Shown here: positions 1 to 64,000 of the stretch, piece by piece | How positions within the stretch are numbered: position 1 is the stretch's first letter | How the letters are laid out: each line of letters starts with the position of its first letter | Virus record (IMG/VR): IMGVR_UViG_3300027503_000002 | Length of the DNA: 64,000 bases | Source: a virus | Direction: 5' to 3' (one strand) | The notes under the pieces: model-generated | The model's database searches: none | What the model was told of the DNA's origin: nothing | What the model saw: the letters and a program-made list of their open reading frames with translations, nothing else | Made by a program: the position numbers and the translations under genes

Positions 1-3000
1 GATCAAATGGCACAAGTGGCAGCAGCGGCAGCAGTGGCAGCAGCGGTACAAGTGGAGTTAACGGCACTAGTGGCACTGATGGCACTAGCGGAATAAACGG
101 AACTAGCGGCTCAAGTGGTTCAAGTGGAACAACTGGAACTAGTGGCTCTAGCGGTACCGATGGTACTAGCGGCGTTGATGGAACTAGTGGATCTAGTGGT
201 AGTAGCGGTTCTAGTGGCAGCAGCGGCATCAATGGAACTAGCGGCACTACGGGAACAAGCGGTAGCAGTGGCACAGCCGGAACAGATGGAACTAGTGGCT
301 CTAGTGGAACATCTGGCATAAACGGAACAAGTGGATCTAGTGGCGTTAACGGTACTAGTGGATCAAGTGGCATAACTGGAACTAGCGGGACTAATGGAAC
401 TAGTGGGAGCAGCGGCAGCAGCGGTGCAGATGGAACTAGTGGCGTTAATGGAGCCAATGGTTCATCTGGCACAAGTGGTGTAAATGGCTCTAATGGCACA
501 AGTGGTGCAGCGGGCACAAGCGGCAGCAGTGGTACTAGTGGTGCTACAGGTTCTTCTGGCGCAAGTGGTAGTAGCGGTACAAGCGGTACAGCCGGAACAA
601 GTGGTAGCAGCGGTACTGATGGTGTCGCAGGCGCTAGTGGAACCAGTGGCTCTAGCGGAACAAGTGGCGCGACTGGATCTTCTGGCGCGAGCGGAACCAG
701 TGGCACTAGCGGAGCCAACGGCGCTAATGGTTCTAGCGGAACTAGTGGCCAAACTGGCACAAGCGGCACAAGCGGTAACAGCCTTGCGGTTTCCGGTACT
801 CCAACCTATCTAGCTAAATTTACTACAACAGGAACAATTGGCGACAGCATTGCTTATGAATCTGGCAGTTTAATCACTGTTTCTGGTTCAGTAAAAACAA
901 ATGAATTAATATTCAATACTGGTTACGCCGACCCCGTTGGTGTTGGCGAAATGAACTGGAATGATGGTCGTGGCACAGTTAGCCTTGGCCTTCTTGGTGG
1001 TAATGTTGATCTCGATCTTGGTCAGCAAATGTTTGAGCGAGTCACCAATCAAACAACTGGTACTCTTTCCAAGGGCACTGTTGTTTATGTTTCCGGCGCC
1101 CAAGGAAATAAAATCATTGTTCAAAAATCTTACGCTGGTAGCGAAATGGGCTCCACAAAAACATTCGGCCTTATGGCTGAAGATGTTGCTGTTGGTGCCG
1201 ATGGCTACGTTATCATCAACGGACTTCTCAAGGGAATAAACACAACTGGTATTCCAGAGGGCGCTTCTCTCTGGCTGTCGCCAACAATTTCCGGCGCTTA
1301 TCAAACTGGAATTCCAATCGCGCCAGATCACGGCGTCTTTCTTGGCTACGTCGTGCGCGCGCATCAGAGCGCGGGCGAGATCCTTGTTAAAGTTCAAAAT
1401 GGTTATGAATTGCAAGAGTTGCACAACGTTCGCCTGATTGGTGTTCAGGACAACGATATGCTGTCCTATCATTCGGCTTCTGGTGTTTGGTTTAATACAA
1501 ACACTCTTGAGCTTAATGGCACTGGTCAGCATTTTATTTCTGGCAGCTTGGACATTTTCAGGACATTCTACGCCGAATCTATCGAGCGCAACGTTGATGT
1601 AAAAACTACAGGTTATGTTGTCACAACTCTTGATGACGTTATCGTTGGTAATTCCTCTTCGCCAATTACTGTCACACTGATTTCCGCCTCGGCTAATAGC
1701 GGCAGACAGTATACGATAAAAAATAAAGGCACTGGAACTCTAACAATCGACGCCACTTCTCTTGGTCAAATTGATGGCGCCAATACTTACGTTTTAGATC
1801 AGTACGAAGCAGTTACTGTAATTAGCGACGGATCAACTTGGAACGTGGCTGTTGGTGGAACTTCTGGCTCATCTGGTACAAGCGGTACTGCTGGCTCGTC
1901 TGGATCAAGTGGTACTTCTGGTACAACTGGCACTTCTGGTTCTTCAGGCACGAATGGCTCCAATGGTACTAGCGGTGTTAATGGTACGAGCGGAACAACT
2001 GGTACTAGCGGCTCATCAGGTACTAGTGGTGCAAATGGCGCTAACGGCACCAGCGGTACAACTGGCACTAGCGGTACAGCAGGCACCAGCGGCGCGAACG
2101 GTGCTAATGGCACAAGCGGTGTCAATGGTACTAGCGGTACGACCGGCACTAGCGGCACCAGCGGAGCAAATGGCGCCAACGGTACTAGTGGTGTAAACGG
2201 TACAAGCGGGATTAATGGCACAAGCGGCACAGCTGGTACCAGCGGAGCAAACGGCGCTGTTGGCACTAGCGGTACAACAGGCACAAGTGGCACTAGTGGC
2301 ACCAGCCCACTAGTTGGATGGTCGGTAAAAACATCTAGCTATACAGCGGTAAACGGTGATCGCCTTCTCGCTGACACTTCAGCTGGAGCATTTACTATTA
2401 CTTTGCCAGCTTCTCCATCTGCTGGTCATTATGTAGAATTTAATGATCCAGAAGAAACTTGGCCGATAAATAATCTGACAATTGCAAGAAATGGTTCTAG
2501 AATCGATAGCTTGCTTGAAGATCTTGTATGTAATATTTCAGCTACAATCGGCTTAACTTATATTGATGCGACAATTGGTTGGAAAATCGATGTTATTTCT
2601 GAAATCGGTGGCACTCAAGGAACTAGTGGTAGCAGTGGCATTAATGGTACCAGTGGTATCAATGGCACTAGCGGTACAAATGGGACTAGCGGAACTACTG
2701 GTACTAGTGGTACTACCGGAACTAGTGGAATTAATGGCACAAGTGGTGTTAATGGTACGAGCGGAGTCAATGGAACAAGTGGCACAACTGGTACTAGCGG
2801 CATTAACGGAACCAGTGGTACTACTGGCACTAGCGGTACAGCAGGCACTAGCGGCGCAAATGGCGCTAACGGCACTAGCGGCGTCAATGGCACTAGCGGT
2901 ACAACGGGTACAAGTGGCACTAGCGGTGCAAATGGCACCAGTGGCACGACAGGTACTAGCGGCGCAAATGGCGCTAATGGTACAAGTGGAGTTAACGGAA

Positions 3001-4385
3001 CTAGTGGCGTTAATGGCGCAGCTGGGACAAGTGGTACAGCTGGTACTAGCGGTGCAAATGGTGCTGCTGGCACTAGTGGGACAACAGGTACTAGCGGTAC
3101 AAGCGGAACTAGCCCACTTGTTGGCTGGACGGTAAAAACCTCAAATTACACCGCAGTTAATGGTGATCGTATTCTTGCAGACACTTCTGCTGGCGCTTTT
3201 ACGATTACCCTACCAGCTACTCCATCTGCTGGTAACTATGTTGAAATTAATGATTTTAAAGAAACTTGGCCAACTAATAATTTAACTGTAGCTAGAAATG
3301 GATCGAGAATCGAAAGCTTGTTAGAAGACTTAACTTGTAATTTCTCTGCTCTTCTAGGATTTACTTATATCGATGCTACAATCGGCTGGAAAGTAGACTT
3401 TATCGCTGAACTTGGCGGAACACAGGGCACTAGTGGTACCAGTGGCGCAAATGGCACAAGTGGCGTAAGTGGAACAAGCGGCACAAATGGCACAAGCGGA
3501 AGCAGTGGTGCTAGCGGTACTAGTGGCGTTAACGGTACCAGCGGTGTAAATGGAACAAGTGGTACCAGTGGCGCAAATGGCACAAGCGGTGTAAACGGAA
3601 CGAGCGGCGTCAATGGAACTTCTGGTACAAGCGGTGCTAATGGCGCTGCTGGAACCAGCGGTGTTAATGGAACGAGTGGTACTAGCGGCGCGAACGGTGC
3701 TAATGGCACTAGCGGTATAAATGGTACTTCTGGCACCACTGGCACTAGCGGCACAAGTGGAGCTAATGGTGCAGCTGGTGCTAACGGAACTAGCGGAACT
3801 ACAGGAACAAGTGGTACAAGCGGCGCTAATGGCGCAGCGGGTGCAGCGGGTACCAGTGGCACAACTGGCACTAGCGGTACAAGTGGTGCTAACGGTGCGG
3901 CAGGCACAAGTGGCACAAGTGGCGCTGGAACTATTTCTGGCACTACCAATACAATTGCTAAATTTACTTCTTCAACTGCCGTTGGCAATTCTTCTATTAC
4001 TGACACTGGATCGCTTGTAACAATCGGCGTTAATACCACAATCAACGGCCATATGGCCGCGCAGACCAAGGCGTTCCTTATTGACCACCCCACAAAGAGC
4101 GGAATGAAGTTGCAGTACGCCTGCTTGGAAGGCCCAGAAAACGGCGTGTACGTGCGCGGGCGCGGGCGCGGGGGCGTGATCTCACTGCCCGATTACTGGG
4201 TCGCGCTGGTTGATCCTCAGTCTATCACTGTTCAACTCACTCCGTTTGGCTATCAGCAAAACCTTTATGTTGAAAAAATTGAAGGCAACTTTATTTATAT
4301 ATCGTCAGACTCGCCCGATCTGGATTATTTTTATATAGTCTACGCCGAGCGTGTTGATGTAGAGAAACTTAAAGTGGAGTTTTAA
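1..4385 (+). CDS. 5'-truncated Gly-X-Y (GTS/GAN/GVN) repeat virion fibre protein with globular domains
   Basis: The frame from nt 3 (SNGTSGSSG...) reads without stops into the 951 ORF, so the true start lies upstream of the window. It has Gly-X-Y tracts, two copies of a ~100-aa [13 protein letters not shown] domain and a C-terminal KAFLIDHP...[12 protein letters not shown] domain. Confidence 0.8.
2301..3427 (+). repeat. Two near-identical ~100-aa tail-fibre-type domains (about 2301-2620 and 3108-3427)
   Basis: [42 protein letters not shown]...YIDATIGWK occurs twice. Confidence 0.85.
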
Positions 4386-4386
4386 T

Positions 4387-5019
4387 ATGCCGAATAATTA
4401 TGGGCCAAGGATAGTTACAGATGGGTTAGTGCTGTGCTTGGATGCGGGGAACTCAAAAAGCTATCCGGGTAGCGGGACAGCTTGGAATGATTTAAGTCGA
4501 AATGGAAACAATGGAACTTTGAATGGACCAACGTTTAATAGCGCAGATAGGGGAAGTATTGTGTTTGATGGCACTAATGATTATGTTTCAACTAATTATA
4601 CTCAACCCGCATATACTACAGCTTCGTCATTTACTTGGAACACTTGGGTAAAACCAACAAGAAATAGCAGCGCCGACATCATAATGGGTTGTAGACAAGG
4701 GGATTTTACAAAACTTACTACAAGTAATATGGAATATTTTCCAACAATTTTTGGTGGAGCAATGCCCATCGGGTCTTGGATAAACGTATGCGTCGTTAAA
4801 AATGGCACAAGTTTGTCTTATTACAGAAATGGAGTTTTGATTGCAAGCACCACAAGTTCCACCACAAAAAATTCCGCTTTATTTTTTGTTGGAGGTGACA
4901 ATTTGGCTGGAGAGTATGGGGCTTTTAGCGTAGCAGTTGCTCAAGTGTATGGTAGAGCATTGTCGCCATCAGAAATCCTTCAAAACTACAATGCCATCAA
5001 AGGCCGATTTAAACTTTAA
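4387..5019 (+). CDS. LamG/concanavalin A-like lectin domain protein (paralog 1)
   Basis: DGLVLCLDAGN N-terminus, FDGTNDYV, YGRALSPSEILQNYNA C-terminus. Confidence 0.8.
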   Translation: MPNNYGPRIVTDGLVLCLDAGNSKSYPGSGTAWNDLSRNGNNGTLNGPTFNSADRGSIVFDGTNDYVSTNYTQPAYTTASSFTWNTWVKPTRNSSADIIMGCRQGDFTKLTTSNMEYFPTIFGGAMPIGSWINVCVVKNGTSLSYYRNGVLIASTTSSTTKNSALFFVGGDNLAGEYGAFSVAVAQVYGRALSPSEILQNYNAIKGRFKL

Positions 5020-5022
5020 ACT

Positions 5023-5283
5023 ATGAGTCACCAATTCGAACATCGCGAATACTTAATCATTCCAGTCTCCGAATTAACGAAGGTTAATTTTGATGAAGTT
5101 CTTGAAACTTCTGCCGAAACTGTGCGCAAATCAATCGATCAAGCTAAAACATTTGTGAAGTGGGACGGCGAAGCGCCAGCGTTCGCCGCCACAATCTCTG
5201 GGGCAGAAGGTCCATATACTTACGAGGAAATTTTAGATATCCTGACAGGTGTCGGTTGGACCCAGACTGGAATGCCTATTTAA
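5023..5283 (+). CDS. small hypothetical protein within the LamG cluster
   Basis: 86-aa ORF tightly packed between LamG genes. Confidence 0.65.
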   Translation: MSHQFEHREYLIIPVSELTKVNFDEVLETSAETVRKSIDQAKTFVKWDGEAPAFAATISGAEGPYTYEEILDILTGVGWTQTGMPI

Positions 5284-5284
5284 A

Positions 5285-5956
5285 ATGTACAGCAACGGTC
5301 CAAAAATAGTTACAGATGGCCTTGTGCTATGTTTGGATGCTGGAAACCCGAAAAGCTATTCGGGCAGTGGAACAGCTTGGACAGATATTAGCAGAAATGG
5401 TATAAATGGAACGCTAACAAACGGTCCAACATATAGCAGTGCCAATAATGGAAGCATCATATTTGATGGTGTTGATGACTATGTTATATTTAGTGGTACA
5501 ATCGTGACATCCACCGCCACTTTTTTGATTTGGATATATAGAAATGGAGATCAAGCACAATATGATGGCGTGTTTCTTTCCAGAGGAACAAACGTGACTG
5601 GGTTAAACTTTTTTAGCAGCAACCAGATTGGCTATCATTGGAATGATAACGCAAATACTTATAATTGGGCCAGCGGTTTGATCGTGCCGAATTTGCAATG
5701 GTCTCTTTGTGCGGTTTCTGTGGGAGCAACTTCAGCAACCGCATATCTATGTCAGCAAACTGGAATAACTTCCGCCGTTAACAATGTGAGTCACGCATCA
5801 ACCACTTTAAACAATATACAAATGGGGCGAGATAGTGGTTTTGGTAACAGATTTTTTGCGGGAAACATAGCAGTTGCTCAAATATATAACAGAGCATTGT
5901 CCCGCGCTGAAATAATTCAAAACTACAACGCCACCAAAGGAAGGTTCAAGCTATGA
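5285..5956 (+). CDS. LamG/concanavalin A-like lectin domain protein (paralog 2)
   Basis: ATG at 5285 (MYSNGPKIVTDGLVLCLDAGN) aligns with the paralog starts; YNRALSRAEIIQNYNA. Confidence 0.8.
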   Translation: MYSNGPKIVTDGLVLCLDAGNPKSYSGSGTAWTDISRNGINGTLTNGPTYSSANNGSIIFDGVDDYVIFSGTIVTSTATFLIWIYRNGDQAQYDGVFLSRGTNVTGLNFFSSNQIGYHWNDNANTYNWASGLIVPNLQWSLCAVSVGATSATAYLCQQTGITSAVNNVSHASTTLNNIQMGRDSGFGNRFFAGNIAVAQIYNRALSRAEIIQNYNATKGRFKL

Positions 5957-6648
5957 GTGTCTCCGGGGGTCCAGATATAGTTGAAAATGGTTTAGTTTTA
6001 TGTTTGGATGCGGGGAACACAAAGAGTTACCCCGGTTCTGGGACAGTTTGGACTGATTTGAGTAGGAATGGAAATAATGTCACTCTAATAAATGGACCAA
6101 CATTTAGCAGTGCAAATGGGGGTATTATTGCATTTGACGGAAGCAATGATTATGGCTCATGCGCAATAAGTTTATCTAGTTCTAATATGACTATAGAAAT
6201 GGCATTTAGGCAAAATAGCGGGGGTCAAAGCTGGGTTGATTTTGCAGTTTTAGACGATGGAACAAATAACCTTTTGTTAGAGTATGGAGGATTTAACGGA
6301 GTACCAAATACAAACGGCCATTTAAGATATTATGGAAGTGCTATTAATGGAGCAGCAAGCGATGCATTAGCTTCAGCTTCTCAATTTCCGGCGGATGGGA
6401 AAATACATGTTTTGGGATTATCAGTTACTTCTTCTACTGCAACTTCTTATTTTGACGGCGTCTTACAAGGAACAGCTTCATTTAGTCCGACAATAAATTT
6501 TACAAGATTAGTGCTTGCAAATGATTTATTAAGAACAAGCAGAAATTGCGCTTGTAATATATATTATGCGAAACTGTATAATCGTGGATTATCTAGCAGC
6601 GAAATCCGTCAAAACTACAACGCCACAAAAGGTCGCTTTCGACTCTAA
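5953..6648 (+). CDS. LamG/concanavalin A-like lectin domain protein (paralog 3)
   Basis: Same N- and C-terminal motifs; ATGA overlap with the previous gene. Confidence 0.8.
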   Translation: MSVSGGPDIVENGLVLCLDAGNTKSYPGSGTVWTDLSRNGNNVTLINGPTFSSANGGIIAFDGSNDYGSCAISLSSSNMTIEMAFRQNSGGQSWVDFAVLDDGTNNLLLEYGGFNGVPNTNGHLRYYGSAINGAASDALASASQFPADGKIHVLGLSVTSSTATSYFDGVLQGTASFSPTINFTRLVLANDLLRTSRNCACNIYYAKLYNRGLSSSEIRQNYNATKGRFRL

Positions 6649-6653
6649 TTCCA

Positions 6654-6660
6654 GTGTAAA
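6654..6660 (+). promoter_or_regulatory. putative late promoter element GTGTAAA
   Basis: Recurrent RTGTAAA motif, 8 nt upstream of ATG 6669. Confidence 0.5.
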
Positions 6661-6668
6661 TTATAAAA

Positions 6669-7583
6669 ATGCCTAATATTTTAATCAACCCTAATTCTGG
6701 CATCCTAGAGTTCAATACTGGAACTACAGGTTCTTCGTCTTTAGACGCTTCTCTAAGTGGCGCAGTAAGACTTGCCTTTTCTAATAGCGGCACGCTTGGA
6801 GTTCAAAGTTTTTCTACTGGAACAGTTGATAAGTTTTTCGTTGAGGGCATAAACGGACGCTTATTTGGTGTTGACGATGTAATGACTGGCTCACTTATGA
6901 GCGTTAACGACATTGCGGGCCTGCCAATTTTGGAAGTATTTAGTGATGATAGGGTTGTGATGGGACAATACGCCTCAAATACCTTGCACGTTTCGGGTGA
7001 CTGGGCTGCTGTAAAGGCGCTGCCAATCAGCGGCATTTCTCTTAATGTTTCTGGCGTCAGCAGATTTAACACAACTGGATTAGTAATTTCAGGCGATTCG
7101 ATTTCAGCCAGTGGTAAATTCTCACTTTCTTCAGGTACAACGGGCAGGGCTACATTTAATATTCCGCACGGCATTGCACCAACCTCTCCAGTTGATGGCG
7201 ACATTTGGACGACAACTTCTGGAATGTACGTAAGGGTTAGCGGCTCAACAGTAGGGCCGCTGGGACCACAATTCTTTTTAGTTTCTGGTTTTACTGGCAC
7301 TGGTCTTACGCTAGAGCGCGGGCATGCGGGCGATTATATCAGAACCACTGCCGCAACAGCAGTAACCGTTACTGTGCCGCCAACATCAGTCGTCGCTTGG
7401 CCAACTGACTGCGAAATTATGCTGGAGCAAGCTGGCGCTGGTCAGGTTACTTTTGCCACAGGAACAGGGGTCGTGATTAACACTAGCGAGACTCTCAAAA
7501 CACAGAAACAGTACTCGGTAGTAGCATTAAAAAATGTCTCTGGAGATGTCTGGACATTGTTTGGAGAAAGAGAACTCGTTTAA
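6669..7583 (+). CDS. tail-fibre-like virion protein
   Basis: G/S/T-rich beta content, APTSPVDGDIW motif and a C-terminal TVTVPP...EQAGAGQVTF...WTLFGE domain typical of phage fibres. Confidence 0.6.
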   Translation: MPNILINPNSGILEFNTGTTGSSSLDASLSGAVRLAFSNSGTLGVQSFSTGTVDKFFVEGINGRLFGVDDVMTGSLMSVNDIAGLPILEVFSDDRVVMGQYASNTLHVSGDWAAVKALPISGISLNVSGVSRFNTTGLVISGDSISASGKFSLSSGTTGRATFNIPHGIAPTSPVDGDIWTTTSGMYVRVSGSTVGPLGPQFFLVSGFTGTGLTLERGHAGDYIRTTAATAVTVTVPPTSVVAWPTDCEIMLEQAGAGQVTFATGTGVVINTSETLKTQKQYSVVALKNVSGDVWTLFGERELV

Positions 7584-7598
7584 TATAATATATAAAAT

Positions 7599-8108
7599 AT
7601 GCAAACTTTCCTTTACAATTTAAATACCCAAAAAAGGGAAGGGGAGATCCGAGAGGGGCGATATTTAGTTGATGGCCAACCTGGGATATTGCCAGACTTT
7701 CTTATAGAGCTTGAGATTGAAAAGCGTCCAGATCCATTTTTTGATCCTGCTACTCAAGTCCTTGAAGGGCGATCTTTTGCAGATTTACTTAATTTTAAAT
7801 GGGTTGAAGAAACTTATGTTAGAAATTTAACTCAAGATGAGATTAACGAAAGGTTACCCAAGCCTCCAGATACTTGCACTCCGAGGCAGCTAAGAATAGC
7901 ATTAATACAAACAGGAATATCTCTTTCTACAATAGAAGCACAAATCGATGGAATTTCAGATCCAGTTCAAAGAGAAATTGCCCGTGCGGAATGGGAATAT
8001 GCGTTAGAAATAAAAAAACAACACCCTCTCGTCGGAATGATCGCTTCAACTTTAAATTTAAACGAGCAGCAAGTTAGTGATATATTTGCATTAGCTGTGA
8101 CATTATAA
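7599..8108 (+). CDS. putative tail fibre assembly/accessory protein
   Basis: Follows a fibre gene; TPRQLRIAL...EWEYA...IFALA pattern. Confidence 0.5.
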   Translation: MQTFLYNLNTQKREGEIREGRYLVDGQPGILPDFLIELEIEKRPDPFFDPATQVLEGRSFADLLNFKWVEETYVRNLTQDEINERLPKPPDTCTPRQLRIALIQTGISLSTIEAQIDGISDPVQREIARAEWEYALEIKKQHPLVGMIASTLNLNEQQVSDIFALAVTL

Positions 8109-8116
8109 AGTGAAGT

Positions 8117-10321
8117 ATGAGCTTATCGTTCTCGACGCCATTAAGAAGAAATAAACCTAGAAGAAATGCTTTTATTATTTCTGCTGGAAGCTCCTCTTCT
8201 TTCGCTATTGATAAAAACGGTAAAACATGGGGATGGGGAGACAATACTAATGGAAAATTAGGAAATAATACGACAACAGAGCGCACTACACCAACAAGTA
8301 TTGCGGGAAGTGTTAAAACATTTTGTCAAATAGACAATGGATCGACCTTCTGTTCTGCTATTGATAAAAATGGTTTAGTTTGGGGATGGGGTTATGGAAA
8401 TTATGGACAATTAGGAAATGGAACTACTACAGGTGCAATGTTAACTCCCGTCAGTGTTACTGGAGTACGTAAGACATTTTGCAAAGTTGCTGTAGGGCAA
8501 AACCATGTAATTGCAATAGATCAGTACGGAAGAGCGTGGGCATGGGGAATAAATCAATATGGACAATTGGGAGATAATACTACAGTCAGCAAACGAACGC
8601 CGATAAGTGTACTTGGAGCAGTTAAAACTTTTTGTTCTTTAGCCGCAACTGCGGTTTTGGGCTCATCTTTAGCTATAGATAAAAATGGTCGGGTTTGGGG
8701 TTGGGGATATAATGGACGAGGACAGCTAGGCAGTAATTCAGTTTCCCAGCAAAATACTCCAGTTGCTATAGCTGGAGTGCTCAAAACTTTTTGTAAAATT
8801 GCTATGGGAAATGCGCACACTATTGCAATAGATAAAAATGGAAGACTTTGGGGATGGGGCTATAACAGGTATGGACAGTTGGGAAATAATGGAACTGGGA
8901 GCCAAAGAACTCCTGTTAGTATTCTGGGTGCAGTAAAAACTTTTTGTCATATAAATAATGGATATGATGTTTCTTATGCACTTGATAAGAACGGTAGAGC
9001 GTGGGCATGGGGAAATAACTCTGGAGGCGTCCTTGGAGATGGAAGCCTAATAGATAGATTTACTCCAGTTAGTGTCGCGGGAACTATTAAAACATTTTGT
9101 CAAATATCAGGAGGGATAGCTCATGCTATTGCTGTTGATAAAAATGGTAGATCTTGGGGGTGGGGGCAAAATGATATTGGTCCATTAGGAATCGGCTCAT
9201 TTCCGTTTAAATGCACTCCAGCAGCTATAGCAGGATCTATAAAAACTTTTTGTGAAATATACTCTGATTCTCATGTGGCGGCAATAGATAAAAATGGCAG
9301 GATTTGGGGATGGGGTATAAATGCTCAATATGGAACTCTTGGAGATGGCACTACCGTAATAATGAGAAAAACTCCAGTAAGTTTAGCGGGAGCTGTTAAA
9401 ACATTTTGTAAAATAATAACTTCTGCTGGAGGCGTCCATACACTCGCTATTGATAAAAATGGCCGAGCTTGGGGATGGGGATGGAATGGATATTTGCAAC
9501 TTGGAGACGGAACTAGCTCCAATCGCTGCACTCCAGTAAGCGTTGCTGGAGCAGTTAAAACATTTTGTGAAATTGGTGCGGGCAGAGGTCAAGGTTCAGC
9601 CATAGATAAAAATGGTCAAGTATGGATGTGGGGACTTAATAACACTAATCAGCTTGGCAATGGAACTTTTTCAAATTCTGCTACGCCGGTTAAAATTGGA
9701 GGTTTAGTTAAAACATTTTGTAAAATATCTACAGGTGAAAATTGGACCCTCGCAATTGAAAAGAATGGTCAAGTTTGGGCTTGGGGAAGAAATGCAAATA
9801 ATCAAACTGGAACAGGTGGTGGTGTAAATATAGCAACTCCAACAAAGATTATCGGTCTTGCAAAAACATTTTGCAAAGTAGAAGCTGCAAGAATTCATTC
9901 TATGGCTATTGATAAAAATGGCCGAGCTTGGGGATGGGGCGATAATGGATATGGAAAAATTGGAGATAATACTGTAACCTTTAGAACATCGCCAGTAAGT
10001 GTCGCCGGTGCGGTAAAAACTTTTTGCCATATAAGTGCTGGACCTAATCATACACTTGCTATTGATAAAAATGGAAGAGCATGGGCATGGGGCTTCAATC
10101 ATCGCGGTCAATTAGGCGACAACAGCAGAACTAGCCGAAGAACTCCTGTTAGTGTTGCTGGAGCAATTAAAACATTCTGCAAAATAAACTCTGGATCTAA
10201 TAATTCAATAGCTATTGATAAAAATGGAAAAGTCTGGGCTTGGGGAGATAATCCATTTGGAAGCAACGGGGATAACACTTCAGCTTTATCAGAAACTCCT
10301 GTGCAAATTTGTAGTATTTAA
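8117..10321 (+). CDS. RCC1/BLIP-II repeat protein, 14 repeats (two 7-bladed propellers)
   Basis: 14 copies of AIDKNGxxWxWGxNxxGQLG...TPV...KTFC. Confidence 0.9.
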   Translation: MSLSFSTPLRRNKPRRNAFIISAGSSSSFAIDKNGKTWGWGDNTNGKLGNNTTTERTTPTSIAGSVKTFCQIDNGSTFCSAIDKNGLVWGWGYGNYGQLGNGTTTGAMLTPVSVTGVRKTFCKVAVGQNHVIAIDQYGRAWAWGINQYGQLGDNTTVSKRTPISVLGAVKTFCSLAATAVLGSSLAIDKNGRVWGWGYNGRGQLGSNSVSQQNTPVAIAGVLKTFCKIAMGNAHTIAIDKNGRLWGWGYNRYGQLGNNGTGSQRTPVSILGAVKTFCHINNGYDVSYALDKNGRAWAWGNNSGGVLGDGSLIDRFTPVSVAGTIKTFCQISGGIAHAIAVDKNGRSWGWGQNDIGPLGIGSFPFKCTPAAIAGSIKTFCEIYSDSHVAAIDKNGRIWGWGINAQYGTLGDGTTVIMRKTPVSLAGAVKTFCKIITSAGGVHTLAIDKNGRAWGWGWNGYLQLGDGTSSNRCTPVSVAGAVKTFCEIGAGRGQGSAIDKNGQVWMWGLNNTNQLGNGTFSNSATPVKIGGLVKTFCKISTGENWTLAIEKNGQVWAWGRNANNQTGTGGGVNIATPTKIIGLAKTFCKVEAARIHSMAIDKNGRAWGWGDNGYGKIGDNTVTFRTSPVSVAGAVKTFCHISAGPNHTLAIDKNGRAWAWGFNHRGQLGDNSRTSRRTPVSVAGAIKTFCKINSGSNNSIAIDKNGKVWAWGDNPFGSNGDNTSALSETPVQICSI

Positions 10322-10323
10322 TT

Positions 10324-11067
10324 ATGACTAAACCAGTTCTTGTTATAACTCACGAACGCTCTGGCACACATCTTGTTATCAATTCGATAAACTACGAAAA
10401 AAAAGGTGAATTTTTGACCGTTGGTTATACGCCAAATAATATAGATTTTAATTTAAAAGGCTATAAGCATATAACTTATAAGGATATTATGTGCAATGCC
10501 TGTTTCTTGGACTCGGTTAATAAATCTCATCACCAAGTAGAGTTTATGAAGGATTATTTAGATTTTTTATTTAGCAAGTATAGGGTTATTTACGTTAAGC
10601 GCGATATCAAGGATGTATTAAATAGCTATTATAAATTTATCCCAAAGCCAGAACAAAAAGATTTTCCAGTGTTTGAAGAATGGGTGTTTTCCAAGCCTGA
10701 TGATATTGGCAGAAAGTTTCTACAGCCTTATGCACCTGATCCACATATAATTATTGAACCAGAAAATTATATTCATCGATGGTTCTTGCATACCAGCGGC
10801 TGGCTCAAGCACAAAGATAAAATGCTTGTAGTTAATTATGAGGATATGCTTACAGATTACCAGCATCAAAAACAAAGAATTGAAAGCTGGATTGAAAAAA
10901 AGATTGCGGATAAGATCCCAGATGTTCACGACAAGTCTTTACCAAACTTCGGCCCCGTCAAAGGAAAGATCGGCGGACATAAGGAAGTTATGTCAGAAAA
11001 ATTAGCCGCGAAGATTGAAGATTTGCTGTCTCTTTATAATATTAAAGAGACGAATGAAAAAGGATAA
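10324..11067 (+). CDS. sulfotransferase domain protein
   Basis: THERSGTH (5'-PSB loop), IYVKRDIKDVLNSYY (3'-PB), YEDM, KGKIGGHK. Confidence 0.75.
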   Translation: MTKPVLVITHERSGTHLVINSINYEKKGEFLTVGYTPNNIDFNLKGYKHITYKDIMCNACFLDSVNKSHHQVEFMKDYLDFLFSKYRVIYVKRDIKDVLNSYYKFIPKPEQKDFPVFEEWVFSKPDDIGRKFLQPYAPDPHIIIEPENYIHRWFLHTSGWLKHKDKMLVVNYEDMLTDYQHQKQRIESWIEKKIADKIPDVHDKSLPNFGPVKGKIGGHKEVMSEKLAAKIEDLLSLYNIKETNEKG

Positions 11068-12652
11068 CTTAGTTTTAACCATCTCGATTGGCGATTATTA
11101 CAACGAAGTAGCAAAGCTCACGCTACCTTCTATCCAAAAGTATGCGGAGAAAATCGGCGCCGATTTTCTAAACGTCACAGAGTTCAACAAATACTACATT
11201 ACCCAAAAGTGGAATAAGTTCCTGATTGGCGAACTCTTAAATCAGTACAAGCGAATCATTTATCTTGATATTGATATTTTAATCAGAGATGATTGCCCCA
11301 ACTTGTTTGAAGTTGTCCCAGAGACTAAGCTGGGAATGTTCAATGAGGGCCGTTATGCGCCAAGGTTTGAGTATCTGGAACAAGCCTCGGAGTACTACAA
11401 GGAGCCATTGAAGAAGTGGAACGGCAAGTTCTACAATTCGGGCGTAATGGTTATCTCCCGAATCCACAAGCAGATCTTCAGACTTCCGCGAGGCATTGAT
11501 TTCGTAGAAACTGATCAGCCATTCATCAATCTGCGAATTTTAAATGATAAGGTTGATATGTTTGACCTCCACTACGACTTTAATCGTATGGATATCTTGG
11601 ATAAGTTCTGCGGCATCTCGCGCCTAAACTCGTATATCGTTCACTACGCTGGTGCGCCAAAAGATATGCAAATGGGCGTTATCTACAAGGATATCCTTCA
11701 ATGGGAAAAAGACAAGGAGGAGGGCTACAAGTATAAGCGAAACATCCTTATTAGCGTAACAGCAGGAATGGGCGACCAGCTATGTTCAGAGCCTGCTATC
11801 CGCTATACTCAGAAGCTTTATCCTGACGCTAATATCACTGTTGTATCGCACTTCCCTCGTCTCTTTGAGCACCTTAGCTGCCCCGTGGTTAATTATGATC
11901 AATGGAAGGGAATTAATGACGCTATCTTGACAATGCATACTTGCCCTGACGATGAGCAGTCAGAACACAAGATGTCACACGTTCTGTTCCACCCAACAGA
12001 CTTTGCCTCGATGTCAATGATCAAGCGTACTATCCCACACACTGACAAGACGATTCAACTCAAGCTAGATGCAGAGGATGTCAGTTATGTTATCGACTTA
12101 TTTAAAGACAAGAAGCCTGAAAAGCCTACTGTTGTGGTTCACGCTGGTCGCTGGTGGCCCTCAAAGACTTTGCCAGTTGAGTGGTGGCAGTCTATTGTGG
12201 ATAAACTGTCGGAAAAGCTTACAGTTGTGCTGATTGGCAAGAGCATTGACGAGAAACAGGGCTATCTACCAATCAAAGTTCCACAGGACGGCTACGATCT
12301 CCGCGATCTGACCACTCTTGGGCAATTATTTGCCTTAATTTCACTGTCTAGATGCCTTGTAACGAATGATTCATCACCGCTTCATATTGCTGGTGCTTTT
12401 GATAATTGGATTGTGACATTCCCAACCTGTAAGCATGAAGATCACATCCTTCCATATAGAAACGGTACTCAGTCTTACAAAACCAAGGCTCTCCGTAAAG
12501 ATCTGTTGCTCGATGGTCTAGAAATCCGTCACACTGAGTTCAAGCACGATACTATCGATCTTATCCCCAAGGGTAAGACTCTCTGGGATTATCTCCCAGA
12601 TGCCGATACCGTAGTTAAGGAAGTTATGGACATTTACGATAACAAGCGATGA
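11054..12652 (+). CDS. bifunctional glycosyltransferase, GT8-like plus GT9-like
   Basis: N-terminal half YLDIDIL, NSGVMV, DQP, HYAG; C-terminal half GMGDQL, VTNDSSPLHIAGAF; ATG at 11054. Confidence 0.8.
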   Translation: MKKDNLVLTISIGDYYNEVAKLTLPSIQKYAEKIGADFLNVTEFNKYYITQKWNKFLIGELLNQYKRIIYLDIDILIRDDCPNLFEVVPETKLGMFNEGRYAPRFEYLEQASEYYKEPLKKWNGKFYNSGVMVISRIHKQIFRLPRGIDFVETDQPFINLRILNDKVDMFDLHYDFNRMDILDKFCGISRLNSYIVHYAGAPKDMQMGVIYKDILQWEKDKEEGYKYKRNILISVTAGMGDQLCSEPAIRYTQKLYPDANITVVSHFPRLFEHLSCPVVNYDQWKGINDAILTMHTCPDDEQSEHKMSHVLFHPTDFASMSMIKRTIPHTDKTIQLKLDAEDVSYVIDLFKDKKPEKPTVVVHAGRWWPSKTLPVEWWQSIVDKLSEKLTVVLIGKSIDEKQGYLPIKVPQDGYDLRDLTTLGQLFALISLSRCLVTNDSSPLHIAGAFDNWIVTFPTCKHEDHILPYRNGTQSYKTKALRKDLLLDGLEIRHTEFKHDTIDLIPKGKTLWDYLPDADTVVKEVMDIYDNKR

Positions 12653-13188
12653 ATAAATTTAGTTCCTTCCGCCCGCTCATGCACGAACATGAGTACAAGT
12701 TTATTGAAAAGTATCTAAATAAAAATGACACGTTGCTTGAGTTTGGTAGTGGCAATAGCACTGTTTATTTTTCTGGATTGGTGAAGAAGGTAATTTCCAT
12801 CGAGCACGACATCGACTGGATTAAAAATATCCAAAAGATCGTTAATGCTTACGATATCCAGAATATCGAACTGATCTATCAAGCCGCTCACTCTCCAGAT
12901 CCAAAGCCTTGCAGATACGAACAGTTCAAGGACTACATTCATTTGCCTGCAACCAAGAAGCTAAAGTTCACCAAGGCGCTGATTGATGGTCGCGCGCGTA
13001 AGTATTGCGCCAAGTATCTTTGGGATATTATTGATCAGGATGTGCTGGTATTCATCCATGACTTCAATCGCTCTGATTATCAGATGGCTCTGAAGTATTA
13101 CGATCTGGTTGAGATGCTGACAGAAGGTCAAGGAATTGCGGCTTTAAGAAAAAAGCCAGAAGTGGTAAAAGAAGACTTTTACTACTAA
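12649..13188 (+). CDS. class I SAM-dependent methyltransferase
   Basis: LLEFGSGNST, ISIEHD, LIDGRAR. Confidence 0.8.
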   Translation: MNKFSSFRPLMHEHEYKFIEKYLNKNDTLLEFGSGNSTVYFSGLVKKVISIEHDIDWIKNIQKIVNAYDIQNIELIYQAAHSPDPKPCRYEQFKDYIHLPATKKLKFTKALIDGRARKYCAKYLWDIIDQDVLVFIHDFNRSDYQMALKYYDLVEMLTEGQGIAALRKKPEVVKEDFYY

Positions 13189-13190
13189 TA

Positions 13191-13220
13191 AAAAACCCCC
13201 GAATTTCTTCGGGGGTTTTT
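13191..13220. terminator. bidirectional rho-independent terminator
   Basis: AAAAACCCCCGAA-TTTC-TTCGGGGGTTTTT between convergent genes. Confidence 0.85.
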
Positions 13221-13238
13221 GTTTTAGGTCAGTTCAGG

Positions 13239-14393
13239 TTAGATACTGGGAGTATAAGCAGTGTTCTGTACCCATACGAAGACGCCGTTTGTGGTGTCCT
13301 GTGGGCTACCGATCTGAGTAGTGAAGCTCAGGTCAACGCTCTTATTGTCGCCAATTGCGCTTGAGAAGTTCTCGCTTACCAGCTTGGCGCCTCTGATCTC
13401 ATAGATAACGCGATCATTAGCACCGGGCAGCTTGAACGCGAAGGCAAGGTTCTTTGTGGTATCGGCGTTAAGCAGGGTCTCGATTGCACCGCTGGACTTG
13501 AGGTCAGCAACAATTGCGCTCATATTGACAGTTACCTCTACAGGGAAGTCAATAACCTTGGTGAAGCCGAAGCGGCTACCAAGACGCTCAAGGGTGGTAC
13601 GACCAATTGGAATCTCAATTGAGAGGTTCTGGATGTGAGCAGCAGTATTGTTGAATGGAGAACCTTCAACACCAGTGGGCAGTTCAGCGACTACGCCATC
13701 AGGCAGGATTACTGTGATGTCGCCGGGGCGAAGCGCGGAAACGCCTACGCTGCCAGTAACTGGGGCAGGAAGTTGGAAAAGGCTTGCAGATCCAGTTCCA
13801 GCCTCAACGAAGATACCGGGGACAACGCCAGAAGAGCCGCTGATAACGTTAACGTTAAGACCTTCACAGGTTACCGAAACAGTGGGAAGACCACCTACTG
13901 CGGCTTCTACAGTGTAGTTTGTGATATAAGCGTTGCCGATACCGATTGTTCTGGCAACTCCAGAATTTTGATAAATTCCGGTAGCGGAACCGTTGGCGTC
14001 GTTACCCTCTGCTACGGTGAGGATATGGAAGTTACGGCCAGATACGATACCAATGTTATTGGTTGCGTTGCTGGAATCGACGAGTCCACTGATGAATGAT
14101 CCAGCAGCAGAGCTTGTTCCTACGTTAAATCCAAGGGCAGTTTCGTTATTACCAGTAGTAAGGTAGTAAGAGAAGTCAAGGTTTACAGTAGGAGCCTCGA
14201 TTGAGATTTGGTCAATACGAGCAAGGTTACCAAATTGGTTAACGTCTTGGCGATTGATAGTAAAGCCATAGTTGGCTGACTGAACGCGGTGAAGCTGTCT
14301 AATGATGCTGGATGCGTGGGTGGCTGTCGGAACAGCTGTACCGTCTGCGACATAAAGAGCTTCTGATTGATAAATTACTCTGTTGCGTGCCAT
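13239..14393 (-). CDS. putative major tail tube protein
   Basis: Beta-rich 384-aa protein downstream of neck-like genes, with its own promoter motif and terminator; paralogous to 27479 and 29211. Confidence 0.55.
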   Translation of the reverse strand: MARNRVIYQSEALYVADGTAVPTATHASSIIRQLHRVQSANYGFTINRQDVNQFGNLARIDQISIEAPTVNLDFSYYLTTGNNETALGFNVGTSSAAGSFISGLVDSSNATNNIGIVSGRNFHILTVAEGNDANGSATGIYQNSGVARTIGIGNAYITNYTVEAAVGGLPTVSVTCEGLNVNVISGSSGVVPGIFVEAGTGSASLFQLPAPVTGSVGVSALRPGDITVILPDGVVAELPTGVEGSPFNNTAAHIQNLSIEIPIGRTTLERLGSRFGFTKVIDFPVEVTVNMSAIVADLKSSGAIETLLNADTTKNLAFAFKLPGANDRVIYEIRGAKLVSENFSSAIGDNKSVDLSFTTQIGSPQDTTNGVFVWVQNTAYTPSI

Positions 14394-14422
14394 AAGTTGT
14401 TAGTTAAGAAGGTTTGAAATAC

Positions 14423-14429
14423 TTTACAT
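14423..14429 (-). promoter_or_regulatory. putative late promoter element ATGTAAA
   Basis: RTGTAAA motif upstream of ATG 14393. Confidence 0.4.
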
Positions 14430-14452
14430 TTTTTTATCTAAAAATGGAATAA

Positions 14453-15289
14453 TTAAGCTCTTGGATGGCGGTACTTGACGACTTCAAAATCAATAAAGCC
14501 GATATAAGGCTTAGCGTTGCCTCCTCTAGCGCGAGAGTCTTTGAGCTTAGAGCAAACTACTTCATCAATAAAAAAGTCATTCTGATTTATAACAGAAGAA
14601 TCATAAGAGTATGTTCCGTTTTTGACATCTCCATATTCTGTGAGCGGGTATCCAGTAAAGTCCTTGTATTTAAAGCTACTAGATTTAGCGTCGGCAAAAA
14701 TAGACAGAACGCCGTCAAGTTGATAGGGGTTATCGGTAAAAACGACGCACTTCACAAATGAGCGGCTTTCATCTTCTCCACCAAACGAAAACGGAGAATT
14801 ATAAGTAGAGTCATTTGCAATAAAGATAGCTGGAGCAACTTGATCATATGGCGGTATATATTTGCCAGTCCAAGGAAATTTTTTATTCGCGTCGAGGTTG
14901 TTATCTAGAATCAGGTCGTCCTCGTTTTCGTTAGTAAGATAGATATTGAAATCCTTAACCGCAAAAGATCCTGTGACCGCAACTCCTGTAGAAACGCCGC
15001 TAATTAGCGCTCTACCATTGATATAGTCTATAATAACCCCATCGTTGCGACCCTTAAAAACTCCCGAAACATGAACGCCGCTAGGAATACTTGCTCCAGT
15101 AATTGTGGAGTCGTATACAAACTGTTTGTAAGGAGTACCGAAAGCTTTGTAAGTGGTTGATATTCTTGGGTCTGCATAATAAGTGAAAGTGCCAGTCTGA
15201 TTGCTATAAGCCTCACCCTTCTCTAAAAGATAGTGATCAAGCCATAGAGCAAAAGATGTCGTTACGTTATGTTGATATTGCGGTTTCAT
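14453..15289 (-). CDS. virion structural protein (tail terminator/neck-like)
   Basis: Position between neck genes and the tube gene; function inferred from synteny only. Confidence 0.45.
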   Translation of the reverse strand: MKPQYQHNVTTSFALWLDHYLLEKGEAYSNQTGTFTYYADPRISTTYKAFGTPYKQFVYDSTITGASIPSGVHVSGVFKGRNDGVIIDYINGRALISGVSTGVAVTGSFAVKDFNIYLTNENEDDLILDNNLDANKKFPWTGKYIPPYDQVAPAIFIANDSTYNSPFSFGGEDESRSFVKCVVFTDNPYQLDGVLSIFADAKSSSFKYKDFTGYPLTEYGDVKNGTYSYDSSVINQNDFFIDEVVCSKLKDSRARGGNAKPYIGFIDFEVVKYRHPRA

Positions 15290-15875
15290 CTAATAGGTTT
15301 ATCTTTTTTTCGAAGTTAGCCAATATAGCGCTAATGTATTTTACATTTTTAAATCTAGTTTTTCTTCTAATATTTTTACTTGTTTGGATAGCGGTGTCAG
15401 ATCTGGATGTCGGAAGATCTTCTCGCAGGGTGTAAAAGTACTGGCCAATACCGGAAATTCCTGTTTCGATGCCTTTCGCCCAACTGCGCCCCGGAGCCCA
15501 AGGCATTGGCGAGACATCCCATATGTCTTCTTTTGCTGGAATAAATACGTTCCAAATTACCCCGCCATCAATCAATCTAGAAAAGGTAATGGTGCTTTTC
15601 TGAAACGCCTCTGTTATTGGCGATATCGGATCGTCTCCGTTATAAAAACCAATATAAGAAAAAAGATTACCATAGCCATCGAGAGTTCCGCTAATGTTTT
15701 GAGCCGTTGGACCAGCTTCGATTTCTTTTGTAACAGGGTGTCTAAGAAATTCATTGATCGTTTCTCTTTTTATCCTTTCGAAAGCTAAGAAAACACGCCT
15801 TTCTACGCTATTTTTTAATATTGGCGCGACATCTTTATTGATTTTTTTTGCAACATTTGCTGGGATCTTCGCCAT
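15267..15875 (-). CDS. putative neck/tail completion protein
   Basis: Basic 202-aa ORF in the neck block; synteny. Confidence 0.4.
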   Translation of the reverse strand: MAKIPANVAKKINKDVAPILKNSVERRVFLAFERIKRETINEFLRHPVTKEIEAGPTAQNISGTLDGYGNLFSYIGFYNGDDPISPITEAFQKSTITFSRLIDGGVIWNVFIPAKEDIWDVSPMPWAPGRSWAKGIETGISGIGQYFYTLREDLPTSRSDTAIQTSKNIRRKTRFKNVKYISAILANFEKKINLLDETAIST

Positions 15876-15877
15876 AA

Positions 15878-16327
15878 TTACTCGTTAATTGGGGATAGGA
15901 TGAATGAATAATATCTTGGCCCAAACATTCCATAAGGCTTTGAATCAGAAGAGATTGCATATCTACGACCATCAAATTCGACACGACGAGCTTCTTTTAG
16001 AACAGTGTAGGCAGAAGCTGGCACTTTGATTTTAACGCTGCCAGCAGGATAGTCTATTTTTTGCTGAGTATCGGCTCCGGGTACTGGGGCTTTGGCCTGA
16101 TCTAAGTACTTAATCTTAGCCTGAAATGTATTGGAAACAGTTGTGAACTCCTTGTTTTCTACAGCTGGAACGTCTCTATCGTAAAAATAATTATAACTAG
16201 CTGAAGTGGAGATCACAGTCTCTCTGGGGTTAGAGTATACGGTTATCTGCCTAGAGAAGGTATCAAACACATCATCAATCACTTCATTGATAAAGTTTTT
16301 CTGCGCGTCTGAGAGGTAAGATGCCAT
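15878..16327 (-). CDS. putative head closure/head-tail joining protein
   Basis: 149-aa beta-rich ORF (VEFDGRRYAI); synteny. Confidence 0.45.
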   Translation of the reverse strand: MASYLSDAQKNFINEVIDDVFDTFSRQITVYSNPRETVISTSASYNYFYDRDVPAVENKEFTTVSNTFQAKIKYLDQAKAPVPGADTQQKIDYPAGSVKIKVPASAYTVLKEARRVEFDGRRYAISSDSKPYGMFGPRYYSFILSPINE

Positions 16328-16379
16328 ATTTTACTTTACACTTTTTATATCAGATGTAATATATAGTAAGGTAAAAGGT
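16328..16379. promoter_or_regulatory. back-to-back divergent promoter region
   Basis: GTGTAAA on minus (16335-16341) and ATGTAAT on plus (16354-16360) in a 52-bp gap. Confidence 0.5.
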
Positions 16380-16676
16380 ATGACGGGCAAGGACTATTTA
16401 AATGACAGGGTAAAGGTTAATACTTCTGATCTTTTCAAGCGTATGCTTGGAATCCTAGAAGATATTAAGCACGAACACGACCGTCAATTTGCAATATTGT
16501 ATTCTTCGGCTCCCGATTCCTTCAAGCCTGTAGTCAAACAAGCCAATTATCTTGATGAAAATCAAATGGCTTGGTTAAGAAAAAAAGTTCTCGATATGGG
16601 CAATGAATCCATTCGAAAAATGACTACCGAAATGGATTTGATCCATATTGAATTTCATCACACATTTAAACAATGA
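16380..16676 (+). CDS. hypothetical protein
   Basis: 98-aa ORF with ATGA overlap to the next gene. Confidence 0.7.
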   Translation: MTGKDYLNDRVKVNTSDLFKRMLGILEDIKHEHDRQFAILYSSAPDSFKPVVKQANYLDENQMAWLRKKVLDMGNESIRKMTTEMDLIHIEFHHTFKQ

Positions 16677-17404
16677 AAGAACTATTCGACTTCACAGTCA
16701 AAATTAATAAGGAAGTAGAAAAAACCGAGACCCGTGAGGAAGATGGCAAGACTATCACGGTCACCAGTAAAGTAAAGGAAGACGTTCCTGTGCGGATAAT
16801 CTTCAAACAACCATCGCGCCGTGATACTGAAGACGCGGAGATTCAATTTAGCGTGGAGATGTCAAACTGCATTAAGAAGGGCATTTTGACAAAAGGAATG
16901 TTAGTTAAGAAGTACTCTGATACCGGAGGCATCTTCTCCGAAGATGATGACAAGCGTCTGACAGCAATGTACATTGATATGGCAAAAATGCAGAGAGAGT
17001 ACGTTGCTCTTGAAAATGGTTCGGCAGAAGAGAAAGAGCGTGCGAATACAATTCTGGAAAAGCTTGCCGCAACAAGAAAGGAGATGGTAGATCTTGAGTC
17101 TACATATCTTAATCTTTTCAACAATACCGCAGATGTAATTGCACAGAACAATCTAATTCGTTGGTTCTGTGTTAACCTTGCTTACAAGCAGGAGCAAAAT
17201 GGCAAGATCGAGCCGCTTTTTAACGGTTCGACTTACGAGCAAAAGCTTGACAATATGAGAGACCTTGACGAGGCAGAAGACCCTCTTTATCAAGCTACTT
17301 TCAGAAAGTTAGCCACATTTGTTTCTTTCTGGTATTACAGCAAGAATGCGACCAAGGAAGATTTCAAAAAGCTAGAGAAAGATCTTGAAGAAGGAAAGTA
17401 TTAA
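16673..17404 (+). CDS. putative tail assembly chaperone (G-like)
   Basis: Charged protein two genes upstream of the TMP. Confidence 0.5.
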   Translation: MKELFDFTVKINKEVEKTETREEDGKTITVTSKVKEDVPVRIIFKQPSRRDTEDAEIQFSVEMSNCIKKGILTKGMLVKKYSDTGGIFSEDDDKRLTAMYIDMAKMQREYVALENGSAEEKERANTILEKLAATRKEMVDLESTYLNLFNNTADVIAQNNLIRWFCVNLAYKQEQNGKIEPLFNGSTYEQKLDNMRDLDEAEDPLYQATFRKLATFVSFWYYSKNATKEDFKKLEKDLEEGKY

Positions 17405-18374
17405 CGAAATTGATTTATTCTTGGCGTTCTGCCAGATAGTAGAGGGTTGCTCTGAGAAGGTTTTCTTGGGCAACCCTGTTTTTATTAAACATATAACTAT
17501 TAAAGAGCGTGAATTCTTTAATAAGAAATATAAAGCTTATCTAGCTCACGCCATATCTAAGGGGCTTCCAAAAGAAGACGACGCCTTAAAAAAGGCAATA
17601 GAGGACGAGTTATGGTCGCAGAAAGAGGACGAAGAGATTAAAGTGTCAGAAAAATATATTGAAACACTTAATATAACCAGAAAAAAAGTATTTAAAAAGC
17701 TTCAGATTGATGAAATTGAAAAAAATATAAGGGAAGAAAAGGAAAAGGTCGCCAAAAAACTTGCAGAAAAAAAGCAAATCTTGGGAAAAACTGCCGAGGA
17801 TTATGCATCTAGTAGAGCTAGTGACTATCTGATATATAGCTGTTTTTATAAGGACAAGGAATTAAATCAACGGTTTTTTTCCGAGCAAGAGTTTGACGAA
17901 ATATCAAACAAAGAACTTGAGGAGTGTATTTTGGTTTACAATAGTTATTTTAACGATATTTCTGATTTAAATATTCAACATATTGCCATTTCTGACTTTT
18001 TCCATCCAAACTATCTTGTTTTAGATCATCCGATGGAGCTTTTTGGAAAGCCGATGACAAAACTTTCCGAAAATCAAATTAGGTTGATAATTTATGCCAA
18101 AATATTTAAAAATATATTTGAGACTGTAGAGCATATTCCAGAGGAGATAAAAAAAGATCCAGAAGCGTTATTGCAATATAAAGACAAGAATCAGGCTCAA
18201 AAAGAGTTCGAAAACAAAACAAAATCGAAGAAAAAAGGCAATGTTGATGGTGCAGAAATGGTATTCGGAGCTACAAAAGAAGAAATAGGAAAAGACACTA
18301 AGACCTTGAAAGATGTTATGAAGGATAAAACATCTCTTTCAATGGAAGACTTGATGAAATTGCACGATAAATAA
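17385..18374 (+). CDS. putative tail assembly chaperone (T-like); TTG start or frameshift product
   Basis: Directly upstream of the TMP, overlaps the previous ORF in the +1 frame, and has no early ATG. Confidence 0.5.
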   Translation: MKKESINEIDLFLAFCQIVEGCSEKVFLGNPVFIKHITIKEREFFNKKYKAYLAHAISKGLPKEDDALKKAIEDELWSQKEDEEIKVSEKYIETLNITRKKVFKKLQIDEIEKNIREEKEKVAKKLAEKKQILGKTAEDYASSRASDYLIYSCFYKDKELNQRFFSEQEFDEISNKELEECILVYNSYFNDISDLNIQHIAISDFFHPNYLVLDHPMELFGKPMTKLSENQIRLIIYAKIFKNIFETVEHIPEEIKKDPEALLQYKDKNQAQKEFENKTKSKKKGNVDGAEMVFGATKEEIGKDTKTLKDVMKDKTSLSMEDLMKLHDK

Positions 18375-18384
18375 TATAAATTCT

Positions 18385-18391
18385 GTGTAAA
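18385..18391 (+). promoter_or_regulatory. putative late promoter element GTGTAAA
   Basis: Motif upstream of TMP ATG 18411. Confidence 0.5.
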
Positions 18392-18410
18392 TAACCTCAA
18401 AGGTTAAAGG

Positions 18411-21400
18411 ATGGCAAAAGGAATCACAGTACCTGTAGTCCAGTCGGGTTTAGAAGCCTCTATCGAGGCGGCGGCCAAAAAAGCTGGACCGCTGACTCTT
18501 TCTGCGTCTGTTGATCCTGGTTCCTTTAAAAGACTAGCCCAGCCTCTTGGTAGAGTAAGCGGTCTGGCAACAGAGTTCGAAAAGTCAATTGCCGCATCAA
18601 ATGCGCGTGTTATCGCATTCGGCGCTTCTGTAGGTATCATCAATGGCGTACAAAATGCTTTTGCTACGCTTGTTAAAACAACAATTGAAGTTGAAAAAAG
18701 CTTGGCTAATATTGCCATTATTAGCGGAAAAACTACTCAGGAACTTGAACCATTTTCCAGAGCGCTTTTTGAGATTGCCAAAACTACCTCGCAATCTTTC
18801 CAGACAGCCTCCGAGGCGGCACTAGAGTTCTCTAGACAGGGCTTGGGTCTTGAAGAAACGCTAAAAAGAACTCAGGACGCCCTTACTCTTACTCGTTTCA
18901 CAACTTTAAGCGCTGCTGAAGCCGTGGATGTACTCACGGCTGCGGCAAACTCTTTCGGAGCAACTGGAATTACAACTAGCGAGATTCTGAATAAGCTGGT
19001 TGCCGTAGATACTAAATTCGCAGTCTCTGCTGAAGACTTGGCTAAAGGCTTGTCCCGTGCTGGCTCGATTGCTCAAGAAGTTGGCGTTAGCTTTGACGAA
19101 TTAAATGCCATCGTCACAATTGCACAAGAAAGAACTGCGCGTGGTGGCGCGGTAATTGGTAACGCATTCAAGACAATTTTCACCAGAATCAGATCAGATG
19201 AAACTATCAAAGCATTGCAAAGCATTGGTATCTATTCATTTGATGCCGAAGGTAGACTGAGGCCGGTTGTAAGTCTTCTTGAGGAATTGGCTGGGAAAAT
19301 TAATACCCTTAGCGAAACCAAGAGAATCGAAGTTCTTGAGGCGATTGCTAGCAAGTACAACATCAACGTTTTGACAGCGCTTGTTGACGACTTGGGCTCA
19401 ACAGCGAGCAAGTTTAGAGAGGCGAGAGATGTTTCTGCGGGCGCGCAAAGCGAGGCATACCAGCGTCAGATTGAACTCAATCAAACTCTAGATGCAGTTA
19501 TCACAAGAGTTACAAATTCAGCCGCTCAGCTTGCTGATACTCTTGGCAGAATTGGCGTTACTGACAGCCTTAAGTCGCTTTTAAACTTTTTTGACAACAT
19601 TCTTACTGGGATTAATGACGTTATCGATTCCGAAGGAATTGGCGGCACTATTGCTAAAGGTTTAATTTCTGGACTTAGTGGAGTATTTTTCAAGATCGGC
19701 ATTCCTCTTCTTCTTGCGATATTCGTTAAGCTGACAAAAGACATTGCCCAATTCGGCACTGAGTCACTAAAAACTATCTTGGGAATCAACAAGGAAGTCA
19801 GGGAGCGCCAAGCTTTGGAACAGGCTGTTGTTAATACGCTGATCAAGGATCAGCAAGTAATGGCGACAATCCTGTCTCTAAGCGGAGATCGCAGAAAGCA
19901 AGAAGAGTATTTACTTTCTGTTTACAATAGGCAGTTAGCGGCGCTTCAGCAAGTACAAAGCATCGCGGCAAATGTTGCCCCTGCACTACAAGCCGCTGGA
20001 CTTAGCGCTACATCTGGAACGATTAAAAAGAGAGCGGCGGGAGGTTATCTGCCAGCAGAAGAGGCGAAAGATGTGCGTCGTGGAGTTGGTGGGGCCAGCC
20101 CTTCTTCTAAAGTCGTAGAGATTCCAAACTTCTCGTTTGGCGGCGGTAAGCGTGGCACGATGGTAGCAAATACCAGCGAATATATTGTGCCTAATTATGC
20201 TGGTGGTAGCGGTACGGCTATCTTTAATCAGGATATGGCGAAGGAGTATGGTCTACCGCCCGGAGCTAAAAAGATTACAGCTTCTGGTGGATTTGTGCCT
20301 GCTAATGGGTTTGTACCAAATTTTGCGGCTAAAAAATTCAATGTTTTTGATCAAGCAAAGGCTAAAGTTAAAAAAGATCAAGAGCCTATAGACTATGTAG
20401 ATCTTGATGGAATACGCAGGTCTGCATATTTAACTTTGGATGCATCAATTGATCCGGTAGGAAGATTTTCTAAATTACAATCTTCAGCGCAGCAGAAATT
20501 AACTGAAAAACTAGGACCAATCGCAGAAAATGCTAAAATTGTTCCTGACCAAGGATCAATTGAATTTGTACAAATTAATAAAAGCTTGCAAAGAGATGAT
20601 TTAGTTCAAAAAATTCGTGAAACTAAAAACAAAATTCAAGCTAATCCAAAAGCTAAAATAGATAAGGATATTGAGGATATTATCCAGTCTATTTTGCCAG
20701 AAACAAAAGGTAGTGTTGACAATAATCTTAAAGCTGCCGTCAAAACAGAACTTCAAGTTCAGGGGCCAGCAGCATTTAGGTCTGGAAATATATTAGAGGA
20801 TATTTTGTTCAAAAAAATTACTGGAACGATAGAGGGAAGAAATAGCAAAACTTGGGATTTGCCAGCAGAACAATCTGGCGCTTTTAAAAGCAGATTTGGG
20901 TTCAAATCTAAATTTGGAGACATAAAATTAGGTTCGTCAACAAGTAGTATTTCGTCATTCATTGGAAAGCATATCATTTCTCCAACGGGTCAAAATGCAT
21001 CGGGGGGCTACATTCCAAATTTTGCGCGCTACGTTTATGACGCTGACAGAGTTGATGCAGATAAAAATAACCTACTAAAGGCTATTTTAGCTTCTCGCGT
21101 CAAGAAGAATTTAATAGTTGGACCAGCGGGATCTGGTAAGTCAACTTACGGGGAGTCTCTTGGTTCATTTATAACCAATATTGCCCAGTTAACAGACGCC
21201 AGTGAGATCGATATTCTTTCAGGCGCGGCAAGAACAAAAGATGGCGGCGTTTCTAAAAACTTCCAGCAAATTTCTGATGCGGTAAATGCATCTGGAGGAA
21301 AGATCTCTTATTTGTACACTGGCAATATGGACATTCTGTCCAGAAGAACTGGAAGAATCGCAGAGGGTCCAAAACAAGGCGATCTCAGAAGCAAGAAGCA

Positions 21401-24400
21401 AATTGCAGGATCGATGTTTGCTCCGCTTAATCAGTTTGATTTTATTTCAAAAGTAAAAGGCTCTGCTAAAAACTTTGAGATGATTCGCGGCGCCAAGGGA
21501 TATGTTCCAAATTTTGCCGATAAAAAGCCAGCGACAATAAAGGGCGGAAAGGTTGATAGAAAAACATATACGGGACCAAGAGCGCTTGTTAGCGCTCAGG
21601 GTATAGCAGGCATGATTGTTCCTGACCAAGCTAATCAGGAAACAATGACTAATTATCTCAAGAAAAATCCTTGGGGCTTCCAAACAAAAGAAGACGTATA
21701 CCTTCCTCCAGAAAATAGTCTTATAACTAATGTAAGGTACAATACTTACGGCTTGAATGAGCAGGCGTTTGAAGGACAGGCTTTGAAGAAAAGCGGAACA
21801 CAAACCTTGATTGAAGCTGATGTTGAAAAAGCTGGCATAGAGATAGCGAAAAAATGGGCTACAAAATATTCAGATGAGTATGCGAAAAAGATGCCTGGCC
21901 GTTCAGTTAAAACTAATTATGATGAAAATTTTATCCGCACATCCTTTACAGAATCAGAAGGCGCCGTCTCGGCAATCTCTACTTTAGGAGGCGGTATATT
22001 TGAGTCTTCTATTAGGGCAGCTTTAGATACTCAAGTTGGACAAAGAATAGAAAAAGCACAAAAAGAAGATTCAAATAACAGGTTAGATTTCCCAGTTAAT
22101 CCATTTCTTAAAGAATTATTTGGTATTGGCGGTGGCGAGCAATTTGTAGATGCAAAGATTTCAGGAAGCCCCGGTTCAACAGGAAGAAAACTAGCTGATC
22201 AAATTGTTGCCGCTCAACTTTATAAACCATACAAAACTGTCAAGACTGCCGCAGCAGAAGGCTATATTCCAAATTTTGCACAAAAGAAACAGCAGTCTAT
22301 CTTGGCCCCATCTGGACAGTTCTATGACCTTGATACCGCTGACGCATTTCTTGCTGCATCTAATGTAAATCTTGAAGCCAAGCCATCTGCTCCAAAGGGT
22401 TTAGGGGATGAATTAAAGAAGAGAATTCTAACTTCAGCTAGAAGAGTTTATGGACCAAATGCACAGATTGGTATTTCAAGATTGCCGGGCAAGAGAGAGG
22501 CTTTCACTTCAACAGTACTGGCAAATCCAGCTTTAGCTGATGACTTCATTGCCTTGCAAAAAGCAACAACTGGTGGCGTTGGACCAGAGTCCAACACTCC
22601 AGAAGCTCTTGCAAAATTTAATAATCCAACGCCTTTTGATCCAACTCCTTGGCCAGCAGTAAGAGCGGTTGGCGGCAAAACTCGCTCGATTAAGAAGGTT
22701 GGGCCAAGATCTTTGAATGCCGCAGCGGGCTACATTCCAAACTTTGCAGATCTTTTTGTTGATTACGATTATACTATTTTTGGACAACAGCTTGGCAAGG
22801 CAACTGATTTTAATGCTCAAAAAGCATTAATTAAAAATATTCCAGAAGACCAAATGACTGAGCAGGAGCGCCAAGCTCGCGATGCTCAAATGAAGCTTTT
22901 GACTCCGTTTGGTCAAAAACTTCTGCAATCGAAGAAGCCTTTCAAACTTGCAACGGCAAGATGGAATGATTATCAACCTGGTATTGAATCCTCTTTGAAG
23001 GGTTTAGGTTTTAATGTTAATGGTGTTTTCGCTTTGGGCAGAGAGTTCTCTGAAGAGCAGTACAAGGTCGATAACCCCAAGTTTGCAGAAGAGATGAAAA
23101 AGCCAGAGGGTGAAAGAAATACTAGAGTAAAACCTAAAATCGATCCATCTGCTGCCCAGAAAAAAGCGTTGTTTTTTAAAGAGCGTGCGCCGAAAATTGC
23201 TACAGGCGATATTGATTTTGTAGATAATGATCCAGCGAACTTGCAAGCAGTAAAATCGCTGATGCCGAAAATAAATACGTTTACTCCTGATCAGTATGCG
23301 GCAAAGCTTTTGGCCCCACAGCGAGTAAAAGGAACAAAGGCTTCGCTGGGATATGTTCCGAACTTTGCTGATAATGACCCATTAAAAGAAGCTGTTAATA
23401 GAGAAGTTGGTGCTGGCGTGCCGCCCGCGCGCGTGCGCGTGACGCAGGATGAAAGATTAAAGAACTCAAAAAACCCAAATGGTCTCGCCGTTATCAACAC
23501 CAGAGACGAGCCAAATGGCAAGATTCCAAATGATTTTAGAGAAAGAGGAATGCGCGCGGCTATGGGAAGTAGAGGGTTTGTACCAAATTTTGCAGATCTT
23601 AGTACAAAACAAATTAAAGAAATTTTAGGCAAGTCTCCAAATCCAATAAGTGCAGAACGGTACACAGGTGGTGAAGGTTTTGATTACGGGGTTCAAACTC
23701 AAAAACAAGGAGATCAGAAACAGGAAGCAAATGATGAAACAAAAAAAATTGATATTGGCAAATTCCTTGTTCTTCAGACCGCAATAGTTGGAGCTACATC
23801 AGCAGTTCAGGCGTTCACAGAAGAAAATAGTAACGCGGCAAATGCTTTAGAAGGTGTAAACGCCGGTCTTTCTGGACTTGCAACATTCGCATCTTTAGCG
23901 GGAAGCGTAAACATACCTCTTAGAATATTTCTTGGTTCGTTGACGGCTTTAGCTTCCGCCGCTCCTTTGATCAGTAGAATTTTTGAAGCTCAAAAAACTC
24001 CCGCCGAAAAAGCTAGCGAGGCTTTAACAAAACTGGCTAGAGAGGCCGAAAGAACTGGTCAAAAACTCACGCCAGAAAATATTTTAGCAAAATTAACAGA
24101 AGGTCGTGCTGAAGGTAAACAAAAACAAGAGGCTGTAAAAGTTTCAGATCTTGTAGAAAAAGCAATAACTAGTACACAATCTGTTGGATTTCCAGATATT
24201 TCTAAGGACTTGATAAAACAAATAAGCGCTGTTCTGTCTGCTACTGGAAATATAACAAGAGATCAAGAGGGCAAAATCACTGGAGTTGATACGGACGCAA
24301 TTAATAAAATTTTTGCAGGGGTGATCACAAAGACAACTGAACAAGGATTAGCTAGTCAAGATTTTATGGGAGGGGTTCAACCTGGTGTTGAGCGCACAGC

Positions 24401-27400
24401 AGTAAATGAAAATTTATTGCAAGAAAATGTCATTGATCTTTTAAACGATCAAATTAAAAATGAGAAACAAAGACTTTCAATTAGACAAGAAGGTCAAGTC
24501 TTAGATAAAGTTCAACAGGCGCTTTTGACTAGGGATAATGAACTACTTTTGTCTAGACAAAAAGCGCTTGAGTCTATTTTTCAAACACAGTTAAAAATAA
24601 ATGAAAAATATAATGAAGAGTCTTTAAGAATTGAAGGCTTGTCTGCTGCACTAGAAAGAGAGAAACAGTTTAGAACAGAATCTTACACAATATCCCAAAA
24701 AGCAGCCTTAGATAAAGAAAAAGCAGAAGCGGAATATAATAAAACTGTGGCGCAGATCGCGCTTGATTTAAGAAAAAATTTAGGCGCTGGGGCTAAAGAA
24801 TCTGTGCTTGGAGGAACTCAACAGGTTCAAGACTTTTTAGGCAATTTAGATACCAGTAAATTACAAGGCTTAATTGATGGATATGCCAATGCGCTTAAAA
24901 CTAACGAGCAAGCTTTAAAAGATGGTACAGTAAAAATTGATGACGTTTTTGGTTCAGTTTGGTCAAAATTTACAGAAGGACTTGTTGGCGTTCCTCCAGA
25001 ATTAAATAACTTAATACTGGGTTCAAAAGAGCAGTTTTTAGCTTTAGTAAGATCAGCTTATGAAACTAAAGCGAATGCCGATCAGACTAGAATATTAACA
25101 AATACGCAGATTGATTTCGCCGCAACAAATTCAGAAGCTAATACAGAACTTAGAAAATTACAAAGCGCATACAAACAGAATAGGTCAAGACTGGCGTACT
25201 TGAATAGCCGCAATGACGGAAGCGAAACTCAAGATATTACATCTGATGAAGCTGCGGCAGTTGAAGAACAGTTAAATATTCAAAGAGAAAAATTAATTAC
25301 TTCCATACAAGACTTGGAAATTGCTAATGCGGAAGAAATAGCCCTGCTTCCAGAAAAGAAAAAAGCTGATTTACAAAGAGTCCTAATTACCAACGGTCAC
25401 GCAAAATCAATTCGTGAATTAACTGGAATCGATCAGGCAGCGGCAATTGCAGCTTCAAATCTTAGTGAAGAAACTGATAAAAGAGTATTTCAGTTAAAAA
25501 CTGACGCTAAAAATGCAGAACTAAAGCTTAATACAGATAATAATTTATTAAATGCAGAAACAGACTTGATCGACGCCTATAATCAAGCCTACAAAGGCAG
25601 TATCCAAACTGAAACTGTTGCAGCTAAATTAAGAAGTGCTCAATCAAAATTGACAAAATCCGAGTCTGATAAAGATGATGAATTACAAGTTCAAATTGCT
25701 CTTATACAGCAAAATTGGAAAGGTGAAAGCAGAGATATCCAAAGAAAGACTGAGCTTTTAAGAGAGCAGAATAAAAAGATCAGTGTAACTCAGCAAGCCA
25801 TACGATTAGAAGAGCAGTTAAATCTTGAAGCTGAACAGTTAATTGAAGCTAGAAGAAAAGCCTCCGCAGCGCTTTCAGAAATCAATCTGACAAAAGCGAT
25901 TGAAAATCAAATTACTTCCGCTGGAACTGCAAACATTCAGGAAATAACAAAAACAATAGTGCAAGGCCGAGCTTTAACACAAACTGGAGTACAGTCTAGT
26001 TTTGAGCAGCAGGCAAGAGCTTCGGTTTTTGAAAGAAGAATGGCTGGAAGAACAGAAGTTGATCTAAGAGAGAGTACTAATATTCTTAGTGGGAGAGACA
26101 ACTCCATTCAGCAAAATTTACAAATTCAACGAGGCGTTCTTCTCGATCAGGCCGAAACATTCCAGCAAATTATTGGTAATCAGACACCAAAACTGTTTGC
26201 GGATGGAATGGCGGAAGCGATGCAGGCTGCTCTTAATCAGGCAGATGATCTTGGTGGCGCATTAAGAAATGTTGCCCTTAACTTCCTAAAGAGCCTTCAG
26301 AGCGCATTTTTACAAAGTGCTTCAAGACAGATTGTAGCTTCTATTCTGCCAACAGGCGCGGCAAAGGGTGGCTATGTAAAGGGTTACGCAACTGGTGGTC
26401 TTGTGACTGGCGGTAGCGGATATAAGGATGATGTGCCAGCAATGTTGAGTGAGGGTGAATATGTAATTCGCAAGTCTTCTGTTAAAAAGTATGGCGCATC
26501 TAATCTACAAAAGCTAAATTCAGGAGAAGCTCCTAAGTTTGCAGCTGGTGGCATTTTCCTACCCGGTATTCGTGGCCAAACTGAAATTTCAGGCTATAAG
26601 GATTTAACCGCTTTTGCTAAACAAACAACAACAAGCGGCGCAACAGATGTATTAGCTGGCGGCGCAACAACCGCTTTTGCCAACCTTGAAGATCAAAGCT
26701 CAAGACTTTCTGCTTATGCTTTGATGAGAGAGGATGACACCATAAATCAGGAGATTCGCAGCGCTCAAGAGCAGGCTATGAATATAATGGCCGAAAGAGA
26801 AGCTTACAGAACTGCTGAAAGAAAAGCATTTCAGAAACAGCTTGTTGGAACAGTAGCCTCCGCTGCTTTAAGTTATGGAATAAATGCTGGGGTTGGAAAA
26901 TTAGGAAGTCTATTTAGTGGTGCGGCAGCGGCTGGAAAGGGTTCCGCTACTGGATTAGGTTTAATGGACCAAGTTTCTGGCAAAACTCAATTTTTGACAA
27001 ATGCGAAGCCTTTTAGTTTTCAATCTCCACCAGCATTCAATTATAGCTTTGGCCCAACAAAGGCTTATGGTGGAATGATCAAGCGTTACAACGCTGGCGG
27101 TCCAACAGACGATATTCCCGCACTTCTTATGGGTGGCGAGTATGTAATGAATCGCCAAGCAACCAAGAAATACGGTAAACAATTCTTTGATTCGATCAAT
27201 CAAGGCCGCGCTCCAAGATTTGCTGATGGCGGTCAAGTTTCCACCGCAGAGCCAAGCTTCGCTGAGAAAGCGGCGACAAGTTCTGACTCTAAAGCCGCAG
27301 GAGCTACAAATGTTAGCATCAATATCAATGTAACTGGCGGAACATCAGATACCCAGACTCAGGGTGATACCAAACAGGGCGGCATTGACTACAAGAAGAT

Positions 27401-27479
27401 GAGCGAGCAGATCAAACAAGTCGTCATCCAAACAATCAATGAGGAAAAGAGACTAGGCGGATCATTAAGAAGTAGATAA
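18411..27479 (+). CDS. tape measure protein with internal enzyme-cassette array
   Basis: N-terminal TP901-type TMP region (FSRQG, GGAVIGNAFKTIFTRI), hydrophobic segments, long coiled coil, duplicated C-terminal DDVPAMLSEGEYV / DDIPALLMGGEYV motifs. Confidence 0.9.
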   Translation: MAKGITVPVVQSGLEASIEAAAKKAGPLTLSASVDPGSFKRLAQPLGRVSGLATEFEKSIAASNARVIAFGASVGIINGVQNAFATLVKTTIEVEKSLANIAIISGKTTQELEPFSRALFEIAKTTSQSFQTASEAALEFSRQGLGLEETLKRTQDALTLTRFTTLSAAEAVDVLTAAANSFGATGITTSEILNKLVAVDTKFAVSAEDLAKGLSRAGSIAQEVGVSFDELNAIVTIAQERTARGGAVIGNAFKTIFTRIRSDETIKALQSIGIYSFDAEGRLRPVVSLLEELAGKINTLSETKRIEVLEAIASKYNINVLTALVDDLGSTASKFREARDVSAGAQSEAYQRQIELNQTLDAVITRVTNSAAQLADTLGRIGVTDSLKSLLNFFDNILTGINDVIDSEGIGGTIAKGLISGLSGVFFKIGIPLLLAIFVKLTKDIAQFGTESLKTILGINKEVRERQALEQAVVNTLIKDQQVMATILSLSGDRRKQEEYLLSVYNRQLAALQQVQSIAANVAPALQAAGLSATSGTIKKRAAGGYLPAEEAKDVRRGVGGASPSSKVVEIPNFSFGGGKRGTMVANTSEYIVPNYAGGSGTAIFNQDMAKEYGLPPGAKKITASGGFVPANGFVPNFAAKKFNVFDQAKAKVKKDQEPIDYVDLDGIRRSAYLTLDASIDPVGRFSKLQSSAQQKLTEKLGPIAENAKIVPDQGSIEFVQINKSLQRDDLVQKIRETKNKIQANPKAKIDKDIEDIIQSILPETKGSVDNNLKAAVKTELQVQGPAAFRSGNILEDILFKKITGTIEGRNSKTWDLPAEQSGAFKSRFGFKSKFGDIKLGSSTSSISSFIGKHIISPTGQNASGGYIPNFARYVYDADRVDADKNNLLKAILASRVKKNLIVGPAGSGKSTYGESLGSFITNIAQLTDASEIDILSGAARTKDGGVSKNFQQISDAVNASGGKISYLYTGNMDILSRRTGRIAEGPKQGDLRSKKQIAGSMFAPLNQFDFISKVKGSAKNFEMIRGAKGYVPNFADKKPATIKGGKVDRKTYTGPRALVSAQGIAGMIVPDQANQETMTNYLKKNPWGFQTKEDVYLPPENSLITNVRYNTYGLNEQAFEGQALKKSGTQTLIEADVEKAGIEIAKKWATKYSDEYAKKMPGRSVKTNYDENFIRTSFTESEGAVSAISTLGGGIFESSIRAALDTQVGQRIEKAQKEDSNNRLDFPVNPFLKELFGIGGGEQFVDAKISGSPGSTGRKLADQIVAAQLYKPYKTVKTAAAEGYIPNFAQKKQQSILAPSGQFYDLDTADAFLAASNVNLEAKPSAPKGLGDELKKRILTSARRVYGPNAQIGISRLPGKREAFTSTVLANPALADDFIALQKATTGGVGPESNTPEALAKFNNPTPFDPTPWPAVRAVGGKTRSIKKVGPRSLNAAAGYIPNFADLFVDYDYTIFGQQLGKATDFNAQKALIKNIPEDQMTEQERQARDAQMKLLTPFGQKLLQSKKPFKLATARWNDYQPGIESSLKGLGFNVNGVFALGREFSEEQYKVDNPKFAEEMKKPEGERNTRVKPKIDPSAAQKKALFFKERAPKIATGDIDFVDNDPANLQAVKSLMPKINTFTPDQYAAKLLAPQRVKGTKASLGYVPNFADNDPLKEAVNREVGAGVPPARVRVTQDERLKNSKNPNGLAVINTRDEPNGKIPNDFRERGMRAAMGSRGFVPNFADLSTKQIKEILGKSPNPISAERYTGGEGFDYGVQTQKQGDQKQEANDETKKIDIGKFLVLQTAIVGATSAVQAFTEENSNAANALEGVNAGLSGLATFASLAGSVNIPLRIFLGSLTALASAAPLISRIFEAQKTPAEKASEALTKLAREAERTGQKLTPENILAKLTEGRAEGKQKQEAVKVSDLVEKAITSTQSVGFPDISKDLIKQISAVLSATGNITRDQEGKITGVDTDAINKIFAGVITKTTEQGLASQDFMGGVQPGVERTAVNENLLQENVIDLLNDQIKNEKQRLSIRQEGQVLDKVQQALLTRDNELLLSRQKALESIFQTQLKINEKYNEESLRIEGLSAALEREKQFRTESYTISQKAALDKEKAEAEYNKTVAQIALDLRKNLGAGAKESVLGGTQQVQDFLGNLDTSKLQGLIDGYANALKTNEQALKDGTVKIDDVFGSVWSKFTEGLVGVPPELNNLILGSKEQFLALVRSAYETKANADQTRILTNTQIDFAATNSEANTELRKLQSAYKQNRSRLAYLNSRNDGSETQDITSDEAAAVEEQLNIQREKLITSIQDLEIANAEEIALLPEKKKADLQRVLITNGHAKSIRELTGIDQAAAIAASNLSEETDKRVFQLKTDAKNAELKLNTDNNLLNAETDLIDAYNQAYKGSIQTETVAAKLRSAQSKLTKSESDKDDELQVQIALIQQNWKGESRDIQRKTELLREQNKKISVTQQAIRLEEQLNLEAEQLIEARRKASAALSEINLTKAIENQITSAGTANIQEITKTIVQGRALTQTGVQSSFEQQARASVFERRMAGRTEVDLRESTNILSGRDNSIQQNLQIQRGVLLDQAETFQQIIGNQTPKLFADGMAEAMQAALNQADDLGGALRNVALNFLKSLQSAFLQSASRQIVASILPTGAAKGGYVKGYATGGLVTGGSGYKDDVPAMLSEGEYVIRKSSVKKYGASNLQKLNSGEAPKFAAGGIFLPGIRGQTEISGYKDLTAFAKQTTTSGATDVLAGGATTAFANLEDQSSRLSAYALMREDDTINQEIRSAQEQAMNIMAEREAYRTAERKAFQKQLVGTVASAALSYGINAGVGKLGSLFSGAAAAGKGSATGLGLMDQVSGKTQFLTNAKPFSFQSPPAFNYSFGPTKAYGGMIKRYNAGGPTDDIPALLMGGEYVMNRQATKKYGKQFFDSINQGRAPRFADGGQVSTAEPSFAEKAATSSDSKAAGATNVSININVTGGTSDTQTQGDTKQGGIDYKKMSEQIKQVVIQTINEEKRLGGSLRSR
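20307..23594 (+). repeat. seven dispersed G[FY][IV]PNFA peptide repeats within the TMP
   Basis: Copies start at 20307, 21006, 21498, 22260, 22728, 23349 and 23574. Confidence 0.95.
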
Positions 27480-28249
27480 TGAAATCATCAGTATCAAGCT
27501 ATGAAAACAGTCTTTATATCAGCGGCGTCAAAATATTTGGCGTCAACGATGTTAATTTCGGCTATTCTTTGCCGATTGAGCACATCAATGTTATCGGCGC
27601 TAATAAATTTACTACTTTTACCAATAACGCGCCGCAGTCAAACCTGAGTGTTCAGAAGTACCTTTCGCCAGCAGACTTCTTTTTAAATTTTACGGGGGCT
27701 GGACAGGTCAGCGGCGGTTTATTTTACAATAATAAGAATTTTACATTTAATCGCGCGTATCTTAATAATTATTCTGTTTCCTGCGCCGTTGGAAACTTTC
27801 CATCTCTAAGCGCCGATTTCACAATCTTTGGTAATGTAGGAACTGGTGTCGCAAGTTCGGGGGCTAGCCAAACAGGCGCACTATCAGTCGTCCGTCCTAG
27901 AGATATAGCTATTCGATGCGATGGTACTGGAACAAACAGAATCGAAGCTTTTACATACTCACTTGAGTGCCCAAGACAGGCTTTTTATCATCCAACTGGA
28001 TCAACTCCAATGGATGTTGTGACATTGCGCCCATTTAGGGCAACCGCCCAGTTCACGCTTGGCGTTGATGATTATGAGTCGAAAAGAGTTTTAGATTATA
28101 TTGTTGATTCCAACAAGCAGAATATTAATATAACAATAGGGTCTCTGGCGACATTTTCAATGAACAATATGGAGTTAATAAGTGAAACGATCAATTCGTC
28201 CGCAACTGACGAGCTTTCGTTAACGCTTACTTATCAAGGATTTGTCTAA
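27479..28249 (+). CDS. tail-tube-like protein (tube initiator/hub candidate)
   Basis: AYLNNYSVSCAVGNFPSLS resembles AYITNYTVEAAVGGLPTVS of 13239-14393. Confidence 0.55.
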   Translation: MKSSVSSYENSLYISGVKIFGVNDVNFGYSLPIEHINVIGANKFTTFTNNAPQSNLSVQKYLSPADFFLNFTGAGQVSGGLFYNNKNFTFNRAYLNNYSVSCAVGNFPSLSADFTIFGNVGTGVASSGASQTGALSVVRPRDIAIRCDGTGTNRIEAFTYSLECPRQAFYHPTGSTPMDVVTLRPFRATAQFTLGVDDYESKRVLDYIVDSNKQNINITIGSLATFSMNNMELISETINSSATDELSLTLTYQGFV

Positions 28250-29211
28250 TGTCATTTCTATACGACAGAGATTATAATGTCACAGGAACGGTTCAAACAA
28301 CGTTTGATTTTAAACCGTCTTATGGAACCTCTGTCAATTTTTCGGCGGATTTAAGCTCTTATGTTACTGTCGATAATTATTTATATTCAATGCCAAGAGG
28401 AATGAATCATTTGCAGATGACGGTGCAAATGCCATTTGAAAACAGAAAAGAGGCTGAAGCTACAAGAATTGCCAGTTTCTTTGAGAATCTTCGCGGCACA
28501 GGATATTTCACTTTTACCGATCCAGCTTCGATATACAAGCCAGTTAATTTATTTTGCGGCGGAATTCAAACTAATTTCACAGTCAATGATCTTTATACAA
28601 TACAAGTCGAATTGGCTACGGATCAAGTTTCGTCTCTTTTAAATTGGAATGGAATGTTTGTTACGGGCTCTGGCATAAAGGGAAGTTGGGCCACATCTAC
28701 TGCGTATTCAAAATACGATGTTGTCAGACATACTGGCAATGCATCTTTCCCGCAGAATACCGGCAACTTATATGATTGCTTTTATTACTGTACTGGCGAT
28801 CACACAAGCCAGTCTTCCATCAATGGCTCAGAAATTACCAACGGAAAATGGACGCAGGAGTTCTTTTTTCAGCCAACTTACTCGTCAACGGTGGGCAAAG
28901 AGACTTCTACTTTAAAGACAGAGTTGCCGTATTCATTCACAAAAAGAAGCGATTTTGGACTGCACGGAAATGTTCTAAAACAATTTACGATGGAGTTTAA
29001 GGGAATCACTGATCTTGAGGCGAGATCGATTTTACACTTTCTAACTGGAAGACAGGGCTATAGAAAGTTCCAGTATAAAATACCAAATATATATAATAAA
29101 AACAAATACTTTTTTGCACCAGAGTGGAAGCACACTTTTGTTTATAAAAATGTAAATGATATTTCAGTAACGCTGGTGGAAGATCCTGTCGGCATAAGGA
29201 GGGTTTACTAA
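28249..29211 (+). CDS. minor tail protein (distal-tail-like, internally duplicated)
   Basis: Two similar halves (F.PSY/F.PTY; FFENLRGTGYF / FLTGRQGYRKF); located just downstream of the TMP. Confidence 0.55.
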   Translation: MSFLYDRDYNVTGTVQTTFDFKPSYGTSVNFSADLSSYVTVDNYLYSMPRGMNHLQMTVQMPFENRKEAEATRIASFFENLRGTGYFTFTDPASIYKPVNLFCGGIQTNFTVNDLYTIQVELATDQVSSLLNWNGMFVTGSGIKGSWATSTAYSKYDVVRHTGNASFPQNTGNLYDCFYYCTGDHTSQSSINGSEITNGKWTQEFFFQPTYSSTVGKETSTLKTELPYSFTKRSDFGLHGNVLKQFTMEFKGITDLEARSILHFLTGRQGYRKFQYKIPNIYNKNKYFFAPEWKHTFVYKNVNDISVTLVEDPVGIRRVY

Positions 29212-32200
29212 TGGGCAGACCAATCTCATATGAAATGCAAATGATGTTTGTTGGTTCCTCTGGCGCTTTTGAGGAGGCGATGAACACGGGCAGCGGAATC
29301 AGTCGTCTTGATTTTATTCAGGGCTACGACTTCTCTTTCAATATTGAAAGAACTCCGCTGAAACAAATCGGCTCCGATTCGTTTGCTACAAGGCAGACTC
29401 AGCTTGCGCCGGATGTTAATTTAAATATTCAATACTATTTGAATGATGGCTGGAATGATAAGTATATTGGACTGGATATACCGACAGGTACGACTGGTAA
29501 CCCATTCGATTCTATTCTTTCGTCTACTGGCGACCGTAATTTCTATATCAGTATCGCGCAGAATGATGGAATGGATCAGAACTTACAAACAGGAATTGTT
29601 AATAGTAATATTCTCGCGATTGGTAACGCCTATATTACTAACTATGAAATCAGTGTGGCAGTTAATCAGCTGGCGACTGTTTCGTGTTCTTTTGTGGGCG
29701 CAAATGCTAATGTGCAAGATTATGCGACTTCGAAGTACTTACCATCGGTAAATACCCTTGTTAGTGGCCAAAATGCTCAAGATGCAAATAAAAATTTCTC
29801 GTTAAACTTTGTCAATAACTCAAGAACTGAAAGGTATTTGCCAAAAGCAAAGGAAGTATTTAATGGCGGATGTCCTTACAGTAAATGTAAGATTACCCCA
29901 GACTTTCAGTCAGGTGGCGGCACTTCGCCAATTACTTTTGGCTTCTTTGACGCGATTGCCAACAACTTCCAGAGTATGCAATTCTCTGTTCAGTTTGAAC
30001 GCAAGGCTCTTTATGGGTTTGGCAATAATCATCCATACATTAGAAAAATTCAAAGACCAACAGTTGCCACATTATCTTTGTCGGCGCTGATTGATGATTT
30101 TCAAGCTGAAAATTTGAGTAAGGTTTTTCACGCTGAAGGTGGAACTCAGAAATCAATGTTGATTGAGTTTTTTAATTTAGAAGACGTTAAAAAGTTTGGG
30201 TTGTCGTTACAAAACCTAACGCTTGAGTCTTATAACCTTGGAGCAAGAATTGGAGACAGGGTTTTAGTAGAAACTAATTGGAGCGTTGAGGTTAAGAACG
30301 GCGCAGGGGCAGATATTGGTATGGTTGGGTCTTATGGACCGCCGCTTCTTGATGTAACAAAAGTTAATGAGTCTTTTGCAGTTGAGAGGTTATTTTTTCA
30401 AGCGGCTGCATCAGACGCTGGACAGTCTTTTGCTATCGATAAAAATGGAACACTATGGGGTTGGGGAGTCAATACTTACTGGTCAGAGAATTTCCGCGTT
30501 AATACAATTAATTCTTTAGAAGGTCAAGTGGCAACTCCTACAAAAATAATAGGCGCTAATCGTACTTTTTGTAAAGTAGTATCTACGGGAGGAGGCTTTA
30601 GCGCTATAGACAAAAAAGGTAAAGTCTGGAGTTGGGGGCCAAACAATTATGGTCAAATTGGAGACGGCTCTACAACAAGTCGCACATTGCCAACATCTTT
30701 ATATGGCAATAAAACATTTTGTGAAATATCTGGGACTTTTGATAGAAAAGTAGGCTTAGATAAAAACGGTAAGCTTTGGGCTTGGGGGCAATTAAGTAAT
30801 TCTCCGGCAGTATGCTCTTCAACTCCAGTAGCAGTTTATCAAGACAAGACATTCTGTAAAATATCTAATGCTTCGGATTTTATCGACAAAAATGGTAAAG
30901 CTTGGGCGTGGAGTTATCCAAATCCAACTGCTGTCGGCGGTAATAAAACATTCTCCGAAATATCCTCAGCTGGTAATTATACGCTTGCGATAGATAAATA
31001 TGGAAAGGCTTGGGGCTGGGGATATAACGGTGCTAATAATATTGGAAGCGGAAGTAGCATTCCAGATTTTGTCAATTCTAATAGTCCAATAGCTGTTTAT
31101 GGAAATAAAACATTTTGTAAAATATTTGCAAGAGATGAATTTAACGGAATTGGAACCTCTTTTGCAATTGATAAAAATGGCAAAGCTTGGGGATGGGGAG
31201 CGAATGGATATGGACAGTTAGGAGATAATTCGATAATAAATAGATGCACGCCAGTGGCAGTTTGTGGAAATAAAATATTTTCTAATATTTATATTGGATA
31301 TACTACAGCGAGTTGGACTGCGGCGGACGATATTCCCCGTCCTTTTGTTATTGGAATAGATAATAACAATACAGCTTGGAGTTGGGGAAGTAATTTAGCA
31401 GGAACTTTAGGAAACGGTAATAAACATTACCATTGTGTTCCTATTTTAGTTAATAGCGCTAGAACATTCTGTAAAATAGCGGCTAATGCATACACTTCTC
31501 TTACATTAGATAAAAATGGTCTGGCTCAATTTTCTGGATTCACTAATATTTATGGAAATAAAACCGTATGCGAAATTGGTCTTTCTTTGGAAAGTTACTA
31601 TATAATAGATAATGCTGGTAAAGCTTGGGCTTGGGGGACCAATGACTTTGGGCAGTTGGGAGATAATTCAATAACTTCTCGGGCTACTCCAGTTCAGGTA
31701 TATGGCAGTAAAACTTTTTGTAAAATTATAGGAAACAATGCAACATTCAGCGGCGATGCATTTGCACTCGCTATAGATAAATATAATAAAGCTTGGGCGT
31801 GGGGCATAAATACTAGGGGGCAGCTTGGAAATAATTCTATAACTAGTAGGCGTACTCCTGTCGCAGTTTGCGGAAACAAAACATTTTGTCAAATATGTGC
31901 TGGATATGATCACGTTCTCGCAATTGACAAAAATGGTAAAGCTTGGGGCTGGGGAGGTAATTACTTTGGAGCAGTTGGAGATGGCTCTACAGTATGTAGA
32001 AGCTCGCCAGTTGCTGTTTATGGAAATAAAACATTTTGTAAAATATTTGCTATGAATGCTTTATCTATAGCAATAGATAAAGATAATAAATTATGGGGAT
32101 GGGGATATGACCAAAGTGTCATTACAAATAGTGAAGCTATTTTGACTCCTAAAAGAATAATAATTGGCAGTTTAAATAATAATTTTTGTGATGTGGCTCT

Positions 32201-32486
32201 TGGAGGAAGCTATGGTGGATATATGTTTTTAGACACCAATGGAAAAGCGTGGGCGTGGGGATATAACGTATGCGGTCTTTTAGGGTTAAATACAAACGCT
32301 CCTGTTTTGTCGCCAAGACAAATTTGTGGAAACAATTCTTTTTATAAAATAGGTGTTATATCAAGTGAATTTGATGGCGCCTGTTATGCAATTGATAAAT
32401 CAAATAGATTGTGGGGCTGGGGGCAAATCGGGATATATACAAATAATTCAAATTATAAAACTCCCTCTAGGATCTATAACAAGTAA
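29211..32486 (+). CDS. tail-tube-paralog domain fused to 14 RCC1 repeats
   Basis: N-terminal APDVNLNIQYYL and IGNAYITNY shared with the tube candidate; RCC1 repeats from about 30400. Confidence 0.8.
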   Translation: MGRPISYEMQMMFVGSSGAFEEAMNTGSGISRLDFIQGYDFSFNIERTPLKQIGSDSFATRQTQLAPDVNLNIQYYLNDGWNDKYIGLDIPTGTTGNPFDSILSSTGDRNFYISIAQNDGMDQNLQTGIVNSNILAIGNAYITNYEISVAVNQLATVSCSFVGANANVQDYATSKYLPSVNTLVSGQNAQDANKNFSLNFVNNSRTERYLPKAKEVFNGGCPYSKCKITPDFQSGGGTSPITFGFFDAIANNFQSMQFSVQFERKALYGFGNNHPYIRKIQRPTVATLSLSALIDDFQAENLSKVFHAEGGTQKSMLIEFFNLEDVKKFGLSLQNLTLESYNLGARIGDRVLVETNWSVEVKNGAGADIGMVGSYGPPLLDVTKVNESFAVERLFFQAAASDAGQSFAIDKNGTLWGWGVNTYWSENFRVNTINSLEGQVATPTKIIGANRTFCKVVSTGGGFSAIDKKGKVWSWGPNNYGQIGDGSTTSRTLPTSLYGNKTFCEISGTFDRKVGLDKNGKLWAWGQLSNSPAVCSSTPVAVYQDKTFCKISNASDFIDKNGKAWAWSYPNPTAVGGNKTFSEISSAGNYTLAIDKYGKAWGWGYNGANNIGSGSSIPDFVNSNSPIAVYGNKTFCKIFARDEFNGIGTSFAIDKNGKAWGWGANGYGQLGDNSIINRCTPVAVCGNKIFSNIYIGYTTASWTAADDIPRPFVIGIDNNNTAWSWGSNLAGTLGNGNKHYHCVPILVNSARTFCKIAANAYTSLTLDKNGLAQFSGFTNIYGNKTVCEIGLSLESYYIIDNAGKAWAWGTNDFGQLGDNSITSRATPVQVYGSKTFCKIIGNNATFSGDAFALAIDKYNKAWAWGINTRGQLGNNSITSRRTPVAVCGNKTFCQICAGYDHVLAIDKNGKAWGWGGNYFGAVGDGSTVCRSSPVAVYGNKTFCKIFAMNALSIAIDKDNKLWGWGYDQSVITNSEAILTPKRIIIGSLNNNFCDVALGGSYGGYMFLDTNGKAWAWGYNVCGLLGLNTNAPVLSPRQICGNNSFYKIGVISSEFDGACYAIDKSNRLWGWGQIGIYTNNSNYKTPSRIYNK

Positions 32487-32492
32487 CATTTA

Positions 32493-32499
32493 ATGTAAA
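32493..32499 (+). promoter_or_regulatory. putative late promoter element ATGTAAA
   Basis: Motif 8 nt upstream of ATG 32508. Confidence 0.45.
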
Positions 32500-32507
32500 C
32501 TATCTAT

Positions 32508-35327
32508 ATGTCCACAGGAAGCAACAGATTTCAAGACCTTGAGGAAGTTGGCGTATTAGATTCGCAGGATCAATTCATCTTTTTTCAAAATTCAAGCAAA
32601 AAAGTAAAGAAAGTCTCGCGCCAAAATCTTGCTGGAAGTACTGGGTTTGGAACATCGATACCCGGAGTAGTGCAGCAAGATAATATTGCTCCAGCCACTC
32701 CAACTGGACTCGCCCTGACAACTAGGTCAGAAATAGATTCTGATGGCTCTGAAAAAATATTCATAACAGCGAAAATAAGTCCAAATACTGAAACTGATCT
32801 TGATCGATATGGCTGGTATATAAGAAGAGTAACAGGAACTCCACAATTTAGCGGTGGCGTTTTAACTGGGTATACTGCTGGTCAGATTTACGAAGCATCA
32901 TTAGAGGAGTCTCAGGCTGCTGGTAGCGTTGGTACAGATGGTAAGGTGACAAAAGAGTGGACTGGACTAAAGCCAAATACTTGGTATCAAATCAGGGTTT
33001 GCGCGATAGATAAGCAGGGAAATGCCTCTTCGTATACAGCAGAAAATTCTGCTGGATTTATTCAAACAGCAAGGGACACAGTTCCCCCAGCAGCCCCGAC
33101 ATCTGTCACTATCACAAGTGCGATAAAATCGATATTTTTAAATTGGACTAACTCTACAGACGACGACTGGGCTTTTGTAAGAATTTATAGGAACACATCC
33201 AATACGCCGCCAACAATTGGAACTACAACGCCACACGCTTCAATAGCTGCTTCTTCGTTTGTTGATGAGAATCTCACTCAAGGAACAACATATTACTACT
33301 GGCTGACATCTGTAGATACCTCTGGCAACGAAACTACGACGACATCAACGGTCGTTTCCAGCACTCCTGGTACTGTTGCCGCAACTGATATTTCTAGTTT
33401 TGCAGTTACAGCTACAAAATTATATACAAATGTAATTGTTCTATCAGGGGACAGCTGGACAGACAATTCGCCATCAGGAGGATCGATTGCTTGGAATTCT
33501 CATACTCTTGTTTATGGCGGTGCATCGTATACAATTTCTGCTGGAAGCACAAGCAATACATACGTTTACTGGACCGGAGGAACAACTTACCAAACAAGCA
33601 ATACCAATCCAGCTTTAGCTGATGGTCAGTTTATGATCGCCACAAATACAAGTGGCGCGCACGATCTTGCTTGGAATGCTCTTGCTAACGCCGTCATTGG
33701 CAGTGCTTACATTCAAAATCTTGCAGTGACTAATGCAAAGATTCTTGAAATGACGGCGGATAAAATTAGAACCGCGACTCTTTCCGCCCAGACAATTACT
33801 CTAGCTGGTAGTGCGATTATAAGAAGCGATGGAGTAACAAGCTCTAGCTCTGGCAATGGTTTTTACCTAGAAGGCGTATCTGGATCTAGCATTTTAGGAA
33901 TTGGCGATCTTAGCGAAACTAATGCATTTTTAAAATGGAACACTGCGACTGCAACTCTAAAAATAAGAGGCGAGCTTAGAGCTTCTAGCGGCTGGTTTGG
34001 AACCTCTTCCACCAACGGAGTAATTATCGACAGTAATGGATTAGAAATAAAAGGAACAGGTTCAGCTGATGCTGTAGGAAGAATAAAAGCTAATATTGAT
34101 TGGAGCGCATCTGGCGCAGGATCTTTTACTCCAACAAGTACGGCTGGTTTTTATTTGGGAAGAGCATCTAACCAATATAGATTTTTTATTGGAAATACTG
34201 GTACAGATGGTCTTGGTGGATCTGCCAACTCTTTATATTGGGATGGTTCAGCTTTAACAATTACTGGCGTAATCAGAGCTACTTCTGGCTTTTTTGGAAC
34301 ATCGACTAGCGTTGTTTCAGTTGGATCTGGAGGTTTAACAATTGGTACTGGTGGCGCAATAAACTCTAGTGGAGTAGCTTACTCTGGCGGAGTTTTTACT
34401 AATAGTGGATTTTATTTAGGAAGCGCCGGTGGTCAATATCAATTTTTTATTGGTAATCCATCTGGTAACAACTTAACTTGGAACGGGGCATCATTAAAAA
34501 TTAATGGCAATTTAACCTCTGGAACCACTCTTGGAAATACAGGAGATTCTGGGTTCGGTTTGATTCTCCAATCTAACTTTGGTATCCGAAGAGACACAAA
34601 TGCTGGAATTATTACAATAACCGCTGGCACCTCAAACGGAGCCAGTAATGGAGCGCAATTAGAATTGCATGGAAATCTTTCTACTGGAAACGAAGGACTC
34701 GTTACACTTCAGGCTGGTACCGGATCAATAAGCGCAATAAGATTTTTTACAAATAGATCTGTAAGTAATGCTAATATCGGAGTAAAAAGATTAGATATAG
34801 ATACCGATGGTACAGTTGCGATAATCAGAGAGGCTTCTTATGATGGTGGCGGTGGAACATTTACTCCTGGCGCTGGAAACTTGGAGGTGGCTTCTAATAT
34901 TGGAGTTGGTAGAGATGCCGCCAATGGCGCTTCAAATACTGGAAAACTGCACGTAGCTACGGAAATAGCAGTATATAATGGAGGTACTCAAAATATAATT
35001 TTAACAGGAAGCTCTGGAGACGTTACCGCTGTACAGTTTACGACTTCTTCATCAAAGCGTTTTAAGACAAAGATTAAAAAATTAAAAAATGGATTAAATA
35101 CTGTACAAAAGCTTAACCCTGTGTCCTTCAAAAGAAAAGGAAAGGGTGGCAAGGATGATATTGGCCTAATCGCAGAAGAGGTAGAAAAGATTTTGCCACA
35201 AGTGACTGGAAAAGACCAAAATGGCGACATTTCTGGATTGGACTACTCAAGACTAACAGCTGTTTTAATTCAGGCAGTAAAAGAGCTTTCTATTGAAGTT
35301 GATAGATTAAAAAATAAAATAAAATGA
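32508..35327 (+). CDS. tail fibre/spike with FN3 domains and C-terminal intramolecular chaperone (peptidase S74)
   Basis: APATPTGL / LKPNTWYQIRVCAID and TTYYYWLTSVD FN3 motifs; SSKRFKTKI...GLIAEEV...LDYSRLTAVLIQAVKEL. Confidence 0.85.
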   Translation: MSTGSNRFQDLEEVGVLDSQDQFIFFQNSSKKVKKVSRQNLAGSTGFGTSIPGVVQQDNIAPATPTGLALTTRSEIDSDGSEKIFITAKISPNTETDLDRYGWYIRRVTGTPQFSGGVLTGYTAGQIYEASLEESQAAGSVGTDGKVTKEWTGLKPNTWYQIRVCAIDKQGNASSYTAENSAGFIQTARDTVPPAAPTSVTITSAIKSIFLNWTNSTDDDWAFVRIYRNTSNTPPTIGTTTPHASIAASSFVDENLTQGTTYYYWLTSVDTSGNETTTTSTVVSSTPGTVAATDISSFAVTATKLYTNVIVLSGDSWTDNSPSGGSIAWNSHTLVYGGASYTISAGSTSNTYVYWTGGTTYQTSNTNPALADGQFMIATNTSGAHDLAWNALANAVIGSAYIQNLAVTNAKILEMTADKIRTATLSAQTITLAGSAIIRSDGVTSSSSGNGFYLEGVSGSSILGIGDLSETNAFLKWNTATATLKIRGELRASSGWFGTSSTNGVIIDSNGLEIKGTGSADAVGRIKANIDWSASGAGSFTPTSTAGFYLGRASNQYRFFIGNTGTDGLGGSANSLYWDGSALTITGVIRATSGFFGTSTSVVSVGSGGLTIGTGGAINSSGVAYSGGVFTNSGFYLGSAGGQYQFFIGNPSGNNLTWNGASLKINGNLTSGTTLGNTGDSGFGLILQSNFGIRRDTNAGIITITAGTSNGASNGAQLELHGNLSTGNEGLVTLQAGTGSISAIRFFTNRSVSNANIGVKRLDIDTDGTVAIIREASYDGGGGTFTPGAGNLEVASNIGVGRDAANGASNTGKLHVATEIAVYNGGTQNIILTGSSGDVTAVQFTTSSSKRFKTKIKKLKNGLNTVQKLNPVSFKRKGKGGKDDIGLIAEEVEKILPQVTGKDQNGDISGLDYSRLTAVLIQAVKELSIEVDRLKNKIK

Positions 35328-35328
35328 C

Positions 35329-37545
35329 ATGCCCATTGAAACAAAGTTTAGAGTCTATATCTCTGCTAGTGGGCAATCATACGATTTAAGCGGACTTTTT
35401 CAGGATCTTGGAACGGCTGGAACAGCGGCATCGACGACTAATTTTAAGGTTGGATCATCAGATTTAAATACAATATTCCACGCATCAACAAGTGAAGGCG
35501 ATAGAATATCCTTTAATACAGGATTTAAAGTCAATGGCACAGATTTAAAAAATATTTTTCGCAAAAGGACTACGCTAGAGATAACAACCCAACCAACTAA
35601 CCAAACTGTATTAGAAACTAATACAGCGACATTCACAGTGGCAGCTACAGGTAGTGGAACTCTGCTTTATCAGTGGCAAAAGTATAATACTGGCACCAGT
35701 AATTGGGATAATCTATCAAACTCGTCTGGAGAAATAGCAGGCGCAACATCCACAACGCTGCAAATTTTAAATGCAGACTACCCAACTGATGAAGGCTCTT
35801 ACAGATGTGTAGTCACTGACGACTCTGGTTCGATAGAGAGTAATTCCGCAACCCTGACTGTAAATTATCCGCCGACAATCACCGTTCATCCAACGTCTAC
35901 GGTTTACAACGACGCAGATGCGGTGACTTATTCAGTAACCGCTACAGAAGGCAAGCCAACAGGATTAACTTACAAATGGCAGAGGTCAACAAACGGCGGG
36001 AGTTCTTGGTCAGATCTTAGCGCTGGACAAGAGACTAATATAAGCGGAATAACATCGGCTACGCTGACATTTAACTGTCAATTAGCAAGAGCAGATTACC
36101 AGTACCGTTGCGTAGTTAGCAATAGTGCCGCCAGCGTAAACTCAAATGCCGCGATTCTGTATATTAACCCAAAGATTACTACAGAACTACCTTCTACCAA
36201 GACAGTTACGGTTCTCAGTGGTCAGGAAACTGTATTGGCGGTATTTACAGTTGTTGCTGGAGGTTCAGCAACACTCAGCTATCAATGGTACAAAGACGGC
36301 TCTCCAATCGGGGCAAATAATCCATCTTTTGCAGATACTGTTGATGAAGACAGTAATGGTTCGCAGTATTACTGTGTAGTATCGTCTTCTGCTTCTGGCA
36401 CAACTCCAGACACATCTGTTACTTGCACTCTAACCGTAAACCTGACCGCCATCTCAATCTCCAGCTTCTTGGGCAATGGCGTTGCTAATCCAACGGTAAA
36501 CGAGGGCGCTTCTCTATCTTATGTCGTAACAGCGGCTGGTGCAGGAACTCTTAATTATGATTTCTATAGAAGAGACTACACTTCTAGACCTAGCTCCTAC
36601 ACTGATGTCTTGGTTCAAAGCTCAAGCTCAAACACATATACCCATAATGTAGCTTTATCAGAACACGATAGCGATTTCTTTTGCGCTGTTTCTAGTACAA
36701 AGACCTCGTTGGGAACTGTAAATAGTTCACTTTCAACACTTACTGTCAATTATGTTAGTATTAGTGAGGTTGTCGTCGATGAAGATGGTGCCCAAACTGC
36801 ACTGACGTACAACGAACAGTCTTTTGATGTCGATGTTGGTGACGTAGTAAAATTAATAATTACTGCTTCTGGAAGACCTGGGGTTAATTATCTCTGGAAG
36901 AAATGGAACGGATCTACCTATGTCACGTTCAGTGGGGCTCATATAAGTGGTCAATCAACAGCGCAGCTTCAATTTAATACAATTCTTGAAAGCGATGAGA
37001 CTTACTATGCGTGCTATGTAGATAATGGTGCTGGAATTACGGCAAATACAGAAGGAACTAGAGAAGTTTATTTAAATGTTATAGCCGTAACTACAACCAC
37101 AACTACAACCACAACTACTACGACAACCACTACAACTACTACAACTACCACTACCGAGGAGCCAACTACTACAACCACCACAACTACTACAACTACCACA
37201 ACAGCTGCTCCAAGCCCGAGCCCAAGTCCAAGCCCAAGTCCAAGCCCAAGTCCAAGCCCGAGCCCAAGCCCGAGCGCAAGTCCAAGTCCAAGCCCAAGCT
37301 TGAGCGCAAGCCCAAGCGCAAGTCCGAGCTATAGCTATAGCAATAGCCCGAGCGCAAGTCCAAGCGCAAGCAATAGTCCGAGTAGCAGCCCAAGTGACAG
37401 TCCAAGCTCTAGTTCTAGTAGTAGCTCAAGCTCAAGCTCAAGTTCTAGCTCAAGTTCTAGCTCTAGCTCTAGCGAAAGTAGTAGTCCTAGCAGCAGTAGC
37501 AGTACCAGCGAAAGCGGAAGTGGTAGTCCAAGCGCTAGCGGTTAA
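35329..37545 (+). CDS. multi-Ig-domain virion protein with mucin-like C-terminal tail
   Basis: Repeated ITTQP...YQW...YRCVV Ig motifs, then poly-Thr, (SP)n and poly-Ser. Confidence 0.85.
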   Translation: MPIETKFRVYISASGQSYDLSGLFQDLGTAGTAASTTNFKVGSSDLNTIFHASTSEGDRISFNTGFKVNGTDLKNIFRKRTTLEITTQPTNQTVLETNTATFTVAATGSGTLLYQWQKYNTGTSNWDNLSNSSGEIAGATSTTLQILNADYPTDEGSYRCVVTDDSGSIESNSATLTVNYPPTITVHPTSTVYNDADAVTYSVTATEGKPTGLTYKWQRSTNGGSSWSDLSAGQETNISGITSATLTFNCQLARADYQYRCVVSNSAASVNSNAAILYINPKITTELPSTKTVTVLSGQETVLAVFTVVAGGSATLSYQWYKDGSPIGANNPSFADTVDEDSNGSQYYCVVSSSASGTTPDTSVTCTLTVNLTAISISSFLGNGVANPTVNEGASLSYVVTAAGAGTLNYDFYRRDYTSRPSSYTDVLVQSSSSNTYTHNVALSEHDSDFFCAVSSTKTSLGTVNSSLSTLTVNYVSISEVVVDEDGAQTALTYNEQSFDVDVGDVVKLIITASGRPGVNYLWKKWNGSTYVTFSGAHISGQSTAQLQFNTILESDETYYACYVDNGAGITANTEGTREVYLNVIAVTTTTTTTTTTTTTTTTTTTTTTEEPTTTTTTTTTTTTTAAPSPSPSPSPSPSPSPSPSPSPSASPSPSPSLSASPSASPSYSYSNSPSASPSASNSPSSSPSDSPSSSSSSSSSSSSSSSSSSSSSSSESSSPSSSSSTSESGSGSPSASG
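37090..37542 (+). repeat. low-complexity poly-Thr / (Ser-Pro)n / poly-Ser coding repeat
   Basis: ACW/ACC runs, AGYCCR hexamers, mixed Ser codons. Confidence 0.95.
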
Positions 37546-37548
37546 TTT

Positions 37549-38610
37549 ATGAAAATAAAAGCACTATTCTGGAATGCAAGAGAGCTTTACGAATTAAAAA
37601 CTAGACAGGTAGTTCTCGATGCTAGAAAACAGCCAGACATCAAGGCTCATATGGTATCTACTTTAGACTCCTTTTGGGAGCATATGAATTTGGAGCTTTT
37701 ATTTGAAAAGATATTAAAAAAAGAAATAGATATAAACGTAGTAATTCAAAGAGACGAGCACGGATTTTTATGGGGAAGTCAAAAGGATTGGAAAGAGTTC
37801 GTGTATAAGTGCAATAGCATAGGAATAAAGACGCTAATGTATGATTTCGGATATTTTGACCATTATGAAAGCTATATGGTAGATACATATGGATCAGTCA
37901 ACACCGGATCTATTTTCTTTGATTGGCCAAATATTTCTGGAAATATGGACTGGGGATTAGCTCCAGAATATATACAGGAGTACAGGGATGATTTTCTAAA
38001 AAAGCTAGAAAACGAAAAGAACTCTAAGCCAGTTAACGACTTAAAATCTGGAGAGTATGTTGTTATATGGCCACAATACTCTATGGATTTGATAAGACCA
38101 GAGCTTAGGGAGGGGCTTGACAGAAAAACGGAAGTAACTGACTGGGTTAATAAAATGTGCGATGCAGTTATTAAAGCTGGACTAACGCCTGTAGTCAAAG
38201 GTGGCCCAGCTATGGATTCGTGGTCTAGATTTTCAGTGAATCAGGTAAAAACTGCACCAGTTTTTGCACACAAGCAATCTCAGCTTAAAAAAAATCCAAA
38301 TGCAAAATTTGAAAAAGAGATCAATATAAAATTGATCGCTCATGCAAAATATCACATCATAAATTGCAGCAGTGTAAGCAATGAACTTGTTCTAGCAAAT
38401 GCTCCAGTTATAGCTACTGGCAGAAGCTGGTTTTCTGGACTAGAGGTATTTATAGAGCCAAAGTCTTGGGATTCGATTCTTGATGACGCCGTTACAGTAA
38501 ATGAACAAAACAGAAACAAATGGTGCAACTGGTGGTTTACAAGACAAGTGAAGAAAGATGATGTTTGGGATAAAATTAAAGAAATTTATATGAGGTATCC
38601 AATTTATTAG
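37549..38610 (+). CDS. capsule-polysaccharide-synthesis-like (KpsS/KpsC-type) glycosyltransferase
   Basis: VIWPQ...D and INCSSVSNELVLANAPVIATGRSWF. Confidence 0.55.
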   Translation: MKIKALFWNARELYELKTRQVVLDARKQPDIKAHMVSTLDSFWEHMNLELLFEKILKKEIDINVVIQRDEHGFLWGSQKDWKEFVYKCNSIGIKTLMYDFGYFDHYESYMVDTYGSVNTGSIFFDWPNISGNMDWGLAPEYIQEYRDDFLKKLENEKNSKPVNDLKSGEYVVIWPQYSMDLIRPELREGLDRKTEVTDWVNKMCDAVIKAGLTPVVKGGPAMDSWSRFSVNQVKTAPVFAHKQSQLKKNPNAKFEKEINIKLIAHAKYHIINCSSVSNELVLANAPVIATGRSWFSGLEVFIEPKSWDSILDDAVTVNEQNRNKWCNWWFTRQVKKDDVWDKIKEIYMRYPIY

Positions 38611-38611
38611 T

Positions 38612-39547
38612 ATGAATTTAGTCATCTTTGTTGGTCATGGATCTGGAAAGATTTCAAAAAAATTTCTTGATATAATTTCTTCTACAAAATCGCAGAACTT
38701 TGAGGCCAAGAAGGTAAAGACTGTCGAAGAATTTAAAGTATTGATAAAAAAATATGCCTGCGTATTTTCAAAGATTTTTATTTTTCCTATATACTGTGAG
38801 GACGCCGACTTAAAAAGAACTTTTAAAATTGATCTGGCTGTGGATGTAGAGCACGCCTGCAAGGAATATAGCAATTGTTTTGTGTGTCATGGGTCAAGTC
38901 TTGGGTCAATTCTGGGGGATAAAATGAAAACAAATTTATTTTTAACTCAAAATGGTATTGCGTGCCCTAGGCTCATAGATAATTTTGATTATAATGGTAA
39001 AGTATTTTCAAATGCAAGATGTGGATCTCATGCAAAAACATTTTTATTAGATGGGGGCAAGAACATAAAAAGCGCAGACTATAACACAGAATTTATAGAT
39101 ACAAGTTTTGATTATAAAGGAGATGTTTATTACGCTTGTCCAAGAGCAATGTGCATTGAGGGCGAAATAACTGATATATTTTTAAGATTTAGAAACGCTA
39201 AAGATCTTAATCCGAATGTCCACGCTGGCGACACTCCGAAAGATTACGAATTACAAAACTTTTACTACGAAACAAAAATACTTCCAAATCTAAATAAATT
39301 AAAAGATTTTTGTTTTAATGTAGGCAAGCTTTTTAGTTTAGGTTTTTATGGTCATGACCTTTTGCTCTGCAATAAGACTAATCAATTTTATATGGCAGAA
39401 AGCTCTTTTAAATTTGATAACATTATTATGTGGAAAAATAAGATAAAAGATATGCAGCCATTTATAAAACACGAAAAGCCAGTAGAAGAGGGAATGCTTG
39501 AGGCGATTGGTATTTTTTATTCAATATTAGAAGAAAAATATAAATAA
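38612..39547 (+). CDS. ATP-grasp-like protein
   Basis: GDKMKTNLFLTQNGIACPR and FYGHDLL...FYMAE pattern. Confidence 0.4.
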   Translation: MNLVIFVGHGSGKISKKFLDIISSTKSQNFEAKKVKTVEEFKVLIKKYACVFSKIFIFPIYCEDADLKRTFKIDLAVDVEHACKEYSNCFVCHGSSLGSILGDKMKTNLFLTQNGIACPRLIDNFDYNGKVFSNARCGSHAKTFLLDGGKNIKSADYNTEFIDTSFDYKGDVYYACPRAMCIEGEITDIFLRFRNAKDLNPNVHAGDTPKDYELQNFYYETKILPNLNKLKDFCFNVGKLFSLGFYGHDLLLCNKTNQFYMAESSFKFDNIIMWKNKIKDMQPFIKHEKPVEEGMLEAIGIFYSILEEKYK

Positions 39548-39549
39548 TT

Positions 39550-40332
39550 ATGACTGACCAAGAAATTAATCAAAAAGTTTTAGAAAGCAGAGTTTTTAGA
39601 ATGCTTGGACAAGATGAAGAAAATTTTGCGCCATATAAAATTTATTTTGACTATATAAAAGAAATGGAATCGATTAATGGATACCCGCTTTTATCAATGG
39701 TTAAAAAAAATAAAAGCAGGATGAACGTTTGGCTTCATGCGTTAGAGCTTTTGCCAAAAGAATCAATAATTCTGGAATTTGGTGTTTTTAGAGGCATGTC
39801 TATTAATTTCATGTCAAAATTCAGGCAGGACTGTTTATTTTATGGGTTTGATAAATTTAAAGGGCTTCCAGAAAACTGGATACTGCCAAATGGCAAGTTG
39901 AAAGGAAGGGCTGGAATATTTAATACTTACAGCACAAGAGATAAAATTTTTTTTAATGATAACGTTATTATCAAAGATGGATGGTTTGATGAGACGGTGG
40001 AGCCTTTTAAAAAAAATTTAACTGAAGTTGAATCTTCTAAAATAAGCCTTATTCATATCGATTGCGACATATATAGCAGTACCGCATTTGTATTAGAAAA
40101 TATTGCAGGCATAATAAAGAAAAATAAGCCATATTTGATGTTTGACGAATTCGTTCACGCAAGAAGAATCCCGATCAAACAAAGAGTGAATAAAAATATA
40201 AAATCAATAATTTACTCTGGTTGTGAATCAGTTGCATTTAGAGAGTTTGTTGACAAGCATAATGTAGATTTTAAAATTATAGGTCAAACACAAGGCAGAA
40301 GGAATAAGGTGGTTTTAATAAAAATTCTATGA
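39550..40332 (+). CDS. TylF/MycF-like O-methyltransferase
   Basis: LEFGVFRG, GFDKFKGLPE, GWFDET, HIDCDIYSST, FDEF. Confidence 0.8.
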   Translation: MTDQEINQKVLESRVFRMLGQDEENFAPYKIYFDYIKEMESINGYPLLSMVKKNKSRMNVWLHALELLPKESIILEFGVFRGMSINFMSKFRQDCLFYGFDKFKGLPENWILPNGKLKGRAGIFNTYSTRDKIFFNDNVIIKDGWFDETVEPFKKNLTEVESSKISLIHIDCDIYSSTAFVLENIAGIIKKNKPYLMFDEFVHARRIPIKQRVNKNIKSIIYSGCESVAFREFVDKHNVDFKIIGQTQGRRNKVVLIKIL

Positions 40333-41108
40333 GTGACACTATTCGCATATTTGTGGGAAGTGAAATCGGTAATGAAAAAGCAGAAAAAGCTTTACATTAC
40401 AGCATAATAAAAAACTGCAAAGGAAGCGTAGATATATATTGGATGTCAGATAAATACAAGGATTCGATATGGGATAACTGGAACAAAGGAAGAGATGATA
40501 GAACTCAAAACTCTGGAGTAGGCTGGAAAACTAATTTTTCAGTTTTTAGATGGGCAATTCCAGAGCTTTGCGACTATAGCGGCAAGGCGATTTATTTGGA
40601 CGTTGATCAAATTGTCTTAAAGGATATAGAGCAGATGTGGAATCTTGATGTTAGAGATAATGCCGCACTGGCAATAAAAGAAGAAAGAACAGATGTCATG
40701 CTGATAAACTGTTCAAAATTCAAAGCTGATTTTTGGCCAAAAATACAAAAAATGAAGCCATCTGGCAAAAATCAAAAGCATTACAGACTCTTAATACAAA
40801 AAAATTCATCAATAGGTACGCTAGATAAAATATATAACTGTTTAGATGGCAAGGATTTTGATCAAGAAACTACAAGACTAGTACACTATACAAAGATGAA
40901 CACTCAGCCTTGGAGACCGTTTCCAGAAGTAATGCAGTATAAAGAGCACGGCAATAAGCAAGTTGAGAACCTGTGGCATGATTATTACAAAGAGGCTTTA
41001 GAATTTGAGGTAAAAAATAATTATATTCTTGGTTCTCCAGATGGATTTTTTGATTTAAAGTCTAGTTTTGATAGAGTAAGTAATTCTGCTGCCAAATACA
41101 TAAGATGA
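40329..41108 (+). CDS. GT-A glycosyltransferase (GT8-like)
   Basis: TNFSVFRWAIP, AIYLDVDQ, LVHYT...QPW. Confidence 0.75.
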   Translation: MSDTIRIFVGSEIGNEKAEKALHYSIIKNCKGSVDIYWMSDKYKDSIWDNWNKGRDDRTQNSGVGWKTNFSVFRWAIPELCDYSGKAIYLDVDQIVLKDIEQMWNLDVRDNAALAIKEERTDVMLINCSKFKADFWPKIQKMKPSGKNQKHYRLLIQKNSSIGTLDKIYNCLDGKDFDQETTRLVHYTKMNTQPWRPFPEVMQYKEHGNKQVENLWHDYYKEALEFEVKNNYILGSPDGFFDLKSSFDRVSNSAAKYIR

Positions 41109-41983
41109 TAAAATCGGCATATTATGGGATAGATGAAAAATACATAGATGTTAAAGATAGAATCCTATCAGATATACAGCATAAAAAATGTATTAAAGTG
41201 TCTAATGCATACTTCGGAAAAGATCCTGCGGTTAATGTTTTAAAGAGATTACGCATAGAAACTGAAGGTGGTGAAGTCTTTGTTTTTAACGAAAACAGTA
41301 TATGTCATTTAAATTTTTTAGATAAAAGTATTCTAAAAAAGACAAGATTGGGAATTTTTTACACAAACAATAAAATAAAAGAAGAAATACTAGATTCAAG
41401 TCTAGCTTCTATACAAAAATCAGTAGAGACATCGAATAATGCAGAAGTTATAGTTTGTCCGCAAGTAGCTAATTGTCAAAAATATTTTTTTGAAATAGAT
41501 TCAATATTTAAAAATAATCATCATCCAAATATAGTTTCTCAGATTTTGCAGTGCCTATCTGTTTTGAATAATTATAATAATTTTAAATACATAAGTTTTT
41601 TGGAGCATGATGTTTTGTATCCAGAGGAATATTTTGCATTTGAGGATTTTGACGAGAGTTATGTGTGCAATCAAAACTATATAGGAATATCAAAAATGGG
41701 TTTTCAGAAAAGCAATAGTGCCGCTTTGCCGCTTCATCAAATGACAATGAAAGCTGATTTTGCAAAAACTTACTTTGAAAAGCTATTGATAAAATATCTT
41801 TATGGACAGTTTGAAACGCTTGAGCCAGCTGGTAATATAAAGAAGATTTTTAATAAAAACCCATCTATGCATGTGAATCATGGAAAAAATTTTACATCAC
41901 ATTTCCAGACTTACAGAAAAGAGTACGCTGACAAAAATGAATATTGGGGAGAGTCCTCTAAGTATCAAAACTTTTTCTTATGA
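41105..41983 (+). CDS. GT-A glycosyltransferase with small N-terminal lectin-like module
   Basis: SAYYG...FGKDPAVNVLKRL N-terminus; FLEHDVLYP. Confidence 0.55.
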   Translation: MIKSAYYGIDEKYIDVKDRILSDIQHKKCIKVSNAYFGKDPAVNVLKRLRIETEGGEVFVFNENSICHLNFLDKSILKKTRLGIFYTNNKIKEEILDSSLASIQKSVETSNNAEVIVCPQVANCQKYFFEIDSIFKNNHHPNIVSQILQCLSVLNNYNNFKYISFLEHDVLYPEEYFAFEDFDESYVCNQNYIGISKMGFQKSNSAALPLHQMTMKADFAKTYFEKLLIKYLYGQFETLEPAGNIKKIFNKNPSMHVNHGKNFTSHFQTYRKEYADKNEYWGESSKYQNFFL

Positions 41984-42807
41984 GAAGTTTAACAGTTGGG
42001 ATGGCAACTTATGATGATTTTGATGGTGTTTACTTTACCATTCAGTCAATCCGGCTTTTTCACAAAGAAGTTTTAGATCACATAGAATTTATTATTGTTG
42101 ATAATAATCCATCGGGTAAGCATTCTGATTCAGTAAAAAAGCTGTGCAATGCAGTTAGTGAGCCAATTCAATATATATCGCAGCCAGAATATTCTAGCAC
42201 ATCCATAAGAAATAAAATATTTTCATTTGCAAGGACGCCTTATGTTTTGTGCGTAGACTGTCACGTATTAATAGAGTCTGGCGCTATTAAAAAATTAATA
42301 GATTTCTACGACTCAAAAAAAGATGAAGGAAACCTTTTACAGGGACCGCTGCTGTATGATGATTATAAACATATTTCAACTCATTTTGATCTTAAATGGC
42401 GCTCTCATATGTGGGGAACTTGGGAAACTGACAAAAGAGGACTGAGCCCCGATTCTGAACCGTTTGAAATTCAAGCTCAGGGTCTTGGGTTATTTTCTTG
42501 TGCTAAAGATTCTTGGTTAGGATTTAATGATCAGTTCAGAGGCTTTGGTGGAGAGGAGGGCTACATTCACGAAAAGTACAGGATGAATGGCAAAAAAACT
42601 TTATGCCTTCCATTTTTAAGATGGGTCCATCGTTTTGGAAGGCCAAGTGGAGTTCCGTATCCAATATCTTTAACAAACAAAATCAGGAACTATATAATAG
42701 CATTTACTGATCTAAATATACAATTAGATCCAGTTTATGAACATTTTAAAGAATCTATATCAAAAGAAGCTTTTTTAAATTTGGTTAAAGAAGTTATAAA
42801 AAAATGA
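41980..42807 (+). CDS. GT2-family glycosyltransferase
   Basis: VGMATYDD, IIVDNNP, CVDCHV, GFGGEE. Confidence 0.8.
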   Translation: MRSLTVGMATYDDFDGVYFTIQSIRLFHKEVLDHIEFIIVDNNPSGKHSDSVKKLCNAVSEPIQYISQPEYSSTSIRNKIFSFARTPYVLCVDCHVLIESGAIKKLIDFYDSKKDEGNLLQGPLLYDDYKHISTHFDLKWRSHMWGTWETDKRGLSPDSEPFEIQAQGLGLFSCAKDSWLGFNDQFRGFGGEEGYIHEKYRMNGKKTLCLPFLRWVHRFGRPSGVPYPISLTNKIRNYIIAFTDLNIQLDPVYEHFKESISKEAFLNLVKEVIKK

Positions 42808-43730
42808 AAATACTTTACATAACCCCACACTTGTCAACTGGGGGATTGCCTCAATATCTTTTAAAAAAGATTCAATCTTTAAAAGAAAATGAGATCTGGT
42901 GTATTGAATATAATTTTGTATCAGACAAATACACGGTTCAGAGAAATCAGGTTCTAGATCTTTTAAAAGACAAGTTTATTTCTTTAGGTAGTCAACCAAA
43001 AGAAAGGCTATTAGATTTAATAACGCAAATCGGGCCAGATGCAATTCATTTTGAGGAGTTTCCAGAAACCTTTGTATCTCACGAAATGCTGTATAAAATA
43101 TACGGTAAAGACAGGCGGTATTTGATATTTGAAACCAGTCATGGAATTTATTACAAGCCTCAAAGCAAAATCTTTCTGCCAGATAAGTTTATTTTTGTTT
43201 CTGAAATGCAGGCTGAAATGTATGGCAAGATGGGTGTTGGATATGAGATACTGGAATATCCAATAGATTTTAAAGACCCTAATAAAGCATTTAAAAAAGA
43301 ACTGGGATTCAAAGACGATGTAAAGCACGTATTAAATATTGGACTTTTTACTCAGGGTAAAAACCAAAAAGAGTTGATCGAGTACGCGCGCGCGCTTGAG
43401 GGCGAGAAGATCCAATTTCACTTTGTAGGTAATATGGCCGTTAACTTCAAGGATTATTGGGAGCCGATCTTAAAGAATCTCCCAAATAACTGTTTGATCT
43501 GGGGTGAAAGAAATGACGTTGATAAGTTCTATCAGGCTGCTGACTTGATGGTTTTTACCTCTAAAAGAGAAACGTCGCCGCTTGTTATCAGAGAGGCTTT
43601 GTCTTGGAAACTGCCGTGTTTGATTTATAATCTTCCAGCCTATAAAAATATGTATGATAAATTTGCTGGAGTTAGCTATTTAAAAGAGGGCGCTTTTAAG
43701 GAAAATCTCAAGAAGATCAAAGCTATATGA
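42804..43730 (+). CDS. GT4-family glycosyltransferase
   Basis: PHLSTGGLPQ, KNQ, FTSKRETSPLVIREALS. Confidence 0.8.
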   Translation: MKILYITPHLSTGGLPQYLLKKIQSLKENEIWCIEYNFVSDKYTVQRNQVLDLLKDKFISLGSQPKERLLDLITQIGPDAIHFEEFPETFVSHEMLYKIYGKDRRYLIFETSHGIYYKPQSKIFLPDKFIFVSEMQAEMYGKMGVGYEILEYPIDFKDPNKAFKKELGFKDDVKHVLNIGLFTQGKNQKELIEYARALEGEKIQFHFVGNMAVNFKDYWEPILKNLPNNCLIWGERNDVDKFYQAADLMVFTSKRETSPLVIREALSWKLPCLIYNLPAYKNMYDKFAGVSYLKEGAFKENLKKIKAI

Positions 43731-44893
43731 GAGATACTCTGCTTAATATTTATTCAAAAACAGAAAAATCATTTAAGGAACCAAGGAGGGCACAAAATAC
43801 AATTGAAGTGTCGTTTCTTGATTCAGCCAAAGTATCCATAAACGGCCCAATTGATCAGAGCTATACAGTAAAGTTTATTAATAATAAGACTGGCGAAATT
43901 ACCTACTCTTCTGAAATTAAGAATAATATGTGGTCTAAATCAACGATCCCGTATTACATTGAGTGGCGAATTCTTGTTGAGTCTGGCGGTCAAGCAATAT
44001 TTGATCAAGTTTTAAATCTTAAGGATAAGAAAGTATTGGTAGTTATAGACTCGCAGAGTCTTGGCGATATTTTGGCTTATGTTGGCCAGATTGACCGCTT
44101 TCAAACAAAGCACGGTTGCAAGTTAGATGTTTTGGCGCTGAATAAAGAGTTGGCGGAAATCCTAAATCTATCATACGAGAATATCAATTTTATTTCAGAT
44201 TTTAGCTATAAAGAGGACTACTATGCAATTTATAAGATAGGTTATCCATTGGAGAACTGGCAGAGCAGAAACCCAATCGATCCACGCACAATTCCTCTGC
44301 AACAAGTAGCTAGCTCAGTTCTTGGGCTAGATTTTAAAGAAGAAAAGCCGATTTTAACGTTTCAAAATTCAACCAAGAAGCATAAAAAATACGTTACTAT
44401 CGCTACTCAAAGCACTGCTCAGTGCAAGTACTGGAACAATGAGAAAGGTTGGGAGACACTAATAAATTATTTAAATAGCAAGGGATACGATGCTTGGTGC
44501 ATTGACCGCTTCCCTGTTTTTGGTAATGAAAAACAAAAGATGAACTTTATCCCCAAGGGGGCTATAGATAAGACTGGAAACATTCCACTAGAGGTCAGAA
44601 TGTCGCAAATCTATAATTCTGAATTTTTTATTGGTTTAGGATCGGGACTATCTTGGTTAGCTTGGGCGCTGAATAAGCCAACCGTATTAATTAGCGGATT
44701 CAGCAAAGCTTTTGCGGAGTTTGAGACCCCTTACCGAATCATTAACGACTCTGTGTGCAATGGGTGCTGGAACGATCCTAGCCTTAAATTTGATAAGGCT
44801 AACTGGATGTGGTGCCCCAGAAATAAGAACTTTGAGTGCTCGTCCAAGATAACCCCAGAAATGGTTATCGAAAAGATCAATACTCTACTTTGA
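43727..44893 (+). CDS. Aah/TibC-like (autotransporter strand-loop-strand) protein O-heptosyltransferase
   Basis: SLGD, STAQCKYWNN, FIGLGSGLSWLAWA, LISGFS and a C-x2-C-x15-C-x7-C iron-finger pattern. Confidence 0.8.
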   Translation: MRDTLLNIYSKTEKSFKEPRRAQNTIEVSFLDSAKVSINGPIDQSYTVKFINNKTGEITYSSEIKNNMWSKSTIPYYIEWRILVESGGQAIFDQVLNLKDKKVLVVIDSQSLGDILAYVGQIDRFQTKHGCKLDVLALNKELAEILNLSYENINFISDFSYKEDYYAIYKIGYPLENWQSRNPIDPRTIPLQQVASSVLGLDFKEEKPILTFQNSTKKHKKYVTIATQSTAQCKYWNNEKGWETLINYLNSKGYDAWCIDRFPVFGNEKQKMNFIPKGAIDKTGNIPLEVRMSQIYNSEFFIGLGSGLSWLAWALNKPTVLISGFSKAFAEFETPYRIINDSVCNGCWNDPSLKFDKANWMWCPRNKNFECSSKITPEMVIEKINTLL

Positions 44894-45257
44894 CCCGCTT
44901 AGACTCGTAGGTCTTTTTTTGATCTGGGTGGACTGCGCCTTTGCGGTTGGCGGAATAGTCCTTAAAAAACTTTTCTTTTATTGGGTCAGAGCCACCGTAT
45001 GTTTTAGCGCGTTTTTCGCTCAATTCCCTGCTCTTGTCTATCAGGTCGCCATAAGTCCCTTTCTTGTTTCTTGTGGCATCGATAAACGCGGTACTGCTAT
45101 TCGGGTCTATTTGCGAGTCTATGGAGGCATTGGGTATCTGGTATACCCTTTTCCACTTCAGCCCGTTTTGGTCGGTATATGAGTGCTCCTCGTTCATTGT
45201 CTGAAGGATGTCTACGACCTCTCCTGTTTCGGGGTTCTCGTATGTATAAAGTGGCAT
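44877..45257 (-). CDS. FmdB-like ribbon protein lacking cysteines
   Basis: MPLYTY.NPETGE N-terminus. Confidence 0.5.
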   Translation of the reverse strand: MPLYTYENPETGEVVDILQTMNEEHSYTDQNGLKWKRVYQIPNASIDSQIDPNSSTAFIDATRNKKGTYGDLIDKSRELSEKRAKTYGGSDPIKEKFFKDYSANRKGAVHPDQKKTYESKRVKVEY

Positions 45258-45271
45258 ATTTTATTATGAAT

Positions 45272-45297
45272 AAAAAAGCCGCTTTTTCAAGCGGCTT
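45272..45297 (-). terminator. rho-independent terminator downstream of hsp20
   Basis: AAGCCGCTT-N4-AAGCGGCTT followed by a T run on the minus strand. Confidence 0.7.
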
Positions 45298-45302
45298 AGT
45301 TT

Positions 45303-45626
45303 TTAGGTAATTTTAATTGTTTTTAGCTGTGGCGGCTTCTTGTTTGGAATTCTAAATAGAAGCTGTCCGTGCTCCATAGTTGCTGTCGCATTGTGCATAT
45401 CAAGTTTCTCGGAAACATCAAAAACTTGACTAAACACGCTAGCCTTATTCTTTTGAGCTTCGATTTTAACCGTATAGTCAACGTCGCTATACGAGATAGT
45501 CACGTTGTCTTTATTAACTCCTGGTAGATTAACGGTGATTGTGGCGCCATTTTCATCTACATTGGAGACGTAATTATAAGTGCTAGCTGCGCTTGTTGCT
45601 GAATAGTAGTATGTTTTTGAGTACAT
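45303..45626 (-). CDS. small heat shock protein (Hsp20/alpha-crystallin)
   Basis: NLPGVNKDNVTI and ATMEHGQLLFRIP; ATG at 45626. Confidence 0.75.
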   Translation of the reverse strand: MYSKTYYYSATSAASTYNYVSNVDENGATITVNLPGVNKDNVTISYSDVDYTVKIEAQKNKASVFSQVFDVSEKLDMHNATATMEHGQLLFRIPNKKPPQLKTIKIT

Positions 45627-45680
45627 AGTTGTGACGCTGTTATTTAGCAAAGCTTGTGCCAAGGTCTTTCCTAGGAAGAA

Positions 45681-46781
45681 TCAGGAAATTGCCTTAATAA
45701 TTGAGACCATTTGACTTATGGATTTCTCGTAAGTGAAAGTTTGTCTCAGGAGTTTGCCCTGCTCGTTAACCTTACCAGCCTCAACAAGAGCTACGGCCTT
45801 CTCTATCGCAGCCATAGCTTCGTCTTCATTGAAGTCGTAGATCGATCCCTGATTGAAGTCGCCGCCCTTATTAAAGAATGCTCCATCATAAGCTTCGATT
45901 TTTGCGGAAGGATTAATCAGAACTGAGTTTTGCTCAGTGGCCCAATCCTTATGGCTTGTAGCGTTAAGTACCACACTCCACTTGCCAAGACAGGTAGCGT
46001 TGAATGCTGGTAGACCCCAGCCCTCCGCGCCGCTCAAGCCGCTAAGATCAATATTGCAGGAATTAATAATATCATTAACCTCTGAGTTTGTGGCTACATA
46101 AGGAAGGACATTTACATTCCAAGCCATACTGCGATAACCGACAACAATCTTCTTCATCAATTCGTGATTAAAAAATGGGTTAATAATAGAGCAATTAAGC
46201 TGGAACTTTGGATTATTTCCAAAACGCTTAACCCACATTTTGACAATCTTGTCGGTATGCTTGCGCTTTTCAAACTTACCCATCAGCAAGAATGTAATCT
46301 TATCTGGCATATAGCTCTTCTTGGTCTCAAAAAAGTCTTCGTCAAAACCAAGAGGAATAGAATATACCTTGCCAAGATTAGCATTAGCAAATGTTCTAGC
46401 AGAGTATGCGCTAGAGAAGATTGCCGCATCTTGAGCGCCAACTATTGCGTTTTCCGCAACAGTTGGCTGATCAAGCTCGTAAAACGTATAAAGAACTTGT
46501 TTCGGACAGATTCTCTTTTCAGCCCCATTAATGTGCCAGAGCTTAAGGCTTACAGCATCCTTCTGCAAAGCAGAATAGCGATTGGCGACAATCGAAGAGA
46601 TCCACTTCTTTAAGTCTTGATCCATCTTGTCAAAAGAAGAGAAATTTATTTCTCCGACAGGAAAGAAAGAAACTTTAAAATTTGGATCTAAAGCTGAAAG
46701 CTTGTGCAATTCCTTCAGAAAGTTATAGGCAACGTTTCCAAAGGAAAGCTGGCTTAGTGGAGCTTCAAAGATGATCTTCAT
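45681..46781 (-). CDS. GT4-like glycosyltransferase
   Basis: GKFEKRK, SGAEGWGLPAF. Confidence 0.75.
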   Translation of the reverse strand: MKIIFEAPLSQLSFGNVAYNFLKELHKLSALDPNFKVSFFPVGEINFSSFDKMDQDLKKWISSIVANRYSALQKDAVSLKLWHINGAEKRICPKQVLYTFYELDQPTVAENAIVGAQDAAIFSSAYSARTFANANLGKVYSIPLGFDEDFFETKKSYMPDKITFLLMGKFEKRKHTDKIVKMWVKRFGNNPKFQLNCSIINPFFNHELMKKIVVGYRSMAWNVNVLPYVATNSEVNDIINSCNIDLSGLSGAEGWGLPAFNATCLGKWSVVLNATSHKDWATEQNSVLINPSAKIEAYDGAFFNKGGDFNQGSIYDFNEDEAMAAIEKAVALVEAGKVNEQGKLLRQTFTYEKSISQMVSIIKAIS

Positions 46782-47230
46782 TACATTGGTACTTCGTCGT
46801 CCTCAAGAGGAGCGGGCTTTTGGGCCTTGGAGTATGCCTGAGCCTTTTGAGCGGGCTTTGCGAATTGCTTAGCTGCTGGGCGCTGTTGAGGAGCCTCCTC
46901 TTCGGTGTCCTGATCAGCATCCTTCTTCTTGCCGCCAAGGAAGCCAACTCTTTCAGCGACGGCTACGATCTTGGACTGCTTCTTGCCGTCCTTCTCCCAA
47001 GTGTCTTGCTTGAGGCGACCAACAACAGATACGCCACTGCCCTTCTTGACATAGTTCATAACGAACTCTGCCTGCTTCTCCCATACATCAACATCGATAT
47101 AAAGAACATCCTTGTCATTGATTGGGTTATTTACCGCCAGACGGAAACCAGCAACTGTCTTTCCGGTCTGAGTGGTGCGAGACTCTGGGTCCGCGACTAC
47201 ATTTCCTGCTAATACGATTGAATTAATCAT
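46781..47230 (-). CDS. ssb: single-stranded DNA-binding protein
   Basis: NSIVLAGNVVADPE, KKGSGVSVVGRL, acidic DDEVPM tail. Confidence 0.95.
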   Translation of the reverse strand: MINSIVLAGNVVADPESRTTQTGKTVAGFRLAVNNPINDKDVLYIDVDVWEKQAEFVMNYVKKGSGVSVVGRLKQDTWEKDGKKQSKIVAVAERVGFLGGKKKDADQDTEEEAPQQRPAAKQFAKPAQKAQAYSKAQKPAPLEDDEVPM

Positions 47231-47810
47231 TGGATTTGTGAAACTTTTTCTTTAACTTTTTAAGTGTTGAATTATGAATATTAATACATCCCTGAATCGA
47301 TAAATTAATTTCCTTCGCTATCTTGCGCCAAGGAACAAGCTTTCTTTTACCAGCCACTGAAACATAACGCATCTTGAAAATCTTTGCGACTCTGGAATCT
47401 TCATTCTCTTCTATAAATTTAAAAACTTTATTTAATGTATCGCTTTCTGTCTTTTCAAGACTCTCTGAGCTTTCGAACTCGCAATCAAAGTTGTCGTCAA
47501 GAGGAGCGTGCGCTTTTTTGTTTGCGGCGTTTAAGCAAAGCCAGCGAGTGTGGTTCCCGAGATAAGTTGAGAACTTAATGTTGCGTGTCTCGTCAAAGTT
47601 TTGAACAGCGTCATAAATATGGGACTCTTTGCTGTCTAGCAAATCATTGATATTATCGATGGCAATTGAGCGAGGAGCATAGCTGTGAACCATCTGAAGG
47701 TAGATCCCAGAATGACGGTTGACGATTTCCTGAAAGCAGGAACTGTCTCCGTGATCCTTGACCTTTTCGATCAAGGATAGGTCATCCATCTTTTCTGGGA
47801 CCAGTCTCAT
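47223..47810 (-). CDS. phage sigma-70-family RNA polymerase sigma factor
   Basis: Region 2 AVQNFDETRNIKFSTY; region 4 HTH WRKIAKEINLS. Confidence 0.8.
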   Translation of the reverse strand: MRLVPEKMDDLSLIEKVKDHGDSSCFQEIVNRHSGIYLQMVHSYAPRSIAIDNINDLLDSKESHIYDAVQNFDETRNIKFSTYLGNHTRWLCLNAANKKAHAPLDDNFDCEFESSESLEKTESDTLNKVFKFIEENEDSRVAKIFKMRYVSVAGKRKLVPWRKIAKEINLSIQGCINIHNSTLKKLKKKFHKSND

Positions 47811-48274
47811 ACTCCAGTGCTGCCGAAGCCGCCCAAGCCCCTCTGGCTTTCGTCCAGAGAATCAGTTTGATGAGCGGAAAGATTAAAGCTTGGCATAAAC
47901 ACAAGCTGCCCAATCTTATCGCCTTTTTGATAAATCAAAGATTTCTTTGTGAGCTTCTTGCCCAAGAAGCGAAATCTAAGCTTGATTGAATTACGATAAC
48001 TGGAGTCGATTACCCCAACCGAATTGGCCAGCGAAAGCTCGTACTTACTGATGCTTGAGCGAGGAAACACAAGAGTGAAAAAACTCTCTGGAGGTTGAAT
48101 CGCAACACCAGTGTCGTACTCGACATACAAAACTGTTTTCTTCAAATCGTCTGCAAACACGATCTCAGGCTCCGAAGCTGCAACCAGATCCCAACCGACA
48201 TCGCCCTTCGCTGGGGTAAGCAAGTTGTTTTCGAAACCATTTTTGAGAACTTTGAACGATAGGTTTTGGGTCAT
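47807..48274 (-). CDS. dut: trimeric dUTPase
   Basis: GWDL, PRSS, GVIDSSY, GDKIGQL, RGLGGFGSTG. Confidence 0.95.
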   Translation of the reverse strand: MTQNLSFKVLKNGFENNLLTPAKGDVGWDLVAASEPEIVFADDLKKTVLYVEYDTGVAIQPPESFFTLVFPRSSISKYELSLANSVGVIDSSYRNSIKLRFRFLGKKLTKKSLIYQKGDKIGQLVFMPSFNLSAHQTDSLDESQRGLGGFGSTGV

Positions 48275-48280
48275 GGATGA

Positions 48281-48309
48281 ACTCTGCCATCAATCGTAGT
48301 TCTCGTCAA
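48281..48309 (-). promoter_or_regulatory. sigma70-like promoter, probably leaderless, for dut
   Basis: TTGACG-N17-CAGAGT (preceded by TGG), 6 nt before ATG. Confidence 0.4.
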
Positions 48310-48328
48310 TAGTTTTTCCAAAGATTTT

Positions 48329-48468
48329 TGCGCGGAGCGCATAAAAAACCGAAGGTTTTTTATATATCGAAAGGGAGGGGGATAAAGGGATAGTGGGTTG
48401 GGGGATAATAGGGGGGGAGTCTGAGGGGGGGAAAGAAGGGGGAAGGGAGAAAGGGTTAAGGGGGAGGG
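48329..48468. other. two GNA-triloop hairpins plus a 12-G-run tract; candidate replication origin
   Basis: TGCGC-GGA-GCGCA and ATAAAAAACC-GAA-GGTTTTTTAT, then a G-rich tract with a single C, between divergent genes. Confidence 0.45.
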
Positions 48469-48482
48469 AAAACCAAAATCGG

Positions 48483-48489
48483 GTGTAAA
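48483..48489 (+). promoter_or_regulatory. putative late promoter element GTGTAAA
   Basis: 7 nt upstream of ATG 48497. Confidence 0.5.
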
Positions 48490-48496
48490 ATTTTAG

Positions 48497-49171
48497 ATGA
48501 GAAATCGGGCCAAAAACCTCTACTTTTTCCTCGCAGGACTGCTGCTTGGACTAGGTTCTATTTTTTTATCCCGAACCGCCGAGAAGTTCTATCATAAGTA
48601 TAACCCAATCAACGAGTCACAACCGATTCGCAGATTTGGCCGAAACAATATTAATTCGTGGTTTCAAGATGGGCTTTTATTTTTAAAAACCTCGCCCAAA
48701 ACTGAAAGTATTAGCAAATCTTATGATACGACATACGTCAGAGAAAGCCTTCTTAAGGCTGGACTAGGCACAAATGTTGATGTCATCTTCCGCGATAAAC
48801 ATTACAGCTTTGCCAGTCTTTCTTGGTTTAACAAATATGTAACGTGGTGGATCACGATGATCATCGATCACGATGTCTACTTTGTCGCAAACTCTTTTGA
48901 TTGTGATAATTTTAGCGATTTTTTTATGGTCGCTTACAGTTTTTCAAATTATAACCTCAACAGTGACTTGACATCTCAATTGGCCTGTGGCACAGTGATA
49001 GTCGAGCAGTTGGAGGAATACGCCGGAATTCAGTATGGAGAAGGCATATGGCACTCCCTGAATATTGTTTGGCTTGACAGAGACTGGTTCGTAATAGAAC
49101 CGCAAAACGGAGCCTATATAAGTTTAGGGTCTTACCCCAATAAAAATAACATAAAGGCGATCATCTTTTAG
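48497..49171 (+). CDS. membrane-anchored papain/transglutaminase-like cysteine protease-fold protein
   Basis: Hydrophobic N-terminus; FDCDNFS, HSLN, IEPQN (Cys-His-Glu). Confidence 0.6.
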   Translation: MRNRAKNLYFFLAGLLLGLGSIFLSRTAEKFYHKYNPINESQPIRRFGRNNINSWFQDGLLFLKTSPKTESISKSYDTTYVRESLLKAGLGTNVDVIFRDKHYSFASLSWFNKYVTWWITMIIDHDVYFVANSFDCDNFSDFFMVAYSFSNYNLNSDLTSQLACGTVIVEQLEEYAGIQYGEGIWHSLNIVWLDRDWFVIEPQNGAYISLGSYPNKNNIKAIIF

Positions 49172-49177
49172 TGTAAA
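49171..49177 (+). promoter_or_regulatory. putative late promoter element GTGTAAA
   Basis: 10 nt upstream of ATG 49188. Confidence 0.5.
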
Positions 49178-49187
49178 ACTATTTATT

Positions 49188-49940
49188 ATGGAACTGGACT
49201 TTTCAAAGCAAATTTCGGAAGCTGGCAAAACCGGATTGTGGGAAAACATTAGAAAAAAGAAAAAAAGAATGGGCAAAAACTACCGCCCGGCAAAACCCGG
49301 TTCTCCAGACCGCCCAAGCAAAGAAGCTTGGCAGAAAGCACAGGCCGCTATTGAGTTAACCTATACAGAGGCCGAGAAGAAGACCCTTAATAAACCTTTC
49401 CGTTTACCTTCCGGTTCCAAAAAGAAGTTTGGTGTTTACGTTAAGAATCCAAAAGGCAATGTTGTAATGGTTAAATTTGGCGACCCCAATATGGAGATCA
49501 AGCGCGACGATCCAGATCGCCGCAAGAACTTCCGTGCCCGCCATCAGTGCGACTCCAACCCCGGTCCTAAGTGGAAGGCGCGCTACTGGTCTTGCAGAAT
49601 GTGGGAGGGCGGCAAGTCTGTAACCCAAGTTACCAAAGGCTCGCTTGAAGAAGACCTGTACGAACAGCAAACGCTAATGCAGGAAAATCCAGAGCTTAAT
49701 AACGTAGAGGAAGTCGAGGAGCCAGAGGAAGAGGGAATGGATTATGCCAAAGATGCAGCCGAAATGGCGTATTCAAATCTTATGGCGATTAAGAGAAACG
49801 TTGCCCTGATTGAGGCTTTAGCCAATTCTTCTGAAGAGGTTAAGATGGAGCTTGGTGAATCTTGGCTTAGCGGAAAGCTTGTTATTTGCGACGATTATCT
49901 AAATGCAGTAGCTAAGTATTTAAGTTCAGAACAAGAATAA
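49188..49940 (+). CDS. conserved phage protein (basic N-terminal modules, acidic C-terminus)
   Basis: GLWENIRKK and VKFGDPNM...NFRARHQC...ARYWSC modules typical of large phages. Confidence 0.65.
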   Translation: MELDFSKQISEAGKTGLWENIRKKKKRMGKNYRPAKPGSPDRPSKEAWQKAQAAIELTYTEAEKKTLNKPFRLPSGSKKKFGVYVKNPKGNVVMVKFGDPNMEIKRDDPDRRKNFRARHQCDSNPGPKWKARYWSCRMWEGGKSVTQVTKGSLEEDLYEQQTLMQENPELNNVEEVEEPEEEGMDYAKDAAEMAYSNLMAIKRNVALIEALANSSEEVKMELGESWLSGKLVICDDYLNAVAKYLSSEQE

Positions 49941-49963
49941 GCCAAAAGATATAGAAAATATAG

Positions 49964-49994
49964 ACCCGCCTTCTAAGATCTAGAAAGCGGGTTT
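49964..49994 (+). terminator. possible terminator hairpin
   Basis: ACCCGCCTTCTA...TAGAAAGCGGGT followed by TT. Confidence 0.45.
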
Positions 49995-50001
49995 ATTATT
50001 T

Positions 50002-50649
50002 ATGGCAGAAATAACCAGAGACGATCTTTTGGGTCGATCAATAATCGAATTTGTTCAAAAGTTTAAAATACAAAAAGTATTAGAAATTGGATCTTGGGAT
50101 GGGACTGGGTCAACCTCTTGCTTCATCGAAGCAATGCTTCCTTTCGACGATAAGTCCCTTTCCTGTTTGGAAATTAATAAAGATAGGTTTGTTGATCTAG
50201 TTAAAAATACAAAAAAACACGAATGGATAAAGTGCTACAATGAATCGTCTATATCCTACAAATCTTTACTTTATAAGGATTTTGATAATATATGGCATTC
50301 ACCATTCAACGGACTGCCTAGAGAATACAACCCAAAACACATAGTAAAAGGCTGGTTTGAAGACGATGTTGTCAAACTTAAGCAAGTAGATGCGGGCTTT
50401 CTGGAAAGAGATAATTCGTTTTTTGACGGTGTCCTAATAGACGGAAGCGAGTTTACTGGTTTAAGTGAGTTTGAGTTATTGAAGAATAGGGTTAATTATC
50501 TTTTCTTGGATGATGTTTTTCACGCATTCAAGACGAGAGAGGTTGCAGATATTTTGCTTAGGGATTCTGGCTGGGAATGCCTTGGATATAGCCAGAACAC
50601 AAGAAATGGCTTTATGGTATTCAAGAGAAAAAATCTCATCAATGGATAA
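50002..50649 (+). CDS. SAM-dependent methyltransferase-like protein
   Basis: VLEIGSWDGTGST, LIDGSEF, LDD. Confidence 0.7.
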   Translation: MAEITRDDLLGRSIIEFVQKFKIQKVLEIGSWDGTGSTSCFIEAMLPFDDKSLSCLEINKDRFVDLVKNTKKHEWIKCYNESSISYKSLLYKDFDNIWHSPFNGLPREYNPKHIVKGWFEDDVVKLKQVDAGFLERDNSFFDGVLIDGSEFTGLSEFELLKNRVNYLFLDDVFHAFKTREVADILLRDSGWECLGYSQNTRNGFMVFKRKNLING

Positions 50650-51589
50650 TCCAAAGGATATTTTAACAAAGTTTTATTCTTCAAAAAAATGCACTAGGCC
50701 GATATTAAAAGATCTTGATAAGATAAAAGAATCTAATGAGTTAAATTTAACAACTTTAAATATTGGACTTGGAGATGCAATTATTTTATCGTCTCTTACA
50801 AAAGACACTAGAAAAAAGTTAGATATTTATTCTTTAAATAGGCACTGGCAAACTTTGTGCAAATTTAATAATAAACTAAATCCATCAGTACAAGAGGCAA
50901 AGAACAGGATTAGAGTAGAGATCCTGCACTTTTTTGATTGCGGAAATGGACATCTGTATCAAAAAACACAAAGGGCTCTTGGCTTAGAAGTCGATACATT
51001 GCCTAAAGGATATCTAACTCCGACAGTAAAAACCTCTATTAGAAAAAATAGAATTGCTATTAATTTTTCTACTGGACCAAGCGGCCTAGATCTGTTATCT
51101 GTTGGATTTAAAAACCCAAGAAGACTAGAAGATAATGCCAAACTTGAAATTGAAAAATTTATCAAAAATTCAAATTATAGTTTTGTAGAAATAGGGACTG
51201 AAAGAATGTTCGACTTTGATAATGTTGAAGACTTCACAAACAGATCCGTTGAAGATTCACTGAATGAACTAAGCTCATGTGAATTTTTTATAGGGCTTAA
51301 TAGTGGCTTTATGAACGCAGCATCATGTTTTGATATTAAGTCAATTATCATTGTGAATGTGCCAAGAATAGAAGATCTTTATCTACCGATAATTGTTGAC
51401 TTCTACGATGACGAAACAAGAGCCGCGCAAGATCTTGAATGGCTGTTTCCGCAGAATGTGCATCTGCATCAAAATGGTGAAAATGAATTGGTTCCAATCG
51501 TATCAGAAGAAAATTTAAAAAAAGCAATTAATGGCGAGGTATATCCTTATTGGAAATTTGATTTTCTTGATCTAATATTTACAACATGA
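50642..51589 (+). CDS. GT9-like (GT-B) glycosyltransferase
   Basis: GLGDAIIL, FFIGLNSGFMNAA; ATG at 50642. Confidence 0.6.
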   Translation: MDNPKDILTKFYSSKKCTRPILKDLDKIKESNELNLTTLNIGLGDAIILSSLTKDTRKKLDIYSLNRHWQTLCKFNNKLNPSVQEAKNRIRVEILHFFDCGNGHLYQKTQRALGLEVDTLPKGYLTPTVKTSIRKNRIAINFSTGPSGLDLLSVGFKNPRRLEDNAKLEIEKFIKNSNYSFVEIGTERMFDFDNVEDFTNRSVEDSLNELSSCEFFIGLNSGFMNAASCFDIKSIIIVNVPRIEDLYLPIIVDFYDDETRAAQDLEWLFPQNVHLHQNGENELVPIVSEENLKKAINGEVYPYWKFDFLDLIFTT

Positions 51590-52728
51590 ACTGGCCGCTA
51601 AATGTAGACAACTTTACATTCGTTGATAGATTAAAAATTTGCTCCTTTATTCTTAATAAGAAGAACAGGTGGACGCAAGGGAATCTTATCTATCAGTTTG
51701 AACTAGCTATGGCGGATTTTGTTGACAGTAAGTACGCAGTATACTGTTCAAGCGGCTCAACTGCGAACACGATGATTGCGATGTATCTTGCTGACAAAGA
51801 GAAAGATAAGAATATCGTAGTTTTTCCATCTACAACTTGGGCCACATCAGTTGGACCATTTATTAGAGAAGGATTTTTACCAAAATTTATTGACGTATCC
51901 CTTGAGGATCTTTGCTTTAACTATGATCTGCTTGAGGACTTTGTATCAAAAAACAAAGATAATATTGCTGCAATCTTTCCGACAAGCCTGCTAGGATTTG
52001 TTCCAGATATCCCTAGATTAAAGAAAATAGCTCAAACTTATGGAGTAAGGCTAATGTTTGATAATTGCGAAAATACATTTGGGACTTATGATGGCAAAAA
52101 CGTATCATCTTTTGTTACCTCCACTACAAGTACTTATTTCGGCCACCATCTTCAAAGCATAGAAGGCGGATTTGTATTCACAAATGATGTAGATGAATAC
52201 GAATATTTCCTTATGCTTAGAAATCACGGGATGACAAGATCCGTAACAAATAATGCACGGTACGCCAATTTAGATGTTGATCCAAGATTTGATTTTTATT
52301 GCGTAGGGAATAATTTTCGAAACTCAGAAGTCCATGCGATGACTGGCCTTCTTGATCTCAAAAAAGCAGACAAACATATAGAAACGAGACGCAGGCTTTA
52401 CTCTTTATTTGACACATATCTTTCTGATCTTTATTATCTGCCGCCATTTGATGAAAAGAAGGAACATGTGGCTTTTGCCCTGCCAATCATACCGCTTAAG
52501 CAGGAAAGCAAGCAGCTCGCAATTAATTATTGCAATTCAAAGGGCATTGAAACAAGACCTATTATTTCTGGCAATCTGCTTAGACAAACTTGTTTTAAGC
52601 AGTTTGGCAACTACGCCGATTATCCAAATAGCGAGTTCCTGCATCACAATGGGTTCTATGTTGGTCTCCATACTAAACTCAAAGACTCTGACGTAAGAAA
52701 TTTAGCCAAAGATCTCAACACTATTTAA
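51586..52728 (+). CDS. colD: DegT-family PLP enzyme, ColD-like GDP-4-keto-6-deoxymannose 3-dehydratase
   Basis: SSGSTAN, DNCE, STYFGHHLQSIEGG with His at the usual Lys position; two genes from gmd. Confidence 0.65.
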   Translation: MNWPLNVDNFTFVDRLKICSFILNKKNRWTQGNLIYQFELAMADFVDSKYAVYCSSGSTANTMIAMYLADKEKDKNIVVFPSTTWATSVGPFIREGFLPKFIDVSLEDLCFNYDLLEDFVSKNKDNIAAIFPTSLLGFVPDIPRLKKIAQTYGVRLMFDNCENTFGTYDGKNVSSFVTSTTSTYFGHHLQSIEGGFVFTNDVDEYEYFLMLRNHGMTRSVTNNARYANLDVDPRFDFYCVGNNFRNSEVHAMTGLLDLKKADKHIETRRRLYSLFDTYLSDLYYLPPFDEKKEHVAFALPIIPLKQESKQLAINYCNSKGIETRPIISGNLLRQTCFKQFGNYADYPNSEFLHHNGFYVGLHTKLKDSDVRNLAKDLNTI

Positions 52729-52729
52729 A

Positions 52730-53086
52730 ATGTCAACCGAAAGAATAAATAAAATTAGCGAGCTTCTTCTAGAGGAGATCTCGGAACGGTTTGACAAAGA
52801 GCCGATCCACTCTTCTGATATCGAGTTTAGTGAAAGCTTCGCTGAAATCATGGATCGCTTTATTGTTCTGCACATTAGAATGTGGAAGCTGGAAGATGCG
52901 ATTGCCGATGCAAAGACGGACGCCGAAGTCGCAGACTTGAAAAGGAAAGTCGATTACTGTTTCAAAGATCGCCGCCCGAAGTTAACAAAGGCAATTAATT
53001 CATATCTTGACGTTTATGTTAACAAGAATAACGTCAAAAAGTTTTCAGAAGAAAACGTTAAACTTTATAAAGGATTTAAAAATTAA
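52730..53086 (+). CDS. small helical protein (DUF4254-like)
   Basis: MDRFIVLHIRMWKLED pattern seen in sugar loci. Confidence 0.5.
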   Translation: MSTERINKISELLLEEISERFDKEPIHSSDIEFSESFAEIMDRFIVLHIRMWKLEDAIADAKTDAEVADLKRKVDYCFKDRRPKLTKAINSYLDVYVNKNNVKKFSEENVKLYKGFKN

Positions 53087-54114
53087 TGAAAAAAGTAATC
53101 ATTACAGGAGTTACTGGTCAGGATGGTAGTCATATGGCAGATTACCTTTTAACTAACACTGATGTTCAAATTTTTGGTGCAGTTCGTCGTCTTAGTGTTT
53201 CCAACCATAAAAATATTAGCCATATTTCCGATCCAAGATTCAAGCTTATCGACCTTGATATTGGTGACCCAGAAAGCGTAAATAACGCGATATTCAAATA
53301 CAAGCCGGATTATTTTATTAATTTAGCGGCAAACTCCTTTGTAGGGACAAGTTGGGAAATGCCAGTCAACCATATGCAAACCAACTGTATGGGAGTGCTT
53401 TATCAACTTGAGGCAATTAGAAAGTTTGTTCCAAACTGTCGCTACTACAACGCAGGCTCCTCAGAGGAATTTGGAGATGTTACCTTTAGCCCCCAAACAG
53501 AATTTCATCCACTTAGACCCAGAAGTCCATACGGAGCATCAAAAGCTGCCGCAAGACAAGTTGTAAAAGTATGGAGAGACTCTTACAATCTTTATGCAGT
53601 TCAAGGCTGGCTTTTTAATCACGAAGGAACTCGCAGAGGCTCAGAGTTTGTCACTAGAAAGATCACCAAGGGAGTTGCAAAAATTAAAAAGGCAATAGAC
53701 TCAAATAACTTTATTGAGGCTATAAAGCTAGGCAATCTTGAGTCAAAGCGCGATTGGAGTGATGCTGAAGACTTTGTTCATGGTATTTGGCTGATGCTTA
53801 ATCAGGAAAAGCCAAAGGACTATGTGCTTTCTTCTGACGAAACTCATACTGTTAGAGAATTTGTAGAACTGTCTTTTGCTGCGGCTGGTATCGAAGGTCA
53901 ATGGCTCGGCAACCGAGGAACCATCGAAGAAGTCTTTATAAATAAGGAAAGCAGACTTCCTATGGTAATGATCGATCCAAAGTTCTTCCGCCCAGCTGAA
54001 GTCGAACTGCTTCTTGGCGATTCTACAATGGCCAGAAGTGAGCTTGGCTGGCGACCCAAGACAAGCTTCTTCCAGCTTGTTAAAAAGATGACGCTCAACG
54101 ACCTTGCTCAATGA
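53086..54114 (+). CDS. gmd: GDP-mannose 4,6-dehydratase
   Basis: ITGVTGQDGS, PRSPYGASK, FNHE, FVTRKIT, RDW, FRPAEVELLLGD. Confidence 0.95.
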   Translation: MKKVIITGVTGQDGSHMADYLLTNTDVQIFGAVRRLSVSNHKNISHISDPRFKLIDLDIGDPESVNNAIFKYKPDYFINLAANSFVGTSWEMPVNHMQTNCMGVLYQLEAIRKFVPNCRYYNAGSSEEFGDVTFSPQTEFHPLRPRSPYGASKAAARQVVKVWRDSYNLYAVQGWLFNHEGTRRGSEFVTRKITKGVAKIKKAIDSNNFIEAIKLGNLESKRDWSDAEDFVHGIWLMLNQEKPKDYVLSSDETHTVREFVELSFAAAGIEGQWLGNRGTIEEVFINKESRLPMVMIDPKFFRPAEVELLLGDSTMARSELGWRPKTSFFQLVKKMTLNDLAQ

Positions 54115-55061
54115 ACCATATCCTAGCTTATTGCGTACTGAATGAATTTCATCCATCAAGATTAAATATCTCAAGAGATTTAAACAGCGTAAATCTTTTT
54201 AGAAACGAAGCTCACTGCTCCATCTCTAGGGATGGAGTTCGTGTTTTAAGAAAGTCAAATTGGATCGACGAGATACGACTTAATTTCTTTATCCAATTTA
54301 CAGACGCAACCATTAGAAGCTATAATTTGTGCGATCTTGATTTTGAAGCCATTGTAAACTTTAACGATGGTCCGCAGAACGACTCAAAGGAAACAAGGCT
54401 GTGCTTTGCGCGTCCAAGAAACAGTCCACACATCTGCATTCCAGATTCTCATTTGTCGCGAACAGCTAGCATCTGTAGCCAAATAGAGAGCGTGGATATT
54501 CCATTTGAAGAAAAAATGGATAAAGCGATTTTTTGCGGGTCAGATACTGGCGCAAAGCACAATGGTTCAGTGCAAAGAATTGATCTTTGCAGAAAGTACA
54601 GATACAGCCAACTAGTAGACGCTAAGATTACAAACTTTGTCGAATTTCCCTTTGAGGATGGCATCGCTGGAGCTTATATCAGTATTGCTGATCAATTAAA
54701 ATATAAATATATTTTAAATGTCAATGGCAACACCACATCTTGGGAGAGGCTAATCTGGGCAATGAAATCAAATTCTATTTGTATTTATGTTCGCCCTCCG
54801 TCGTATCAAGATGAGATTTCTTGGTACTATCATATGTTTGATGTCATTCAGGGCGTAATTTATGTTGATCAAGACTGTATCGAACACTTTATGGCACAGA
54901 TGGGAAATGATAAAAATTACATTCAATCAATTAAAAATTGTCAAAAATATCTAGCAAATGCTCTTGACAAACCAGACGTTCATGCCGCATACTTCTCCGC
55001 AATCCTAAAAGCTTATAACAGTTATTACAATGGAGGCGGCGATGTTCAAAAACTCAGTTAA
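54111..55061 (+). CDS. GT90 (CAP10/KDELC/POGLUT-like) glycosyltransferase
   Basis: KAIFCGSDTG, QLKYKYILNVNGNTTSWERL...SNS, WYY. Confidence 0.75.
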   Translation: MNHILAYCVLNEFHPSRLNISRDLNSVNLFRNEAHCSISRDGVRVLRKSNWIDEIRLNFFIQFTDATIRSYNLCDLDFEAIVNFNDGPQNDSKETRLCFARPRNSPHICIPDSHLSRTASICSQIESVDIPFEEKMDKAIFCGSDTGAKHNGSVQRIDLCRKYRYSQLVDAKITNFVEFPFEDGIAGAYISIADQLKYKYILNVNGNTTSWERLIWAMKSNSICIYVRPPSYQDEISWYYHMFDVIQGVIYVDQDCIEHFMAQMGNDKNYIQSIKNCQKYLANALDKPDVHAAYFSAILKAYNSYYNGGGDVQKLS

Positions 55062-55665
55062 CTTAATCGGTATCTATGGCGACGATCTTACTCACGCTTG
55101 TTCTGCTTGGACTTCAACCAGTCGTGACATCAATGAAGAAAAGAAGGGCAGAGTGGGCGATCTACTCAAGATGCTGGCTGAAAATGGACACCACACTCCC
55201 TTTGAAAAATCCTCCCTGCATTTTCTAATAAAGACAGACATAGCCTCTCATATTCATCTAATCAAGCATAGAGTTGGCGTATCGGTAAACGGAGAATCTG
55301 CAAGATACAAGGAGATCAAAGAGGATGACTATCTTGTTCCGCAAGATTGGCCAGATACTTGGAAGGAGATCCTCTCTACCCATACCGAAAGAGGAATGGA
55401 TCTGTATCACAAGTGTATCGAAGACCTAGTTAAGAACTATGGCTTCACCAGAAAGCGCGCAAAGGAGTCAGCTAGATTCTTCCGTGGGTATAATACCCAG
55501 ATTACAAGCGATGTAATGTTTAATTGGCGCTCGTTTTATCACTTCTTAAACCTTCGTAATAAGCAAGATGCACAAGTAGAGATTCGCAATATTGCATCAG
55601 AGATGCTTGAACTTGTAAAAGAAACCAACAAGTTCCCACTTACAATACAAGCTTTTAAGCTTTAA
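55042..55665 (+). CDS. thyX: flavin-dependent thymidylate synthase
   Basis: HHTPFE, KHRVGVSVNGESARY, NWRSFYHFLNLR, AQVEIR. Confidence 0.9.
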   Translation: MFKNSVNLIGIYGDDLTHACSAWTSTSRDINEEKKGRVGDLLKMLAENGHHTPFEKSSLHFLIKTDIASHIHLIKHRVGVSVNGESARYKEIKEDDYLVPQDWPDTWKEILSTHTERGMDLYHKCIEDLVKNYGFTRKRAKESARFFRGYNTQITSDVMFNWRSFYHFLNLRNKQDAQVEIRNIASEMLELVKETNKFPLTIQAFKL

Positions 55666-55672
55666 GTGTAAA
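55666..55672 (+). promoter_or_regulatory. putative late promoter element GTGTAAA
   Basis: 7 nt upstream of GTG 55680. Confidence 0.5.
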
Positions 55673-55679
55673 TAGTGGT

Positions 55680-56111
55680 GTGACCACTGAACTCATAAGC
55701 CTGTTTGGCGGCGCCATAACAGGCTTTATTTTTAGAATAATTGCATTAAAGGCAGAAGAAAGCAAGAATCGCTTTGATCGGATGATGAACGCAATTGATA
55801 AGCAGGACGAATCTGCTGACAAAGCAGCAAACAGAGACCCAGATTTTGGCAAGGTAATTAGACGAATGATAGTGATGTCGGTCATATTCTCTATCGTTAT
55901 ATCTCCGTTTGTGATGGCAATTCTTGGAATCCCAACTTATTTAGAAGTTAGTTATCAGGATGGCGGCGGGCTGTTTGGCTTTTTAGCCGATAAAACCAAG
56001 ACCGCCTTTGTTGAAATTTCTGGCAATTTAATTACCACCGAGATAAGACAGTGCCTAATCGCCATTACTGGATTTTATTTTGGTTCTGCCGCCGCAGCAA
56101 ATAAGTCCTGA
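55680..56111 (+). CDS. membrane protein, holin-like
   Basis: Three hydrophobic segments; C-terminal GFYFGS. Confidence 0.5.
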   Translation: MTTELISLFGGAITGFIFRIIALKAEESKNRFDRMMNAIDKQDESADKAANRDPDFGKVIRRMIVMSVIFSIVISPFVMAILGIPTYLEVSYQDGGGLFGFLADKTKTAFVEISGNLITTEIRQCLIAITGFYFGSAAAANKS

Positions 56112-56150
56112 AAGGCTTGACAAGGTTAGGGAGATCGCTGAAGCTGGGTT

Positions 56151-56480
56151 ATGAAGCAAAGGATTAATAGGCGAAATTATATTAATAATTTTGTCAACAT
56201 TCCTAAGAATGCTGGCAAAGAATTCTGGATCAAGGAGATGGTATTATTCAAGAGACTTGAAGCCACTTATGGGATCGAGTTTCTTTCGCAATTTGTTCCA
56301 CCAGAAAAGATTGCATCACTTGCGATGTTCTTTTCTGATTATGGCAAGAAAAGGCTTGAAAGCTACAAGAACCAATTTTACTATCGTCCACAAGTTATCG
56401 AACGTCCGGTTATCTCCGAAAAAGTTGGAGATGACGTTCAAATTAAAACCAAAAAAACACTTAGAGATTTTCTACAATGA
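56151..56480 (+). CDS. hypothetical protein
   Basis: 109-aa ORF after TTGACA (56117), with ATGA overlap to the recA-like gene. Confidence 0.65.
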   Translation: MKQRINRRNYINNFVNIPKNAGKEFWIKEMVLFKRLEATYGIEFLSQFVPPEKIASLAMFFSDYGKKRLESYKNQFYYRPQVIERPVISEKVGDDVQIKTKKTLRDFLQ

Positions 56481-57634
56481 GCAAGAAGGCAAAAGAAGAA
56501 CAGAAAGAAGATGGCATTTCATCCAAGAGTATTCTTGGCGATTTTTTAAAGTCCAACAAGGACGACCATTACAATTTCGAAGAGTCTGTAAACTACAAGG
56601 TTTCTACAGGCTCTTTGAATATGGATATGCAAACAGGCGGCGGTCTTGGACCAGGTCTACATCGCTTCGTAGGCTTTACCGAGGGCGGCAAGACCTCTGC
56701 GTCACTTGAGGTTATGCGGAACTTCCTCAATACCGTTCCAAGCTCAAAGGGCTTTTATATTAAAGCCGAGGGTCGCCTTTCCCCAGAGATGCAAAAGAGA
56801 AGCGGAGTAAAGTTCGTGTTTGACCCGTCCGAATGGGAGGCTGGCACCTGTTTTGTTTTTGAATCGAACATCTATGAGACCGTCGTAGACGCAATGCGAA
56901 AGCTGGTAATGTACAACGACGAAAAGAACAAGTATATGTTCATCGTTGATTCTGTTGACGGACTCATTGCGAAGAACGATCTTGATAAGACTTTTGAAGA
57001 GTCTGTAAAGGTCGCTGGTGGCGCCGTTATCGCAGCAAACCTTATGAAAAAGATTTCTATCGCGCTTACCAAGCGCGGGCATATGGCGATCTTTATCTCT
57101 CAGGTCAGAAGCGATATCAAACTGGACCCTTACAGTTCAGCACCAATCCGCCAAACATCCGCCACTGGTGGCAATGCCCTGCTTCACTTTGCTAATTTTA
57201 TCTTTGAATTTGAGCCTCGCTTTGAGGGAGATATTATCCTTAAAGACCCAAGCATAAAGAAGTCAGACCCGATAAAAAACCCAATCATCGGACACAACTG
57301 TAAGATTTATATCAAAAAAAGTCCAAATGAGAAGAGCAAGAATAGAGTTACATATCCAATCAAGTATGGACGCAGCAATGGCAGATCCGTATGGGTTGAG
57401 AAGGAGATTGTTGATATGCTGCTTACTTGGGAACTCGTAAGTCGTGCTGGAGCTTGGTATGCCGTATCGGAAGATCTTGCCAAAATTGCCAAGGATATCG
57501 GCATAGATATGCCTGAAAAATTTCAAGGGGAAAACGCGGTCTTTGAATTTATTGAAGCCAACGAAAAGCTGACTAAGACCCTGCACAAGTACTTCATTAA
57601 TATTATCGCTGAGAACTCAGCAAATGAAGTTTAA
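56477..57634 (+). CDS. RecA/UvsX-like recombinase
   Basis: STGSLNMD, GFTEGGKTS, IVDSV, FISQVR, TGGNALLH. Confidence 0.9.
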   Translation: MSKKAKEEQKEDGISSKSILGDFLKSNKDDHYNFEESVNYKVSTGSLNMDMQTGGGLGPGLHRFVGFTEGGKTSASLEVMRNFLNTVPSSKGFYIKAEGRLSPEMQKRSGVKFVFDPSEWEAGTCFVFESNIYETVVDAMRKLVMYNDEKNKYMFIVDSVDGLIAKNDLDKTFEESVKVAGGAVIAANLMKKISIALTKRGHMAIFISQVRSDIKLDPYSSAPIRQTSATGGNALLHFANFIFEFEPRFEGDIILKDPSIKKSDPIKNPIIGHNCKIYIKKSPNEKSKNRVTYPIKYGRSNGRSVWVEKEIVDMLLTWELVSRAGAWYAVSEDLAKIAKDIGIDMPEKFQGENAVFEFIEANEKLTKTLHKYFINIIAENSANEV

Positions 57635-58034
57635 GACCCTAAATGGCAAAGAGCGCTTTCTTAAAAATGCTAAAAAATACATAATTAATTGGGAAGCGAA
57701 ATCCAAAAGCAACATCCAATGGAGGGTAAAGCAGTTTTTATTACCCTACTGGAAGTACGACGTTGTGTTTGAGGAGATAAGGGTTGTAGGAACCCGCCTA
57801 TCTCTTGACATTTATAATGCAAATAAAAAGATAGCGATAGAGGTTCAGGGCAAGCAGCATCAAACCTACAACCCTTATTTCCACGGCAATGATCGGCGTA
57901 AGTGGTTGTCCCAGCTTAAACGTGACGATTTAAAGTTGCAATTTTGCTTGACAAACGGCATAAAGCTGGTAGAAATCTACGAGACCGATCTCATCTGCAA
58001 AGAAACGTTCGAAAAGCAAGGAATCATTTTATAA
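57624..58034 (+). CDS. Vsr/DUF559-like endonuclease
   Basis: LDIY...IAIEVQGKQH...RDDLK. Confidence 0.75.
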   Translation: MKFKTLNGKERFLKNAKKYIINWEAKSKSNIQWRVKQFLLPYWKYDVVFEEIRVVGTRLSLDIYNANKKIAIEVQGKQHQTYNPYFHGNDRRKWLSQLKRDDLKLQFCLTNGIKLVEIYETDLICKETFEKQGIIL

Positions 58035-58273
58035 TGAGCCAAGAATCAAAAGATAAGGAATTTTTGTTCCCACCAGAGATGGTTGAGCAAATTTACGAAC
58101 TCTCTGGAGGCGCAGAGAGTTATAAAGGCTTAATCCTATGTGTATGCACCCAGAATGGAGTGCCTCAAATCTTTACTAGATTTGATTCCGTAGTAACTTC
58201 CCTTGGTCTTAAAAAGGCGCTTGAGGAATATCTCAACTCTGAAGAGATGGATGTTAGAGACGACGAAATCTAA
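58034..58273 (+). CDS. hypothetical protein
   Basis: ATG at 58034 overlapping the previous stop (TAATG). Confidence 0.65.
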   Translation: MSQESKDKEFLFPPEMVEQIYELSGGAESYKGLILCVCTQNGVPQIFTRFDSVVTSLGLKKALEEYLNSEEMDVRDDEI

Positions 58274-59790
58274 TGCTTTATTCCCTAGAAGTAGAGAAGC
58301 AGCTTTTGGCTGGACTTATCCAGCACCCAGATGCCTACGCAGAGATCTGCGACTTCATATCTGAAGCTGATTTTTATTCTGAAGAAACGGTCGTTCACAA
58401 GACGATCTACCACATTCTCCGAAAGTGTATGGAGAGCAATGAGAAGATTGACGAGATCATCATTGCTCAAAGAATCAAGGAAATCGGTATATCCTTTGAG
58501 GATAATATCGACATCTTCGACTATCTTCGCTCTCTCGCTCTTCGCAAGACGAACAAATCCACCGCAGTTTCTGCGGCGAAAGAGATTAAAAAATACTCTA
58601 TTCGCCGCACAATCCACAGGTCAGCTTTGGACGTAGCGGACAAGATGAAGAAAATCGCTCCCGATTCTTCTTATCAGAAGATCATCGAAGAAGCCGATTC
58701 CGCATTTAATAAGACAATCAATCTTTATGAAAACAATGATGAAAAGCCCGTTAACATCTTTGAGGAAATGGAGAATGTTATTGAAGAGCGCGGGAACAAC
58801 CCTATTACTGAATTTGGCTTCATGGGGCCATTCCCAACTGTTAACAAGATTTACGGCTCTCTTCTGAGACCGGGCAACATCTCAGTTATCGTTGCTCGCT
58901 CTGGCGTAGGCAAGACCCTGCTTGCCTTAAACTATTCTACCAAGGTTTCAGCAAAGTACGATGTGCCCGTTCTTCATTTTGATAATGGAGAAATGAGTAA
59001 AGAAGAAGTGATTATGCGCCAATGCGCTGCGCTTAGTCACGTTCCAGTTCACTTGCTTGAGAGCGGACTCTGGCGCAAGGCTGGTGCAGAGACTGTCGAT
59101 AAGGTCAGGGCAACTTGGAATCAAATCAAGAATCTAAAGTTCTACTACTACAACGTAGGTGGAATGACAACCGACCAGATGATCAATAATCTGAAGAGGT
59201 TTTATTACTCAAGAATTGGCCGAGGCAATCCGCTCATCTTTAGCTTTGACTACATCAAGCCTTCTGCCGATTCGGACAGCAATAAGCCGGAATGGCAAGT
59301 GATCGGAGATATGTTGAATAAGTTTAAGAAGACTATCCAGAGAGATATCGTGCAAGATCAAAAGCCCTGTATTACGATGTTCACATCTGTTCAGTCTAAC
59401 CGTAGCGGTGTTACTACCAACCGTGCAGCAGACGCAATCAATGATGACGAAAGCATTGTTTCGATGTCTGACCGAATTACTCATTATTGTTCACATATGG
59501 CAATCCTGCGCCAAAAGACTCTTGATGAGCGGGCCGAGGAAGGTCAGGACTTTGGTACGCATAAATTAATTTTTGTTAAAAATAGATTCTTGGGCTCCGA
59601 TATTGCTGGCGCCGTTGAACCCGTCAGAATGCCAGATGGCACTCTGAAGCGTAATTTTATCAATCTTCGTTTTAACAACTTTGATGTTGAAGAGCGCGGA
59701 GACCTCCGCGATATTGTCCGAGCAATGGATACTGGAATCAGTCCACTTGAGCAAAACAATGACCAGAACGATGTCCCGAACTTCAATTGA
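58273..59790 (+). CDS. dnaB: DnaB-like replicative helicase
   Basis: ARSGVGKT, GEM, FDYIK, QSNR, KNRF. Confidence 0.9.
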   Translation: MLYSLEVEKQLLAGLIQHPDAYAEICDFISEADFYSEETVVHKTIYHILRKCMESNEKIDEIIIAQRIKEIGISFEDNIDIFDYLRSLALRKTNKSTAVSAAKEIKKYSIRRTIHRSALDVADKMKKIAPDSSYQKIIEEADSAFNKTINLYENNDEKPVNIFEEMENVIEERGNNPITEFGFMGPFPTVNKIYGSLLRPGNISVIVARSGVGKTLLALNYSTKVSAKYDVPVLHFDNGEMSKEEVIMRQCAALSHVPVHLLESGLWRKAGAETVDKVRATWNQIKNLKFYYYNVGGMTTDQMINNLKRFYYSRIGRGNPLIFSFDYIKPSADSDSNKPEWQVIGDMLNKFKKTIQRDIVQDQKPCITMFTSVQSNRSGVTTNRAADAINDDESIVSMSDRITHYCSHMAILRQKTLDERAEEGQDFGTHKLIFVKNRFLGSDIAGAVEPVRMPDGTLKRNFINLRFNNFDVEERGDLRDIVRAMDTGISPLEQNNDQNDVPNFN

Positions 59791-60850
59791 TTCGTTTCAG
59801 CTGAAGGCTTCTCTTGAGTCTTTAGGTTATAACCTAAAAGATTATGGAAGCTATTGGAGAACGAGAGCGCTATATCGCGGCGGGGATAATGGCACTGCTG
59901 TTAAGATATACAAGAACAGCGGCGTATGGACCGACTATGCCGCTAATGGCTCCAAGAGCTATCCCATTCAGAAGCTTATCCAGCTTACACTGAATACAAA
60001 TGATCCAGAGGTGATAAATAAGTATGTAAATACTTCTGCTGAAATTATCATTCAATCAGAGCCTAAACAGAAACTAGAAATGGAAAAGATCTATCCAGAG
60101 TCTCTGCTTTCAAATCTTCTGCCCCACCTTGATTTTTATGAAAAGAAAGGGATCAGTAAAGATACTCTTAATTTTTATAAATGCGGCTATGCAACGGCTG
60201 GTCAGCTTTTTCGTAGAATTGTATTTCCGATTTATAATTCTTCTGGGCAGATCCACGGCTTTTCTGGCAGGGCGATCTTCTGGCAAAAGGATTCAGAGTT
60301 TCCAAAATGGAAACATCTGGGTAAGCGCGCTGATTGGGTTTACCCTCTTAACGTGGAGCGTAACTCTTCGTATGAAGTTAAAGAAACTATTGAGTCCAAA
60401 GGATATGTAATTATTGTCGAGAGTATTGGCGATAGTATGGCGCTGTTTGAAAAAGGCTACAAGAACAATCTTGTGACCTTTGGTCTTGGCGTCTCTTCAA
60501 AAATCTGTTCGACATTAGTCGCCCTTTCTCCAGAAAAGATAATCATTTCGTCAAACAATGATTCTAACGGCGACACTAATCACGGCTTAATCTCTGCGTG
60601 CAAATCTTTCCTTCAACTTTGCTCGATCTTCGATCCTTCAAAGATTGAGATTCGCCTTCCGCTTAAAAACGACTTTTTCGATATGCTTGTGGCAAGCAAT
60701 GAGGGGGAGTCTAATATATTTTCTGATTGGGAAAACAAAAGCATAAATAAGGATCTTCAAATCAAGAAGATTCACGAAATTGCAGTTGCAAATAACTTTT
60801 CTCAGCTTTTAATTAGCCGAGCAAGCAAACTTCTAGATCAAATTGAGTGA
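59771..60850 (+). CDS. DnaG-like primase (TOPRIM)
   Basis: RIVFPI, GFSGR, PKWKH, IVESIGD; ATG at 59771. Confidence 0.85.
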   Translation: MSRTSIDSFQLKASLESLGYNLKDYGSYWRTRALYRGGDNGTAVKIYKNSGVWTDYAANGSKSYPIQKLIQLTLNTNDPEVINKYVNTSAEIIIQSEPKQKLEMEKIYPESLLSNLLPHLDFYEKKGISKDTLNFYKCGYATAGQLFRRIVFPIYNSSGQIHGFSGRAIFWQKDSEFPKWKHLGKRADWVYPLNVERNSSYEVKETIESKGYVIIVESIGDSMALFEKGYKNNLVTFGLGVSSKICSTLVALSPEKIIISSNNDSNGDTNHGLISACKSFLQLCSIFDPSKIEIRLPLKNDFFDMLVASNEGESNIFSDWENKSINKDLQIKKIHEIAVANNFSQLLISRASKLLDQIE

Positions 60851-61871
60851 CTCAAAACACGTAGCATTGTCTGCTAGTAGGATTAAGACGCTGGAAAAAT
60901 GCAGCTGGTCTTACTGGTGCAATTATATTTTAAAGCTGCCAGACACACCAAATGATGGATCAAGCAGGGGTGACGTTGTCCACCTTGTTCTTGAAGTTTT
61001 GTCGCATCCAAGAAGAAAGAAGTATGTTGAAAAGATCTTGGAGGCTGGTGATATTTTTTGCATTAAATCAATCAAGTCCTTAACCCTAAAGAGGGCGAGA
61101 AAGAATAAGGTATCTGATCCAGAGAATATTGACTTAATCAAAGAAATGACTTTGGTTGGGCTAAGCTACGACTTTTTTGGCAGCGCCAAAAAGAAACCGG
61201 TCCAAGATTGCAGCGAAAGAGAGTTTGATATTGTTGTAGACGAAGAGAACAAGAAATACAGGATCAAGGGATTTATCGACCGCTTCTTCGCTTATAAGGA
61301 CAAAACGTCTGTAATCCGTGACTATAAGACCAGCAAAGCGGTATTTGCTGGCAAAGACGCCGAAGACAATATGCAGCATCTGATGTATACCTTAGCGTCT
61401 AAGAAGCTTGACCCCGAGCTTACGGCGCGTGTTGAATTTTTATTCTTAAAGTTTGACGTTTCAAAAGGCGGCGATGGTCTTTTGAAAATGGAGCATTTGT
61501 CAGATGAGGACTTGGTAAGCTTTGAGTATCAGCTTACCGAAATTCAAAAAGTTGTAGATAAGTTCTCTGAAGCTGATGCCTATTCTAATTTTGCCGCAGA
61601 TAAGCCGATTCCATCAGACGGATCTTTTTCTGGCAAGCTCGCGTGCGGGTTTGCGAAAAAGAAGGGTGAATTAAAGAAGGATGGCAAGCCAAAGTGGCAT
61701 TGCCCATATAAATTTAGTTTTAATTATTACGCTCTCAGAGATAAGGATAATAAAATTATAAAAAGCTTTTTTGAGGACGATAAGGAAGAGGCTTTTAAAA
61801 TGGCCAAAGATGGACACAAGGTCACAAAAGAATACTATGCTGGGTGCCCAAAACACTTGACACGGGATTGA
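60843..61871 (+). CDS. PD-(D/E)xK Cas4/AddB-like exonuclease
   Basis: LSASRI..LEKC, GDVVH, GFIDR, DYKTS, Q..MY, C-terminal cysteines. Confidence 0.85.
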   Translation: MSDSKHVALSASRIKTLEKCSWSYWCNYILKLPDTPNDGSSRGDVVHLVLEVLSHPRRKKYVEKILEAGDIFCIKSIKSLTLKRARKNKVSDPENIDLIKEMTLVGLSYDFFGSAKKKPVQDCSEREFDIVVDEENKKYRIKGFIDRFFAYKDKTSVIRDYKTSKAVFAGKDAEDNMQHLMYTLASKKLDPELTARVEFLFLKFDVSKGGDGLLKMEHLSDEDLVSFEYQLTEIQKVVDKFSEADAYSNFAADKPIPSDGSFSGKLACGFAKKKGELKKDGKPKWHCPYKFSFNYYALRDKDNKIIKSFFEDDKEEAFKMAKDGHKVTKEYYAGCPKHLTRD

Positions 61872-61884
61872 AAGTCTGTAAGAT
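61857..61884 (+). promoter_or_regulatory. sigma70-like promoter, probably leaderless
   Basis: TTGACA-N16-TAAGAT, 6 nt before ATG 61891. Confidence 0.55.
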
Positions 61885-61890
61885 AGTGGT

Positions 61891-62625
61891 ATGATCCCAC
61901 TATTCAAGTCTAGCTTTTCTGTAGGGAAAAGCATTCTGACTCTGGCCGAGCCAGAGAAGCAGAAGAAAGACGGTCCAGACAGCATTGTCCAGATTGCACT
62001 AGAGAATAATCTGAAGACACTGCATTTGGTAGAAGATTCTCTGACAGGGTTCTTGACGGCATTCAAGACCTGTGCAAAGCACGACATTCATCTTAGATTC
62101 GGATTGAGGATGGATATTTGCAACTCTTACGAGTCTATCGATACCTCCAAAAGCAAAGTGATTCTTTTTGCCAAGAATGATTCTGGCTTTAAAAGCGTCA
62201 GTAAGATATTCACTTATGCGAATACAGAGAAAGATGGCATCATCTCTAATGACGACCTAGCGTCACGCTTAACTGACGACATCCTGTTGGCTATTCCATT
62301 TTACGATAGTTTCGTTTGGCAGAACTGGCAGTACTTTAGAAACTGTATGCCTACATTTTTAAAAGATTTCGATCACGTATTCTTTACGGAAAATAATAAA
62401 CTCCCTTTTGACTCTGTAATTGGAGAGGCTGTAAAATCAATGACCGCTGCCCCAGTAATGGTGAAGTCCATCTATTATAAAAACAGAGATGACTATGAGG
62501 CTTGGTTAACTTATAAAATTGCCTGCAACAGAAGAATGGGAAAGCATCAAACGCTTTCGGCTCCAGAAGTTAATGGCTGCGCGAGTAAGGAGTTCTGTTT
62601 CCAATCTTGGAAGGAGGCATCGTGA
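61891..62625 (+). CDS. stand-alone PHP domain of DNA Pol III alpha
   Basis: SSFSVGKSIL, LRFGL, ILFAKNDSGFK; upstream of dnaE. Confidence 0.75.
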   Translation: MIPLFKSSFSVGKSILTLAEPEKQKKDGPDSIVQIALENNLKTLHLVEDSLTGFLTAFKTCAKHDIHLRFGLRMDICNSYESIDTSKSKVILFAKNDSGFKSVSKIFTYANTEKDGIISNDDLASRLTDDILLAIPFYDSFVWQNWQYFRNCMPTFLKDFDHVFFTENNKLPFDSVIGEAVKSMTAAPVMVKSIYYKNRDDYEAWLTYKIACNRRMGKHQTLSAPEVNGCASKEFCFQSWKEAS

Positions 62626-63248
62626 ATACGCTTTTAAAACAAAATCTTAATCAGAAGTTTGTAGTATTTGATACAGAGACCGAAGGCTTGTCTCTTACCT
62701 CTTCTCGCCCTTGGCAGCTTTCTTGGATTGTTTGTCAAGGAGAAAAGATCCTTGAGTCACACGACGAATTTGTTTTATACCCTGATCTGAATGTTTCAGA
62801 TGAAGCAGCGAGAATAACTGGGTTTGACAAGTCATCTTATCTTTCAAAGGCCAAGCCACCAATCGATGTGTGGCAGAAATTTGCACCGTATCTTTATGAC
62901 TCCAACAACCTTCTTGTTGGTCAGAATATTTTAAATTATGACATTTATATTCTGAACACAATGATGGGCACAATTGGAATTCAGAATAACTGGAGCTTTC
63001 TGAATCGCTGCATTGACACACGCGCGCTATCAACGGCAATGTTCAAAGGCATTCAGCCATCTGGCGACTTGCTGCCTTGGCAGATGAAGTTGATGAACTT
63101 TCACGAAAAGGGTTTAAAGACCAGTCAAGCTTTTATGCTAAAGCACTTTGCAATTGATCACGACCCCAGTAAGCTACACAATGCGCTATACGATATCACA
63201 ATGAATTATAAGATTTTCCGTAAGCTTATTATGGAGGTAAACGTATGA
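62622..63248 (+). CDS. DEDDh 3'-5' exonuclease (DnaQ-like)
   Basis: FDTETEGL, GQNILNYD, IDT, HNALYD; GTG at 62622 after AAGGAGG. Confidence 0.9.
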   Translation: MNTLLKQNLNQKFVVFDTETEGLSLTSSRPWQLSWIVCQGEKILESHDEFVLYPDLNVSDEAARITGFDKSSYLSKAKPPIDVWQKFAPYLYDSNNLLVGQNILNYDIYILNTMMGTIGIQNNWSFLNRCIDTRALSTAMFKGIQPSGDLLPWQMKLMNFHEKGLKTSQAFMLKHFAIDHDPSKLHNALYDITMNYKIFRKLIMEVNV

Positions 63249-64000
63249 TCGATTTTAACGCCTGCTTTCAAAAGTACGAGCATCCCGTTCCTCCGGGCGT
63301 ACGTCTTCCAGAGATCAAGATAGATGCCCGCCACTATGAGAATCTTGGCATCTCACCTTCTGTTTCAAACTATGAGTTCCTCCGTCAACTCTGCCTCAAG
63401 GCAGTCAAGGAAAAAGGCATCGACAAACTTAACAATAAAAAAGAATATTATGAACGAGCAAAATACGAGCTTTCAGTTTTTGAAGAACTGGGCTTCACTG
63501 ACTATATCCTGCTTAATTGGGACATTCTTAATTACGCTCATGAGCATAGCATTCCTACTGGCTATGGGCGTGGCTCTGCTGCTGGTTCTCTTATTCTCTT
63601 TCTTATTGGGGTTACCAATGTAGACCCGATCAAGAATGGGCTGTTCTTTGAACGCTTCGTCTCAAAGAGCCGCGCAAAGAAGATTGTGGTGGACGGAGTC
63701 ACTTATCTCGATGGCTCACTGATGCCTGACGTAGATAATGACATTGAGTTCTCTCGCCGTCAGGATGTAATCAATTACATCAAGACTAAGTATTCAGGCA
63801 AGACTTGTAAGATCTTGACTATGAATACTTTGACAGGAAAACTTTGCATTAAAGAGTGTGGCAAGATCGTCGGAGAGATGACGGAGGATGATGTTAATGC
63901 GGTAAGCGACTCTATCCCAAAGCAATTCGGTAAAGTCTTTGCCCTGAAGGACGCTTACGATGAAAGCGAAATCTTCAGAGCATTCTGCGATAAGAATCCT
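63245..64000 (+). CDS. dnaE: DNA polymerase III alpha core, 3'-truncated by the window
   Basis: Translated from ATG 63245: ELSVFEELGFTDY, GYGRGSAAGS, LFFERF, PDVDND. Absent from the ORF track because there is no stop in the window. Confidence 0.95.
   Translation, partial: MIDFNACFQKYEHPVPPGVRLPEIKIDARHYENLGISPSVSNYEFLRQLCLKAVKEKGIDKLNNKKEYYERAKYELSVFEELGFTDYILLNWDILNYAHEHSIPTGYGRGSAAGSLILFLIGVTNVDPIKNGLFFERFVSKSRAKKIVVDGVTYLDGSLMPDVDNDIEFSRRQDVINYIKTKYSGKTCKILTMNTLTGKLCIKECGKIVGEMTEDDVNAVSDSIPKQFGKVFALKDAYDESEIFRAFCDKNP

Follow-up and report, generated by a model that had tools for sequence, protein, structure and literature searches.

A tape measure protein whose middle carries an array of exchangeable, enzyme-like cassettes delimited by a repeated junction peptide

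Why should the middle of a tail-length "ruler" be punctuated by one short peptide, and what lies between its copies? The question is raised by a single long open reading frame within the window, by which we mean the whole 64,000-nt stretch of DNA analysed, and the array described here comes from a large uncultured phage. An earlier note, made from the letters alone, had proposed that the peptide G[FY][IV]PNFA splits the encoded tape measure protein (TMP) into interchangeable enzyme cassettes, and that the TMP is a polyprotein delivering them into the host along with the DNA. The product of this reading frame is a genuine TP901-type TMP: PF10145 (PhageMin_Tail) matches aa 123-312 in Pfam (E 1e-27; 97.7 bits, curated cut-off 33.2), several PHROG TMP families match as well (best E 5e-48), and the gene is flanked on both sides by tail-fibre and minor-tail genes. 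The Pfam scan of the TMP returned no domain besides PF10145, and among at least 120 relatives listed the only Pfam domains were PF10145 and muralytic ones. The latter (lysozyme, GH19 or SLT) lie at aa ~1860-2160 in the distal half of the relatives' TMPs, outside the array. Coordinates of all features are collected in Table 1.

Table 1. Features of the TMP gene, with positions in the window
Feature	Position (nt)	Strand	Basis or remark
TMP gene (P0001), 3022 aa	18411..27479	+	ORF list, translation, PF10145, PHROG TMP families
Transmembrane-like, strongly hydrophobic helix, aa 417-446, upstream of array	19659..19748	+	Kyte-Doolittle peak 2.09
Conserved pre-array module, aa 540-632	20028..20306	+	80/80 related loci
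Junction motif copy 1, GFVPNFA	20307..20327	+	exact match
Cassette 1, 226 aa, pI 9.5, core E797...D816...D837-x-K839	20328..21005	+	paralogous to cassette 3
Junction motif copy 2, GYIPNFA	21006..21026	+	exact match; pLDDT <50 in AlphaFold model
Cassette 2, P-loop kinase-like domain (predicted), 157 aa, pI 9.8	21027..21497	+	Walker A, predicted fold
Junction motif copy 3, GYVPNFA	21498..21518	+	exact match; low-confidence linker in both models
Cassette 3, alpha/beta domain, 247 aa, pI 9.0	21519..22259	+	invariant G1194, E1198, D1226, K1249
Junction motif copy 4, GYIPNFA	22260..22280	+	exact match
Cassette 4, 149 aa, pI 10.0	22281..22727	+	highly conserved in 14 TMPs
Junction motif copy 5, GYIPNFA	22728..22748	+	exact match
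Cassette 5, HAD-superfamily phosphatase-like domain, 200 aa, pI 9.3	22749..23348	+	four HAD motifs
Junction motif copy 6, GYVPNFA	23349..23369	+	exact match
Terminal cassette (segment 6), 68 aa, pI 10.0	23370..23573	+	78/80 loci, nearly always last
Junction motif copy 7, GFVPNFA	23574..23594	+	exact match
Hydrophobic helices, aa 1785-1859, downstream of array	23763..23987	+	hydrophobicity
Acidic helix-rich "ruler" region, aa 1860-2640	23988..26330	+	composition, pI 5.2
Two C-terminal TMP modules, GG...DDVPAxLxxGEYV...YG...N.G..P.FA.GG	26352..27266	+	alignment

All seven copies of the motif listed in the earlier note were recovered at the positions and with the segment lengths it gave (they begin at aa 633, 866, 1030, 1284, 1440, 1647 and 1722 of the TMP); the composition of the protein predicts 1.4e-5 copies by chance, and none was seen in 20,000 shuffles. 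The small residues that had been remarked on ahead of the motif are also a feature of the relatives, in which the full consensus reads A(65%)-[AS](94%)-x-G-[YF]-[IV]-P-N-[FY]-A(79%) and conservation stops after it. The junction peptide is thus ten residues long, AAxG[YF][IV]PNFA, rather than the shorter form first described. There is one motif per cassette, array ends included. Within the window the motif is confined to the TMP, and in the near-complete genomes of four relatives it was matched 11 times, 10 times in the TMP and once, by chance, inside a LAGLIDADG endonuclease. The seven copies use differing synonymous codons. In AlphaFold models covering segments 2 and 3, the motifs are placed in linkers (pLDDT <50-68) between confidently folded domains. 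Degenerate copies that had been reported just upstream are present as well, all of them within the pre-array module (AAGGYLP from nt 20034, IPNFS at 20121 and VPNYA at 20187).

Comparison with relatives supports the conclusion that the motif marks off cassettes that fold on their own and can be interchanged. The 191 related TMPs draw on 47 cassette families, which they combine into 68 architectures, and even the order of cassettes inverts, with 1-0 found 77 times and 0-1 found 23 times. Number and identity of the cassettes vary while the flanks stay fixed, as the earlier note had anticipated for homologous TMPs: the N-terminal part stops at aa 635 +/- 7, and the array after it spans 215-1877 aa. 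Across 119 relatives, homology coverage steps exactly at every motif, falling from 117 to 44 relatives at copy 1. The same edges are visible in the DNA when the gene is compared with three relatives that are 87-93% identical (L087, L089 and L090). Breakpoints against L087 and L089 lie at copy 1, a further one against L087 is found 3 aa upstream of copy 4, the match to L090 and L089 at the nucleotide level stops at copy 5 (aa 1446/1447), and identity to all three resumes exactly at copy 6; the exception to this placement at motif edges is a re-entry ~22 aa upstream of copy 2. Predicted AlphaFold domains, homology steps and recombination breakpoints therefore agree that domain boundaries coincide with the motifs, as had been supposed. 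Because whole modules are added, dropped and exchanged exactly at the peptide, it is probable that the tail also carries ready-made enzymes into the host.

Not every segment behaves as cargo. Segment 6, the last of the six segments in the earlier note, does not fit its picture of interchangeable effectors: the terminal cassette, which has 13 invariant residues, is a universal closing or scaffold module of the array rather than variable cargo. The second half of the pre-array module, with its 29 invariant alignment columns, resembles it (hhalign probability 69%, E 4e-5).

The remaining cassettes were assigned from motifs, models and profile comparisons. Cassette 2 is predicted to be an ATP-dependent P-loop kinase-like domain, in keeping with the original call. 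AlphaFold models it as a separate domain with a P-loop kinase-like fold whose first strand begins immediately after the motif; its Walker A sequence, GPAGSGKST, follows the GxxxxGK[ST] pattern of P-loop kinases of the NMP kinase, polynucleotide kinase or zeta-toxin type, with K910 and T912 unchanged across 20 sequences, and the lid arginines are also invariant in the family. For cassette 5, motifs and language-model features likewise uphold the earlier HAD assignment and suggest a phosphatase-like domain whose nearest relative by those features is the phage T5 deoxynucleotidase. Motif I is D1451-Y-D1453-Y-T1455 (DxDx[TV]), invariant in the family alignment and reading DWDGT in short-form relatives, and the residues of motifs II-IV (T1515, K1585 and D1605, the last in VDN/VDD) are invariant too. 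The Atlas feature score against the T5 dNMPase cluster PF26880 is 0.93 (14/30 matches), with other HAD clusters (PF10307, PF11019 and PF00702) near it by the same features (0.93). A weak hhalign match to T5 Dmp (E 0.004, probability 9%) brings the HAD motifs into register, and searches returned no Pfam match at E <= 5 and no PDB profile match. Cassette 5 is exchanged or deleted in close relatives.

Cassettes 1 and 3 are paralogues with an E/D/(D/E)xK metal-site signature in a PD-(D/E)xK-like order of residues. Cassette 1 matches the cassette-3 family with a hhalign probability of 81% (E 1.2e-5), and the E, D and DxK residues line up. In an alignment of 45 cassette-3 sequences, which are 17-50% identical apart from two close relatives, E1198, D1226 and K1249 are invariant and all have D or E two residues before the Lys. 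Thus, of the earlier suggestion of two PD-(D/E)xK-like domains, the shared conserved core stands, but a nuclease fold, with its restriction-endonuclease-like alpha-beta-beta-beta-alpha-beta core, was not recovered: structure searches gave neither cassette a convincing match to solved or predicted folds, the AlphaFold model of cassette 3 having a pLDDT of 80.5 and a pTM of 0.71. Cassette 3 is present in 139 of the 191 TMPs and cassette 1 in 12; the 454 cluster representatives homologous to cassette 3 are essentially all TMPs, and cassette 1 has no Pfam or PHROG match. Cassette 4 has no Pfam match, and its Atlas feature scores (<=0.87) are to unnamed clusters only.

Taken as a set, all six cassettes are basic (pI 9.0-10.0), in contrast to the acidic scaffold (pI 5.2), and no Pfam match was found for the six or for 20 cassette-family representatives. 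At least three different enzyme-like domain types share this one polypeptide. Their catalytic-type residues (the Walker A Lys/Thr, DxDxT and E/D/K) are invariant across family members that are 17-50% identical, and where the signature of a cassette can be read, it points to a chemistry of nucleotides or nucleic acids.

The reading that we favor, with a probability of about 0.55, is that a fixed TMP scaffold carries a plug-in enzyme array that is ejected ahead of the DNA and acts early in the host. The scaffold comprises the first 632 aa, which include the TP901 domain and a single membrane-like helix, the hydrophobic helices, the helical ruler and the C-terminal modules. It brackets the plug-in array, a series of small basic domains that fold independently and are linked one to another through the ten-residue peptide. 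Selection on the protein, not the DNA, maintains this peptide, and recombination at it leads to the gain, loss and exchange of cassettes. Most likely, the array would exit the tail with the TMP before the DNA and work either at the entry channel's cytoplasmic face or inside it in the first moments of infection, supplying ready-made the kind of functions that T5 gets from its pre-early genes. Cytoplasmic rather than periplasmic action is suggested because the kinase would need ATP. The lumen of a tail tube is ~4 nm, and three copies of ~1000 aa of folded domains are hard to fit into it; the array would thus have to be stored unfolded or elsewhere. The junction peptide itself may be a per-cassette handling signal, for which we would put a proteolytic release site at ~40%, a non-cleaved docking or packing handle at ~35%, and other roles at the rest.

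Two alternatives differ from the favored reading mainly in what becomes of the cassettes. One, possible if doubtful, is a true polyprotein, in which cuts at every junction, made by a protease of phage or host origin or by the chain itself at the conserved Asn, would free the cassettes as soluble cytoplasmic effectors. TMPs such as lambda gpH and T5 pb2 do undergo processing. The one-sided conservation of the peptide, ten residues and then none past the final Ala, is of the kind seen at many protease sites, and both the modelled exposure of the motif in linkers and the predicted start of the P-loop domain directly after it are consistent with cleavage. Against this, no protease domain was found in the Pfam scan of the TMP and searches of the four related genomes gave no prohead protease of the S78, S77 or ClpP type, the motif is absent from other proteins (the one chance match aside), and cuts at the first and last copies would detach the N-terminal 632 aa from the ruler. 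Alternatively, and we regard this as no better than tentative, the cassettes may stay attached and act at the mouth of the TMP channel, with the motif serving as a docking peptide for a putative partner that orders or packs them. Candidate partners are the lumen of the tail tube, a chaperone of tail assembly, or the two modules that bracket the array, pre-array and terminal, which are related to each other. Such tethering would suit the provision of one motif for each cassette and at both array ends, an aromatic and hydrophobic peptide under protein-level selection in a disordered linker, and the membrane-like helices on either side of the array, and in phage P23-45 there is already an example of a TMP enzyme proposed to act at the pore; AlphaFold monomer models, however, pair the motifs with nothing.

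Two further explanations place the function of the cassettes elsewhere or deny it. It is improbable that they act in the producing cell or during tail assembly, for instance as an assembly NTPase or in late nucleotide salvage, and are removed or idle once the virion is complete, the TMP gene being merely a handy, highly expressed late carrier. The poor fit of folded domains in the tail tube would be explained, but no free-standing cassette homologues were found in 1.8 billion cluster representatives, which would be odd if the tail link were not needed, and the array always occupies the same internal position between scaffold modules. That the cassettes are non-catalytic filler, either structural spacers and plugs or fast-varying decoys with enzyme-like motifs as relics, would fit the lack of Pfam matches in the 20 families and of a fold match for cassette 3, but is very hard to reconcile with catalytic-type residues, lid arginines among them, that are invariant at 17-30% identity and with compact modelled domains of good pLDDT.

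An extension of the injected-array reading is that the peptide may be a self-sufficient, portable "load-and-release" tag, such that any domain set between two copies within this TMP scaffold would be packed into the tail, leave it before the DNA, and end up released or positioned in the host cytoplasm. We consider this rather unlikely. If it were true, a widespread aquatic phage family would constitute a natural plug-and-play system for protein injection, and its cassette pool, 47 or more families that are all Pfam orphans, would be a large untapped source of host-takeover and counter-defence enzymes.

No description of a motif-fenced TMP cassette array was found in the literature searched, and several known systems share parts of the design. 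Muralytic TMPs, such as that of mycobacteriophage TM4 with its Rpf-like motif and T5 pb2 with its peptidase, also have enzyme domains inserted in the TMP, and relatives of the present protein carry such domains themselves; these hydrolases, however, lie outside the array, whose cassettes look like nucleotide or nucleic-acid enzymes. The giant TMP of Thermus phage P23-45, gp96 (5002 aa), includes an N-terminal virion RNA polymerase that its authors proposed to act at the TMP pore (PMC10770324). For gp96 it is established that a cytoplasm-acting enzyme is fused to the TMP and enters alongside it, as the array here would, but gp96 has one large N-terminal enzyme with no repeated junction peptide, cassette array or reported module swapping, and no sequence relationship between the two was found. 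Polyvalent proteins of phages and conjugative elements are large, multi-enzyme, mosaic, sometimes processed and proposed to be delivered with DNA (Iyer et al. 2017, PMC5512222). They likewise combine several unrelated enzyme-like domains in one phage-borne polypeptide, but without a common delimiting peptide; the paper is silent on tape measure proteins, and Pfam found no polyvalent marker domains (e.g. the processing metallopeptidase) in the TMP or the 20 cassette representatives. Sle1-type TMP-related effectors of actinobacterial contractile injection systems are loaded in a tail-like tube and ejected (PMC13277306). Here too an exchangeable functional domain sits on a TMP-like scaffold, but each protein has just one, at its C-terminus, the system is a bacterial injection apparatus and not a phage, and there is no repeated junction motif. 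Finally, the pre-early functions of T5 (NC_005859) include the Dmp deoxynucleotidase and A1-dependent host-DNA degradation. An array that brought nuclease-like and nucleotidase-like activities into play just as infection begins would be comparable, except that T5 makes Dmp and A1 from its first-step-transfer DNA and not within the TMP. A link to cultured phages is seen at the other end of the protein, where the C-terminal modules are common to the TMPs of Ralstonia, Gordonia, Nitrincola, Rhizobium, Paracoccus and Mycobacterium siphophages.

The G[FY][IV]PNFA motif delimits real, exchangeable modules of the tape measure protein (TMP), as is seen from steps in homology, the diversity of the cassettes, DNA breakpoints and a fixed scaffold. 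The seven exact copies described in the earlier note are present at aa 633, 866, 1030, 1284, 1440, 1647 and 1722, enclosing six segments of precisely the lengths it gave (226, 157, 247, 149, 200 and 68 aa), and the degenerate copies upstream of the array are likewise found in the protein. From the composition of the TMP, 1.4e-5 copies of the motif would be expected by chance, and none arose in 20,000 shuffles. A search with aa 540-1760 against 5.8 billion proteins returned 544 relatives; among the matches listed, all are giant TP901-type TMPs of metagenomes, in which the motif occurs 1 to 11 times at variable spacing, and at least 570 related loci are present in IMG/VR. Among GenBank phages, no relative of the array was found by megablast or tblastn. 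Searching for loci with one peptide stretch gave no match, and a cassette-2 profile search, dominated by generic P-loop patterns, returned only 8 loci. Of 119 relatives, the number that cover the query shifts abruptly at each motif: from 117 to 44 at aa 633, 38 to 96 at 866, 101 to 58 at 1030, 30 to 13 at 1284, 37 to 110 at 1647 and 113 to 53 at 1722. When 194 unique TMPs were cut at the motif and the pieces clustered, 594 cassettes fell into 47 families and 68 distinct architectures, order inversions included. In three close relatives with flanks 87-93% identical, identity stops where one motif ends and resumes where another begins. Segment 5 is swapped in one of them (breakpoints aa 1446 and 1647) and absent by deletion in another, and segments 1-3 are swapped in the third (breakpoints aa 641 and 1281). 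The sole re-entry away from a motif edge, at aa 844 in the close relative L089, lies ~22 aa upstream of motif 2. Over 157 full-length relatives, the N-terminal part of the TMP stops at aa 635 +/- 7, whereas the array ranges from 215 to 1877 aa (median 435), that of the window, at ~1015 aa, being near the 95th percentile. The proposal that cassette number and identity vary while the flanks stay conserved is thus borne out.

Structure prediction leads to the same boundaries. AlphaFold2, run with family alignments on cassettes 2 and 3 together and on cassette 3 alone, modelled these two segments as separate compact domains and not as ordinary TMP helices. The three motifs of the two-cassette stretch had pLDDT values below 50, and in the model of segment 3 alone (pLDDT 80.5, pTM 0.71) the motifs again fell in the low-confidence ends. 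Domain boundaries therefore coincide with the motifs in these models, as had been anticipated. The six segments share a basic pI of 9.0-10.0, in contrast to about 5.2 for the acidic scaffold. The array of folded, basic, enzyme-like domains recombines, and the TMP scaffold on either side of it is fixed. Pfam and PHROG searches with the six segments and 20 family representatives yielded Walker-A-level matches at most, with no Pfam match among the 20 representatives, and no free-standing homologues of the two commonest cassette families were found.

Segment 2, carried by 108 of 191 TMPs, had been called a P-loop kinase, and its invariant Walker A residues K910 and T912 agree with that call; invariance extends to D877, D879, R880, R978, R979, R982, D991 and R993, and D934 is nearly invariant. 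We read it as a putative P-loop kinase-like phosphotransferase. In comparisons with PDB sequence profiles the P-loop alone matched, and a search for free-standing cassette-2 homologues of 86-275 aa found none. Distant relatives of the cassette occur in two other viral contigs (L085, 7950-8393, 33% identity; L086, 7929-8423, 28%). The HAD phosphatase proposed for segment 5, a cassette of 16 TMPs, is supported by the retention of four HAD motifs (D1451-x-D-x-T, T1515, K1585 and D1605) and by protein-language-model features, which place it closest to HAD families that include the phage T5 deoxynucleotidase family (score 0.93); profile methods gave weak or no matches, and PDB sequence profiles returned nothing. 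The presence of the P-loop cassette alongside HAD cassettes in only 7 of the 16 TMPs weakens the idea that the two cassettes form a split polynucleotide kinase-phosphatase pair and does not support obligatory pairing. Segment 3 is the core cassette, found in 139 TMPs. In an alignment of 45 sequences (17-50% identity apart from two close relatives), G1194, E1198, D1226 and K1249 are invariant and an acidic residue stands two positions before the lysine, a signature that would fit a PD-(D/E)xK-type metal site. Segment 1 has the core of segment 3 (hhalign probability 81%, E 1.2e-5), which supports the view that these two nuclease-like cassettes are probably paralogous. The earlier reading of both as PD-(D/E)xK-like domains is supported by this sequence signature, and structure searches with cassette 3 recovered neither a nuclease nor another convincing fold: there was no credible match in the PDB (Foldseek), a re-ranked Foldseek list, BFVD, the ESM Atlas or ~48,000 representative PDB chains (VIA-align). 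Segment 4 is conserved. Segment 6, present in 78 of 80 loci and nearly always last, resembles the conserved module directly before motif copy 1, and it is not cargo. The terminal cassette of most relatives ends in ...NTRDEPxGxIPNFA, an extra internal copy of the motif, which is degenerate (IPNDF) in the window.

The peptide that connects the cassettes is itself under selection, as its seven copies differ at synonymous positions. Across the family its logo reads A-[AS]-x-G-[YF]-[IV]-P-N-[FY]-A, with unconserved positions downstream. The peptide may be a site of cleavage, a possibility we take seriously while placing it short of even odds; Pfam found no protease domain in the TMP, searches of four related near-complete genomes detected neither an S78 nor a ClpP prohead protease, and the failure to detect an S77 prohead protease there is uninformative, the search having had no positive control. 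Almost as likely, the peptide would remain uncut and serve as a docking or packing handle. The confinement of the motif speaks against a general morphogenetic-protease site: within the window it occurs only in the TMP, and TMPs account for 10 of the 11 matches in the four related genomes. The eleventh, GYVPNFD, lacks the flanking Ala residues and is a chance match; it lies in a 239-aa LAGLIDADG-type homing endonuclease of a related 140-kb phage genome (L092, G001:C1, 496-1215, + strand). Because synonymous positions vary among the copies, we also reject a motif that acts only at the DNA level, as a repeat or a signal for recombination. We do not claim that the motif is a shortened form of the widespread module near the TMP C-terminus, since hhalign comparisons with the pre-array and terminal modules fell short of significance (E 0.14 and 0.12). 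In the literature open to search, the motif strings were not found.

In the usual view, a TMP is a ruler and channel former with, at most, a wall-degrading domain. Lysozyme (PF00959), GH19 (PF00182) or SLT (PF01464) domains are found in the related TMPs P0064, P0068 and P0097, at aa ~1860-2160 in the distal helical half and outside the array; no muralytic domain is detectable in the TMP of the window. TMPs exit the tail before the DNA and build the entry channel, and a kinase requires ATP. The exit before DNA and the formation of the channel are also described in PMC10770324. Given these points and the membrane-like helices that flank the array, we infer that the array would most likely reach, or pass, the cytoplasmic face of the channel, where it would act on nucleotides or nucleic acids as infection starts. 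The main physical objection to an array in the tail is space: folded domains of three chains are too large to lie side by side in the tail tube, so their storage would have to be in unfolded form or at another site.

Experimentally, the nearest precedent is gp96 of P23-45, in which a TMP and a virion RNA polymerase are fused (PMC10770324). Actinobacterial injection systems have TMP-like effectors with exchangeable domains (PMC13277306), and polyvalent proteins follow the same logic as delivered multi-enzyme mosaics (Iyer et al. 2017, PMC5512222), although TMPs are not covered in that paper and Pfam found none of the polyvalent-protein marker domains in the TMP of the window. The difference from these systems is a motif-fenced, multi-cassette, recombining array within the TMP, in hundreds of phages. 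Judged from sequence, a large uncultured phage family appears to use its TMP as a chassis, equipped with a dedicated junction peptide, for exchangeable and probably nucleotide-directed enzyme modules. If these modules are delivered, they would represent a general phage route by which ready-made enzymes enter the cell ahead of any gene expression, with relevance to counter-defence and host shut-off, would make available dozens of enzyme families that lack annotation and would offer a natural blueprint for engineered cargo delivery via phage tails. The finding is concretely testable, through termini at a defined peptide and activity tied to named residues.

A Pfam search of the TMP finds the PhageMin_Tail domain PF10145 at aa 123-312 (97.7 bits), and many PHROG tape-measure families match. 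The neighbouring genes code for fibre and minor-tail proteins, and the large phage genome to which they belong has genes for glycosyltransferases, a UvsX-like recombinase and a DnaB-type helicase as well.

The TMP gene and surrounding features of the window
Feature	Coordinates	Strand	Remarks
1460-aa ORF	3-4385	+	leaves window at 5' end; collagen-like and tail-fibre repeats, many PHROG fibre families
Large tail-module protein, RCC1-like repeats	8117-10321	+	phrog_4219, E 5e-86
ORF, 243 aa	16673-17404	+	upstream of TMP
ORF, 329 aa	17385-18374	+	directly upstream of TMP
TMP, 3022 aa	18411-27479	+	longest ORF of window
Large tail-module protein, RCC1-like repeats	29211-32486	+	phrog_4219, E 8e-32
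Ig/Hoc-like virion protein	35329-37545	+	phrog_3995, phrog_2973

The position of the 243- and 329-aa ORFs, which have no Pfam or PHROG match, suggests that they are tail assembly chaperones. They overlap by 20 nt, with the second in the +1 frame, and a programmed frameshift possibly joins them. The stretch 17340-17420 shows no obvious slippery heptamer. A trio of 98-, 243- and 329-aa ORFs also precedes the TMP in relatives. The two RCC1-like repeat proteins flank the TMP region at some distance, and the series of genes downstream of the Ig/Hoc-like gene, to ~54100, has among its products a glycosyltransferase, an aminotransferase and a nucleotide-sugar epimerase.

Follow-up and report, generated by a model that had tools for sequence, protein, structure and literature searches.

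An uncultured large phage (IMG/VR record IMGVR_UViG_3300027503_000002) encodes a tail-associated Ig-domain protein that ends in a mucin-like Thr/Ser/Pro tail and is followed directly by eight soluble sugar-handling enzymes. As related phages exchange the tail and its enzymes together, the phage most likely glycosylates its own virion proteins, a reading we hold with moderate confidence on sequence evidence alone. Within the 64,000-nucleotide stretch analysed here (the window), the first gene of the locus (35329–37545, + strand, 738 aa) comprises an N-terminal ∼80-aa domain, a probable virion anchor, an array of Ig-like domains (Pfam Ig_3 1e-19, I-set 3e-18, Ig_2 2e-14) and a C-terminal low-complexity tail, and matches tail protein (3e-40) and Hoc-like (4e-18) PHROGs. 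The tail (37090–37542, aa ∼588–738) is the candidate O-glycosylation acceptor and reads T22-EEP-T13-AAP-(SP)n, then mixed S/P/A/N, then poly-S, encoded by imperfect 6–24-nt repeats. It is the only Ser/Thr/Pro-rich tract (≥70% in 30 aa) among 48 ORFs of ≥150 aa in the window. The gap to the next gene is 3 nt, and the eight enzyme genes, all on the + strand, are separated by 1–2 nt or overlap by 4 nt. No terminator-like site stands out before a bidirectional hairpin at 45276–45297, which closes the convergent transcription units and has a 9-bp stem with 5 GC pairs and T-runs on both strands; it has the most GC pairs of the terminator-like sites in 32000–45700, although the total number of such sites is no more than chance.

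The observation behind the original prediction, of a mucin-like virion protein followed immediately by a putative glycan-building operon, is confirmed, and each of its family calls for the eight genes could be supported. ORF2 (37549–38610) has no Pfam, NCBIfam or PDB sequence hit, but a confident AF2 model (pLDDT 95) predicts a GT-B-like transferase closest in fold to the retaining β-Kdo (ulosonic acid) transferases WbbB (Z 16.2, rmsd 3.3 Å over 268 aa) and KpsC (Z 13–14.6), while generic GT-B structures align with Z 10–12 at rmsd >7 Å. ORF3 (38612–39547), also without a Pfam hit, is assigned as a RimK-type ATP-grasp ligase from language-model features (ESM Atlas score 0.96–0.97 to RimK/ATP-grasp clusters) and structure (TM 0.6–0.75). 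ORF4 (39550–40332) is a TylF-type SAM-dependent O-methyltransferase (PF05711 1e-5, PF13578 3e-5, phrog_6608 3e-27), ORF5 (40329–41108) a GT8 glycosyltransferase (PF01501 5e-10), ORF7 (41980–42807) a GT2 glycosyltransferase (PF00535 2e-9) and ORF8 (42804–43730) a GT4 glycosyltransferase (PF00534 3e-15). ORF6 (41105–41983) belongs to a family seen mostly in viruses and lacking a Pfam model: nearly all of 464 metagenome homologues have no Pfam domain, the corresponding Atlas clusters are 95–100% viral, and the leading Foldseek hits of the AF2 model (pLDDT 90) are the GT-A glycosyltransferases SpsA, TarP, GlcAT and BoGT6a (E ∼1e-5, TM ∼0.4). The family has an invariant E167-H168-D169 triplet, which we infer to sit at the DXD position.

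The last gene, ORF9 (43727–44893), is a full member of the TibC/Aah protein O-heptosyltransferase (BAHT) family, scoring 348 bits against TIGR04414 (cut-off 200) compared to ≤24 bits for the LPS heptosyltransferases RfaC, RfaF and RfaQ, and aligning with TibC (4rap) over nearly its whole length (residues 29–385, E 1.5e-70). The equivalents of Asp-110 (the catalytic residue), the donor-binding Thr-226, Lys-230, Arg-286 and Trp-305, and Cys-339/342/358/370 of the iron finger are kept. The residue that sets heptose stereoselectivity in TibC, Pro-300, is however Gly here and the thumb-tip residues Phe-265 and Val-266 are not kept, so that donor sugar and oligomeric state are uncertain. None of the eight enzymes contains a hydrophobic segment. 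Across the window the tally is slightly lower than originally proposed: in place of about ten glycosyltransferase genes and three methyltransferases we could verify 8 glycosyltransferase genes (9 GT domains) and one methyltransferase, with several ORFs left without an assignment, while the proposed sulfotransferase, gmd and ColD-like gene were each verified. The latter two lie in a sugar-nucleotide and transferase cluster (51586–55061, + strand) that is a possible donor supply, comprising a ColD-like dehydratase (51586–52728; ColD/WbdK 3e-46 against perosamine synthetase 5e-21), GDP-mannose 4,6-dehydratase (53086–54114; PF16363 6e-105) and a GT90 transferase (54111–55061; PF05686 2e-7) whose only PDB hit is POGLUT2 (3e-6).

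Comparison with about 45 related loci (numbered here with the prefix L) shows that the GT4 and TibC-like genes are adjacent or fused in nearly all of them, often accompanied by FkbM methyltransferases, while the low-complexity tail and the enzymes between it and GT4 are exchanged as one block. Sister locus L002 has the same Ig protein (92% over aa 1–583), but homology breaks exactly at the Ig/tail junction, beyond which L002 carries a (TP)n/(EP)n tail, a PF10250/POFUT2-like (protein-O-fucosyltransferase-like) gene and a prolyl 4-hydroxylase (P4H; E 4e-25 to Chlamydomonas and Bacillus P4H), and resumes at GT4. This block recurs on three Ig backgrounds (92%, 76% and ∼36% identity) and with two TibC alleles (88% and 49%), and in 5 of 5 loci where upstream DNA exists the upstream ORF ends in the (TP/EP)n tail. 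Enzymes of the window type recur with the window-type tail in L038 and L039. In L003-6 the Ig protein is replaced by a 424-aa protein consisting of 340 aa of mucin-like repeats plus the shared small domain; in L003 this C-terminal domain is homologous to the N-terminal domain of the window's Ig protein (BLASTP 4e-8). ORF2-like genes lie directly after a large tail or fibre gene in 6 of 6 contexts, and five of those proteins carry Ser-rich low-complexity tracts, one being a 626-aa protein from an unrelated myovirus that is almost entirely (SNSP/STSA)n. Many of the compared loci are related phages with shared gene order, so these counts are not all independent. No cultured close relative was found: a DNA search of the phage collection returned nothing, and the DnaB helicase is <29% identical to that of any cultured phage.

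The original interpretation, that the phage builds a decorated glycan on its own Ser/Thr-rich virion proteins, is partly supported, by indirect evidence only: a true protein O-glycosyltransferase family member closes the operon, sister cassettes carry other protein-modifying enzymes, tail chemistry and enzyme set co-vary, and all the enzymes are soluble. It requires correction as to the acceptor, as GT4 and the TibC-like gene persist in relatives whose Ig protein has no tail at all (L016, L031), so the tail is not needed for the core pair, and as the pair also co-occurs with proline-free collagen-like Gly-Ser/Thr fibres wherever enough DNA is available. TibC and Aah act on folded β-helix repeats rather than disordered tails (PMC4358343). 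The acceptor of the TibC-like enzyme may instead, or in addition, be a collagen-like (Gly-Thr/Ser-Ser)n fibre at 3–4385 (+ strand), outside the locus itself, which matches tail-fibre PHROGs and contains 744 aa of G-X-Y with 46% Ser+Thr and 0% Pro. Nothing in our analysis bears on the purposes proposed for the glycan, namely a shield, adhesion or host mimicry.

A variant of this reading is that glycosylation is confined to this fibre and/or the other fibres, with the Thr/Ser/Pro tail only an unglycosylated flexible spacer. Pro-free G-[ST]-[ST] collagen-like ORFs are indeed present in every independent TibC-like context with enough DNA (the window, L007-9, L011, where it directly follows the TibC fusion, L012, L029, L030 and L032), and the window's fibre has a homologue in the same position in the L005/L006 contigs. 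We consider this unlikely, as it does not explain why the enzymes between tail and GT4 are exchanged with the tail, with one breakpoint exactly at the Ig/tail junction, why P4H and the POFUT2-like gene appear only with Pro-rich tails, or why ORF2-like genes follow Ser-rich tracts in phages with no collagen-like ORF or TibC gene nearby (L040, L043); moreover, a spacer at the extreme C-terminus connects nothing.

Remodelling of the host envelope (LPS core, O-chain or capsule), the alternative raised in the original prediction, for example to block superinfection or change receptor display, seems similarly unlikely but is not excluded; the position of the enzymes next to the tail genes would then be a by-product of a hypervariable region. 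GT9, GT4, GT8, GT2 and Kdo-transferase-like enzymes are the families that assemble the LPS core on the cytoplasmic face without needing membrane-spanning helices, glycosyltransferases in the tail-fibre hypervariable region of pelagimyophages have been read as modifying the host O-chain (PMC7029224), gmd and colD make an O-antigen-type dideoxyhexose precursor, and the operon has a lower GC (0.31–0.35) than its surroundings (∼0.40–0.43), as expected for acquired genes. Against this stand the protein-specific BAHT score of ORF9, the P4H and POFUT2-like genes of sister cassettes, which act on proteins, the co-variation of enzyme set with the upstream tail, and the location within the late structural string. 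In addition, no initiating polyprenyl-phosphate transferase, other lipid-carrier transferase, flippase, polymerase or ABC exporter was recognised among the window's called genes, several of which have no family match. Modification of phage DNA or a small molecule is very unlikely: phage glycosyltransferases that modify DNA are well known and the window encodes ThyX and dUTPase, but no base-hydroxymethylase or similar gene was found in the window, and eight enzymes including an ATP-grasp ligase, a TibC-type enzyme and a Kdo-transferase-like fold do not resemble any known DNA-glycosylation set. The position in the tail module and the co-variation with protein tails also argue against it.

Phage-encoded glycosylation of virion proteins has a precedent in mycobacteriophages Che8, Corndog and Myrna (Freeman et al. 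2023, Cell Host Microbe, as summarised in PMC12363180 and PMC12894461), where phage glycosyltransferases encoded in or near the structural module modify structural proteins. The hosts and enzyme families differ, BAHT, P4H or Kdo-transferase-like enzymes are not known to be reported there, the acceptors are reported to be capsid and tail-tube subunits rather than, as proposed here, a dedicated Ig or mucin-like appendage, and the cassette-style co-variation of tail and enzymes is not described there. As with TibC-TibA and Aah-AIDA-I of E. coli (4rap/4rb4; PMC4358343), the gene of the soluble TibC-like enzyme lies near a Ser-rich repetitive surface-protein gene, but it is phage-encoded and no autotransporter is present; the candidate acceptors are a disordered tail or a collagen-like fibre, not a β-helix. 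Chlorovirus PBCV-1 likewise encodes a prolyl 4-hydroxylase and capsid glycosylation (PDB 5c5t; PMC7019647), and Mimivirus has glycosylated fibrils and a collagen hydroxylase/glycosyltransferase. These are host-independent cytoplasmic modifications of virion surface proteins, and the P4H of the sister cassettes matches the PBCV-1 (6e-12) and algal (4e-25) enzymes, although those are eukaryotic viruses, while here a compact operon in a tailed phage has the candidate substrate gene directly upstream. In bacteria, long Ser-rich low-complexity regions of adhesins (SRRP/GtfAB; Sdr/Clf with the GT4 enzymes SdgA/SdgB) and Ser/Thr-rich disordered regions of streptococcal proteins (PMC12041528) are O-glycosylated by dedicated GT4-type enzymes encoded nearby, and L003 even carries (SDSVSVSE)n repeats; ORF8 matches the SdgA model only weakly (23.5 bits against a cut-off of 800), a resemblance in logic rather than membership.

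What the sequence itself shows is a late, co-oriented gene string running from the tail-fibre genes into an Ig-domain protein with a 150-residue disordered tail and on, with no strong terminator-like site, through eight soluble enzymes; the mechanism that follows is inferred. In this view, a substrate gene is followed by its modifying enzymes, which would add O-linked sugars to Ser/Thr of virion proteins in the cytoplasm of the infected cell before assembly, the BAHT family being known only to glycosylate proteins in the cytoplasm. The GT4 and TibC-like pair probably starts a glycan, by homology a Ser-O-heptose made from an ADP-sugar, while the block-specific enzymes (the KpsC/WbbB-like ulosonic-acid-type transferase, GT8, the GT-A enzyme and GT2) would build on the mucin-like tail, and the TylF methyltransferase and ATP-grasp ligase would decorate the product by O-methylation and by amidating a sugar carboxylate or adding amino acids. 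Donors would be host LPS precursors (ADP-heptose, CMP-Kdo) plus phage-made GDP-deoxyhexose from gmd and colD; no heptose-pathway gene was found in five related fragments, although these are only 21–41% complete. The expected result would be a hydrated glycan brush at the tip of an Ig-domain arm on the tail, which phages would diversify by swapping tail and enzymes as one cassette.

The phage from which the window derives is an uncultured large tailed phage, with collagen-like, RCC1-repeat and S74-chaperone tail-fibre genes and a 3022-aa ORF, alongside genes for SSB, dUTPase and ThyX and RecA-like, DnaB-like and primase genes. A near-identity DNA search with 20 kb against 50,697 phage records returned no near relative, and the helicase is <29% identical to that of any cultured phage. 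Related viral fragments of 30–60 kb are rated 21–41% complete, which points to a genome of roughly 150 kb. A partial ORF2 homologue (protein P0032, 56% identity) is deposited in a metagenome-assembled genome of ‘Candidatus Fonsibacter ubiquis’, which, together with the lake-metagenome sources, is a weak hint of a freshwater host or of a binning carry-over.

The observation behind the original prediction, that an Ig-domain protein with a mucin-like tail is followed directly by a glycan-building operon, is borne out by our analysis. ORF 35329–37545 encodes 738 residues with several Ig-like domains, whose best PHROG matches are tail and Hoc-like decoration proteins. From about residue 588 the sequence reads 22 Thr, EEP, 13 Thr, AAP, a run of Ser-Pro dipeptides, a mixed Ser/Pro/Ala/Asn stretch and about 22 Ser, the only such tract among the 48 long ORFs of the window. 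Three bases after its stop codon begin eight genes (ORF2–ORF9) that abut or overlap by 4 nt, with no strong terminator-like site before a bidirectional hairpin at 45276–45297; promoter-like sites are no more frequent than chance. The eight enzyme genes directly follow the tail-fibre and Ig-protein genes on the same strand, a placement of phage-encoded glycosyltransferases in or next to the structural module as in the virion glycosylation systems of mycobacteriophages. A 126-aa ORF on the minus strand (44877–45257), 73–94% identical in all related loci, overlaps the 3′ end of ORF9 by 17 nt in convergent orientation. The operon has a markedly lower GC content (0.31–0.35 across 38001–44000) than the flanking phage DNA (0.40–0.43), as does 50001–52000 (0.34), which fits acquired or frequently exchanged cassettes.

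All eight family assignments of the original prediction stand, the strongest being that of ORF9, which reaches 348.3 bits on the NCBIfam equivalog model for the TibC/Aah autotransporter O-heptosyltransferases (BAHT, TIGR04414; cut-off 200), while the models of the LPS heptosyltransferases RfaC, RfaF and RfaQ score ≤24 bits. ORF9 aligns with the sequence of the TibC crystal structure over residues 29–385 (E 1.5e-70), and of the key residues identified in TibC (PMC4358343) the catalytic base Asp-110, the donor contacts Thr-226, Lys-230, Arg-286 and Trp-305, and the predicted iron-finger cysteines 339, 342, 358 and 370 are all identical. Among 12 phage homologues Asp, Lys, Trp and the four Cys are invariant and Thr is ≥90% conserved. 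The adenine-contacting Arg is also kept, but Pro-300, which sets D,D-heptose selectivity in TibC, is Gly, and the thumb-tip residues Phe-265 and Val-266, which build the TibC dodecamer and are a feature of its assembly rather than of catalysis, are Gln and Lys. Nor is the acceptor of the BAHT enzymes, a self-associating autotransporter adhesin encoded next to the enzyme, present here, the neighbours being phage tail-fibre, Ig-domain and glycosyltransferase genes. A search for heptose-pathway genes (PF01467, PF13580) in five related viral fragments, only 21–41% complete, found none.

The remaining enzymes are assigned with differing support. ORF4, 5, 7 and 8 are a TylF-type methyltransferase, GT8, GT2 and GT4, respectively, whereas ORF2, ORF3 and ORF6 gave no hit in Pfam, PHROGs or NCBIfam, nor ORF2 in a PDB sequence search, and had to be assigned by fold or language-model similarity. 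ORF2 thus lacks sequence membership of the retaining β-Kdo transferases (GT99 WbbB, GT107 KpsC and KpsS), but its confident model (pLDDT 95) is closest to WbbB (Z 16.2, rmsd 3.3 Å over 268 residues) and KpsC (Z 13–14.6), standing well above other GT-B enzymes (Z 10–12 at rmsd >7 Å), a resemblance that rests on the overall predicted fold. ORF3 is a RimK-type ATP-grasp enzyme, and ORF6 has a predicted GT-A fold with an invariant E-H-D triplet. None of the eight has a hydrophobic segment, and no flippase, polymerase, lipid-carrier transferase or exporter was recognised among the window’s called genes, several of which have no family match. PHROG and Pfam scans of the remaining unassigned ORFs (12649–18374 and 48497–51589) gave nothing useful, so the originally predicted totals of about ten glycosyltransferase genes and three methyltransferases in the window could not be fully reproduced.

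To compare the locus with others, we retrieved relatives of the TibC-like, Ig-domain, prolyl 4-hydroxylase (P4H), ORF2-like and ORF6-like proteins from viral and metagenome collections (loci with L numbers below). In the window’s own phage group the gene order is conserved, running from an S74 fibre through a variable upstream protein and variable enzymes to GT4, the TibC-like gene and the same minus-strand genes, and the upstream protein and variable enzymes change together. In the window, L038 and L039 an Ig protein with a poly-Thr/(Ser-Pro)n/poly-Ser tail precedes ORF2, ATP-grasp, (methyltransferase), GT8, ORF6 and GT2. In L002, L013, L033, L035 and L036 an Ig protein with a (Thr-Pro)n/(Glu-Pro)n tail precedes a PF10250/POFUT2-like transferase and a prolyl 4-hydroxylase, the match of the latter to solved P4H enzymes, here for L002, L013 and L033 only, being E 4e-25 to the Chlamydomonas and Bacillus anthracis enzymes and 7e-21 to human C-P4H alpha-2; no P4H or O-FucT homologue occurs in the window. 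In L003–6 the upstream protein has 424 residues, 340 of Ser/Thr/Pro repeats plus an 85-aa domain homologous to the N-terminus of the Ig protein, and is accompanied by two GT2, an ORF2-like gene, a methyltransferase, GT32 and a sulfotransferase. Within this mucin-only variant a Nucleotid_trans and Sulfotransfer_2 fusion (L003, 7915–9078) lies inside the cassette, suggesting sulfated glycans or sulfated Ser/Thr/Tyr on the virion protein. In L007–9 and L030 the upstream protein is collagen-like, with a 2OG oxygenase and a double GT2 in L007–9 only; the similarity of the Ig protein’s N-terminus to the L007 collagen-like protein is not significant (E 0.11). In L015–17 and L031 it is an Ig protein without any tail, with no variable enzymes in L031 and a GT4 fused to an extra domain in L016, the two members of this set that were inspected.

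Between the window and L002 the Ig protein is 92% identical up to residue 583, after which homology stops exactly at the junction of Ig domains and tail and resumes at GT4. The exchanged unit is therefore tail plus enzymes. The unit of (TP/EP)n tail, O-FucT and P4H is found on three Ig backgrounds (92%, 76% and ∼36% identity) and with two TibC alleles (88% and 49%). Outside this phage group, ORF2-like genes lie directly after a large tail or fibre gene in 6 of 6 contexts, and five of those proteins have Ser-rich low-complexity tracts, one being a 626-aa protein that is almost entirely (SNSP/STSA)n and poly-Ser in a myovirus with no TibC gene nearby. Two loci are exceptions to the adjacency pattern: L010 carries a TibC-like sugar cluster with no visible structural gene in its 14.9 kb, and L041 has an ORF2-like gene after a tail protein that lacks a low-complexity tract. 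The TibC-like domain itself is fused to, or paired with, many partners, including an extra 240-aa C-terminal domain (L007, 10001–11890), a second TibC-like copy in an adjacent gene (L010, 5595–8440) and an N-terminal GT4 (L011, 9077–11158; L016, 13779–15902), while metagenome relatives are often fused to FkbM methyltransferases.

As the GT4 and TibC-like pair stays when the tail is absent, the tail cannot be its only acceptor. We examined our loci for proline-free collagen-like ORFs of the G-[ST]-[ST] type, and found them in the window (3–4382; 744 residues of G-X-Y, 46% Ser+Thr, no Pro) and in every independent TibC context with enough DNA, namely L007–9, L011, L012, L029 (Microcystis phage Mel-JY01, PP395634.1), L030 and L032. 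The window’s fibre has a 76–79% identical homologue near the far end of the L005 and L006 contigs, about 30 kb from their TibC-like gene. In Mel-JY01 a 1016-aa plus-strand ORF (2–3049) with 486 residues of collagen-like G-X-Y overlaps two annotated minus-strand ‘hypothetical protein’ CDSs (1–651 and 739–2298), which may be shadow ORFs; the same record also encodes a Ser-rich structural protein (3065–4591). The window may also hold a second string of substrate and enzymes (3–13188), running from the collagen-like (Gly-Thr/Ser-Ser)n fibre (3–4385) through two LamG-like genes (5249–6648), an RCC1-repeat protein (8117–10321), a sulfotransferase (10324–11067) and a GT8+GT9 fusion (11015–12652) to a 179-aa ORF; the fusion is not TibC-like, as it gave no tblastn match to ORF9. 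We therefore favour a two-tier reading, in which the core pair would serve a conserved Ser/Thr-rich acceptor, possibly the collagen-like fibre and possibly any exposed Ser/Thr, and the cassette enzymes would serve the tail.

What the sequences establish is the gene order and overlaps, the solubility of the enzymes, the family membership of ORF9, the fold assignments of ORF2 and ORF6, and the cassette boundaries with their co-variation. The remainder is inference: that virion proteins carry glycans at all, that these are O-linked in the cytoplasm before assembly, that ORF9 binds iron and transfers heptose from ADP-heptose to Ser, that ORF9 and/or ORF8 initiate and ORF2, 5, 6 and 7 elongate, that ORF4 caps by O-methylation, that the ATP-grasp enzyme amidates or adds amino acids, and that donors come from host LPS precursors and from the phage’s gmd and ColD-like pair (ColD 3e-46 against perosamine synthetase 5e-21). 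A further transferase in that cluster (GT90) has POGLUT2 as its only solved relative. The proposal that the phage glycosylates its own Ser/Thr-rich virion proteins is supported only in part. Host LPS-core remodelling, the main published reading of such genes (PMC7029224), fits the mix of GT9, GT4, GT8, GT2 and Kdo-like families and the operon’s lower GC content, but it does not explain the protein-specific BAHT membership, the P4H and POFUT2-like enzymes of sister cassettes, or the co-variation with tails, while DNA glycosylation has no support.

Phage-encoded virion glycosylation is established for mycobacteriophages (Freeman 2023, as cited in PMC12363180 and PMC12894461), and virus-encoded glycosylation and P4H are known in giant viruses. 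Our literature searches found no paper that describes a phage BAHT enzyme, or a mucin-like phage appendage with matched enzymes. In GenBank phages the TibC-like domain occurs only in Mel-JY01, hidden at the end of a 1226-aa CDS annotated ‘methyltransferase FkbM’ (4750–8430; 38% identity to ORF9), and in three unannotated megaphage records, while metagenomes hold more than 2600 relatives. What this locus adds is the clean exchange of tail plus enzymes as a cassette, and the P4H/O-FucT variant.

A broader reading, which we hold only tentatively, is that tailed phages of lakes carry a modular virion glycocalyx system, in which a disordered acceptor tail (or a whole mucin-like or collagen-like protein) and its matching modification enzymes form one exchangeable cassette that recombines at the domain/tail junction and at a conserved GT4 and TibC-like core. 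In this view there would be distinct enzyme-substrate codes: P4H and O-FucT-like enzymes with Thr/Glu-Pro tails (a plant-like hydroxyproline glycoprotein chemistry in a phage), a KpsC/WbbB-like transferase with Ser-rich tails, and a TibC-like enzyme with proline-free collagen. The reading also predicts enzyme-acceptor pairs that could serve as tools for cytoplasmic protein O-glycosylation in bacteria, namely a TibC-type enzyme, a KpsC/WbbB-like enzyme that follows Ser-rich tails, and a bacterial-virus P4H with an O-FucT-like partner. Glycosyltransferases are common in the hypervariable tail-fibre regions of environmental phages and are usually read as auxiliary genes that alter the host surface (PMC7029224); if the reading is correct, many of those now taken for host LPS modifiers actually decorate the virion, and a glycan coat built in this way would change the picture of how phage particles meet hosts, grazers, proteases and particles in water, and of how host range evolves.
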